45,525 nt of DNA, taken from NCBI GenBank assembly GCA_049968255.1, contig JBMFRB010000012.1, positions 1 to 45,525 on the forward strand, given 5' to 3'. This DNA is from Candidatus Sumerlaeaceae bacterium. GTDB taxonomy: Bacteria; Sumerlaeota; Sumerlaeia; Sumerlaeales; Sumerlaeaceae. The translations under genes and the position numbers were made by a program. The notes below the pieces were generated by a model. That model did not search any database. It was not told the origin of the DNA and was given only the letters and a program-made list of their open reading frames with translations. Position 1 is the first letter of the stretch. The number at the start of each line of letters is the position of its first letter. Shown piece after piece: positions 1-45,525 of the stretch.

Positions 1-231
1 CTGGGCAAGGACCCGTGGGGCCCGGACATCAAGGCGAGCGACGAGTTTCTGGAGCCGTTGTTCGAGCAATTCTATAAGATTTTGAATTTAGGCGATCGCA
101 TGAGGAAGGCCGATTACGCCGCCCTGGCGGCATTTGTGCCGAAGGAGATGATTGATCCGGAGATCACCGATGTGCTCGACGCGATCGTCGAAACGGCGCA
201 AAAGGCCAAACCACGAGGGGGCATGCTATGA
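1..231 (+). CDS. 3' end of a gene truncated by the window edge; probably an AAA/ABC-type ATPase of the kind found in type III R-M loci
   Basis: Frame 1 is open from base 1: LGKDPWGPDIKASDEFLEPLFEQFYKILNLGDRMRKADYAALAAFVPKEMIDPEITDVLDAIVETAQKAKPRGGML*. Its TGA (229-231) overlaps the Res ATG (ATGA). The family guess is from recalled similarity of the C-terminus only. Confidence 0.55.
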   Translation: MGKDPWGPDIKASDEFLEPLFEQFYKILNLGDRMRKADYAALAAFVPKEMIDPEITDVLDAIVETAQKAKPRGGML

Positions 232-3038
232 GCAGTTCCACAATAGATCATCTCATCATCAACTCGCCTTACGAGGAGCCCAAACGCTACTGGCGCTACG
301 ACAGGGAAAAGCAGCGTTTTGACCTTGTGGAGGGCCGCCGCCCGGCGGGCTATGTCATAGCAACACCTGGCTCCCAATCCTTTGATGATCCCGGTTTATT
401 CATCGAGATTCCGCTGGTCAACCAGATCCGCCCGAGAGTCAAGGCCTGGCGTGAGAAGGGATATCCGGGCGTCACGAGCACAACAAAACGTTTGCTGCAA
501 TATTGGGCCGATCCCGAGCGTGATCGGCGCTTTTTCTTTTGCCAGCTGGAGGCGGTGGAGACGCTCATTTGGCTGGCGGAAACACACCCCGCCGAACGTG
601 CCGGCATTGAGATCCCCAGCGATGGCGGCGACTTCGTCCGGCAATGCTGCAAGATGGCGACCGGCACGGGCAAAACCATCGTCATGGCAATGGTCATTGC
701 CTGGCAGATCCTCAACAACGTGGCCAATCCCCGGGATACGCGTTTTTCCAAGAACGTGCTCGTCATCGCCCCCGGGCTGACAGTGAAGAAACGGCTCGAA
801 GTGCTTTCCTCCAGCGCAGAAGGCAACTATTACGAGGCCTTCGACATTGTTCCGTCCGCACTTCTTGACCAGCTGCGGCAAGGCAAGGTGCTGGTGCGCA
901 ATTGGCACGCCTTGGCCTGGGAGAGCGAGGAGCAGCTCCAAAAGCGCAAAAGCGTGGACAAACGGGGGCCAAAGAGCGACGAGGCCTATACCCGCGAGGT
1001 GTTGGGCGAAATGGCAAATGCCAGGAACTTGCTGGTCATCAACGATGAAGCGCACCACGCTTGGCGCGTTAGCCCAGAAGCTGCTAGCAAGTATGGGCGT
1101 GAAGATGTTGAGGAATCCACGGTCTGGGTGGGTGGACTGGACCGGCTTCACCGCGCGCGCAACATTTTCAGGTGTTACGATTTCTCGGCCACACCTTTTA
1201 CGCCTTCCGGCAAGAAGAGCAGCGAAGAGGCGCTCTTTGGCTGGATCGTGAGCGATTTTGGGCTCAACGACGCCATCGAATCGGGACTGGTTAAGACCCC
1301 CCGTATCGTCGTGCGCGACGACGCCCCGCCCGCCCCATCTACCTATAAATCGCGCCTGTATCACATTTACAACGACCCGGAGGTAAAGGACAATCTCAAC
1401 CGCAAGGCCGAGCCGCACGAGCCCTTGCCCGACCTGGTGCTCAACGCCTATAATATTCTGGGTTACGACTGGCGCGAGACGCTTGAGGCCTGGCGGGACG
1501 CTGGTCTACCGACCCCGCCGGTCATGATCACGGTCTGCAATCGCACCGAGACCGCTGCACGCGTGAAACACGCCTTCGAAACGAAGCAGATCCGCATCGA
1601 CGAGCTTTGCGATCCCGATCGCATTCTGCACATCGACTCGAAAGTGCTCAAGGAGGCCGAAGCTAGGGAAGATCTCCCTGAGCCCGGAGAAGTGGCCAAC
1701 GACAACGACGAGGAAGAGGCGGAGCCGCAGAAACGCAAGCTTACCAAGGCAGAGCAGGCGGAGTTGCTGCGGCGGACCGTAGACACCGTGGGCAAAGTGG
1801 GGCAGCCCGGCGAGAAGATCCAGAACGTTATTTCCGTGGGCATGCTCTCCGAAGGCTGGGACGCTAAGACCGTGACGCACATCATGGGACTGAGGGCCTT
1901 TTCCTCGCAACTTCTGTGCGAGCAGGTGGTGGGCCGCGGCCTGCGGCGAACCTCCTACGAAATCAACTCAGAAACGGGACTCTTCGAGCCGGAGTATGTG
2001 AACATTTTCGGTGTGCCCTTCGCCTTTCTTCCCCATGAGGATACTGGCAGCGGCCCGCCGGCACCCCCTGCGCCCAAAATCGCGGTCGAGCCGGACCCGG
2101 CGAAGGCTGAGTACGAGATTCGATGGCCAGTGGTGGTGCGCATCGAGGAAAAGCTGAAGCTGAGGCTAGAAGTGGATTGGGCAAAAGTGGAGCCGCTGGA
2201 ATTGGACGCCGCCAAAGTGCCCAAGGTGGCGGAACTTGCCCCGGTCATCGAAGGCCAGCCGGATGTGACAAAAGTGGAACGCATCGACTTGGAGCGAATG
2301 GCGAGCGATTTGCGCATCCAACGCATCATCTTCGAAACTGTGCAAAGCGTGTTCGAGCAAATAAAGCCAGAGTGGAAGGGCAAGCGCGATGTGTTGTTCG
2401 CGCAATTGGTGCAAATTGTCGAGCAATTTCTCCGCTCTGACCGGATTGTGGTTTTGCCCTCGATCTACAACAACGATGAGGTGCGTCGGCGCCTCATTAT
2501 TGCCCTGTCCATGACGCGTGTGGTGCAGCATGTGTTGCAAGCTGTGCGCGAAACGTCGGTAGAAATAAGTGTGCCTGTTTTCGATCGGGATCATCCGATC
2601 CGATCCACGGCAGAAGCTCGCACATGGTACACGGGAAAACCCTGCGTGCGCACGCGCAAATCGCATATCAACGTCTGTGTGCTCGACAGTACGTGGGAGG
2701 GCTCGGATGCCTATCAGCTGGACACGAGCGACGCCGTGAGTGCCTGGGTAAAGAACGATCATCTGGGGTTCGAAGTGTTCTTTCTTGATGAAGGTGAGGT
2801 GCACAAATACAGACCGGATTTTCTCGTGAGGCTGGCGAACGGAGACATGCTTGTTCTCGAGACGAAAGGTCAGGTGGATAGCAAGAGCGAGAAAAAATTC
2901 CGAAGCCTGCAAAAGTGGGTGGAGGCAGTAAACAACGACGGTCGGTTCGGGAGTTGGCATGCGGACCAAGTCACAAGGCCAGGGGAGATTCTCAACGTGT
3001 TGGCCAAGCTTTGCCCGATGGCCGCGGCGCAGACCTAA
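228..3038 (+). CDS. Type III restriction endonuclease Res subunit (SF2 helicase plus C-terminal PD-(D/E)xK nuclease)
   Basis: 936 aa. Walker A MATGTGKT, Walker B DEAHH, motif III FSATP, LSEGWD, motif VI QVVGRGLR, C-terminal PDF...LETKG nuclease motif. Confidence 0.9.
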   Translation: MSSSTIDHLIINSPYEEPKRYWRYDREKQRFDLVEGRRPAGYVIATPGSQSFDDPGLFIEIPLVNQIRPRVKAWREKGYPGVTSTTKRLLQYWADPERDRRFFFCQLEAVETLIWLAETHPAERAGIEIPSDGGDFVRQCCKMATGTGKTIVMAMVIAWQILNNVANPRDTRFSKNVLVIAPGLTVKKRLEVLSSSAEGNYYEAFDIVPSALLDQLRQGKVLVRNWHALAWESEEQLQKRKSVDKRGPKSDEAYTREVLGEMANARNLLVINDEAHHAWRVSPEAASKYGREDVEESTVWVGGLDRLHRARNIFRCYDFSATPFTPSGKKSSEEALFGWIVSDFGLNDAIESGLVKTPRIVVRDDAPPAPSTYKSRLYHIYNDPEVKDNLNRKAEPHEPLPDLVLNAYNILGYDWRETLEAWRDAGLPTPPVMITVCNRTETAARVKHAFETKQIRIDELCDPDRILHIDSKVLKEAEAREDLPEPGEVANDNDEEEAEPQKRKLTKAEQAELLRRTVDTVGKVGQPGEKIQNVISVGMLSEGWDAKTVTHIMGLRAFSSQLLCEQVVGRGLRRTSYEINSETGLFEPEYVNIFGVPFAFLPHEDTGSGPPAPPAPKIAVEPDPAKAEYEIRWPVVVRIEEKLKLRLEVDWAKVEPLELDAAKVPKVAELAPVIEGQPDVTKVERIDLERMASDLRIQRIIFETVQSVFEQIKPEWKGKRDVLFAQLVQIVEQFLRSDRIVVLPSIYNNDEVRRRLIIALSMTRVVQHVLQAVRETSVEISVPVFDRDHPIRSTAEARTWYTGKPCVRTRKSHINVCVLDSTWEGSDAYQLDTSDAVSAWVKNDHLGFEVFFLDEGEVHKYRPDFLVRLANGDMLVLETKGQVDSKSEKKFRSLQKWVEAVNNDGRFGSWHADQVTRPGEILNVLAKLCPMAAAQT

Positions 3039-3419
3039 GGGCTCGCGGCGGAAAAACCAAAGCGAGGCTGCTCGGCGCCACCTGCCTCAGGGGAACACGT
3101 GGGCATGCCAGCGGGTGCGTGTTTGTGTGCAGAAGCCTGCAGATTCAGCTTTTTCTTGGGGGAGGCGGACACTCCTGGCGCCAGGTGGTGCTTGGGGCGA
3201 GAAGGCGCGTGAAGGGATGCAGGCCGGTTCAGGGGCACCGCCCTCGCACTTGTGGCGGCAAGAGAAGGGATATTTGATCTCATGGTTTTCGGCTTTGCGT
3301 GGTAAGTTGGAATCGTAGGCGTTTGACGCGGCGCGAGTTTGCGCACCGTGTGTGGCGTGGGCCAGGCCACGGCAACATGTCCTGGCGTGAAGCACGCATG
3401 ATGACATAATGTGGGTGAC

Positions 3420-4826
3420 ATGATGAAGACGACGTTCGATGCAGTGATCGTGGGTGCTGGACCGGGGGGCTATGTGGCGGCAATCCGTGCGGCGCAGCTG
3501 GGCTTCGAGGTGGCTCTGGTGGAGAAAAATGCCACGCTCGGCGGCACGTGCCTAAACGTGGGGTGTATCCCCAGCAAGGCGCTCCTGGATTCGAGTGAAT
3601 TGTTTGCCATGGCGGCACACGATTTCGCGGCCCACGGCATCGACGTTGGCGAGCCGAAAATTGACGTATCCCGCATGATCGCCCGCAAGCGCAAGGTGGT
3701 GGAGGAACTGACTCGGGGCATCGCAATGCTCATGAAGAAAAATGGAGTGACCGTGGTGCGCGGGCGCGCCAAACTGGTCGGTGGAATGCGCGTGGCCGTG
3801 GCCACGGATGACGGCGAGATCGAGCTTGAAGCACGGAAAAATGTTCTGCTGGCTACGGGAAGCGTGCCCGTGGAGCTGCCGTTCGCGCGCTTCGATGGCC
3901 AGGTGGTGGTGAGCTCGACCGAGGCCTTGGAATTCGAACGCGTGCCTGAGCACCTTGTGGTGGTGGGAGCAGGCTTTATTGGCCTCGAGTTGGGGAGCGT
4001 GTGGCGACGGCTAGGGGCACGCGTCACAGTGGTCGAGATGCTGCCGAAGCTCCTGCCCATGATGGACGACGAAGTGAGCGACGCGCTCACGCGGACCTTG
4101 CGCAAACAGGGGCTTGAGTTCGAGCTCGGCGCACGGCTCGAGAACGTGCGTGTGGCCGACGGACGCGCTTCGGTCGAACTGACAAAAGCTGACAGCACGC
4201 GCGCCACCATCGCGTGCGACAAAGTGCTGGTGGCCGTGGGCCGGCGGCCGTTCACTGACGGGCTGGGGCTCGACGTGGCTGGCGTGCAGATCGATGAGCG
4301 CCGACGCGTGAAAATTGACGACCAATTCCGCACGACCGCGCCGGGGATCAGCGCGATTGGCGACCTCGTGCGCGGCCCCATGCTGGCACACAAAGCCGAG
4401 GAGGAGGGCGTGGCCTGGGCTGAGATTCTTGCTGGACAGCCAGGACACGTCAATTACGACGCCATCCCGGGTGTGGTCTACACATGGCCCGAAGCGGCCT
4501 ACGTCGGGATGACGGAACGCGAAGCGCGCGCGCGCCACGGCGACGTGGTGAAGGTGGGCAAGTTTGCGTTTGCGGCCAACGGGCGCGCAAAGGCCGCCGG
4601 CGAGCGTGAGGGTTTCGTCAAGGTGATCGCCGGCCCGCGTGGGCGTCTGCTGGGTCTGCATATCTTCGGGCCACGCGCTTCAGAACTCATCGCAGAGGCG
4701 GTGCTGGCGATGGAATTCGGCGCCACGGCCGAGGACATCGCGCGAACCTGCCACGCCCATCCGACCCTGGCCGAGGCCGTGAAAGAGGCCGCCCTTGCGG
4801 CCGAGGGGCGCGTCATTCACTCCTGA
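3420..4826 (+). CDS. lpdA: Dihydrolipoyl dehydrogenase (E3)
   Basis: GAGPGGY FAD-binding motif, redox disulfide GGTCLNVGCIPSK, GAGFIGLE NAD motif, C-terminal HAHPTLAE. Start could be 3411, 3420 or 3423. Confidence 0.96.
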   Translation: MMKTTFDAVIVGAGPGGYVAAIRAAQLGFEVALVEKNATLGGTCLNVGCIPSKALLDSSELFAMAAHDFAAHGIDVGEPKIDVSRMIARKRKVVEELTRGIAMLMKKNGVTVVRGRAKLVGGMRVAVATDDGEIELEARKNVLLATGSVPVELPFARFDGQVVVSSTEALEFERVPEHLVVVGAGFIGLELGSVWRRLGARVTVVEMLPKLLPMMDDEVSDALTRTLRKQGLEFELGARLENVRVADGRASVELTKADSTRATIACDKVLVAVGRRPFTDGLGLDVAGVQIDERRRVKIDDQFRTTAPGISAIGDLVRGPMLAHKAEEEGVAWAEILAGQPGHVNYDAIPGVVYTWPEAAYVGMTEREARARHGDVVKVGKFAFAANGRAKAAGEREGFVKVIAGPRGRLLGLHIFGPRASELIAEAVLAMEFGATAEDIARTCHAHPTLAEAVKEAALAAEGRVIHS

Positions 4827-4940
4827 AATGGCGGATGGACAGCGCGTTGTAAGCGACAAAATCTGTGGCCGCCCCTTTCGAACGCAGATTGACCGTCCGG
4901 CGAGGAAGCCGCGCAGAGAACGCAGCGACAAAGCAACGCT

Positions 4941-5441
4941 CTACTCGATTTTGATCAGCTCGATGCCGAGCTCGCGCGCCACCTGAAAGACTTTCTCTTC
5001 GCGATAAAACTCGCCGTAGAAAATGCGACGGATGCCGGCGTTGGCGATGAGTTTGAAGCACTCCCAACAGGGGCTGGCGGTGGTGTAGATGTCGGCGCCT
5101 TCGATGCGCACGCCATGGCGCGCAGCCTGGATGATGGCATTGGCTTCGGCGTGCACGGTGCGCACGCAATGGCCGCCGACCATGTCGTGGCCGACGTCGT
5201 CGCAGTGAGGCAGGCCGCGGATCGATCCATTGTAGCCCGTCGAGAGGATATTCTTGTCGCGGACGATCACCGCGCCCACGTGCTTGCGGTCGCAGGTGGC
5301 GCGTGTGGCCACGACGTGGGCAATATTCATGAAATAGTGATGCCAATCCACGCGCTTGCCTTGGGCCAGTCGCCGGCCCGCCTCTTCCGCGCGGCGGTTT
5401 TCCTCCTCAAGTCGCCGTTCCAGATCCAAATCATCGCTCAT
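4941..5441 (-). CDS. dCMP deaminase (ComEB-like cytidine/deoxycytidylate deaminase family)
   Basis: RATCDRKHVGAVIV, STGYNG, zinc motifs HAE and PCWEC. Start placed at the ATG (5441) downstream of GGAGG (complement at 5451-5455). Confidence 0.88.
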   Translation of the reverse strand: MSDDLDLERRLEEENRRAEEAGRRLAQGKRVDWHHYFMNIAHVVATRATCDRKHVGAVIVRDKNILSTGYNGSIRGLPHCDDVGHDMVGGHCVRTVHAEANAIIQAARHGVRIEGADIYTTASPCWECFKLIANAGIRRIFYGEFYREEKVFQVARELGIELIKIE

Positions 5442-5580
5442 GCGTCGCGTCCTCCGTGGGAACAACTCTCGCGCCGCCACCTGTTCATCCGGCGCCGACT
5501 GTGAAGGCGTACCATCCCCACGCTGCCTGACCTTTGCAAGCAATTCTCGCGCGGGTTGAGACCATCAGGGCATGTGCGAG

Positions 5581-6180
5581 TCAGCCAGTGATTTTTCTGC
5601 TCCCGGGTTTGACGAGGGGAAGACCTTGGCGGCAGAGGGGACACTCTTCGGGCGAATAGGTGACTGCGGTGGTGCGCAGATAAGTGGCCACGGGGAGATC
5701 CGGCGCGAAAGCCCCGCCCGAGCGGTCCACAATCGTCGCGAAGCCGATTACTTGCGCGCCATGTTGCCGAGCCACATCAGCCACTTCCAGCACGCTTGCG
5801 CCCGTTGTGATGACGTTCTCTGCCAGCACGACTCGTTCACCGGGCGCGAGCTCGAACCCACGTCGCAACTCAAACGCGCCACTGGGGCGCTCTGCGAATA
5901 TGTTGCGCACGCCAAGCTGGCGCGCGAGCTCGTAACCGATGAGAATGCCACCGACAGCGGGAGTGAGCACGACTTGCGGCTGCCATTGGCGCACGACCTC
6001 CGCGAGGGCGCGCGCAATTTGCTCGGCGGCAGCCGGCCACTCAAGCACGCGCGCACATTGAAAGTACTCAGGACTGTGCAGTCCGCTGCTCAGGAGGAAA
6101 TGGCCGTGCAAAAGCGCTTGGGATTTTTCCAAGAGAGCGAGAGCCTCGCCGCGTCGTGCACATTCGACGATGGTCGTCAC
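5581..6180 (-). CDS. pyrE: Orotate phosphoribosyltransferase
   Basis: GHFLLSSGLHSPEYFQC, FELRRGF, PRPP loop VLAENVITTGAS, C-terminal CPLC...KPGSR. GTG start at 6180 inferred from an upstream AAGG. Confidence 0.9.
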   Translation of the reverse strand: MTTIVECARRGEALALLEKSQALLHGHFLLSSGLHSPEYFQCARVLEWPAAAEQIARALAEVVRQWQPQVVLTPAVGGILIGYELARQLGVRNIFAERPSGAFELRRGFELAPGERVVLAENVITTGASVLEVADVARQHGAQVIGFATIVDRSGGAFAPDLPVATYLRTTAVTYSPEECPLCRQGLPLVKPGSRKITG

Positions 6181-6768
6181 GGAGCAGTTCCTTTTCACTT
6201 TGTTTTTTCGGCAGCGAGAAATCGCCGTAGCCGTACAGGGACGCAAGCGCGAAAATACAGAGAGCGGGCCCGTCACCCGTGCGCGCCTGCTCGTCGCTGG
6301 GCGTGTGGCTTGCCGGAGCAAAGACCGTTCAGCGTGGTCGCTGCTCAGCTCACGCATCTGCGTTTGCCAGCGAGATGGCGCCGTTTTTCCAATTCGAGAC
6401 TGATGTGCTGCCAGGGAGCGGCGGCTCATCGCCGCTAGGGTGGGGGCCTAGCCGCCGCATGAGGCGCGACTGATTCTCCACTGGTGGATGTGGCGCTCCA
6501 CCGGCCGCAGAGCGCAGGCTACTCCGCTCTGTGCTTGCCCGTAGTTCATAAGGGGGCTTGGTCGTTCGTGCCGAATCGCTTCAACGTTGCCCGTGCAGTT
6601 TTTCCGGAGTGATGCGTGGGCATGCCTGCTCTACCCATCCCACGACGACTCTGTTGAGCTTCGTTTTCGAGTTCGAGAACGCAGCCCGAGCATGGCTTTT
6701 ATCATTATGATTGCTTTTTTCTGTTCACCGCAGCCAATTGAACTTCGTGGCACTGGAGGTTACGCATT

Positions 6769-7626
6769 ATGGTCCTTCGTGTACCGCGCTATTGGGCGCG
6801 CTGCGAGCGCGAGGTTGTGGGCGCTGGCGGCACAGTCTACCAGTTGGTGAAGTATGGCGTCTCGGACAAAAGTCATGAGGAGGCGCAGCGCGAGGCCGAG
6901 CGTCTTCTCGACGCTTTGGTTGCGCGGGTGCTCGGTCGCGAGTCACTCGATCATTATGCTTATAGCACACGAATGCCACTTCGCGAGGAACTGATCCAAG
7001 AGCTTCGCCGGGACGGGAATCTCTTGGGGTTTGTCACGCGAAACAGTTACGGCGCGCTAGTGCTCAATACCGCGCAGGTGATGTTTGTGGATATTGATTG
7101 CCCACAGCCGAAGCCCAGAGGAGGACTTCTGCGGCGGCTGTTTGGCAAAAGCGAGCCGGCTGGCGATCCTGCAGCAGAGGCGCTCGATCGCGTGGCCGCA
7201 TGGAGCCGTAGCCACTCCACCTACTCATTTCGCGCTTATCGCACCCATGCTGGTCTACGGTTACTTTTCACTTCCCATGTGTTTGAGGCAGGGGGCTCGG
7301 CCACGCGCAGCATGCTCGAGGATCTCGGTGCGGACCCGCTCTATGTGCGTCTGTGCCAGGCGCAGGAGTGCTTTCGAGCACGCCTCACGCCCAAGCCTTG
7401 GCGCGTTGGTATGCGTTCGCAGCGCCATGCCTGGCCACAGGCAACGCCTGCCCAGGAAGCAGCACGCGCAAAGTGGTTGAGGACCTACGACGATCGGCGG
7501 GCGAAGTTTGCGGTGTGTGCATTGGTGGGAGAGTTTGGTCGTGGGGAAATGTTGGAGGAAGCCGCGACGATTGTGCGACTGCATGACGAAATGACCTGTA
7601 CACCGGCTGGCGCTCCGCTCGCGTGA
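6769..7626 (+). CDS. Conserved hypothetical protein with AEP/primase-like motifs
   Basis: 285-aa ORF with GGAGG RBS. Motifs VMFVDID, YRTHAGLRLL and DPLY...FRARL. Confidence 0.7.
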   Translation: MVLRVPRYWARCEREVVGAGGTVYQLVKYGVSDKSHEEAQREAERLLDALVARVLGRESLDHYAYSTRMPLREELIQELRRDGNLLGFVTRNSYGALVLNTAQVMFVDIDCPQPKPRGGLLRRLFGKSEPAGDPAAEALDRVAAWSRSHSTYSFRAYRTHAGLRLLFTSHVFEAGGSATRSMLEDLGADPLYVRLCQAQECFRARLTPKPWRVGMRSQRHAWPQATPAQEAARAKWLRTYDDRRAKFAVCALVGEFGRGEMLEEAATIVRLHDEMTCTPAGAPLA

Positions 7627-7947
7627 GGCGGTGGGCGAACAACACTCTCAATCGACGAGCCGGTTCTTTTTTGGCGGGCATGAGCTGCTTCTCGCCACAG
7701 CTTGTGCACTCTCGCTCTTTCGAAGCCCCGTTGCGGCCCCTGTGTCACGTGCTGAGTGTTCGGCAAGGACTTATCACCGTGCATGCGGACCGCGCTTTTA
7801 GCTTTCGGGTGAACGCAGCTCTTGGTTCCCACATTCCTTTTAGCGGAGGGAAACGCATTCGCGGAGATTTTCTGCGAATAATACCTTGACGCAGTTTTTG
7901 GTTGGGCATGGATTCTTGCGTAAATTTAGGGTCGGAAAAAGTGCACG

Positions 7948-10377
7948 ATGAGTTATAACAAGTACGGTTACTTCACTGAGGATCGCTTCGAGTTTGTCAT
8001 CACCAGGCCAGATACACCCGCGCCGTGGATCAACTACACGTCCAATGGGCGCTACACACGGCTGATCTCAAACACAGGCGGAGGCTTCAGTTATTGGCAA
8101 ACGCCTCGCCTGCATCGCATCACGCGTTGGCGTTATAACAGTCTGCCCGTGGATCGGCCGGGGCATTACCTTTACGTTCGCGAGAGAAAGACGGGTGATT
8201 ACTGGACGCCTTCGTGGCAGCCCGTGGCCGCCGAACTCGAGTCCTACGAGTGCCGCCATGGACTGAACTACACGCGCATCACTGGCGTGCGCCATGGCGT
8301 CGAGGCAAGCGTGCTCACCTTTGTCCCTGACGACGCTGACTGTGAAATCTGGCGCGTGAGAGTGAAGAATCTCTCGAAAGAGCGCAAACAGCTCGATCTC
8401 TTTGCGTACGTCGAATTGTGCATGGGCAACGCTCTCAACGATCTCGTGAATCAGCCCAACGATCAGCACTTCAACGAGGTGTTCCTGGATCGCAAAAGCA
8501 ATATTCTCTACGCGACGAAGCGCTACTGGAACACTTTTGGGAGCGCGACGGTGGAACAGAGCAACGTGGCGTACGACCGCTACATCGTTTTTGCCACAAG
8601 CCTTCCCCTTGTTGCGTTCGACGGCAGCAAGGCGCAGTTCATTGGCCGGTGGCGCAGCGAATCGAATCCCATCGCGATCGAGCGCGGAAAACTCGCAAAC
8701 AGCGAGATCACCTCGGGCGATGCTGTCGGTGCACTGCAGATGCGTGTGGATTTGGCCCCTGGCGCACAGAAAGAGTTTTCCGTCGTGCTTGGAGTGGTGG
8801 AAAAACGCCAACAATTCAAGCGTGATGCCGAGCGCCTGATGAAAAAATACCTCGACCTGAAGCACGTGGACGCCGCATTCGAACGACTGGTGGCCGATTG
8901 GCGCGACTACGTGAGCTGTGTGCAGGTGGAGACACCCGACCCTGACCTCGACACAATGATCAACGTCTGGAACCAGTGGCAGAATGCTTGCACGTTCCGT
9001 TTCTCGCGCGACGCCGGCTACTATCACGGCGGATTGCTTTTCGGACGCGGTTTCCGCGATTCCTGTCAGGATACGTTCGGTCCAGTGATGACGCGGCCGG
9101 AGTGGGTCAAGCAACGTCTCACCGAGATGAGCAGCTTCCAATTCAAAGATGGTAGCGTTGTGCATTGCTACTATCCGGTCAGTGGCGGCTACGCACGCAC
9201 TGGCCACAGCGACACGCCACTTTGGTTGCCACTAGCTGTGGCCATGTACGTCAAAGAAACGGGCGACTGGGATTTCCTCAAGACAGTGACGCCTTACCTT
9301 GATGGTGGCGAGGCCACTATGCTCCAGCACATTTACGGATGCCTTGACTACACGCTCAGCAACCTCACCGAGCGGAATCTGCCGAAGTTCGGGCCAGGCG
9401 ACTGGAACGACACGCTCGACTACATGGGGCGCAAGGGGCGGGGCGAAAGCGTGTGGAACGCCGAGTGCCTTTGCTACGCCCTGCGCGAGACGATCGAGCT
9501 GGCCCGCCGCATCGGCGACAAGGCCGCAGTGCGCCGCTACGAGGCCGCATTCAAGAAAGTCGCTGATGCCATCAACAAACACTGCTGGGACGGCGAGTGG
9601 TACATTGTCGGCACGAACGACTTGCGCGAGATCGTCGGCTCAAAGAAAAACAAAGAATGCAAAATCTACCTCAACACGCAAACATGGGCCGTGATGAGCG
9701 GTGTGGCCCCGCGCGAGCGCGCACTCAAAGCCATGGCCGCCGCACGCAAATATCTGGACACACCCAAGGGGCCGAAGCTCCTCCATCCGCCATTTCGCAC
9801 CGTCAACCCCAACATTGGGCTGGCGACACGTTGTGTGCCGGGCAAGAAAGAAAATGGCGCGGTCTTCAATCACGCCGTCAGCTGGGCTGTGTTAGCCGAA
9901 GCGCTGCTAGGCCACGGCGATCTCGCGTACGACTATTATCGCAAGGCCCTGCCGATGAATCCCGTTGTGGACATTGACCGCTACGAAACCGAACCCTACG
10001 TCTACAGCGAGTACGTGACGAGCCCCGACCACCCGACCTTTGGCCAAGCAAGCCACTCCTGGCTTACCGGCTCGGCCACCTGGATGCTTCGCGACGTGGT
10101 GGACTACATTCTCGGCGTACGCCCAACCTACGAGGGACTCCTCATCGATCCGTGCATTCCGAAGAAATGGAAGACGTACCGCCTTCGGCGCCGATTCCGC
10201 GGTAAGCTCTACGATATCACGGTGCGCAATCCTAAAGGAGTGGAAAAGGGCGTGAAGCGCGTGGTGGTGGACGGCAAACCGATCGAGGGCAATGTGATCG
10301 GCGTGGATGGAGCCGCGCCGTCACGACCCAAGCACGGCGAGTGGCCTCTGGTGAAGGTCGAAGTCGAGATGGGCTGA
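7948..10377 (+). CDS. GH94 glycoside phosphorylase (cellobiose/N,N'-diacetylchitobiose phosphorylase family)
   Basis: 809 aa. N-terminal YGYF...VITRPDTPAPWINY, GFRDSCQD, catalytic GDWND, KENGAVFNH, EPY and SWLTGSA motifs. Confidence 0.93.
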   Translation: MSYNKYGYFTEDRFEFVITRPDTPAPWINYTSNGRYTRLISNTGGGFSYWQTPRLHRITRWRYNSLPVDRPGHYLYVRERKTGDYWTPSWQPVAAELESYECRHGLNYTRITGVRHGVEASVLTFVPDDADCEIWRVRVKNLSKERKQLDLFAYVELCMGNALNDLVNQPNDQHFNEVFLDRKSNILYATKRYWNTFGSATVEQSNVAYDRYIVFATSLPLVAFDGSKAQFIGRWRSESNPIAIERGKLANSEITSGDAVGALQMRVDLAPGAQKEFSVVLGVVEKRQQFKRDAERLMKKYLDLKHVDAAFERLVADWRDYVSCVQVETPDPDLDTMINVWNQWQNACTFRFSRDAGYYHGGLLFGRGFRDSCQDTFGPVMTRPEWVKQRLTEMSSFQFKDGSVVHCYYPVSGGYARTGHSDTPLWLPLAVAMYVKETGDWDFLKTVTPYLDGGEATMLQHIYGCLDYTLSNLTERNLPKFGPGDWNDTLDYMGRKGRGESVWNAECLCYALRETIELARRIGDKAAVRRYEAAFKKVADAINKHCWDGEWYIVGTNDLREIVGSKKNKECKIYLNTQTWAVMSGVAPRERALKAMAAARKYLDTPKGPKLLHPPFRTVNPNIGLATRCVPGKKENGAVFNHAVSWAVLAEALLGHGDLAYDYYRKALPMNPVVDIDRYETEPYVYSEYVTSPDHPTFGQASHSWLTGSATWMLRDVVDYILGVRPTYEGLLIDPCIPKKWKTYRLRRRFRGKLYDITVRNPKGVEKGVKRVVVDGKPIEGNVIGVDGAAPSRPKHGEWPLVKVEVEMG

Positions 10378-10427
10378 GCCAGCCGACACCCCATTTGCAA
10401 GCCATGCGAAAAGGATAACAAACAATC

Positions 10428-11117
10428 ATGAAATCGCCGACTGAGATTTTCCGACGTGGGCTCATTGTATCATGCCAGGCGCTTGAGCACGAGCCGCTCC
10501 ACGGTTCGCAGATCATGGCGCGCATGGCGCTGGCGGCACAGCAGGGTGGCGCAGTGGGAATTCGTGCGAACACGCCCGCAGACATCCGCGCCATTCGCGA
10601 AACAGTGACGCTCCCCATCATCGGCATCTATAAACGCGAATATGAAGGCAGCCCCGTCTACATCACGCCGACATTTGCGGAGGCCAAGGCTGTCGTCGAG
10701 GCGGGAGCGGACATGGTGGCGTTGGATGCAACAGCGCGACCACGACCAGCCGGAGAGACGCTTGACTCGCTTATCCGCCGCATTCACGAAGAGCTCGACG
10801 TGCCAGTCATGGCCGACTGCTCGACGCTTGAAGAGGCTGTGTCGGCCGCACAACTCGGCGCGGACGTCGTAAGCGCGACTTTGGCCGGCTACACGCCTTA
10901 CTCGCGAAAAACCGAGGGGCCGGATTTCGAACTCATTGCGCAGATGCTCGATGCGGTCGCGGTGCCGGTGTTTGCTGAGGGACGCTTCCACACGCCTGAA
11001 CAGGTTGCCAAGGCGTTGGAGATGGGCTGTTATGCCGTTGTGGTGGGCGGCGCCATCACCCGTCCGCAGGAAATTACCGCCCGCTTTACTGCAGCGATCC
11101 GGCATCTCCTAGGCTGA
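10428..11117 (+). CDS. nanE: N-acetylmannosamine-6-phosphate 2-epimerase
   Basis: [46 protein letters not shown]. Confidence 0.95.
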
Positions 11118-11360
11118 GGCCGTCCGTTTTCGGTGCAGGGGGCTGGTCCGCTCCGTCGGCGGCCGCTGGGGCAACAACCGCCTCCCTGGGAGCCGCGCAA
11201 GGAGTGCCAGCCAAGCGAGCGCTAATCGTGCATCCCCGAAGGCAGAGGCACAAGCAACGCATTTCGTTGACGACCAGGCGGCATTCTTTTCTTTACTCTC
11301 GTTGCTCGACACCGCGAAGTGGTGCTCGTCTATCAAGAAAAACTGTTGCGACAGGTCCGC

Positions 11361-12677
11361 ATGATGAGTGAGGCGCCACGCCAGGAAAATGGAAGCCCGA
11401 TGATTCAGGCTATCCGCGGGATGAAGGATGTTTTTCCCGCAGAGGTTCGTTACTATCAGTGGGTTGAGAAAACCGCGCGCGAACTGTTCGAGCTTTACGG
11501 GTATCGTGAAATTCGCACGCCTGTGCTCGAGCCCACGGAGCTTTTTGCGCGCAGCGTTGGCGATTCGAGCGACATCGTCGTTTCTAAACAGATGTACACG
11601 TTCATTGACCCGGGCGAACGCTCGAATACCCTGCGGCCGGAGGGTACCGCTGGCGTAGTGCGCGCGCTCATCGAGTCGGGCTTACTCAAAGAAACCTCGC
11701 AGCAGAAGCTTTATTACATCGGGCCGATGTTTCGCTATGAGAAGCCGCAGAAGGGGAGGCTCCGCCAGTTCACGCAGATCGGCATCGAGTTTTTCGGCGT
11801 AGATCATCCGGCTGCCGACGCGGAGGTCATCACGCTGTGCACACACTTGTTGAACCAGCTAGGGTTCAAAGGGGTGACAACACGGCTCAACAATATTGGG
11901 TGCCGGGAATGCCGTAAGGCCTACAATGAGACGCTGCGCCAAGCCATTGCCGACTTGGTGGCGAATCAAGACGAAGGCGAGCCAGCCTGGTGCGATCTCT
12001 GTGTGCAGCGCGCGCAAGTGAATCCGATGCGTGTGTTCGATTGCAAGGTGGAAGAATGTCGCGTGCTGGCCTCGAAGCTGCCGAAAATTTCGGACTCGGT
12101 GTGCGAGACGTGCGCACGCCATGCGGAGCGACTGGCCGGACTGCTGGATGCAGCCGGTGTGGCCTACACGTTGGCACCGGATCTCGTGCGCGGCCTCGAC
12201 TATTATACGCGAACTGTGTTCGAAATCGAGCAGGGCGGCATCGGCGCGCAAAACGCTGTGGTGGGGGGAGGGCGCTACGACAACCTTGTGGAAGACCTGG
12301 GCGGACCGCCCACGCCGGCCGTGGGCATGAGTGTCGGCCTGGAACGCCTCGTGCTGGCGCTGCAAGCAGCGGAGCTTGTGCCACCACCCGAGCCGGAGAT
12401 CGAATTCTACATCCTCGCGCTCGATGAGACCGCCATGGCTAAGGCTTTCGAATTGGCAGAGTTTGCACGTATGCACGGTGTGCCTGTGCTCTTCGATTGT
12501 CAGCCCCGCAGCGCGCGTGCCGGTTTACGTGCCGCTAGCAAAGCGGGAGCACGTGTGGCGCTCATCCTTGGTACGGACGAAATCGAGCGCGGTGTGTGTC
12601 AGTGGAAAAATCTCGAAACAAGCGAGCAGGTCGAGCTGACCTTCGAGGAAATTGAGCGCAACCTCGCGGAGGCTTGA
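11361..12677 (+). CDS. hisS: Histidine--tRNA ligase
   Basis: RGMKD, LRPEGTA, FRYEKPQKGRLRQFTQ, LVRGLDYY, GGGRYD. Start could be 11361, 11364 or 11400. Confidence 0.97.
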   Translation: MMSEAPRQENGSPMIQAIRGMKDVFPAEVRYYQWVEKTARELFELYGYREIRTPVLEPTELFARSVGDSSDIVVSKQMYTFIDPGERSNTLRPEGTAGVVRALIESGLLKETSQQKLYYIGPMFRYEKPQKGRLRQFTQIGIEFFGVDHPAADAEVITLCTHLLNQLGFKGVTTRLNNIGCRECRKAYNETLRQAIADLVANQDEGEPAWCDLCVQRAQVNPMRVFDCKVEECRVLASKLPKISDSVCETCARHAERLAGLLDAAGVAYTLAPDLVRGLDYYTRTVFEIEQGGIGAQNAVVGGGRYDNLVEDLGGPPTPAVGMSVGLERLVLALQAAELVPPPEPEIEFYILALDETAMAKAFELAEFARMHGVPVLFDCQPRSARAGLRAASKAGARVALILGTDEIERGVCQWKNLETSEQVELTFEEIERNLAEA

Positions 12678-12740
12678 CGCTCGGGGCTACATCGCCAAGT
12701 TTGATCCGCACACATTCTGATGGTTTACGGGAGTTGAAGC

Positions 12741-14594
12741 ATGTCGTTGGAGTCGCAACCACGCAGTTGCTACGTCGGAGAAGTTCGGCCGTCCCATATT
12801 GGCCAAAGCATCGTTCTCAAAGGATGGGTCCATCGCCGCCGCGATCATGGGGGGGTGATATTCGTAGATCTGCGCGATCGCACAGGCCTTTGCCAAATCG
12901 TGTTTGATCCGCAGGTGCTCTCCGCCGAGCAATTCGATGCTGCCGGCGCGCTTCGCGACGAGTATGTGCTGGCCGTGTGCGGAAGCGTCCGGCGGCGACC
13001 AGAAGGCACAGAGAATCCGAATCTCGCCACTGGTGAAGTGGAAGTGCTCGTTGCCGAATTCGAAGTGCTCAACACATGCAAGACACTCCCGTTCAAGCTC
13101 GACGAATACACCACGGTCAATGAGGACGTGCGGCTGCGCTATCGCTTTCTGGATTTGCGGCGGCCCGAGATGCAGCGCAATTTCTCCCTGCGTCACAAGT
13201 TGTTCCAAGTCGTGCGCAAGTACTTTTCCGACAACGGGTTCATGGAATTTACCACGCCAATTCTCACGAAATCCACCCCCGAGGGTGCACGCGATTTCCT
13301 GGTGCCTTCCCGCCTGAACCCTGGTTGCTTCTACGCGTTGCCGCAATCGCCGCAGCTGTTCAAACAATTGCTCATGGTGGCTGGCTATGATCGGTATTTT
13401 CAGCTTGCCCCTTGCTTCCGCGACGAAGACCTGCGGGCCAATCGCCAGCCAGAATTCTGGCAAATCGATGTAGAGATGAGCTTCATTTCTCCCGAGGACA
13501 TCTACGCTGTGATGGAGGGCATGATCTCGCGCGTGTGGCGCGAGTGCATAGGCGTAGAGGTGCCCGTGCCATTCCCGCGGCTACCTTACGAGCGCGCCAT
13601 GCTCGAATATGGCAGCGATAAGCCGGACTTGCGTTTTGATCTGCGCATTACCGAGCTCACGGATTTCTTTCAAGGCACAGAGATTAAGGTTTTCGCAGGA
13701 GCGCTGGCGGCGCACGGCCGCATCCGTGGGCTGCGCGTGCCGGGCGGTGCCGCATTCTCACGCAAACAACTCGATGACTACACGGCGTTCGTGAGCCATT
13801 ATGGGGCCAAGGGATTAGCGTGGTTCAAGGTGTTGGAGAATGAGCTGCAATCGCCCCTCACCAAATTCTTCACGCCTGAGCTTGTCGAGGCTTTCAAAGC
13901 ACGGATGGGGGCTCAGGTGGGCGACATCATTTTTGTCGTTGCCGCTAGCGAAAAGGTGGTGTGCGACGCGCTGGGCCAACTACGGCTGAAGATTGCGAGC
14001 GACTTGGATCTGATCCCGCGCAACAAATTCTCCTTCGCTTGGATCACCGATTTCCCGCTTTTCGAATGGTCGGAGCGCGAGAAGGTGTTCACGCCCTCGC
14101 ACCACCCGTTCACCGCGCCGGTGAAGGAGGACATCCCTCTGCTCGACGAGTACAACGCCGACCCCACACGTTGGCGCGATGCACACCCCGACGATCATCC
14201 ACTCAAGCGCGTGCGCGCACTGGCCTACGACCTCGCCATCAATGGCGAGGAAGCCGGCGGTGGTTCGATCCGTATCCATCGGCGCGACGTGCAGAACAAG
14301 GTCTTCCGCGCCATCGGCATCGACGAAGCTACAGCCGAGCGCAAATTCGGCTTCCTTCTGGATGCGCTCAGCTACGGCGCTCCGCCCCACGGTGGCATTG
14401 CATTCGGTGTGGAGCGCATGCTCATGTTGCTGCTGGGTGAACGCTCGATCCGCGAGGTCATTCCGTTCCCCAAAACCCAGAGCGGGGCGGATCTCATGGT
14501 CGATGCGCCCAGCCCTGTGGACGAGGATCAGCTCCGCGAGCTACACATCCGCGTCGAGCTGCCACTACAAGAGGCAGAAAAACAGAAGCCGTAG
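12741..14594 (+). CDS. aspS: Aspartate--tRNA ligase, probably non-discriminating (Asp/Asn)
   Basis: GWVHRRRDHGG, STPEGARDF, LPQSPQLFKQLLM, FRDEDLRANRQPEF, GAPPHGG. Follows hisS in the usual order. Confidence 0.97.
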   Translation: MSLESQPRSCYVGEVRPSHIGQSIVLKGWVHRRRDHGGVIFVDLRDRTGLCQIVFDPQVLSAEQFDAAGALRDEYVLAVCGSVRRRPEGTENPNLATGEVEVLVAEFEVLNTCKTLPFKLDEYTTVNEDVRLRYRFLDLRRPEMQRNFSLRHKLFQVVRKYFSDNGFMEFTTPILTKSTPEGARDFLVPSRLNPGCFYALPQSPQLFKQLLMVAGYDRYFQLAPCFRDEDLRANRQPEFWQIDVEMSFISPEDIYAVMEGMISRVWRECIGVEVPVPFPRLPYERAMLEYGSDKPDLRFDLRITELTDFFQGTEIKVFAGALAAHGRIRGLRVPGGAAFSRKQLDDYTAFVSHYGAKGLAWFKVLENELQSPLTKFFTPELVEAFKARMGAQVGDIIFVVAASEKVVCDALGQLRLKIASDLDLIPRNKFSFAWITDFPLFEWSEREKVFTPSHHPFTAPVKEDIPLLDEYNADPTRWRDAHPDDHPLKRVRALAYDLAINGEEAGGGSIRIHRRDVQNKVFRAIGIDEATAERKFGFLLDALSYGAPPHGGIAFGVERMLMLLLGERSIREVIPFPKTQSGADLMVDAPSPVDEDQLRELHIRVELPLQEAEKQKP

Positions 14595-14780
14595 TGGCCC
14601 GCGTCGCGCTGTGGCAGAGACGGCGGCATTTTGCGAGCAGAAATAACGGAACCGCCCAAGACCAATCCCGCGCGCGCAAAGATAAACGAACCGGGAGCTC
14701 AGAAGACTCTTGCAGACACGTCGCGACCTGAGAACCTTCGTTTAGAAGGACTCCGGCAGGACGATGAGGGCAGCACACGC

Positions 14781-15716
14781 ATGAGCATCTCTTGGAAGAG
14801 CAGAGCAATCGGCCGTGTCTATTTGGCGGAGAACTTGGAGGTTTTGCGTTCGCTGGACAACGACTCCGTTGACCTCATCTACATTGATCCACCGTTCAAT
14901 ACGGGCAAGGTGCAGGAGCGCGTGCAGCTCAAAACGGTGCGCTCCCAAGAGGGAGATCGTGTGGGATTTCAGGGGCAACGTTATCGCAGCATCGTGATAG
15001 GCAAGAAGTCCTTTGCCGATGCGTTCGACGATTATCTTGCGTTTCTCGAACCACGCCTTGTTGAGGCTCGCCGTGTGCTCGCTCCGCATGGCTCGCTCTA
15101 TTTCCACGTGGATTTTCGCGAAGTTCATTACTGCAAAGTCTTGCTCGATGCCATTTTCGGCAGGAGCTGTTTTCTCAACGAGATCATCTGGGCATACGAT
15201 TACGGCGGACGACCGAAAAACAAGTGGCCACCTAAGCACGACAACATTCTGCTTTACGTGAAGGATCGCAAACGTTATCTTTTTAACGAGGACCAAATCG
15301 AGCGGATCCCGTACCTGGCTCCGGCCCTGGTGGGGCCGGAAAAAGCGGCGCGCGGGAAGCTTCCCACAGACGTGTGGTGGCACACGATTGTGCCCACGAA
15401 CAGCGCGGAAAGAACCGGTTACCCGACACAAAAACCCTTGGGCATTCTGCGGCGGATTGTGCAGGCATCTTCCCCCGCCGGAGGAGTCGTCCTCGACTTT
15501 TTCGCCGGCAGCGGAACGACGGGCATTGCCGCGTGGGAATCAGGCCGGCGTTTTATTCTTGTCGATAACAACCCCGAAGCCTTGCGCGTGATGGCTCAAC
15601 GCTTCGAAAGGATCGACGGCATCGAGTGGATTGGCTTCAATCCCCCGTTGAATGAGCACGGAGAAAGCCAAGTGGGCCATTGTCCCACCGATAAGCTCGA
15701 TCCTGCGCAGTGCTAA
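14781..15716 (+). CDS. Site-specific DNA methyltransferase, N6/N4 beta class, no adjacent nuclease
   Basis: Motif IV IYIDPPFN precedes YPTQKP and motif I LDFFAGSGTT (beta order). Start inferred at ATG 14781; the ORF extends upstream to 14631. Confidence 0.9.
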   Translation: MSISWKSRAIGRVYLAENLEVLRSLDNDSVDLIYIDPPFNTGKVQERVQLKTVRSQEGDRVGFQGQRYRSIVIGKKSFADAFDDYLAFLEPRLVEARRVLAPHGSLYFHVDFREVHYCKVLLDAIFGRSCFLNEIIWAYDYGGRPKNKWPPKHDNILLYVKDRKRYLFNEDQIERIPYLAPALVGPEKAARGKLPTDVWWHTIVPTNSAERTGYPTQKPLGILRRIVQASSPAGGVVLDFFAGSGTTGIAAWESGRRFILVDNNPEALRVMAQRFERIDGIEWIGFNPPLNEHGESQVGHCPTDKLDPAQC

Positions 15717-15853
15717 TGCGCTTCGCTCGTGCCGTGGATGGTCCTTTGCGCCAGGGCAGGAAAAGAAAGCATGACGCCGCCGAAACTGTTTAGACACCGC
15801 TTTCATAAGCAGGCAAAGGGCCTTCGCAAATTGCCCCGGTACTCCGCTTTCGT

Positions 15854-15953
15854 GGCGAGAAAAAAGCCCCGATCATTGCGCGGAACTGAGCTGCCTGGCA
15901 AGGTCATACCTTGGGCGGTTGTTGTGAGCCTGGCTATTCGGCGAGAAAAAAGC
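15854..15953 (+). repeat. Exact 14-bp direct repeat GGCGAGAAAAAAGC (15854-15867 and 15940-15953)
   Basis: Read directly from the intergenic sequence upstream of the porin gene. Confidence 0.7.
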
Positions 15954-16145
15954 TCTTCGGGCCGCGGACTATGGGATTCGCGGGGTGCCTCGTGAATGTG
16001 GGGGACTGCGTCAACTCCGGAGTTTGTGAAAAAAATCGCAAGCATGCGCCTTTCCGCAATTGACTTTGAAGAATCTGTAGGAATCCGATTGAGCACCTCT
16101 ATTCGTGAGAAGGTCTAATTTTTCGATCGGGAGTGCGGGAACACC

Positions 16146-17693
16146 ATGGCAGTAACAAATCACTTCATGCGAGGGGTAGTTCTTGCCGTTGCCTTGGTAG
16201 CAGCTGGCCCTCTGTGGGGGGGAGACACAACGGCTACGGCGGGCGCCATGCGCGCAGCCGATACATCAAAATCGGCCAAGCGGACCGAAAAAATTCCGAG
16301 CGAAGATAAAGCTCTGCCGTCGGGAAATATGCAAATGCCCGCGGCGGCTGTCGAGCGCAAGCAGGTACCCAAGTCCGCCGAGAGTGAGCATCTCGTGCCG
16401 CCATTGATCTGGGGCGCCAACGACGAATGGAAACTGCAGTTCGGCGGCTCGGTGCAATTCCGCAATGAGTACCGCCACAACTTTGACATGCGCAGCGAAA
16501 TCCCCGACAATGATCACCTTTCGTTCGTTCGCACGTACCTTAACCTTGATCTCACATATCGGCAAATCGTTCGCACGTTCTTCGAGGTGATGGATGCGCG
16601 CACGTGGGACGCCAATACCGATCAGATGCAGACGGCCCACTGGCACGTACAGCAGTTCTTTGTTGAGCTCAAAGATGCCCCAGAATCGCCGTGGACGTTG
16701 CGCCTCGGTCGCCAACGGCTGCCTGTCATTAGCGAAGGATACGTGTGGGGACTCCCACCGATAGAATACTACTGGTGGAATTTCGTGCCGGTGTTTGATG
16801 GCGCGATGCTCGACTACAAGACCAAGGATGTCCAGGCGCACTTCTTCCTGCTGCAGCCACTTTCCTTCGCCACGGTGCGCGACGGTGTGATGACAACCGA
16901 CCGACCGCGCGAGCTCAACCGCATGTGGCATTACGGCGTGTACAGCCAGCTTAAGACGTGGGCACCACATACCGTGGACCTGTTTTTCCTCGGCCTCTCA
17001 GATCAAGATGACGATCGAACATGGCCGCGTCCGAACCTTAGCGAACAAAAACGCCCAGGCACGACGAACCGCTACACAATCGGGACAGCGCTGCGTGGGC
17101 CAATCAAGAAATTCGAACGCGGCACGCTCGGTTACGGGCTGACGGGTGCCTATCAGTTTGGCAATTGGTCGAATAACGAAATCAAAGCCTATATGCTGCA
17201 CGCCGATATCAACTATACATGGGACAAGCACCCCTGGAAGCCCAAGCTCACACTTCTGGGCAATGTCGCCACCGGCGACCGTAAACCAGGCGATGATGAG
17301 AACAACACGTTCAACCCGCTCTTCGGCGCATCGCACTACGGTTACGGAGTCATTGATTTCTTCCGCTTGAGCAACATGCGGGAAATCGGACTCACGTATG
17401 ACCTCTTCCCTCACGAGAAGTTGAAAGTGCGCACCGAGTATCATCATCTCTGGCTCGATTCGCGCACGGACGCATGGGTCTCCCCCCTCGGGTTGGTCTT
17501 TGGACGCGACCCCAAGGGCCAGTCTGGCCGCGACGCTGGCGACGAACTGGACCTCACCTTGACCATCAAGCATTCCAAGCGTTGGCAGAGCGAAGTGGGA
17601 CTGGCCTATTTCCTGCCAGGCAATTTCGCCAAGAAACAAGGGCGCGACGACAGCGCGCGCTTCTTCTTTCTGCAAACTATTTATAAATTTTAG
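16146..17693 (+). CDS. Alginate export (AlgE-like) outer-membrane beta-barrel protein
   Basis: Signal peptide; LRLGRQ, FDG, ATGD...NTFNPLF and G.ELDL motifs; C-terminal aromatic YKF barrel signature. Confidence 0.8.
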   Translation: MAVTNHFMRGVVLAVALVAAGPLWGGDTTATAGAMRAADTSKSAKRTEKIPSEDKALPSGNMQMPAAAVERKQVPKSAESEHLVPPLIWGANDEWKLQFGGSVQFRNEYRHNFDMRSEIPDNDHLSFVRTYLNLDLTYRQIVRTFFEVMDARTWDANTDQMQTAHWHVQQFFVELKDAPESPWTLRLGRQRLPVISEGYVWGLPPIEYYWWNFVPVFDGAMLDYKTKDVQAHFFLLQPLSFATVRDGVMTTDRPRELNRMWHYGVYSQLKTWAPHTVDLFFLGLSDQDDDRTWPRPNLSEQKRPGTTNRYTIGTALRGPIKKFERGTLGYGLTGAYQFGNWSNNEIKAYMLHADINYTWDKHPWKPKLTLLGNVATGDRKPGDDENNTFNPLFGASHYGYGVIDFFRLSNMREIGLTYDLFPHEKLKVRTEYHHLWLDSRTDAWVSPLGLVFGRDPKGQSGRDAGDELDLTLTIKHSKRWQSEVGLAYFLPGNFAKKQGRDDSARFFFLQTIYKF

Positions 17694-17738
17694 GCCGACG
17701 GTGTCATCTCGTTCAGTCTGAATAGGGGGATTTTTCTG

Positions 17739-17769
17739 TGCCGCGGCAAGGCTTGCTCCTGCCGCGGCA
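17739..17769. repeat. Hairpin built from two copies of the palindrome TGCCGCGGCA, downstream of the porin gene
   Basis: Copies at 17739-17748 and 17760-17769. No downstream U-tract, so it is not called a terminator. Confidence 0.5.
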
Positions 17770-18147
17770 GTCTCGTTGTACGCCACTTGGGCTTACACGG
17801 GCGCCCCAGCCTGTGATGAGGACGATCGGGCGCGACACTCTCGAAAGCTCGAATAACAAAGTGTCGGGAGACTGGGGCCAACAGGCGATTGCCACACCGC
17901 TTTTCTATCCTCTCGCGTCATGGGTCACACTATGGCGTGCGTTTCATGGCTTACGTTCGTTCGCCACATGACCAGAAAGATGGCATCATTGCGAAAGACG
18001 GCCACCAAAGCGGCCACCTTCGCCCATGGCTGGCTAGTTCTGAGTACGACGCATTTTGTCCCGCGGCCCCGTCCGGTTACACTTGCCAACCAGGCACACC
18101 TGCGCCAGCTTCATGCCGACACTTTGCCTATCGAGGAGTCGGAGACC

Positions 18148-19350
18148 TTGATTCAAGATCCTGTTGGCATTTTCATCTTTCTGGCGGGGACCGTTGGGGT
18201 GATCTTCGCGGTGAGTGAATGGGCGATCTTCCGTCCCATTTTCAAGTTCTTCCCACCGGTCGTCTTCTGTTACTTTGTTCCCATGTTCGCAACAACTGTG
18301 GGACTCATTCCTTCCAAGAGCTCGCTTTACGATCTCATGAACTCACTGCTTCTTTATCCGGTTCTGATTCTGCTGTTGTTGAGTGCGAATTATCGTGCCA
18401 TTCTGCGACTAGGCCCCGTGGCGCTAGGGCTGATGATGGTGGGCACAGTCGGCATTATCCTCGGTGCCGTGCTGGGCTATGCGATGTTTGCGCCGCGCTT
18501 GGATCCGCAGGGATGGAAGAACATCGGCGCATTGGCAGCTAGTTGGAGCGGGGGAAGTGCGAACATGGTGGCGGTCAAAGGGGCACTGGAAATTCCTGAC
18601 AAGGTCTTCGCGCCGATGTTTGCGGTGGATGCGGTCATGGCCTACACGTGGCTGGGCATTCTCATCTTCGGGTCAAGCTTTCAAACGGCTTATGCACGGC
18701 GCATCGGCGTAAACACGCAACTCCAACGCGAAATCGAGGATCGCGTGAGCGAATGGGAGCAGGCACCGCAGCGCGCCGCCTCGACGCGCGATTTGCTTGT
18801 GCTCATCGGTCTGAGTGTCCTACTTGGCCGCCTGTGCTTATGGGGAGGACGCAGTGTGCTTCAGTGGCTGCAACAAACTCATCCCCAAATGCCTGGCCTC
18901 AGCTCGATTTCCGCAAGTACCCTCGGTGTGGTGTTCGCGTCCACGCTGGGCATTGTGTTGGCGTTCACGCCCGTACGGCGGCTAGAGGAAGTAGGGGCTT
19001 CACGCGTGGGCTATGCGTTGCTCTACTTGCTTCTGCCAAGTTTTGGTGCCCAGGCCGATCTACGCGAGCTAGCGCAATTGCCCTGGTATATGGCTGTCGG
19101 TGCGGTGATGCTGCTCGTGCATGCCGCGCTCATTTTGGTGGTGATGATGTGGTTGCGCGCGCCGCTCGTTTTCGGTGCAGTGGCAAGCCAAGCCAATGTC
19201 GGTGGTCCCGCGAGCGCTTCGGTGGTAGCCAGCACTTATCAGCGCGAGCTGGCGCCGATGGGTGTGTTGCTGGGCATTCTCGGAGGAATCATCGGAACCT
19301 ACGCAGGACTTATCACTGCAGCACTCTGCCATGTTTTTGCGCCGAAGTGA
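18148..19350 (+). CDS. DUF819 family multi-pass membrane protein
   Basis: About 11 hydrophobic segments; SWSGGSANMVA and ASQANVGGPASA motifs. TTG start at 18148 after GGAG is inferred; the ORF is open from 17920. Confidence 0.85.
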   Translation: MIQDPVGIFIFLAGTVGVIFAVSEWAIFRPIFKFFPPVVFCYFVPMFATTVGLIPSKSSLYDLMNSLLLYPVLILLLLSANYRAILRLGPVALGLMMVGTVGIILGAVLGYAMFAPRLDPQGWKNIGALAASWSGGSANMVAVKGALEIPDKVFAPMFAVDAVMAYTWLGILIFGSSFQTAYARRIGVNTQLQREIEDRVSEWEQAPQRAASTRDLLVLIGLSVLLGRLCLWGGRSVLQWLQQTHPQMPGLSSISASTLGVVFASTLGIVLAFTPVRRLEEVGASRVGYALLYLLLPSFGAQADLRELAQLPWYMAVGAVMLLVHAALILVVMMWLRAPLVFGAVASQANVGGPASASVVASTYQRELAPMGVLLGILGGIIGTYAGLITAALCHVFAPK

Positions 19351-19372
19351 TCTCCAGCGCGGGGCGCATGCT

Positions 19373-20221
19373 TTAGCGCATGTAAAATCGCAACTCGCGA
19401 GGGCTCTCAATCAGCCCATGGTGGGCAAGCAGGCGGCCAAACTCGCGCAGGCCAGCAATCTCGTCATCGCCTAACGCGAAATGGAGGTTCTCGCGAAAGT
19501 ACCGTGATGCAAAGTCTGCAGCGAACCCAAAAACTGGGGCACACTCGCGCGCAACCTCGTCGAGATGCACTTCCCCCAGCTTGCGTGCGCGTGTGAAAGT
19601 TTCCAGCAAAGGCACGTCGCCTATAGCAGGACTCACGAGCCAAGCCGCAAACACGAAAGGCAAACCGGTCAGCTCGTACCAGAGCGAGCCAAGGTCATAA
19701 ACATAAGGCACGCGTGCGTAAGCTGCGAGAGCCGGATCACCAATGAGCAGTTGGCCAGCGGGTCGATGCGTCTGCGAGAGCCAGTCAGCGGCGTGCATCG
19801 GGTCATCAGAAAGCGGATACTCGACAAGCTTGAAGCGCCAGCCAAACTCCGCGTGAAGCAGGCGTAACAAGTTGACAGATGTGAGGCTCGCGGGGTCGAG
19901 GACAACAAATTCCAGGTTCTCCAGAGGGGCATTAGCAACAATGAGCACACTACCCACGCGCTGTTTGGTAGCAATGGCGCCGGCTGGCAAAATCGAATAC
20001 TCTGGTCCGGCAAAATACTCATAGACAGGGACGATGCCCACGTGGCATCGTCCCTCACGCAGAGAATTCGCCAGCAGGCGTGGAATCTCGGAGAAAAAGA
20101 CCATTCGCCGTCCGTCAGGGGTAGTCGGCGAGATAAGTCCTTTGTGGAATGCCCACACGAGAGGCTGCACATTCATGTACGCAACAAGCCCCACGCGGAT
20201 ATGCGGATTCGTTTCTTCCAT
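19373..20221 (-). CDS. mqnA: Chorismate dehydratase (futalosine menaquinone pathway)
   Basis: RVGLVAYMNVQPL, VGSV, SLTSVNL, LLIGDPAL, DLGSLW...TGLPFVFAAW. The start is the internal ATG at 20221. Confidence 0.9.
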   Translation of the reverse strand: MEETNPHIRVGLVAYMNVQPLVWAFHKGLISPTTPDGRRMVFFSEIPRLLANSLREGRCHVGIVPVYEYFAGPEYSILPAGAIATKQRVGSVLIVANAPLENLEFVVLDPASLTSVNLLRLLHAEFGWRFKLVEYPLSDDPMHAADWLSQTHRPAGQLLIGDPALAAYARVPYVYDLGSLWYELTGLPFVFAAWLVSPAIGDVPLLETFTRARKLGEVHLDEVARECAPVFGFAADFASRYFRENLHFALGDDEIAGLREFGRLLAHHGLIESPRELRFYMR

Positions 20222-20285
20222 GGAACACGTACGAGTAGCGAGATCTCTTCGCGCCGCGGTCAAGGGCGAAACCGTCGGCCGTTGC

Positions 20286-21968
20286 TTAGGCAACCTGATG
20301 ACGCGACTCTTTTCGCCGGACGAGGCGAATGGCGGCCTCGCCCTCGACAGGACATTTGTTTTCGCAGATACCGCAGCCAATGCATCGTTGCGCGATGACC
20401 TGCGGAGCTGGGACTTGCTGATTGCCTGCGCCTTGGCCGCGCCTGCCCTCGCGGCGCATTTCAATGGCCTTCGGCGAGACGGGGCAGACCTCTTCGCACA
20501 CACCGCATTCTTCCCGATCGTTCCAGGCGAGGCAGCGATTGCGATCAACGCGCGCCACCCCGATACGCACGTGATTGCGCTTTGTGCTAACGAGCAAAGG
20601 CCGAAGGGCGGTCGTCGGGCAAACGTGCGAGCACAAAGTGCAACTTGGCTCGCAATAACCAAGGCGCGCCACCACGCGCGGGGTCCAAAGTCCCTCGGGG
20701 CCGGCCTCGAAAAGCGTGGGGTGGATCGCGTTCTGCGGACACGCACGAAAGCACTCGCCACAGCGGATGCACATCGTGAGAAATTGCGGCTCTGGCCGCG
20801 CGCCTGGCGGGCGGAGGAGATATTCATCTTGTGCAATGTCGGTGCCAACAGCGGCGACCGACGTGCGACGCGACGCAGCCATTTTCACCAAGGGAACGGC
20901 AGCGAGTCCAGCGGCCAGCGCCGTGAGCACGCCGCGCCGAGTGAGATCGAGAGGCGCTGCTTCGCTGCGAGATTCCCCAGCTTCGGATTTTTCTGTAAAA
21001 CCGAATTCGACGCTGCGACGCGGGCAGACGTCGGCGCACTCCATGCAGCGTAGGCACTCAGCCGGATCTGAAGTCGCACCATCACCCGATTTGATGGCCT
21101 GCATGCGGCAAGAGTTGCCGCATACATTGCACTCTGTACATTGCGAAACACTCACCCGTCGGCGAAACGGAGCCACACGCGCAAGCAAGCCGTAAAACGC
21201 TCCCAGCGGACACAGGAATTGACACCACCAACGACGATGCAGCCGCGACAACAGCAGTACTCCCAGAAGGATGGCAAGGTGTAGCACTCCTTGATCATAA
21301 ATGTGGCGCGTCGGAGGAAAGAAGGTGTGCTCGATCCACACCCGGACGGGCCGCACGACCGGAGCCATCAGCGTCCACGCTTCGCCGCTGTCGCCCAATA
21401 AGGCAAGCCACCAATGCACCGCAGGATAAACCGCCAGGCTCACCCCGCGCGTGAGGATTGCGAGCGGATCGAACCACCCCGCCACGTTAGCGCCGCCGAG
21501 CGCCACAACGGTGAGGCCCAAAAGCAGGTAGTACTTTGTGCGGTGCGTAATCAGAGGAGGGAGGCGCGGGAAATTTCCTTCGCGACTGGCCTGGTGAGCA
21601 AGGCGACGTTCGATTTTCGCAGGACGAAGCACGCGGCCCGCAGCATCAATGAGCGTACCAAGGGGACAAATCCACCCGCAGAAGACTCGCCCAAATAGAA
21701 GAGCAAGGACAACGAACCCCAGAAACAGCCAGATCGGTTTCTCGATGAGGGTGCGCGACGAGATCACTGTCAGGATCCACGTGAGCGGATTGGCCCAAAA
21801 TATAACGTCGGGGTTGATTGCACTGCGCAGTTGCCAACCGCCGGGCGCAGCCGGCTCGCCATGCCCACGCATCATAAGATAAAGAAAAAACAGCAAAAAG
21901 GCTACCTGTGAGATGCGTCGCCACTGCACGGCACGAAGCGCGCTTTTTTCATGCGACTGATTACCCAT
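20286..21968 (-). CDS. Membrane polyferredoxin, NapH/MauN-like domain fused to a NapG/MauM-like domain
   Basis: Transmembrane helices; FCGWICPLG, WCQFLCPLG; several CxxCxxC...CP clusters; internal LTRRGVL; LRPPGA...CIRCGEC. Confidence 0.88.
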   Translation of the reverse strand: MGNQSHEKSALRAVQWRRISQVAFLLFFLYLMMRGHGEPAAPGGWQLRSAINPDVIFWANPLTWILTVISSRTLIEKPIWLFLGFVVLALLFGRVFCGWICPLGTLIDAAGRVLRPAKIERRLAHQASREGNFPRLPPLITHRTKYYLLLGLTVVALGGANVAGWFDPLAILTRGVSLAVYPAVHWWLALLGDSGEAWTLMAPVVRPVRVWIEHTFFPPTRHIYDQGVLHLAILLGVLLLSRLHRRWWCQFLCPLGAFYGLLARVAPFRRRVSVSQCTECNVCGNSCRMQAIKSGDGATSDPAECLRCMECADVCPRRSVEFGFTEKSEAGESRSEAAPLDLTRRGVLTALAAGLAAVPLVKMAASRRTSVAAVGTDIAQDEYLLRPPGARPEPQFLTMCIRCGECFRACPQNAIHPTLFEAGPEGLWTPRVVARLGYCEPSCTLCSHVCPTTALRPLLVSTKRNHVRIGVARVDRNRCLAWNDREECGVCEEVCPVSPKAIEMRREGRRGQGAGNQQVPAPQVIAQRCIGCGICENKCPVEGEAAIRLVRRKESRHQVA

Positions 21969-22222
21969 CGTTGGCCCACACAGCAATTAGCGTGCCGTGC
22001 GCGGTTTCATTCGTCGCAGACCGCTAACGCTCGCCCGCTTTTGAGCTCATCGCTAGGCTGCCGTGCAAGTGGCTCGTCCGCAAGAAATCCGCCTGGCTCT
22101 CCCTTCGCCATAGCAAATCCACACTACGGCTTTGCGTCGCAAACGACCCTGCTTACATTTTAACGCTTTCGTGCAGACTTCGTGATTGGTGGTATGATCT
22201 CGAGCGCAAAGGAAGGCACGCC

Positions 22223-23281
22223 TCAGCGCCACAGCTCATTGAGCTCCATGACGACCTCAGGCTTCGGTCGGAGCAGTTCGTCTGGCAAATGGGCTAGTGG
22301 AGTCTCCACGAGATCCAGCACCTCATCGAACGCCGGCGACGGCATAGCAGCTCTATAGATGAGTCCGGTGATGAAGAGCTTTTCCTTCCTGGCCTGCTCG
22401 AGCAGGGCCAACGCTGCGCTGCGGTCCGTCGGATCATAGTCGCGGCCGAGTTTTTTCAAGACAAGGCGCGAGCCGTCGTGCAAAGTGATTTCTTGGACGG
22501 TGCCCGGTTCGTACTCGACTCGAATTTCCTCATAGTAGGGGACGAATCCGATCTCATGCAGGGGGTCCTCGTGCTCGCGCGCGAATTTCAAGCTTTTCGT
22601 TGAGCCCTCATGGTTATTGAACGTGACGCATGGACTGACGACGTCTATGACCGCGGTCCCACGATGAGCAATGGCGCCCTTGAGGAGGGCAACGAGTTGC
22701 TTCACGTCGCCGGAGAACGAGCGCGCAACGTATTCGCACCCCATTTCGATGGCCAGCGCGCAGCAGTCAATTGGCTCCATATCGTTACGCTGGCCGTCTT
22801 TTAGCGTTGAGCCTTTGTCGGCTGTAGCTGAGAATTGACCCTTGGTCAGGCCATACACGCCGTTGTTTTCAATGACATAGACGACAGGCACGTTGCGCCG
22901 CACCATGTGGAGAAAGTTCCCTAGTCCAATGGAGGCGGTATCGCCGTCGCCGCTCACCGCCACGTGCAGCAGCTTACGATTCGCGAGGAACGAGCCGGTC
23001 GCGATAGCGGCCGCACGCCCGTGAACCCCGTTGAAGCCATGGGAAAAACTCGCGAAGTAGGCCGTGGTTTTGCTTGAGCAACCAATGCCGCTCATTTTCG
23101 CGATGCTGTAGGGATCAACGTTGCACTCCCAGAGCGCGCGCACGAGCTGAGCCGTAATCGAATCATGGCCGCAGCCGGCGCAGAGGGTTGAGGCAGCGCC
23201 TTTGTACACATCTTGCGCGAACCCGATGCGGTTTGTTGCCGGCGGGCGGTTTGCAGCCGGCGATGCCTGCTGTGCACTCAT
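22223..23281 (-). CDS. korB: 2-oxoacid:ferredoxin oxidoreductase beta subunit
   Basis: LCAGCGH, SGIGCS, TPP-binding GDGD...NN, YGLTKGQFS, SPCVTFN. Substrate not determinable by eye. Confidence 0.92.
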   Translation of the reverse strand: MSAQQASPAANRPPATNRIGFAQDVYKGAASTLCAGCGHDSITAQLVRALWECNVDPYSIAKMSGIGCSSKTTAYFASFSHGFNGVHGRAAAIATGSFLANRKLLHVAVSGDGDTASIGLGNFLHMVRRNVPVVYVIENNGVYGLTKGQFSATADKGSTLKDGQRNDMEPIDCCALAIEMGCEYVARSFSGDVKQLVALLKGAIAHRGTAVIDVVSPCVTFNNHEGSTKSLKFAREHEDPLHEIGFVPYYEEIRVEYEPGTVQEITLHDGSRLVLKKLGRDYDPTDRSAALALLEQARKEKLFITGLIYRAAMPSPAFDEVLDLVETPLAHLPDELLRPKPEVVMELNELWR

Positions 23282-25158
23282 TGCTGTCCCTCCTTTAGAG
23301 AGTCGCTCGCTAGGATTTGGTCGATCACCGTGGCGGCATCTAGCGGCTGGCCATTGAAGTGCAAGACGCTTCGCAAGTGCGACGCTATGTGCGGATGTTC
23401 AGCCCGAAGAATTGTGGCCACCTGGGCGTCGCGGTTTTGCTCCACGACATAAACCCGTTCATGTTGTTCGATGAATTCTATCGTTTTTTCTGTGGCCGGG
23501 AGCGCGCGAAGCCGCAGATAATCGGCGTGCCAGTCGTGCACGTTGGCCATATGTGCGAGCGCCTCGCGCGTGGCGAGATCGCTGCTGCCGTAGGCGATGA
23601 CGCCAACCGGTGTCGGCTTCGAGGCAGGCTCGAGCACTGATTCCGGGACAAGTTTGCGCGCAGTATCGTGCTTGCGTGCCAACCGTTGCAGGTTGCCGGC
23701 CCAATCTTCGGGTTTCTCGGAGCGACGCGCGCGGTCATCGTGTCCAGCTCCTTGCGTGAAAAATGGCGCCTTTGGATGTCGCGTCCCCGGCAGCGTACGG
23801 TAAGGGATTGCATCGCCGTCAACATCGCGATAGCGAGCAAATTCCGTGATCTTCTCAAGGTCATCCGCATTCAACACCTTGCCCCTGTCAAGCGGCTGTG
23901 CTGGGGCTTCGAGCGGATCGCTCAGCCAGTAGTTCATGCCCAGGTCTAGGTCGCTCATCACAAAGACGAGCGTTTGCAGCCGCTGAGCTAAATCCAGCGC
24001 CAAAATGGCGAATTCGAAAGCCTCTTTCGGATTTGCGGGAATGAGGAGCACATGTTTGCAATCGCCGTGCGACAAATAGTAAGCCTTGAGCATGTCGCCC
24101 TGACTGGTTCGCGTGGGAAGCCCAGTGGAAGGGCCTACGCGCTGCACGTCGATGATGACTGACGGAATTTCCGTGAAGTATGCCAATCCTGCAAGCTCAG
24201 CCATGAGCGAAATGCCGGGACCGCTTGTGGCTGTGGCAGCGCGCGCGCCAGCCCAACCTGCACCGACCACAATCCCCATGGCGGCCAGTTCGTCCTCAGC
24301 CTGGACGATAGCGTAAGTGCCCTTTGCCGTCTGGGGGTCGCGTCGCCATTTGGCCATCATATCAGTGAGCGACTCAGCCAGCGAACTGCTAGGTGTGATC
24401 GGATACCACGCAAACACTTGAACGCCACCAAACATCAGCCCAGCAGCGCTGGCCGCGTTGCCTTCGACGAAAATTTTGTTCTTGGTCAAGTCGCGGCGTT
24501 CCAGTCGCAGCATCTCCTGCGATGGCAGATTCTCGGCGGCCCATTGTGCTGCGTAACGCGCTGCTGCCTTGTTCAGTTCAATTGCTTTGGGTTTGTTGGC
24601 AAACTGTTTGGAGATCGCGATCTCAATTTCGTCCAAATCAATCCCCAGCAACGTGGCCACCACCCCGACGTACATCATGTTCACCAGGAGTCGCCGCAAT
24701 TTCGGCTCAGGACAGACTTTCTCCACCAACTGCGTGAAAGGCACGGTGTAAACGGTAAGGTCGTGGCGCTGGAGGGCATCGGCCAGTTCGGCGCTAAGCA
24801 CCACGAGTGTGCCGGGGCGCAAGCCCGCTAAATCCGCGAAAACGGATTCGCGATTCATTGCAACAAAAAGATCGGCGTCGCGGCGGTTGCCAACCCACCC
24901 TTGCTCGTTGACGCGGATCGAAAACCACGTGGGCAGTCCCTGGATGTTCGACGGGAAAAGGTTCTTTGTGCCAATTGGCACGCCCATCTGCAGGATGGCG
25001 CGCGAAAGCACCAGATTGGCCGAGATACTTCCCGTGCCGTTTGACGTGGCCACACAGATGACGAAATCATTGACGCGGGGAAGATCGCCGACTTCGGCCA
25101 CGGCTGAGCCCGGGAGAGAGTTTTCCAGCGACGGACGCTGGTCTAGCTGATCATCCAT
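23278..25158 (-). CDS. korA: 2-oxoacid:ferredoxin oxidoreductase alpha subunit (gamma-alpha fusion)
   Basis: WYPITPSS, QAEDE, ATSGPGISL, QRVGPSTGLPT. 4-bp overlap with the beta gene. Start at 25158 or 25185. Confidence 0.92.
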   Translation of the reverse strand: MDDQLDQRPSLENSLPGSAVAEVGDLPRVNDFVICVATSNGTGSISANLVLSRAILQMGVPIGTKNLFPSNIQGLPTWFSIRVNEQGWVGNRRDADLFVAMNRESVFADLAGLRPGTLVVLSAELADALQRHDLTVYTVPFTQLVEKVCPEPKLRRLLVNMMYVGVVATLLGIDLDEIEIAISKQFANKPKAIELNKAAARYAAQWAAENLPSQEMLRLERRDLTKNKIFVEGNAASAAGLMFGGVQVFAWYPITPSSSLAESLTDMMAKWRRDPQTAKGTYAIVQAEDELAAMGIVVGAGWAGARAATATSGPGISLMAELAGLAYFTEIPSVIIDVQRVGPSTGLPTRTSQGDMLKAYYLSHGDCKHVLLIPANPKEAFEFAILALDLAQRLQTLVFVMSDLDLGMNYWLSDPLEAPAQPLDRGKVLNADDLEKITEFARYRDVDGDAIPYRTLPGTRHPKAPFFTQGAGHDDRARRSEKPEDWAGNLQRLARKHDTARKLVPESVLEPASKPTPVGVIAYGSSDLATREALAHMANVHDWHADYLRLRALPATEKTIEFIEQHERVYVVEQNRDAQVATILRAEHPHIASHLRSVLHFNGQPLDAATVIDQILASDSLKEGQQ

Positions 25159-25271
25159 TATCTTGTGCTCAACTCCTTTCCGCACGTGCGGAGCAAATCG
25201 CGTTCACCGCTGCCGCGAGCCGCGCCTCTGGCTTGCAGTTTCGCAAAAGGCGGCAAACAATAAAACAGTAC

Positions 25272-25299
25272 AAAATACAGTACTATAGTCCTGTTTCAA
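25272..25299 (-). promoter_or_regulatory. Putative korAB promoter (TTGAAA-N16-TATTTT) with an 18-bp near-palindrome ACAGTACTATAGTCCTGT across the spacer
   Basis: AT-rich patch about 115-140 bp upstream of korA. Palindrome at 25277-25294 has one mismatched pair. Confidence 0.5.
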
Positions 25300-25482
25300 G
25301 CATTCTCTTACTTTTCGCAACGAGAACATGTCGGACAACGCGCGCGCAGTGCGAGCTGAGTGTACAAACCGGGAGCACGAGAGAGCGTGTTTCTTTGCCT
25401 GAGGCAGAAACATTCCTCACCGCGGACCGTAAGCCACGAGGCCGACGTGGTTCGGCCATGCGTCGCACAGCTGCGTGCGGTT

Positions 25483-28374
25483 TCACTGCGCGGAGCGAGC
25501 CTGCACCACCGAAGGCTCTAGATAAAGGCCATGACCCGGGACAGTGCGCAGTATGCGACGCGCCTCCTCCCCCCCGAGCACAGCCGCCAGCCGGCGCACA
25601 ATCGTGGCTTTGTGGGCGAGGATCTGCTGCTGTTCGACTTTGGCGTCGGGCCAAAGTTCGGCATCAAGCTCTTCGTAGGGCACGACGCGTCCCTCGTGCC
25701 GAGCAAGATACGTGAGAAGGCGATAGGGCATCACACTGAGGAAAACCTGAACTTCATTGACGCGCACGACTCCCGGGCTGCGCGGATCCAGCTCAACGCG
25801 AGCTCGCCGCGGCGCTTGCGCCGTCGAATCCGACCCCATCTCAGCAAGTTGCGTTCTGTCGGCAATCACGTCCACCTGGTGTTGGGCGAGAATCCGGCTT
25901 GGCGCCGTGGCGTTTTCGCGCAAGGCAACAACAGGGGAAACTGCGAATGTTGCACTTGTGCTCGCAACGCCCCCACAAAAAACATCTGCTCGGTTGCTCC
26001 CTGGCTGCGCAAGGCCGTCGCGTCCTCCACAACGTTCGGCACCAACCTCCGCTGACTCGGGCGAATGATTGGCCTTGTCGCCACGGCGCCGCGTCTCCCG
26101 CAAAATGGGCACGAGCTGAGCGGGAACAACGCGCCGCAGAACGTCGTCGCTCACGCCGTCCAACGCCGCTGGCAAGTCGAATCCTGCTTGCGCAAGCGCG
26201 ATGAGTGCGGATCGCGGAACCGTTCCGGCAAATGCTCTCGCCAACGCCACTGCACACTCTGGCACTCCAAAACGCAGACGCTCGGCCACCGCCGCCGCGT
26301 TCTCCTGCAGTCCGCCGCCAAGCCCTAACCGCCCCGCTATGGCTCCCATAGCCTCGACCAGCCAAGCGAGGTGGTGAGCCAGCGATTCGATGGTACCACT
26401 CAAAATGCTGAACGCTTCCTCAATGGTGCGTGTGGCGCGCACGCTGATCCATGCCTGTGCGAGAAAGGCTTTTTTCAGGGCGGCGTGATCTGCCGAGTTG
26501 GCACCGCCGCCATGAAGTTGAAATGGAAGACTTACCGGATCCCCGCCATGCTCGCGCCAATAGTCATGATACAAGTGCAAGTACTTGCCCGTGCGTATTT
26601 CCCAAGGCGAAGCGGACAACGGAAATGCTGCCCCTTGGGGGCTGGAGGCGGCTGCCAAGAGATAAGGGAAAGCTTCCGCGGGCGCACGCTCGGCGAACGT
26701 CTCAACATAGCGACGAAGATGGGCCGCCGTCCCTGGCTCGAGTCCGAACGTTGCCGCCACTTCTCCTGTTCCGGTCGGGATATATCGCCACGCCTGCTGC
26801 TCGATGAGCTCATATGCCTCCAACACTTGCACGGCGCTGCGTGTGAGGGTTGCCACCGCCGCGTTGTTCATCACTCGCCATGCGTAGGTTCGAGCGAGAA
26901 ATGCCTCGACGTGTTTGTCATCGGGGCTCATCTTGGCTTCTCCGAGGCCGCCGCCGTGATGCATGACGATTGCATCGAGCACAGCCATCGCCGCCCCGTC
27001 GCTGCCCATGCTTACGGCGAGGGGTTCGACGGGGCGACGCAGCAAAAGGTCAAAGAGCCGATGCGCCTCGCTCTCATCGCGCGCTACAACGATGGAACGG
27101 CCAAATTGCATGGTGCGCCGATAACGACCAGCTCGGCCCCCTTGATTGCGCAGGCGCGAGCGCGACAACGGCACGGCGACCGGATGACGCGCAACTTCGC
27201 CGTGGATCACCATGATCGGTAGGCTCACGACGTTGCGGCAACCGAGATTTACGCCCTGCGCAAGTGTGGACGTGGCCACGAGCACACTGAGTCGGCCCTG
27301 ATCGAATCCCTGCTCGATAGCGCGACGCACCAAGGCCGGAAGGTCCGCATTGTGGAATGCCACGCTGTGGGCCAGCAGCTTGGCCAGAAATGCATGTTGA
27401 GCGCTCTCGTCTGTCAATAAAGCCAGCTCTTCGGTTGCCTCAGGTTCCCAGCTGCTTCGCGGCAAAGCGCGTGCCAGCTGCCCCGCAACTTCACGCGAAA
27501 GCGCTTTTGTTGGAACGAAGACGAGCAATTGCTCGCCACGCTGGGCAACGAGTTCTTGCGCTAGGCGCGTGAGTCCTTCCGCAATTGGTGCGTCGAACAC
27601 GGAGCAATTCTTGGTCCGCGGCAGGGTGAGTCCGGTTGCGGGCTCTGCTACATCAAGGAGCTGCTCTGTCGCCTCGCGACGCGAATTCCATTCACGATAG
27701 CGGAAAATGCCCGTCGAAAGATCGAGGATCCCTTCGCGCAACTCAACAGGGCGATCGTTCCACACAAGCGCCTGGGCCCCGAGCCAGGAAGCCAACCGCT
27801 CGTGATCATCCAACACCGCGCTCATGGCAACCACTTGTGGCGAGCGTGCCTGTGCAAGAAATTTTGTTAGCAAAAGATCAGCCGTTCGGCCCCGCTCGCG
27901 GTCGCCAAGAATCTGCAACTCATCAGCCACTACGCAGCTGATAAGCCCCGCAAGCTCTGGCGACGCTGCAAGCAAAGCCCGCAGTTTCTCGTACACCGCA
28001 ACGGCAAGATGGAACTGTCCCCTCGCCAACACCTCATCATCTTGGCGCTGTTCTGCCGTCGAAAGGCACACGCGCAGCGAAAGCGGCCCGTAGGCCGAGT
28101 GAAGGTACGTAGCCAGTTCCTCCGCCAAAGCCTTTGTGGGAACGAGGAACACGGCGCGCCCACCTCGCTCGATATGATGGAGCGCTGCCAGCTCGCCGAG
28201 AAAAGTTTTGCCCGAGGAGGTGGGCGCAAACACCGCAAGCGATTCGCCGCGCAGCAGCCCCGTGTGGGCTACGGCATGTGCCTGTAGCGGCAAAAGCTCA
28301 GCATCCCGGAATCGCTTCCAGTTGGCAATGGTGCGATCGGAAAAACCGTGAGCTACGAGATGATCGAGCCTCAT
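25483..28374 (-). CDS. Ski2/Hel308-like SF2 helicase with C-terminal OmpR/PhoB-type winged-helix domain
   Basis: Q-motif LLPLQ, Walker A APTSSGKT, VPTKALA, DELQ, MSA, RPVEL, FHNADL, ATSTLAQGVNL, QGGRAGR. The C-terminus (LLTYLARHEGRVVPYEEL...LW...ILRTVPGHGLYL) fits Trans_reg_C. GAGGT RBS before ATG 28374. Confidence 0.85.
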   Translation of the reverse strand: MRLDHLVAHGFSDRTIANWKRFRDAELLPLQAHAVAHTGLLRGESLAVFAPTSSGKTFLGELAALHHIERGGRAVFLVPTKALAEELATYLHSAYGPLSLRVCLSTAEQRQDDEVLARGQFHLAVAVYEKLRALLAASPELAGLISCVVADELQILGDRERGRTADLLLTKFLAQARSPQVVAMSAVLDDHERLASWLGAQALVWNDRPVELREGILDLSTGIFRYREWNSRREATEQLLDVAEPATGLTLPRTKNCSVFDAPIAEGLTRLAQELVAQRGEQLLVFVPTKALSREVAGQLARALPRSSWEPEATEELALLTDESAQHAFLAKLLAHSVAFHNADLPALVRRAIEQGFDQGRLSVLVATSTLAQGVNLGCRNVVSLPIMVIHGEVARHPVAVPLSRSRLRNQGGRAGRYRRTMQFGRSIVVARDESEAHRLFDLLLRRPVEPLAVSMGSDGAAMAVLDAIVMHHGGGLGEAKMSPDDKHVEAFLARTYAWRVMNNAAVATLTRSAVQVLEAYELIEQQAWRYIPTGTGEVAATFGLEPGTAAHLRRYVETFAERAPAEAFPYLLAAASSPQGAAFPLSASPWEIRTGKYLHLYHDYWREHGGDPVSLPFQLHGGGANSADHAALKKAFLAQAWISVRATRTIEEAFSILSGTIESLAHHLAWLVEAMGAIAGRLGLGGGLQENAAAVAERLRFGVPECAVALARAFAGTVPRSALIALAQAGFDLPAALDGVSDDVLRRVVPAQLVPILRETRRRGDKANHSPESAEVGAERCGGRDGLAQPGSNRADVFCGGVASTSATFAVSPVVALRENATAPSRILAQHQVDVIADRTQLAEMGSDSTAQAPRRARVELDPRSPGVVRVNEVQVFLSVMPYRLLTYLARHEGRVVPYEELDAELWPDAKVEQQQILAHKATIVRRLAAVLGGEEARRILRTVPGHGLYLEPSVVQARSAQ

Positions 28375-29075
28375 GGCAAAACCTCGCGGAGGAGATATGC
28401 AGCGGTTAGCAAACTGGCCAGGTTCGTCCACGCAATCCGACCGCTGTCACGAGCACCGCGTAGAGCACTCGCGCGTGGCAAAAAAGACAAGCGAACAAGG
28501 GGAGGATGAAAACTGCAAGAGTGTGCACCCTGTTTCTCCCAAGCTCTCTCCAGTCGTTGACCGGAGCGCTTCCATTCACGGCTTCTTGCAGTGCCCTGCT
28601 CCCTGCTCAACATGGGGCCTTCTCTCCCACGTAGTTGTCGCTCGTGTGTAGCGAAGTTTGCGCGAGCTTTATCCGCCCTGTCCTGGCCTCATCCGACTCA
28701 TGAGCTATGCCTATGAGTCGCTACAACCGCTCGGACGGATTTTGTTGTGTGATAGCACACAACCCATGACAGGGTTGGTCACCCCCACCCTTTCTCGGTT
28801 CGACCACACGGTCGGAGCTCGGCTGCAAACGCGATCTTCGCCGATTCATGGGCACGTTGTGGCAGAGGGCGATGGAAAACTTTCGCTTTGGCCAACGACG
28901 CACGTGGAGCTCGGCCGGCATCTCTTGAATGAGCGCCACTGCGACGGGTAAAAGCGAGTGATACGCCCACAATGTCCGCGTTGCTATTCCGAGGGACCAG
29001 GGGATGCCACGGTGCAGTGTCATTTCGCGGGAACAAAGGCGGCGAGGTTCAGTTTGCAGAAAGGACGCGAGAGAG

Positions 29076-29582
29076 TTGCCCCAAGCGACGGCAAACCAGG
29101 TGGTGATTCGCAAAGCGCGGGTGGAGGACGTCCCGCACATTCAGAAGCTCATCCATATTTTCGCCGACCGTGGCGAAATGCTCCATCGAAGCCTCAATGA
29201 GCTTTATGAAACGATGCGCGATTTCACCATTGTCGAGGAGCAAGGGCGCATCGTGGCCTGCGCAGCCGTCCATGTGACGTGGGATGATCTGGCTGAGCTC
29301 AAAAGTGTGGCTGTAGCGCCTGACACTCAGGGCCGCGGCTATGGCAAACTCGTTGTGAATCGCTGCCTCGAGGAGGCGCGCGAGCTCGGCCTGCGGCGTG
29401 TCTTCGCCCTCACTTATAAGCCGGAGTTCTTCGCTCGGTTTGGTTTCCAGATCATCGACCGCAATATGCTCCCACACAAAGTGTGGGGTGAATGCATCAA
29501 GTGCCACAAGTATCCCAACTGCAACGAAACCGCCATGATGTGCTACCTTGATCACTCGGCCGGTTCACCAACACGACTGTGA
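29076..29582 (+). CDS. argA: Short GNAT amino-acid N-acetyltransferase (N-acetylglutamate synthase-like)
   Basis: IRKARVEDV, LAELKSVAV...QGRGYG, RVFALTY, LPHKVWGECIKC. Start uncertain (29076 TTG or 29100 GTG). Confidence 0.75.
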   Translation: MPQATANQVVIRKARVEDVPHIQKLIHIFADRGEMLHRSLNELYETMRDFTIVEEQGRIVACAAVHVTWDDLAELKSVAVAPDTQGRGYGKLVVNRCLEEARELGLRRVFALTYKPEFFARFGFQIIDRNMLPHKVWGECIKCHKYPNCNETAMMCYLDHSAGSPTRL

Positions 29583-30106
29583 TGGTGGCAGTCCTGGCGC
29601 ACACAGGTGCATTGGTTGCGTATCTCGAGGCAAAGGCAGAAGTGATACAACGATGAGACAAAGGCTTGTGCGAGAGGGGACGCAGAATCGTGCGGTGCAA
29701 TAAAATAAATATGTTAAAATAAGCGTCCTGTTAAATCTCGCTGTAGGATGTGAGCTTGTCTGCATCCCCTTGTCTCTTAGCAAAGAGAAATCCTTGTGAA
29801 TTGCTTACCCGTCGCGGTGCAGCTTAGCCGCAAGCGCTGCTGCGCGCCGTTACATTTCGTGCAGCGAAAGAGGCGAGAAAAACGCGCATCGCGAGACTGC
29901 TCTGTCTTCTTCGGATTGGGGGGAACCTCCGAGAGACTCGTTCGATGCAGCAAGCAAATGGCTCGCGCCGATGCCGCGTGGACGCGTTTTGCTGTCCTGA
30001 TTTTCGGGCGCAGAGAATGCGAGATGGGCATCTCTTGTCAATTTAACAAACGTTTCTCTGGATTCTCGCTGTTTTTTTGGTCGCAAACTTTATGAGGTCA
30101 TGAACT

Positions 30107-32293
30107 ATGAAGCCCACAGGCTGGCGCGCGTTCCTCATCACTTTGGCTGCATTGATTCTTAGCGCTCATCCGACTCAACGTCTCTCTGCAGACCAAGGCA
30201 AGGGAGCGTCTCCACGATCGGCCAAACCCTTGCGTGCGAAATCGACACAGAAAACCACGGCTGAGACGAAACGGGGGGAAACCACAGGAACGCCGATTGC
30301 CCTTCGCCAGAAGGTTCAAGAGACGACAAAGGGCGTCGAGATCAACGTGGGTCCCGCAGCAGCATCGGCGATCGCTCAGGAACTAGAGAAAGCCGATACC
30401 AAGACCACAAAGCCTGCGGCAGCGCTCGTAGTCACTGTGCCGCTAGGAGGCGAACTTTCCGAGCGCGGGGGTGGACTTCGCCTGCTCGGGCCACGCAAGC
30501 GCTCGCTGAAGGAGACGCTCGAACTCTTTGTGCGATTGCGCGACGATGCCGCGGTGAGCACCGTCGTGCTCGAGCTCTCCGCCTTGGGCGTCGGTACGGC
30601 CACAGTCCAGGAATTACGCCAGGGAGTCGACGAACTGCGGCGCGCCGGTAAGCACACAGTGGCCGTGCTCAACGACGACTCGCAGTCGGGCTACCTGCTG
30701 GCTGTGGCGTGCGATCAAATCGTCATGCCTCCGTCCAATGCCCTCATGCTTGTGGGCGCAAAGGTCGATGGGTATTTTTTTAGACAGTTACTCGACAAAC
30801 TTGGCGCCCGAGCTGTGGTTGTCCACATTGGCCAATATAAATCTTACGGAGAGATGTTTACTGAGGACGATTTCACGTCGCCCGCCCGCGAGAACATGCG
30901 CGCCCTCGTGGACGACGCCTACCGCCAGCTCGTCGAAAGCATTGCCGCCGGACGCCACATGACGACGGCCACGATTGAGGCATTGGTAGATCGCGGTCCC
31001 CTGACTGCCCGCGAAGCGCTCGAGGCGCGGCTCGTGGATCAGTTAGCTTATCGCGAAGAGATTGCGGAAGCCTACCGCCGCCAAGGGGCCAAAGTTGTGG
31101 CCGCCGATAATTACGGTGTGGACAAGCGCATCAAACCCGAGGAAATGAACCTCCTCGCCCTGTTCACCGCCCTGAGCAAGGGAGCAACCGCCTCGCGAGA
31201 AAGCAAGTTCCCCCAGGTGGCCGTCGTCTACGCCGTCGGACCTATCGTGCCTGGCTCCTCTGATAACCTCGACTTGAGCAACGCGGATGAGATTGCAGCC
31301 GATGATTATATGAAAATCCTCGACGACATTGAGAAAGACGCCAGCATTAAAGGTGTTATCCTGCGCGTCAACAGTCCGGGCGGTTCAGCGTTCGCCTCGG
31401 ATGTTCTTTTCCGACGCATCGTCGAGCTCGGTAAAAAGAAACCCGTGATCGCCTCGATGGGGGACGTGGCCGCCTCAGGCGGCTACTACCTCGCCATGGC
31501 TGCGAGCAAGATCATCGCCGACCCCATGACCGTGACCGGTTCGATTGGCGTCGTGGGCGGCAAAATTGACCTTGCCGGCACCTACGACAAGCTGGGTATC
31601 CATAAAACCACCATAGCGCGTGGGCGGTTCGCGAATCTTTTCTCCGAAACAGGTGGCTTTTCGCCGGCCGAACGCGCCGTCATCGAGAAACTCATGCGCC
31701 AAACCTATGACGAATTCGTGGCAAAGGCGGCGCGCCAACGCGCAATGACAACCGCGGCGCTCGAAAGCCTCGCTCAGGGAAAGGTCTACACCGGCGCCCA
31801 AGCGCGGGCCGTCGGCCTAGTGGACGAACTCGGTGGTTTTAGCCGAGCTGTGCTTGAAATGAAACACCAACTTGGCCTCCAACCCGAAGACAAGGTCGCC
31901 CTCGTGGCCTATCCCAAGGAGCTTACCCTTCTTGACGTTCTGCAAAAGGCCATGGGAATGAACGCGCAATTAGCGGAGCTCGGGGCAACGGCCGGAGTGG
32001 CGCACGCGCCCCAGAGCGCACCGCCACCCCTGGAGAGAGGGACGGCGGGCATTGTCCCAGGGAACTTCGCGGCACTTCGGCTTGCTCGACATGGCCTGAC
32101 TGCATTCACTGGTCATGATCAGGGGATCCCGGTGAACCTCGTTCCAATTGCGCTTGAACTGGGGAAAGGCACCGGCGTCCTGGCCTCGCTGCACGGTCTC
32201 GCTCAGCCTATGCGCCTCGCGCTTTCATTCGCGAACATCATCCACGCTGAGAAAATTGCCTGCCTCATGCCCTTTGTGCTCAATGTCGAGTAG
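30107..32293 (+). CDS. sppA: Signal peptide peptidase SppA (protease IV, long two-domain S49 type)
   Basis: N-terminal signal/anchor, GQYKS, LRVNSPGGS, SMGDVAASGGYY, TGSIGV, GLVDELG. Confidence 0.92.
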   Translation: MKPTGWRAFLITLAALILSAHPTQRLSADQGKGASPRSAKPLRAKSTQKTTAETKRGETTGTPIALRQKVQETTKGVEINVGPAAASAIAQELEKADTKTTKPAAALVVTVPLGGELSERGGGLRLLGPRKRSLKETLELFVRLRDDAAVSTVVLELSALGVGTATVQELRQGVDELRRAGKHTVAVLNDDSQSGYLLAVACDQIVMPPSNALMLVGAKVDGYFFRQLLDKLGARAVVVHIGQYKSYGEMFTEDDFTSPARENMRALVDDAYRQLVESIAAGRHMTTATIEALVDRGPLTAREALEARLVDQLAYREEIAEAYRRQGAKVVAADNYGVDKRIKPEEMNLLALFTALSKGATASRESKFPQVAVVYAVGPIVPGSSDNLDLSNADEIAADDYMKILDDIEKDASIKGVILRVNSPGGSAFASDVLFRRIVELGKKKPVIASMGDVAASGGYYLAMAASKIIADPMTVTGSIGVVGGKIDLAGTYDKLGIHKTTIARGRFANLFSETGGFSPAERAVIEKLMRQTYDEFVAKAARQRAMTTAALESLAQGKVYTGAQARAVGLVDELGGFSRAVLEMKHQLGLQPEDKVALVAYPKELTLLDVLQKAMGMNAQLAELGATAGVAHAPQSAPPPLERGTAGIVPGNFAALRLARHGLTAFTGHDQGIPVNLVPIALELGKGTGVLASLHGLAQPMRLALSFANIIHAEKIACLMPFVLNVE

Positions 32294-33209
32294 CGGGTCA
32301 TGGTTCGCAGGCTTTTTCCCGTGTGCTAGCCCCTGGTACCCCCTAGGCGATGTTCTGGGCCGGGATCCGGAGACTGTGGAAATTCAGGGAGCAGTAAACA
32401 TTAGCGGGAGTTGCAATAAATCCGTCTCGGACTTGAGCAGGCAGGCAAGTCTCGAGAAGCTTGGGCTAGGCCCCACGCGCGATTTCCCCGCCTGACTTAT
32501 CGATCTCATGACCGGGTTATTCCACCGGCCGCTGTCTATGCCCGTTCTGTGCCAGAGACGTGGCGGGGTTGAGCCTCATGCTCATCTTTCTGCGGCCTTG
32601 CTTAGCGCCCGCACCGCAACAGCGGCGCGAGCTAGCACCAGCAGCTTTTCTGCGCCGGCTCCATCTCAGCTCAAACAGGCGCACGCGTCAGTCGCGGACT
32701 GACTCCCGCCCTGAGCTGCTCGAGGCAAAATTCCTTATTCCCGGGGTTTGAGGATGTGGTTCGCCAGGTGTCGCCTGACCTGCCTTATTGGCCCAAGCAG
32801 CCGATGACGTCATCGACGAGCTAGTGCGGACGGCGGCGTTGCCCCCCACCAATTTTATGTTCTCGGAAATAGCTCTAAGGGGTTCTGTGGGAATTGCCTT
32901 TTGCAAGGTGTTTCGCCTAGTCTGTTGCTGTCGCTATGGAGACAGACCAAAGTCGGATATTTCCATGCTCTCCTGGGGACACCGGGAAGTCCCTTCGCAG
33001 CGGTCCGAATATCACGCCCATGCGAACTGCGGGCGATGGTGTCCTATGGGAATCCTGAGAGCTTGGGCGCACTGCAAATACCCGATGCAGGTCTTTCGGG
33101 CAGGAGCGGCTCCTGGGGGTGTCTCGGCTGACGCTTTGCATGAGGACTGATCGTGCGAGCAAGGTTCATTGCCGACACACTGCCAAAACGAAAGCGAGGT
33201 GAACAGATC

Positions 33210-34715
33210 ATGTCGGATCGCATTTATCCGATTGAACACGAATTTCAGCGTGCGACAAGCGCCGCTTGGCTGTCTTCGGCCGACCTAGCCTACCAGGCAA
33301 TCGTGGCCAACGAGAGCTTTGCCCGGGGCAGCGAGGGCATCTATGGGGTTTTCGCGGAGCTCGAACGCCGAGATGCTCACTTGTTTGCGACTCTTCAGAC
33401 ACGCAAGAATGCCCTCCTCGGGCAGCCGTGGCAACTCGTGTGGCCAGAGGATAGCCGCGGTGCCAATGCCCCCCAGCGCAGCCTGATCGTCCGGCGCGTG
33501 GAGTCCGTGCTCAATGCCGTCCCGGATTTCACGGGAGCCCTCTACCACCTTCTGGACGCCTTGAGTAAGGGTTATGCCGTGCTCGAGGTTGTGTGGAAAG
33601 TGGATCCGCATACGGGTCACGTCGCGATTGCGAAACTTGCTCCGCGCCAGGCATGGGAATTTGCTTTTGACACGCGCGGCGGCCTCTTTCAGCTCCACCA
33701 GGGCTGGACAGCCGGTCCCGAGCGTCCCACGCAGGGTCAAGCACCTTCGCCAGAACTCATCCCGCGGCCAGGCGAAATGTCGCTGCGCGCTAGACGTTGC
33801 AAGCGCATGCCGGAAAGAAAATTTATCGTCCTCGTTTCTCAACCAGAACCGGCTGCGGCCTACGGTACGCCGTTAGCGGCGCGGGTGTACTGGTATTCGT
33901 GGTTCAAAAGGCAGGCGCTCGACGATTGGACACTTTACAATTCACGCTACGGGGCGCCGACGCCATTGGCGCGCTACGCAGCCACGGCAGCACCCGAGGA
34001 AATCGAGCGGCTGGCGGAAGCGTTGGAGCGGCTACGTGAACACGCCGGCATCATTGTGCCAGAAAGCGTGAGCGTCGAGTTACTCGAATCGCGCCGCACG
34101 GCGACGGGGGCCAGCCCCTTCCGCGAGCTCGCGGACTGGTGCAATGATGAGATTTCAAAGGTTGTCCTCGGTCAAACGCTCACGACGAGTGAGGGGCGAC
34201 GCAGTGGAAGCCTTGCGCTGGGCCGTGTGCACGAAGCCGTGCGCCACGATTACCTGGCAGCCGACGCTCGAGCGCTGGCCGAGGTGCTTTCACGCCAGCT
34301 CGTGCGCTGGATTGTGGACTTCAACTTTGGAACCGAGTCGCCCGCACCTCTCTTTGCCTTCGACGTAGAGGAACCGTTCGATAGCCAGGCGGAGTTAGAA
34401 GTGGACCGTGGGCTTGTGCAGCTGGGTGTGCCGCTGGGTCTTGACTACTTCTATCGTAAATACCGGCGGCCAATCCCGTCAGCATCGACCCGCAAGCTAA
34501 AATACGACGATGCGAACTTTTATCAGTACCATCTCCAGTATGGCGTGTTGACGATCAACGAGGTCCGCGAGGCGCTTGGTTTACCGCGCGTGCCATGGGG
34601 TGACCGTCCACCTGTGAAACAATCTCCAAATGAGTCGGCCGAGGCTGACGCCACCGCGCAAAAAGAGCCGAACTTGGATCCTCTTGAGGGCCATCGCGAC
34701 ACACTGCCCCGATGA
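33210..34715 (+). CDS. Mu gp29-like portal protein (DUF935)
   Basis: ERRDAHLFATLQTRK, LLDALSKGYAVLEVVW, YG.P, WCNDEISKVVLGQTLTT, SLALGRVHEAVR. GAGGT RBS before ATG 33210. Confidence 0.88.
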   Translation: MSDRIYPIEHEFQRATSAAWLSSADLAYQAIVANESFARGSEGIYGVFAELERRDAHLFATLQTRKNALLGQPWQLVWPEDSRGANAPQRSLIVRRVESVLNAVPDFTGALYHLLDALSKGYAVLEVVWKVDPHTGHVAIAKLAPRQAWEFAFDTRGGLFQLHQGWTAGPERPTQGQAPSPELIPRPGEMSLRARRCKRMPERKFIVLVSQPEPAAAYGTPLAARVYWYSWFKRQALDDWTLYNSRYGAPTPLARYAATAAPEEIERLAEALERLREHAGIIVPESVSVELLESRRTATGASPFRELADWCNDEISKVVLGQTLTTSEGRRSGSLALGRVHEAVRHDYLAADARALAEVLSRQLVRWIVDFNFGTESPAPLFAFDVEEPFDSQAELEVDRGLVQLGVPLGLDYFYRKYRRPIPSASTRKLKYDDANFYQYHLQYGVLTINEVREALGLPRVPWGDRPPVKQSPNESAEADATAQKEPNLDPLEGHRDTLPR

Positions 34716-34923
34716 GCCCTGACCGGCTCACGAGGAAGGAGTGGCAAAGCTGAGACTCTCGGCAACCAGTGGCCAACTGGCCTGCGCCCCGAGCTTCTCT
34801 CGGATAGGGCTGCGCGGAAGCCACGTGGAGTGGAAAGCGCGCACAGGGAGCGTGTCCATTCCCGGGGGCTTCAACACACAAGTTTTGGTTTTCTGTGAAA
34901 GGAGGTGTCCTTGCGACAAGATA

Positions 34924-34941
34924 ATAGAACAAATGTTCTAT
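34924..34941. promoter_or_regulatory. Perfect inverted repeat ATAGAAC-AAAT-GTTCTAT, matching the GAAC-N4-GTTC LexA (DinR/Cheo) box
   Basis: 7-bp arms with a 4-nt spacer, ending 88 bp before the protease ATG. Overlaps a -10-like GATAAT (34920-34925). Confidence 0.7.
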
Positions 34942-35028
34942 CACGTGGACTCATGGCTGCACTCATGTCAGTGAACTAGGGACCACTAGCCGCACACAAA
35001 GGCAAACTTTGGAAAGGAGAGAATCCCA

Positions 35029-36027
35029 ATGACAGACAAAAGGCCGTCGTTGGCCACACAGTCCAAGGAGAAAGACCTTGCCCCAGTCGCCTTCTCCCAG
35101 GAGGGCTCCGCAAATGTCGCCGAGTCTGACGTCTCGCCCGGATCGCTGGAAATGGAAGTCTTTCGCACGGGCGACTATGGGCCTAAGGGCGTGTGGACTG
35201 AAGAGGATCTGAAACAACTCGCGCGCGACTATTCGCCCGATGTTCTGGAAGCGCCGCTGACCTTCGATCACGCCCGCAGGGGCCCAGCATTCGGGTGGGT
35301 GGAGACCTTACGGCACGAGGGCGATCGCCTTGTCGCTCGCATCGCCGGCATCCCCGAGATCGTGCATAAACTCGTTCGCATGGGCGCCTACAAGAAGCGC
35401 AGCGTAGAAATTCTTCGTTGCTTGCCTGCAACCGGGCGTCCTTATATCCGCGCCGTTTCGCTTCTCGGGGCAGCAAGTCCTGCCGTGCCAGGTCTGCGCG
35501 AAATCGTTTTCACTGACCATCAGGGCGAAGTCATCGCCTTCGACGACGATGAGGAAATCACCGCGCTTCGCGTTATGGTGGGGAAATTGCGTGCGGAGAT
35601 CGGGAGGTTGCGCCACGAGCAGCGTCGCGGCGATGCGCGCGAATTGGTGACCCGTGTGCGTGCACGCGGCATTGCGCTGACCCAACGCGAGGCCGAGCTC
35701 ATCGAGTCATTTTGCCTGGCGGTGGAGCCATCGAAGGCGCTTGTGCGTTTCAGCGATGACGAATTCTTACCCCTCGCGTGGCTGAATGAATTCCTGCTCG
35801 CGCGGGCTCCCTCTGTTCCGGAAGGCGAAGTGGCTTCGCCGGCGCCGACGGAGATTAGCGCTCCGAAAACTGCCGGGCCGCCGCCTCCGCAGGCGGACCC
35901 CGTGAGTGTGGCCCTTCACCAGCGTGCCCTTGCTTTGCAGGAGAGCGACGCACGCCTCACTTATGCCGCGGCGCTGAGCGCCGCCGCCCGCGCCATGGGT
36001 ACGGCGCATCGTAGATTTTCCCATTAA
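35029..36027 (+). CDS. Mu I-like prohead protease/scaffold protein
   Basis: EVFRTG, APLTFDH...PAFGWV, YKKRSVE, VSLLGAASPAVPGL, then a coiled-coil and a helical C-terminal tail. AAGGAG RBS. Confidence 0.82.
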   Translation: MTDKRPSLATQSKEKDLAPVAFSQEGSANVAESDVSPGSLEMEVFRTGDYGPKGVWTEEDLKQLARDYSPDVLEAPLTFDHARRGPAFGWVETLRHEGDRLVARIAGIPEIVHKLVRMGAYKKRSVEILRCLPATGRPYIRAVSLLGAASPAVPGLREIVFTDHQGEVIAFDDDEEITALRVMVGKLRAEIGRLRHEQRRGDARELVTRVRARGIALTQREAELIESFCLAVEPSKALVRFSDDEFLPLAWLNEFLLARAPSVPEGEVASPAPTEISAPKTAGPPPPQADPVSVALHQRALALQESDARLTYAAALSAAARAMGTAHRRFSH

Positions 36028-36052
36028 CCTTCGGCGAAAGGAGACACGCATT

Positions 36053-36442
36053 ATGCCAATTCACGTCCTCGACAAAGCTTACCGCGTGGCCACGACCAAC
36101 GGCGTGGCAGCCAACCGCGTGGTGGTGGCCGGACCACTCAGCGGAGAATGCAGTCTCCCGGCGAGTGAGAACGCCCCGAACCTGTTAGGGGTCACGGTCC
36201 ACGCTCAGCCCGAGGCTGGCCGAATGGTCACCGTGCGCAAGGTGGGCATCGCGGAGGTCGCGGCCGCCGGGGCCATCCCACTCGGCGCGCCGGTCATCGC
36301 AGCTGACGCAACCGGAAAGGTCAAAGCGGCCACCGGCGCGGCCGGCACCAAGGTCAACGTCCTGGGCTTCGCCGAAACGGCCGCCATTCAGAATGGTGAT
36401 CTGATCGAGGTCTTTCTCTCGATTCACCAACGCACGCTCTGA
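36053..36442 (+). CDS. Capsid decoration/cement protein (DUF2190-like)
   Basis: 129 aa, Ala/Gly/Val-rich; GIAEVAAAGAIPLGAPVIAADATGK and GFAETAAIQNGDLIEVFL. Lies between protease and capsid genes. AAGGAG RBS. Confidence 0.8.
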   Translation: MPIHVLDKAYRVATTNGVAANRVVVAGPLSGECSLPASENAPNLLGVTVHAQPEAGRMVTVRKVGIAEVAAAGAIPLGAPVIAADATGKVKAATGAAGTKVNVLGFAETAAIQNGDLIEVFLSIHQRTL

Positions 36443-36492
36443 CGTGACGAAGCGCTAAACATACCCCCCAAGAATCAGGAAAGGAGACCGCA

Positions 36493-37440
36493 ATGCCTGA
36501 TGTGAGCCAAGTGCACATTGACACTGCGCTGACGGGTGTCAGCGTGGCTTACCGCAACAATGATTACATCGCCGATGAGGTGGCGCCACCCATTGGCGTG
36601 CGCAAACAGAGCGACCGCTATTTCGTCTACGATCCGGAACGCGAGTTCCTGCGGGCCACGCCCGACGCTCGTGCCCCCGGTGCTGAAGCCAACGAAGTGG
36701 ATTTCCAGCTCAGCAGCGACAGCTACTTCTGCGAAGATCACGCGCTGGAGGCCGCGATTCCCGACGAAGAGCGCGAAAATGCCGACCCGCCGCTTCAGCC
36801 CGACATTGACCGCACGGAGATGCTGGCCGACAAAATTGCGCTCAACCGCGAAATCGGCCTAGAAAACCTCCTGCGCACGAGCGCGTCCATCCAGGGCACA
36901 AGCCTTGATCCCCTGGACTGGTGGTCGAATCCCGACAGCGACCCACTTGCCCAGATTCGCGAGGCTCGTCACGTTGTCCTAAGCAATGTCCAGCGACGCC
37001 CCAATGTGGCCATCTTGCCCTACGCCATTTTCGATGCTCTGCGCAACCACCCCAAGGTGGTGGAGCGCATCAAATACACCACGGCCGGAGTCATTGGTGA
37101 GCAGCTCCTGGCGCAACTGCTCGATCTCGACCGAGTTTTGGTGCCCCGTGCATTCAAGAATGTGGCGCGGCGGGGACAGGCGCCGTCCTGTGTTCCGGTG
37201 TGGGGCAACACGGCATGGCTGGCCTACGTGCCTCCGCGGCCGGCTCTCAAGCAGATCATTGGCGTGGCGACCTTTGTGTGGAGCGGCCCCGTCGGTTCGG
37301 AGAACGGATGGCTCGTCGAGCGCTGGCGTGAGCCCCGGCGAAAGGCTGACATGATCCGCGTGCAGCGCTACTACGACCACAAGCTCATCGCCCCCGCGGC
37401 CATCTACAGGATTGACAACGTGATCGAGGTCGCTGGCTAA
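36493..37440 (+). CDS. Major capsid protein (HK97 fold, Mu-like/phage_cap_E-like head)
   Basis: 315 aa; HIDTALTGVSVAYRNNDYIADEVAP, WSNPDSDPL, RPN...ALRNHPKV. Canonical position after protease and decoration genes. AAGGAG RBS. Confidence 0.85.
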   Translation: MPDVSQVHIDTALTGVSVAYRNNDYIADEVAPPIGVRKQSDRYFVYDPEREFLRATPDARAPGAEANEVDFQLSSDSYFCEDHALEAAIPDEERENADPPLQPDIDRTEMLADKIALNREIGLENLLRTSASIQGTSLDPLDWWSNPDSDPLAQIREARHVVLSNVQRRPNVAILPYAIFDALRNHPKVVERIKYTTAGVIGEQLLAQLLDLDRVLVPRAFKNVARRGQAPSCVPVWGNTAWLAYVPPRPALKQIIGVATFVWSGPVGSENGWLVERWREPRRKADMIRVQRYYDHKLIAPAAIYRIDNVIEVAG

Positions 37441-37456
37441 CCTCAACCCTCTCTGT

Positions 37457-37500
37457 CGTAGCGGGCAGGTCGTGGCCCTCACTGCCCGCTGCGCTCTTTC
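37457..37500 (+). terminator. Putative intrinsic terminator after the capsid gene
   Basis: Stem CGTAGCGGGCAG (37457-37468) pairs with CTGCCCGCTGCG (37482-37493, one G-U pair), followed by CTCTTTC (weak U-tract). Confidence 0.5.
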
Positions 37501-37532
37501 ACAAACCAAACTGACGAAAGGACATAAAGCTC

Positions 37533-37985
37533 ATGAAAGGTCCAACGAGCGACACGAAAAGATATCTCAACGCTGCGGCCCGATCGCGTGCCAAATCGTC
37601 TGGGGTGGGACTTGTCGCCGCAGCGGCTGAACTGGCTTCGCAAATTGACGAACTGGCCGATGAGTTCCATCCCCAGACGGCGGCTCCGGCCCTTGCACGC
37701 GCAGTCTTTCTCTTCTTGCAGGCGCTCTTGCCAGAAGCCCCTCGTGAGTGCAGGCAAGCCGTGGCCGAACTCATCGTGCTCGAAATCGTGCGCGCTGCAC
37801 TAAGCCAGAGCGGCCAGCCAGGCGAGGCGAAACCGCCCAGAGAAAAGGGTGCCGAGCTCAAAGACGGCGAGTTCAACGGGGCCGACGCCAGACCTACGGT
37901 CCTACCATTCCCATCTGAAAACAAAGCTGAGGGAGTGCAGGAAGCCGGATTGGCCAGAATTCTCGACGCCGTGGTTCGCAAGTGA
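37533..37985 (+). CDS. Hypothetical protein, predicted helical
   Basis: 150-aa ORF with AAAGGA upstream; no recognisable motif. Confidence 0.5.
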   Translation: MKGPTSDTKRYLNAAARSRAKSSGVGLVAAAAELASQIDELADEFHPQTAAPALARAVFLFLQALLPEAPRECRQAVAELIVLEIVRAALSQSGQPGEAKPPREKGAELKDGEFNGADARPTVLPFPSENKAEGVQEAGLARILDAVVRK

Positions 37986-38171
37986 AAGGTTTCGCCCCCT
38001 CTCATTGGACTCTCTGCCGCCGGCGCGAGTCCCGTTTGGCCCTGTTTAGACTAGGGTTTTCTTACAGTTTCGCCCGTGGCGAGGCATTCCCAAGGCGACA
38101 GGAATGTGAATTTTCTTCTCCACGAAAAACAGAACCACTGAGAGACCATTTCTCCGTGAAGGTGTTGGATC

Positions 38172-38972
38172 ATGAAATGTGAAAAACCCCATCCCCGTCA
38201 TTCCTTCTGGGACGCTAGTTCTGCATCCCAGATCAAGTGCATAACAAAGGATGTTTTTCTTGCAGCGCTTACGTTTACCCTCTTTGCCTGCGGCGAGACA
38301 AGGAAGGAAAAGGTTTGGACCCGTTTGCCGGATGAAGCTCCGAGCGGCGAGATGCAGTTGTCGGCACCCATGCCTGCTTCTGCGGTGGCTGGCCAAATGC
38401 CCCCAGCGTCCGGAGGCTTTGCGCCGCGCATGAGCGGCGGGACCGGTATGCCGCCCACGGCCGACCGCTCACGCGTGATTGCCACAACCGGCTCGCTCGT
38501 CGCCAGTGGTGTCGGTTTCATGATTCCCGATGGCTGGGTTCCCGAAACGCCAAAGACCCCAATGCGGCTGGCTCAATACCGCCTTCCAGGGTCGGCGGGC
38601 GACGCCGAGCTATCGGTTTTTGCTTTCGGTCCGGGGCAGGGGGGCACACCAAAGGCAAATATCGAACGCTGGGTGGCGCAATTCCGTGCGGATGAGGCGA
38701 CTACCGGAAGTCAGCCGGCCGAAGTCGCTGAGCTGGAAACGGGCGGCTTGCGCCTCTATCTTGTGAAAACGTGGGGAACCTACACTCCCACCGCCATGGG
38801 AATGGGGGGAGACAGCACAGAACCCTTGCCAAATTATGCGCTGTTTGGCGTCGTGGTAGAAGGGGGACCCGAAGGCTTGCTTTTTGTCAAGGTTACAGGG
38901 CCCAAGCCAACCCTTGATGCGCAGGCCAAGCAGTTGGAATCGTTCGTCCGGAGCGTGAAATTGATCAAATAA
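38172..38972 (+). CDS. Putative lipoprotein of unknown function
   Basis: Hydrophobic stretch ending in lipobox LFAC, Pro/Met/Gly-rich linker, then W...PMRLAQY...GG...ANIERWVAQF...FVKVTGP. Confidence 0.75.
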   Translation: MKCEKPHPRHSFWDASSASQIKCITKDVFLAALTFTLFACGETRKEKVWTRLPDEAPSGEMQLSAPMPASAVAGQMPPASGGFAPRMSGGTGMPPTADRSRVIATTGSLVASGVGFMIPDGWVPETPKTPMRLAQYRLPGSAGDAELSVFAFGPGQGGTPKANIERWVAQFRADEATTGSQPAEVAELETGGLRLYLVKTWGTYTPTAMGMGGDSTEPLPNYALFGVVVEGGPEGLLFVKVTGPKPTLDAQAKQLESFVRSVKLIK

Positions 38973-39145
38973 GCTTGGCAGCCGATCACCTTAGACCGTG
39001 GAGCTGCCCAAATGGTCTTTCTGCCCGTGTCGTTCGCGCTGCCGTTGTGGCGTGCCGGCGGGGCGCTCGGCGCGTTGCCTTGCGGAAGGCAGGCTTCACG
39101 CAGACTTGGAACCCAACGCGGATTGGAGAGAAGGAGGTCAGGAGG

Positions 39146-39451
39146 ATGTCGCGCGAACGCAACGAGCGCTGGCAGGGGGAAGTGACCAATGAATTGCTAC
39201 ACATTTCAGAGCGCCTGGCCGGACTCGAACGCCGGCTCGAAGGGCTGGAGAACCACATCTGTCAGCTTTTTAACCAACATCTTGATTATCACACCGCCAA
39301 CGAGCACCTGTGGGGACTTCTGCGCTGGGCGCAGCGTTATCCTCTTCGCTTTGCCGTGCTTGTGGCCGGCGCCCTCCTATGGTTGCATGCCCCCGATGTT
39401 TCTCTCGTGCCTGCGCTTGTTCGCGACGTCCTCCTGCGCCTCGTGCGCTAA
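39146..39451 (+). CDS. Small coiled-coil plus C-terminal transmembrane protein (holin/XhlA-like architecture)
   Basis: 101 aa after AAGGAGGTCAGGAGG. Heptad-like ISERLAGLERRLEGLE, then hydrophobic FAVLVAGALLWL and a basic tail. Confidence 0.65.
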   Translation: MSRERNERWQGEVTNELLHISERLAGLERRLEGLENHICQLFNQHLDYHTANEHLWGLLRWAQRYPLRFAVLVAGALLWLHAPDVSLVPALVRDVLLRLVR

Positions 39452-39492
39452 GGCGCCGGAGAGTGACGAGGGCACCGGCGAGCCGGCCCAGG

Positions 39493-40683
39493 CTAGGCGC
39501 GGTGCTTTGGGTCAAGCGCATCGCGCAGGCCATCGCCTAGAAAATTGAAGGCACACACAGTGACGATGATAAAGGACGCCGGCGCGAACAGTAGCCAGGG
39601 ATAGTTCTTGATCGTCGTGAGGCTTTGCGCCTGCTCGAGCATGATCCCCCAGCTCACTTGGGGCTCCTGGATTCCTACACCCAGGTAGCTTAGAGCCACC
39701 TCGCCAAGAATGTAGCCAGGAATGGCAATCGTCGCGGCCACGATCACGTAGCTAAACGTGTTCGGGAGAATATGCAGTGCGATGATGCGCAGAGTGGAGG
39801 CCCCCATAGCCCGCGCCGCCGTCACGAAATCCTGTTCCTTGATTGCCAGCACCATACCGCGCACCACCCGCGCCTGCCCCGCCCATCCGATAAATGCTAA
39901 TATGATCACGATCATAACATACATCTGTGTGGAAGTCAGTTGGGCGCCTCCCAGCCCCAGCACGCCCCGGGTTTGGAAGTATGCACGCAAGGCGATGATG
40001 AGATAAAGCGTGGGAATTGAAAGCAGAAACTCGACGCCACGCATAATGATCCGGTCCCACCACCCACCAAAATAGCCCGCCAAAGCTCCCATGAACATGC
40101 CGATGGCCAGCGAAATGGTAATGCCCACGAGGCCAATCGAGAGCGAGATTTTCCCGCCCTCGATGCAACGGCTAAAGACGTCCTTCCCCACGCTGTCGGT
40201 GCCGAGCAAGTGGATGCGCCCCGGCGGGTCCACGCCAAAGAGCCGCTTCTTCATCGGGATGACCCACCACAGCTTGTAAGGGGTGCCGTCCACGAAAAAT
40301 CGGATCGGATATTTTTTCGAAAGATCATATTTCCACGTCTGGCGCACCGGATCAACTATCACCATCCCGTAAACGAACGGCCGCAGATGAAACTTGCCCT
40401 CCTCATCCACAAAGCGCGGGAGCATCGGCGGATGGTTTGTCATGGCGTAATTGCGCTCGGCAGGATCATAGGGCGAGACAAAGCTTCCGAAGATGGTAAT
40501 GAGGTAGAGCACGGCCAACACCGCAGCGGCGATCATCGCCGTTCGGTTGCGCTGCAGGCGTCGCCATGCCAGCCGTCCTGGCGAATAGCTTACGCTGGTC
40601 TCGTCGGTTTCCGTCGGTAAAGGGGTTGCCCCACCTTCCGAAAGGCGCGACGGCGGAACAATGTTCTTTTCCGGCTCAGTCAT
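39493..40683 (-). CDS. Peptide/nickel ABC transporter permease, DppC/OppC type
   Basis: HLLGTDSVGKDVFSR, EAA-like FVTAARAMGAS, HILPN, FNFLGDGLRDALDP. Confidence 0.93.
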   Translation of the reverse strand: MTEPEKNIVPPSRLSEGGATPLPTETDETSVSYSPGRLAWRRLQRNRTAMIAAAVLAVLYLITIFGSFVSPYDPAERNYAMTNHPPMLPRFVDEEGKFHLRPFVYGMVIVDPVRQTWKYDLSKKYPIRFFVDGTPYKLWWVIPMKKRLFGVDPPGRIHLLGTDSVGKDVFSRCIEGGKISLSIGLVGITISLAIGMFMGALAGYFGGWWDRIIMRGVEFLLSIPTLYLIIALRAYFQTRGVLGLGGAQLTSTQMYVMIVIILAFIGWAGQARVVRGMVLAIKEQDFVTAARAMGASTLRIIALHILPNTFSYVIVAATIAIPGYILGEVALSYLGVGIQEPQVSWGIMLEQAQSLTTIKNYPWLLFAPASFIIVTVCAFNFLGDGLRDALDPKHRA

Positions 40684-41650
40684 AGCGAATCCTTGGGTCG
40701 TTCAAAGCAAGCAGAAGATCAGCCAGCAGATTACCGAGGATTAGCATCACACTAGCGAGCATGACCGCCGCAGCCACGACAAACATGTCCTTGGAGTTAT
40801 AGGCCTCGATGGTCGTGCGGCCGAGGCCTGGCCAAGCCATCACATTCTCGACAAGGAAGGCGCCGCTCAATAAATCGCTGAATGCAAAGCCAAATAGCGT
40901 GATCATTGGGTTCAAGGCATTACGCAACGCATGGCGCAGCACCGCTTGGCGATAGCTAAGCCCTTTCGCCAGAGCAGTGCGCATGTAATCAGCACGCAGC
41001 GCATCGAGCAAGTTCGAGCGCATTTGCCGCGTGTAGATGGCCAGGCCGCCCGCGCCCAACACGATCGTGGGCAGCACGAGGTGACGCGCGATATCCTTCA
41101 TGCGTTCCCATGTCGAGCCAAGTTGGGTGTAGTTATCCGATGTCATGCCACCCGTGGGCAACCACTCCGTGCGCGCAGCGAAATAAATAGCGAAGAGCGC
41201 CAGCAGGACAGCCGGAATGGAGAGACCAAGAAATGCGACTGCCGAAGCCAAGCGATCTGGCCAAGAATTCTGCCGAACAGCAGCCACTATTCCCAGCGGG
41301 ACGCCGATCAACCAGGCGAAGAGTGTGGAACTCAGCGCCAGCAGGAACGTATTGAACAGACGCTGCCCAATGAGATCGGCCACAGGTATTTTATAGGCAA
41401 AGCTATTGCCGAGATTGCCGTGGAACACCACGCCCCACACCCAGCGCGCCCACACCTCATACCATGGCCGGTCCAACCCTAGCCGCTGCACCTCGCGCTC
41501 AAGGAATTCCGCCGGGATCTTTGGGTCCATTCGTAGCGCTGAAAGGAAATCGCCGGGCGAGTGAAATAGCAGAAAGAACGTCACCAGCGAGATCGCCAGC
41601 AACAGAGGAACGGCTTCGAAGAGCCGCCGGATGATGAGCCGTGCAATCAT
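40676..41650 (-). CDS. Peptide/nickel ABC transporter permease, DppB/OppB type
   Basis: GLDRP, GNLGNS, DYMRTALAKGL, HALRNAL, WPGLG, DPRIR. GGGAGG RBS before ATG 41650. Confidence 0.93.
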   Translation of the reverse strand: MIARLIIRRLFEAVPLLLAISLVTFFLLFHSPGDFLSALRMDPKIPAEFLEREVQRLGLDRPWYEVWARWVWGVVFHGNLGNSFAYKIPVADLIGQRLFNTFLLALSSTLFAWLIGVPLGIVAAVRQNSWPDRLASAVAFLGLSIPAVLLALFAIYFAARTEWLPTGGMTSDNYTQLGSTWERMKDIARHLVLPTIVLGAGGLAIYTRQMRSNLLDALRADYMRTALAKGLSYRQAVLRHALRNALNPMITLFGFAFSDLLSGAFLVENVMAWPGLGRTTIEAYNSKDMFVVAAAVMLASVMLILGNLLADLLLALNDPRIRYD

Positions 41651-43043
41651 GGCCGGGCGCACACCTCCCCAGCCCGAGTGATGAGTACGGGCAATGGACA
41701 CGAATTGTTCCAGGAGCTAAAGAGCAGTCTCCCGCTCTCAGACGGAGCGGCAACTGCCCTTAGGTTCCTCGAGAAACCGAGGCATGGCCCAATGGCGGCG
41801 ACGCCGAGTCGCATCGTCCCGACGGGGGTGCTCCTCACGCGAAAGTTGGTGCATCGGAAGCGCACGGGGGCGCCCACGCCCAGAAAGAATGTGTCCGTCG
41901 CGAAGAGACAAGCAAACTCATAATCGCCGCGAAAGCTCGCGCCTTGAGCAGCTCCGAAGCAACCCCCGCCCCGTTTCGGAGAGGCCGACCGGACGGAAAC
42001 GAGAACTTCACCGCTGCACGCCGGAAAGCCAAGCCATGCCTTCGCTCGAGCACAGAGCTGCTTGTCGGGCGCCGCACAGGCGCGAGAACACCCCGTCCGA
42101 AACTCGGCAGCAGAACCACAAGGCGGGGGACAAAGTCGACTCCTACGCGCAAAGTCACGCACCACCGTCGCCAGAGCACACTCTTGTATGAGGCGAGCGT
42201 GTACGTTCCTCCCAGACTCGGGATCGCCGTGAGTCCACTGTCCAGTGCTTTGATCCGTGCAACAGAAGTTCATCTCTCAGAAAACTCCGCGAGCCCGACG
42301 CGAGTCATCATGAGAAAAAGTAAGAGAAGTTCGCGGCGACAGCGCAAGCGTGAAGAACATTGACCCAGCCCAGACAGGCTCGAGCGCTGTTTCGATAGAA
42401 ATTTGCGCTGGCATACGTTTCGTGGGCGTGGGGACACGTAGATGCATAGCGGATCATTTCTCAGAAACGTTTACGCGCTGAGGGGGAATGGACCGGAAAT
42501 CGATAAAGGGGAGAAGTCACCAAAGCACGGGATGACCGCTCCGAACTTGCTTTTTCGAAGAGCGCGCGAGTCTCGGCGGGCGGCGCTCTCGAAATGCTCG
42601 GACGGCCATCGCCGCACGGCGTTTGGCTCGAACGTGCGGGCGCTTCCACTTCGCACGGCGCACCGGGTGCCACATTTGCGCCCAGAGTTTTGTGTGCACG
42701 CTTGGGCAGGGCGCGAAAGAAGGCAATGGCGACCTCCAAAACCGATGCACCGAAACCGATGGGCTAATCTCGCGCGGCGTGGTGAGGGTTGGGGACTCCA
42801 AACGCTCTTTCTGAGACCGCGCTGGCTAAGACAGCACGAGATCGAAGTGTGAGGCGCACCGACCACCGTTTGGCCCGTGGCGCTTGTTCCGCGGTCTTTA
42901 CACTAGGATCTCGCAACAGAGATCTCGCTGAGCTTGACACGGGAATGCGGTGGGCTTCGGAGTTGATCTGCACATGATACTCAGATTGCTTTTCTTTTTC
43001 ACCGCGGTGCAAAGCTGCCGCAGGTCCCTAGGTTAGTGCGCAA

Positions 43044-44996
43044 ATGCCACGGCGCCCGAAATCACGAAAAGACCTGAGAAGCGGCTCGCTTGGTGGGGCC
43101 TCTAGCGCCGGCGCCCACTCGAGCCATCTTGCGCGGTCCGCAAATCCGGTCCCGTCACCGGTGTGGATGCGTGCCTTTACGCGTGTGGCCGAGCGCCGTG
43201 GGGCCGTGTTAGTTGCTGCGGTGGCCCTCGTCGTACGGCTTGCTCACTGGGCTTTTGTCAGAATTTACGATCCCTTTTACGCGCACACGCTCCCTGAAAC
43301 GGACATGCACACTTACTGGGAGTGGGCCAAGGCAATTGCTGCCGGCGATTGGCTCAGTCGCAAGCAGGGGGCTTTCTATTACGGTCCTCTTTATCCTTAT
43401 TGGCTCGCTTTGTGGTTTCGGTTTTTCGGCCCCAATTTCGATGTTGTGCACGGCCTGCAGGCAGCGATTGGTGTAGTAGCCCCTCTGGCAATATGGAGCC
43501 TGACCCGTCGGCTTATCGGCGCACGAGAGGGGCTCGTGGCGGGTCTGCTCATTGCGACGGCAGCTCCCATCATCTTTTACGAGCAGCTCTTGCTGATGGA
43601 AGGACTGCTTGTTGCCATCCACGCATTGTTCATTTGGAGCGTGGGTCGAGGTCTTTCCGACGAGAGGCGCCAAGCATGGCATTGGGCGGCCCTTAGCGGT
43701 TTGCTCGCCGGACTCGCGTGTCTTGGCCGTGGCAATTTTCAGCTTGTGGCACTGCTTTTTCTGGCGGTATGGTATGTCGCGCCCCGCTTTTGTCGGTCCG
43801 ACACAGGAGGAACGTGTGGCTCACAAGCTGAGGCGTCAGCGCACTCACCACGTGCCGCCGGCGTCTTCGACGGCCTACGAAAGCTCGACCAGGAGAGGTT
43901 GCGCGCTGTTGCCGCCTATGCCGCCACGCTGGGTCTCGTGCTTGGCCTCAGCTTGGCGCGCAACGGTCTCGTCGGCGACAAATGGGTTCTCACAACAAGC
44001 AATGGGCCCATTCTTCTCTACCTCGGGAATGCGCCCGACTCGATGGGGATATTTCATTATCCTGATAGCTTTTTCGCAATCGACGCGAAATATGGTGGCG
44101 ACCGCGGCGCTGTGCCGTGGACGCGAGAACTGCTGGTGGCGATCGCTCACCAACCTCTGCAGTTTGTGAAGGGACTAGCGCGCAAGATAGCTCTCTTTCT
44201 CAGCGCTTATGAAGTGGCCGACAACGCAAATTTCTACCTCTTGGGTCGATTCAGTCCGCTGGTGAGGTGGAATCCTTTTGGCTGGCAGCTCATCCTCTCC
44301 TTTGGGGTCCTCGGGTTGTGGCTCGAACGCCGACATTGGCGGGATCACTTTTTCCTCTATGCCTACGCTGCAAGCTTCGCGCTGTCCATCGTCGCAGTCT
44401 TTGTTGTGGGACGTTACCGGCTGGAATTTCTTCTTCCCATGGCGGTCTGGGCAGGCGCGGGAATGATCCACCTGCTTGAGGCCCTGGCGCAACGCCGCTG
44501 GCGGCGAGCTGCAGCCCTCACGGCGGTGGCTATAGCCCTCTGGATAGCGTTTGCGCCGCGATGGTCACCGGCAATCGGACTCAACACTCCCCCAGGCATC
44601 GCTGGGGTCCGCCCTATTCGGCCCAATGACTATACGCTGCTAGCGCGGGCTTTTCTCGAATCAAATCGCCTGCGCGAGGCAGAAGAGACGCTGGCCGAGG
44701 GATTTGCCGAACACCCATGGGATCAAACTCTGGCAAAGAATTTGGCACTCATGTTAGAGCACAGGGGCGAGCTCCTGCGCGCAAGCGATGTGCTTCGCCG
44801 CTATCTGGCGTTTATGGCCAACGACATCGATATGGCGCGCGAGTTGGCGAGACTCCTGGCACGGGCAGGTCGCCTGGAAGAGAGTCGAGGACTGCTGCAG
44901 CAGCTCATGGAGATTGCGCCGAATGATACGCGCACGCGCCAGCTTCTCGAAGAAGTCCGGGCGAGGCAGGGCGCGCAAGCCCAATCGTCGCCCTAA
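43044..44996 (+). CDS. GT-C fold membrane glycosyltransferase (GT39/ArnT-PMT_2-like) with C-terminal TPR-like helices
   Basis: First loop D..TY..WA, PLYPYWLA, many transmembrane helices, LYLGN, RYRL motif, helical TPR-like tail. Confidence 0.8.
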   Translation: MPRRPKSRKDLRSGSLGGASSAGAHSSHLARSANPVPSPVWMRAFTRVAERRGAVLVAAVALVVRLAHWAFVRIYDPFYAHTLPETDMHTYWEWAKAIAAGDWLSRKQGAFYYGPLYPYWLALWFRFFGPNFDVVHGLQAAIGVVAPLAIWSLTRRLIGAREGLVAGLLIATAAPIIFYEQLLLMEGLLVAIHALFIWSVGRGLSDERRQAWHWAALSGLLAGLACLGRGNFQLVALLFLAVWYVAPRFCRSDTGGTCGSQAEASAHSPRAAGVFDGLRKLDQERLRAVAAYAATLGLVLGLSLARNGLVGDKWVLTTSNGPILLYLGNAPDSMGIFHYPDSFFAIDAKYGGDRGAVPWTRELLVAIAHQPLQFVKGLARKIALFLSAYEVADNANFYLLGRFSPLVRWNPFGWQLILSFGVLGLWLERRHWRDHFFLYAYAASFALSIVAVFVVGRYRLEFLLPMAVWAGAGMIHLLEALAQRRWRRAAALTAVAIALWIAFAPRWSPAIGLNTPPGIAGVRPIRPNDYTLLARAFLESNRLREAEETLAEGFAEHPWDQTLAKNLALMLEHRGELLRASDVLRRYLAFMANDIDMARELARLLARAGRLEESRGLLQQLMEIAPNDTRTRQLLEEVRARQGAQAQSSP

Positions 44997-45525
44997 CCAC
45001 AGCGGTCCCGCGGGATGCACGCTGTTTCGCGGCGTCACGAGAAGGCGCGCCCCCGGGTCAGAGCGGGGCGAGCCCGCCTGTACAATGCAGCCCATAACGT
45101 TCCCCACATCCTCGGATGCGAACAACATGGAAACGAGTCCCTCGTGCTCTTTCTCCCTTCTCATCTATCGTCCCGCTTCTCACTCATGGATTGCCCGCGA
45201 GAGAGATAAAGGATTCGCAAAGCAGTGCCAGAGGCGTGAGGCACAAGGCCCCCCGATACCTCGCCGGTGCGCTCCCCTGCAATCAAGATGAGACCCAGGT
45301 TTTGATGGGGGGCGCCAAGCAACAGAAGAATGGCCAAGCGTTGCGGCGCGTCGTGCTAGTGGAAACATGTCTGCCGAAAAGACAAGAGAGATCGCGACGG
45401 CTCACTTGAGATGCTGCGAAAAAAGCCGATCGGCAAACATAGCAATTCAGTGGGCATGAAACAATATGATGACGCTGTCAGCGGAGATCTGAGAACGTTG
45501 AGTGAATCGGTTTAAATAAATCGCA

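What the first reader, a model, noticed from the sequence alone, without database searches (positions are those of the whole stretch)
33210..37440. Minimal, intact Mu-like head module with no other phage genes: candidate domesticated capsid system
Seen: four uninterrupted ORFs in head-gene order (DUF935 portal, protease/scaffold, DUF2190 decoration, major capsid). Each has a clear RBS, AAGGAG for the last three. The neighbours are sppA on the left and a hypothetical gene, a lipoprotein and ABC permeases on the right. I found no terminase, head-tail connector, tail, transposase, integrase, repressor or att-like repeat in 45 kb, and no obvious compositional break. Established: Mu-like prophages keep terminase, portal, F/G, protease, capsid, gp36 and tail genes together; decayed prophages usually show frameshifts; gene transfer agents and encapsulins are host-domesticated HK97-fold systems. 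Inference: clean retention of only the head genes suggests selection for a host function. Keeping the portal favours a DNA-packaging particle, such as a dispersed GTA-like system with terminase and tail genes elsewhere, over a plain encapsulin.
Basis: partly seen in the sequence, partly recalled or inferred. Interest (0 to 1): 0.88.

Follow-up and report, generated by a model that had tools for sequence, protein, structure and literature searches.

The report
Host-kept phage head without terminase
A hot-spring bacterium of the little-known phylum Sumerlaeota carries four intact phage head genes that its whole class has inherited vertically and kept as conserved as a core gene, yet no DNA-packaging enzyme is found, so the capsid seems to serve the cell in a way not yet described.

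Summary
Window 33210-37440 has four intact, same-strand genes: Mu-type portal, gpI-type protease/scaffold, cement protein (DUF2190) and HK97-fold major capsid protein (MCP). Host genes lie on both sides.

It is not a decaying or recent prophage. The MCP matches 62 of 75 Sumerlaeota genomes searched, one full-length match in nearly all. Its tree recovers the host families, it changes about as fast as RpoB, and dN is as low as in neighbouring permease genes. The nearest phages are at most 43% identical.

The idea of terminase and tail genes elsewhere is not supported. No large terminase was found in the own genome or in 27 of 32 MCP-bearing relatives, one of them closed. The same search found a terminase in all 3 Poribacteria genomes that carry the sister module.

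Most other families have five more genes after the MCP: Mu gp36 adaptor, a distal-tail-like protein, a hub-like protein, a fibre-like protein and a small membrane protein. This family lost the middle three, and this genus also lost gp36, with no sign of relaxed constraint on the MCP.

Best reading: a domesticated, terminase-less capsid system, here reduced to a tailless head. Its cargo and use are unknown.

The parts
32294..33209 (.). 916-base non-coding stretch between sppA and the portal gene; it marks the upstream boundary of the module and a synteny break
   Evidence: A terminator-like hairpin follows sppA at 32293-32308. There is no Rfam match. tblastx finds nothing in 74 related loci or in the own genome. 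In same-genus genome G002 the flank upstream of the portal is colinear with own contig C3:78489-84898 instead.
33210..34715 (+). Mu-type portal protein, 501 aa
   Evidence: Portal_Mu PF06074 E 1.6e-87 and phrog_113 E 6.5e-88. It is 76% identical to the G002 orthologue and 41-53% in other genera. dN against G002 is 0.165.
35029..36027 (+). Prohead protease fused to a scaffold-like C-terminal part (Mu gpI type), 332 aa
   Evidence: phrog_976 E 1.1e-38, residues 38-180. In an 18-row alignment that includes phage JBD67 and a Poribacteria orthologue, H81 and S125 are nearly invariant and a C-terminal LSYAxAL motif is conserved. No Pfam match and no PDB relative.
36053..36442 (+). Cement/decoration protein (DUF2190, Phage_cement_2), 129 aa
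   Evidence: PF09956 E 7e-8, over the cut-off. phrog_673 E 4.4e-13. dN against G002 is 0.103.
36493..37440 (+). HK97-fold major capsid protein, 315 aa
   Evidence: phrog_1005 E 1.1e-75. AlphaFold2 model pTM 0.71. Foldseek best match 3bjq, E 1.2e-16. Matches 62 of 75 phylum genomes. dN against G002 is 0.058.
37533..37985 (+). 150-aa hypothetical protein at the position that Mu gp36 (DUF1320) holds in other genera; not detectably related to it
   Evidence: No Pfam or PHROG match. hhalign against the gp36 profile A6 gives probability 0.3%. A homologue is found only in G002 and G001, with dN about 0.5. Whether it belongs to the system is open.
38172..38972 (+). Lipoprotein of a widespread bacterial family (PsbP/DcrB-like); in this family it stands where other families have the tail-tip-like genes
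   Evidence: ESM Atlas nearest clusters are 'Lipoprotein family protein' at 0.97 in Acidobacteriota and Myxococcota, and DcrB/PsbP clusters at 0.88-0.89. It is syntenic after the MCP in 5 sources and in G006. It is probably a host gene that was inserted; membership is uncertain.
39146..39451 (+). c13: 101-aa protein with a long helix, an invariant HxxYHxxNEHRWG motif and a C-terminal hydrophobic helix; an accessory partner at the 3' end of the module
   Evidence: Alignment A5 has invariant H57, Y60, H61, E65, H66, W68 and G69. AlphaFold2 mean pLDDT 88.7, helix 7-63. Found in 11 of 41 relatives, all of which carry the MCP. Only 40 homologues were found, all unnamed. A strong ribosome binding site (GGAGG) stands before the ATG at 39146.

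Best explanation
The four genes are a domesticated phage head-assembly module that has become part of the host genome. It descends from a Mu-like (B3/D3112-type) phage and has been inherited vertically through the class Sumerlaeia.

The expected assembly follows the homologous phage proteins. This step is inferred. The portal nucleates a procapsid of HK97-fold MCP around the protease/scaffold protein. The protease, whose His/Ser pair is conserved, then digests the scaffold, and the cement protein locks the shell.

The system lacks a large terminase and Mu F/G, so it has no packaging motor of its own.

The ancestral form in the class also carried a gp36 adaptor, distal-tail-like and hub-like proteins and a fibre. 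That form would be a short-tailed particle. The window's family lost the tail-tip genes and its genus also lost gp36. What is made here is therefore most likely a tailless, portal-bearing capsid that is not filled by a dedicated terminase. It would be a protein shell or compartment, or a released particle. Its cargo and benefit to the cell are unknown.

Shown: gene content, vertical inheritance, constraint, and the failure to find terminase or tail genes. Inferred: assembly, lack of DNA, and any function.
For: Identity of the four genes.

Class-wide and nearly always one full-length match:
- MCP in 32 of 41 relatives and 62 of 75 phylum genomes. That is 35 of 43 high-quality genomes and 15 of 18 families, and 0 of 2 genomes outside the class.
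- Portal_Mu in 33 of 41.

Vertical descent:
- MCP identity is 86-91% within the genus, 55-73% within the family and 45-60% within the class.
- The MCP tree recovers families f1, f2, f7, f8, f10 and f9+f14.
- For 27 genomes, 13 of 24 splits are shared with the RpoB tree, patristic Pearson r is 0.62, and 0 of 2000 Mantel permutations reach that value.

Constraint:
- The MCP evolves at 1.05 times the rate of RpoB.
- Against G002, dN is 0.058 for the MCP, 0.103 for the cement protein and 0.165 for the portal. The values for OppC and OppB are 0.078 and 0.041. pS is 0.62-0.79, so synonymous sites are saturated.
- In the head-only clade the MCP/RpoB ratio is 0.85, inside the 0.32-3.13 range of six other groups.
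- Protease H81 and S125 are conserved and shared with phage JBD67.
- Codon usage is host-like.

No terminase:
- Own genome: none.
- 41 relatives: phrog_2 with E below 1e-15 in 6, TerL_ATPase in 2, Terminase_3 in 0, Terminase_6N in 3. Together, 27 of 32 MCP-bearing genomes have none, including closed genome G006.
- Positive control: phrog_2 finds a terminase in 3 of 3 Poribacteria genomes with the sister module (E 1e-40 to 1e-47), and in L085 it sits next to the portal.
- That terminase gives no tblastn match better than E 1 in the 74 related loci, the window or the own genome.

Not mobile: an integrase-like gene was found in 1 of 75 flanks. The own genome has two, on other contigs.

Stepwise reduction.
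Against: No particle, transcript or protein has been seen. No RNA data set holds the locus, so expression is untested.

Failing to find a terminase is a negative result from profile searches. The genomes are mostly 80-97% complete MAGs. A very divergent or non-homologous motor would be missed.

The portal is the docking site of terminase in all tailed phages. Its strong conservation is easier to explain if DNA still passes through it.

Six of 41 relatives have neither MCP nor portal (G005, G008, G015, G026, G037, G038), so the system is dispensable.

Deep nodes of the two trees disagree or are unresolved (11 of 24 splits are not shared). Related genomes are not independent, so the Mantel figure overstates the case.

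dS is saturated, so no real dN/dS ratio could be estimated.

In at least three Sumerlaeota loci with 9.9 kb or more upstream (L032, L070, L071) the portal is not next to the other genes.
Confidence: 0.6

Rival explanations
1. It is a GTA-like DNA-packaging particle after all. The capsid would be filled with host DNA by a motor that my searches cannot recognise. Delivery would rely on the short tail in most families, or on lysis and uptake in this genus.
For: The portal is kept under constraint in 33 of 41 relatives. Most families keep an adaptor, hub-like and fibre-like genes fit for binding cells. Vertical inheritance with purifying selection is the GTA signature. Reduced RcGTA clusters that keep only the head are known in endosymbionts (PMC9254644, passages read).
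Against: No terminase of five Pfam families or phrog_2 is found in the own genome or in 27 of 32 MCP-bearing relatives. The same search finds the cognate terminase in Poribacteria. No small terminase or other ATPase is conserved beside the module. The genus of the window has no adaptor or tail-tip gene at all.
Confidence: 0.2
2. It is a fixed capsid 'decoy' or satellite-like parasite of infecting phages. Host-made procapsids with a portal would capture the terminase-DNA complex of an incoming Mu-like phage. That would abort the infection or make transducing particles. The element therefore needs a portal but neither terminase nor tail.
For: This reading explains a portal without a terminase, and the loss of tail genes without any loss of constraint on the head. 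Ordinary Mu-like prophages with a terminase next to a portal do occur in the class, so helpers exist: G039 contig C573 has TerL at 18440-19486 and Portal_Mu at 19966-20955. Capsid-forming satellites are a known kind (recalled, not read here).
Against: Defence and satellite genes are usually patchy, mobile and fast-evolving. This module is nearly always a single full-length match, sits beside an integrase-like gene in only 1 of 75 flanks, agrees with RpoB and evolves as slowly as RpoB. No small terminase, repressor, primase or att-like repeat was seen in the window.
Confidence: 0.12
3. It is an inert remnant of an old prophage that survives by chance or by hitch-hiking.
For: It lacks most phage genes. 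Six of 41 relatives have lost it.
Against: All four frames are intact here, and none of the matches in relatives has an internal stop. MCP dN is 0.058 while synonymous sites are saturated. It has been retained across a whole class at the rate of RpoB. A neutral remnant could not stay open that long.
Confidence: 0.03
4. It is an assembly or binning artefact: a viral contig wrongly joined to host DNA.
For: The genome is a 31-contig assembly with gaps of N. Low-depth public contigs did not bridge the junctions.
Against: Host genes lie on both sides within one contig. The same downstream synteny is seen in G002. The same module sits inside closed chromosomes G006 and G021. Codon usage is host-like.
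Confidence: 0.01

Closest known systems
Head modules of Mu-like transposable phages (B3/D3112 type, such as Pseudomonas phages JBD67 and JBD30)
   Same: The same protein families occur in the same order: Mu-type portal, gpI-type protease/scaffold, DUF2190 protein and HK97-fold MCP, followed in relatives by gp36. c7 and c9 of other Sumerlaeia families weakly match two chains of the JBD30 baseplate entry 8rk3 (E 0.009 and 0.032).
   Different: There is no small or large terminase ahead of the portal. Mu F and G are missing between the portal and the protease. There is no tail tube, tape measure, transposase, repressor or lysis gene. Identity to these phages is only 28-32%. The element is fixed and vertically inherited.
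Reduced RcGTA-type clusters of Rickettsiales and Holosporaceae endosymbionts (George et al. 2022, PMC9254644; passages read)
   Same: Both are phage-derived clusters in which the capsid and portal part is retained under purifying selection while tail genes are lost. In both cases the function is unknown and a non-DNA cargo has been proposed.
   Different: Those clusters descend from the RcGTA (HK97-like) lineage in Alphaproteobacteria, and that paper lists terminase among the head-related domains it analysed. This module descends independently from a Mu-like phage, lives in a free-living hot-spring phylum, and has no terminase.
Gene transfer agents in general (RcGTA, BaGTA, VSH-1, Dd1, VTA)
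   Same: Both are host-maintained, vertically inherited phage structural genes under purifying selection.
   Different: The defining packaging enzyme was not found. In this genus no delivery apparatus was found either. DNA content is untested.
Encapsulins
   Same: Both use an HK97-fold shell protein owned by the cell. Encapsulin shells appear among the structural matches, for example 6x8m at E 1.9e-5. Neither has a terminase or a tail.
   Different: This module has a portal, a maturation protease/scaffold and a cement protein, which encapsulins lack. No encapsulin Pfam family is hit. No cargo gene with a targeting peptide was identified. The MCP is much closer to a phage-related protein (3bjq, E 1.2e-16) than to any encapsulin.
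Capsid-forming phage satellites
   Same: Both encode their own capsid, portal and protease while lacking other virion parts.
   Different: As I recall, satellites carry an integrase, replication and packaging genes and are mobile. Here an integrase-like gene was found in 1 of 75 flanks, and the phylogeny agrees with RpoB.

Membership tests
Mu-like phage head module | Mu-type portal (Portal_Mu, DUF935) | tested here: met
   PF06074 E 1.6e-87, 294 bits against a cut-off of 23.9
Mu-like phage head module | gpI-type protease/scaffold with catalytic residues | tested here: met
   phrog_976 E 1.1e-38. H81 and S125 are nearly invariant and shared with JBD67. That these two are the catalytic pair is inferred, not shown.
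Mu-like phage head module | HK97-fold major capsid protein | tested here: met
   phrog_1005 E 1.1e-75; Foldseek 3bjq E 1.2e-16, TM 0.65
Mu-like phage head module | Large terminase (gp28) next to the portal | tested here: not met
   The 916 bases upstream are non-coding and sppA lies beyond them. No terminase in the whole genome.
Mu-like phage head module | Mu F (gp30) and G between the portal and the protease | tested here: not met
   There is a 313-base gap only. PF04233 finds nothing in G000, G002, G006 or G036. JBD67 Mu F and G give no tblastn match.
Mu-like phage head module | gp36 (DUF1320) adaptor after the MCP | tested here: not met
   PF07030 finds nothing in G000, G002 or G006. It is present directly after the MCP in G003 and G036 and in 41 of 63 sources as cluster c6. 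The window's 150-aa ORF at that position is unrelated.
Gene transfer agent / viriform | Phage-derived structural genes that are vertically inherited and under purifying selection | tested here: met
Gene transfer agent / viriform | Terminase that packages host DNA | tested here: not met
   positive control
Gene transfer agent / viriform | Tail or other delivery apparatus | tested here: not met
   Own genome: no sheath and no c7, c9 or c12 homologue. JBD67 tail proteins give no match. Other families do carry hub-like and fibre-like genes.
Gene transfer agent / viriform | Particles that carry random host DNA and transfer it | not testable with these tools
   This needs particles from a culture, an enrichment or heterologous expression.
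Encapsulin | HK97-fold shell protein that assembles alone, without portal, protease or scaffold | tested here: not met
   The fold is met, but portal, protease/scaffold and cement genes are co-conserved with it.
Encapsulin | Adjacent cargo protein with a targeting peptide | tested here: inconclusive
   The neighbours are a 150-aa unknown protein and a generic lipoprotein. No cargo family was recognised. I made no search for a targeting peptide.
Phage satellite (PICI type) | Integrase and att sites, mobility, patchy distribution | tested here: not met
   An integrase-like gene in 1 of 75 flanks. None in the window. Phylogeny agrees with RpoB.
Decaying prophage remnant | Frameshifts, stops, relaxed selection | tested here: not met
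   Open frames here and in relatives. dN is 0.058-0.165 for MCP, cement and portal, with saturated synonymous sites.

The most novel reading that the evidence does not exclude
Sumerlaeia may own a portal-bearing capsid that never packages DNA. It would be a phage head turned into a cellular protein compartment or protein-carrying particle. It would have been kept since the origin of the class, and here it is stripped to portal, protease/scaffold, cement and shell. That would make it a living intermediate between tailed-phage procapsids and encapsulins, with the portal reused as an assembly nucleator or gated pore.
Probability: 0.35. Interest if true: 0.92.

Novelty: new variant of a known kind. 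Interest (0 to 1): 0.82.

Why it matters
Known domesticated phage heads fall into two kinds. GTAs keep the terminase. Encapsulins have lost the portal, protease and scaffold. This module sits between them: a full head-assembly set without a packaging motor, conserved like a housekeeping gene across a whole class of a barely studied phylum.

If it makes particles, it would bear on how capsids change from genome carriers to cellular compartments. A 2026 paper treats that question only for portal-less cases (PMC13669383, passages read).

It also offers a natural series for asking what the head alone is selected for: full short-tailed form, then adaptor only, then head only.

In practice the four genes are a compact, probably thermostable shell kit that can be expressed and imaged directly.

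The same genes make virus-detection tools file host fragments as viral. Two IMG/VR contigs, L137 and L138, are pieces of this module.

I found no description of it in print. Searches. The main comparative paper on Sumerlaeota (PMC8092238) has 0 occurrences of 'phage' or 'capsid' in its main text. Its supplements were not seen.

Tried and rejected
- Rfam on 32000-39600: 0 matches at E up to 1.
- Promoter and terminator scan: 0 promoter-like sites and 6 terminator-like sites, against 8.6 expected by shuffling. Nothing usable.
- Remnants of lost genes in the two intergenic stretches: no blastn match to related loci and no tblastx match to 74 loci or the genome.
- hyp150 as a diverged gp36: rejected, hhalign probability 0.3%.
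- Weak phrog_2 matches (E 1e-4 to 1e-7) in many relatives as a hidden terminase: rejected for the own genome. The ORF at C1:480544-481635 reads as a PhoH-like P-loop protein. That is my reading of its motifs; I did not scan it.
- c13 fold search in BFVD: no match with E up to 0.001. I did not search PDB with it.
- Protease profile against PDB: 0 matches.
- c9 and c7 against PDB: only weak matches (E 0.032 and 0.009), kept as leads.
- ESM Atlas for c9: nearest clusters are viral hypothetical proteins at 0.87-0.90. A lead only.
- Expression: no RNA holder listed.
- Read laying: only short, low-depth contigs of one DNA run (26 pieces). They do not bridge the junctions, so they say nothing about assembly.
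- dN/dS proper: not obtainable, because synonymous sites are saturated even within the genus.
- Complex prediction and the search of protein representatives: not used. No claim here rests on a binding test.
- Rows left out of counts. The tree comparison used 27 genomes with both a full MCP and a usable RpoB. G009, G011, G018 and G024 (partial or split RpoB) are in the MCP tree only. G016 (MCP split in two pieces) is in neither tree. Seven genomes without an MCP match are in the RpoB tree only.
- Many of the 62 loci are cut by contig ends, so the cluster counts are lower bounds.

Full report
**1. What is there**

The window is the first 45525 bases of a 49871-base contig of a 3.12-Mb, 31-contig genome that is 95.75% complete.

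At 33210-37440 four + strand ORFs run without interruption.

| Gene | Coordinates | Evidence |
|---|---|---|
| Portal | 33210-34715 | Portal_Mu E 1.6e-87; phrog_113 E 6.5e-88 |
| Protease/scaffold | 35029-36027 | phrog_976 E 1.1e-38; no Pfam hit |
| Cement protein | 36053-36442 | Phage_cement_2 E 7e-8, over the cut-off; phrog_673 |
| MCP | 36493-37440 | phrog_1005 E 1.1e-75; Phage_cap_E just under its cut-off |

An AlphaFold2 model of the MCP (pTM 0.71) matches the phage-related protein 3bjq best (Foldseek E 1.2e-16, TM 0.65). Phage capsids and encapsulins follow. A sequence profile also finds 3bjq at E 2.6e-29.

AAGGAG precedes the last three starts.

The neighbours are SppA, a 150-aa unknown protein, a lipoprotein and Opp-type permeases. 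I scanned 31 window ORFs in Pfam, and none besides the head genes is phage-like or a recombinase. There is no tRNA gene. GC content and codon usage are host-like.

**2. Who carries it**

A profile of 16 MCP orthologues found 62 loci in the species-representative genome collection.
- 51 carry titles naming Candidatus Sumerlaeota, Sumerlaeia, Sumerlaeales, Sumerlaeaceae or candidate division BRC1.
- 5 have no taxon in the title.
- 6 are from other phyla at 33-40% identity: Chitinophagaceae, Poribacteria and Chloroflexota.

The best matches, at 86-91%, are titled Sumerlaeota and Sumerlaeaceae, so the host is a member of that phylum.

In whole-genome searches the MCP is found in 32 of 41 relatives, and in 25 of the 32 high-quality ones. 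It is found in 62 of 75 genomes of the phylum. That is 35 of 43 high-quality genomes and 15 of 18 families, but 0 of the 2 genomes outside the class.

There is one full-length match per genome in nearly all, and no match has an internal stop. The exceptions are an MCP in pieces in G016, G054 and G076, and a second, much weaker match in G013 and G062.

Portal_Mu is found in 33 of 41. MCP or portal is found in 35 of 41. Neither was found in G005, G008, G015 (72% complete), G026, G037 or G038.

**3. Vertical inheritance and constraint**

MCP identity falls with taxonomic distance. It is 91% and 86% in the genus, 55-73% in the family and 45-60% in other families.

A maximum-likelihood MCP tree (31 Sumerlaeota rows plus 3 outgroups) recovers the genome-taxonomy families. 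Family f1 has 11 rows with support 93. Families f10, f2 and f8, and f9+f14, have support 99-100. Family f7 has 92.

An RpoB tree of 34 genomes gives the same nested order for the window's clade: ((G000,G002),G001),G006.

For the 27 genomes in both trees, 13 of 24 splits are shared and patristic distances correlate (Pearson 0.62). None of 2000 permutations reaches that value. The MCP changes at 1.05 times the rate of RpoB. Deep nodes are unresolved in both trees, and related genomes are not independent, so this is support rather than proof.

Synonymous sites are saturated even within the genus (pS 0.62-0.79), so a true dN/dS could not be computed. The dN values against G002 are as follows.

| Gene | dN vs G002 |
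|---|---|
| MCP | 0.058 |
| Cement | 0.103 |
| Portal | 0.165 |
| Protease/scaffold | 0.322 |
| OppC | 0.078 |
| OppB | 0.041 |

Open frames kept across a whole class, at the rate of a core gene, rule out a neutral remnant.

**4. Not a recent or mobile element**

- In 50,697 phage records every MCP match (194 records) and every portal match (402 records) is under 60% identical. The best listed matches are 28-32%.
- In IMG/VR, 2 of the 80 loci kept are 59% identical. They are 4-6 kb fragments of this same module; L137 goes on into c7 and c9.
- The other 78 IMG/VR loci, many on contigs of about 50 kb, are 34-43% identical in the MCP. At tblastn E 1e-6 they share none of the other module genes, apart from one protease match in L204.
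- A tyrosine-recombinase-like gene occurs in 1 of 75 flanks searched, L048. The own genome has two, on other contigs.
- Flanks differ between families. Within the genus, G002 shares the downstream genes but not sppA. Its upstream flank is colinear with own contig C3:78489-84898 up to about 450 bases before the portal.

The module therefore starts at the portal gene.

**5. The missing terminase**

Own genome:
- No Terminase_6N, Terminase_6C, TerL_ATPase, Terminase_3 or GpA_ATPase.
- One phrog_2 match at E 1.6e-5, in an ORF that I read as PhoH-like.
- Of 26 JBD67 proteins, only the four head proteins find a counterpart by tblastn. A MuB-like ATPase match on C8 aside, no terminase, Mu F, G, tail, transposase or lysis protein does.

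Across 41 relatives:
- phrog_2 matches with E below 1e-15 occur in 6 (G039, G021, G038, G010, G013, G030).
- TerL_ATPase occurs in 2, Terminase_3 in 0 and Terminase_6N in 3.
- Combining these, 27 of the 32 MCP-bearing genomes have no credible terminase. They include the closed genome G006.
- Where a terminase exists it lies elsewhere. In closed genome G021 it is about 2.2 Mb from the module. In G039 it sits next to a second, ordinary Mu-type portal on another contig.

Control for sensitivity: the sister module in Poribacteria (MCP 36-39%) comes with a phrog_2 terminase in 3 of 3 genomes (E 1.6e-47 to 2.2e-40). In L085 it lies directly upstream of the portal. That terminase finds nothing better than E 1 in the 74 related loci, the window or the own genome.

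**6. A larger ancestral system, reduced here**

I clustered all ORFs of the 62 loci and the window. The four core genes occur almost everywhere the contigs allow: MCP in 63 sources, cement in 56, protease in 54 and portal in 47.

By tblastn the portal is in 44 of 62 loci. Most misses are contig cuts. However, L032, L070 and L071 have 9.9 kb or more upstream without it, and in G019 it lies on another contig.

Directly after the MCP, 41 sources have cluster c6, which is Mu gp36 (PF07030 in 12 of 14 members scanned). Next come:
- c7, in 30 sources. Its profile weakly matches chain U of PDB 8rk3 (E 0.009).
- c9, in 27 sources, about 725-1250 aa. Its profile weakly matches the 'Tip attachment protein J' chain of the same entry (E 0.032). 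The nearest ESM Atlas clusters are viral.
- c12, in 15 sources. It has weak tail-fibre PHROG matches, a pectinesterase-like part in L035 and a cement-like C-terminus in L045.
- c13, in 12 sources.

Entry 8rk3 belongs to the paper on the Mu-like-headed siphophage JBD30 (PMC11445458, passages read). Its 567-residue chain fits the distal tail protein described there. Two neighbouring genes thus hit two chains deposited under one entry of that baseplate-bearing phage. The genes are packed with no room for a tube or tape-measure gene, as in L040:10979-17049.

The ancestral element was therefore a head plus adaptor plus tail-tip set, already without a terminase.

In the window's family the MCP is followed by gp36, a lipoprotein and c13 (L029, L030, L043). 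The c9 profile finds only two weak partial matches in 13 family genomes, and none in the own genome. tblastn with every c7, c9 and c12 member finds nothing in the own genome.

In the window's genus and in G006, gp36 is gone too. The 150-aa ORF in its place is unrelated.

The MCP is no less constrained in this head-only clade. Its MCP/RpoB distance ratio is 0.85, against 0.32-3.13 in six other groups.

**7. The companions in the window**

- The lipoprotein belongs to a family that is widespread in other phyla and has a PsbP/DcrB-like fold. It is probably an inserted host gene.
- c13 (39146-39451) is a 101-aa protein with a long helix, an invariant HxxYHxxNEHRWG motif and a hydrophobic tail.
- c13 has only 40 unnamed homologues. 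It occurs in 11 of 41 relatives, all of them MCP-bearing and 10 of them with it on the MCP's contig.
- c13 has no viral fold match. Its role is unknown. It could act in membrane anchoring or release.

**8. How it most likely works**

Shown: the cell keeps under selection exactly the proteins that build and mature a Mu-type procapsid. The protease's His and Ser are conserved with phage homologues.

Inferred from how the homologous phage proteins work: the portal nucleates a shell of MCP around the protease/scaffold. The protease clears the interior, and the cement protein stabilises the shell.

Because no motor is encoded, I judge it most likely (0.6) that the product is not filled by a dedicated terminase. 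In this genus it would be a tailless shell used as a compartment or released particle.

Rivals:
- A GTA with an unrecognised motor (0.2).
- A fixed decoy that captures the terminase of infecting Mu-like phages (0.12).
- An inert remnant (0.03).
- An artefact (0.01).

**9. Comparison and novelty**

The closest described case is the reduction of RcGTA clusters to the capsid-portal part in Rickettsiales and Holosporaceae, under purifying selection (PMC9254644, passages read). That is a different phage lineage in Alphaproteobacterial endosymbionts, and that paper lists terminase among the head-related domains it analysed.

Encapsulins share the fold and the cellular ownership, but they lack a portal, protease and scaffold.

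A 2026 study of the border between viruses and encapsulins describes portal-less, terminase-less mini-genomes with integrases (PMC13669383, passages read). The case here is the reverse: portal kept, no mobility.

Seven literature searches and a term search of the main Sumerlaeota genomics paper found no description of this system.

I file it as a new variant of a known kind (domesticated phage-head systems), with a real chance of being something more distinct.

Noticed in passing
window 32294-33209: An unusually long (916-base) non-coding stretch lies before the portal gene. It has no Rfam match and no homologue. It coincides with a rearrangement breakpoint relative to same-genus genome G002, whose upstream flank matches own contig C3:78489-84898.
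   Followed up: partly
window 11319-15716; L084 2915-6116: HisRS, AspRS and an N6/N4 DNA methylase lie about 18 kb upstream of the module here. In a Poribacteria chromosome a HisRS-like ORF and a DNA methyltransferase lie directly upstream of the related portal. This may be coincidence.
   Followed up: no
L083-L085 (Poribacteria): A related head module (MCP 36-39%) is followed by a head-tail adaptor and a major tail protein. A phrog_2 terminase is present in all 3 genomes: next to the portal in L085 (5853-7268), and about 15 kb away on the other strand in the L084 genome. These may be prophages or another, terminase-bearing domesticated form.
   Followed up: partly
G019 and G025 (family f8); L070, L071, L032: The portal gene is not next to the protease-cement-MCP genes. 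In G019 it is on another contig, and in G025 it was not found. The module can therefore be split.
   Followed up: no
G013 contig C26:109411-114827; G039 contig C573:18440-20955: Ordinary Mu-like prophage pieces exist alongside the conserved module. G013 has a second portal and a 27%-identical MCP. G039 has a terminase next to a portal. Mu-like phages therefore do infect this class.
   Followed up: no
L137, L138 (IMG/VR contigs): Two short contigs filed as viral are fragments of this host module (59% MCP identity; L137 continues into c7 and c9). They show how the module misleads virus-detection tools.
   Followed up: partly
L045:13320-14954, L035:16859-19216 (cluster c12): The fibre-like protein of other families ends in a Phage_cement_2-like domain in L045 (E 5e-6). 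In L035 it holds a pectinesterase-like part (E 3e-11).
   Followed up: no
window 25483-28431 (-): A 982-aa DEAD/Helicase_C protein carries a C-terminal Trans_reg_C (OmpR-type DNA-binding) domain. This is an unusual fusion.
   Followed up: no
window 39146-39451 and alignment A5: The invariant His-rich motif HxxYHxxNEHRWG ahead of a hydrophobic helix suggests a metal site at the membrane. The family has no name and only 40 members were found.
   Followed up: partly
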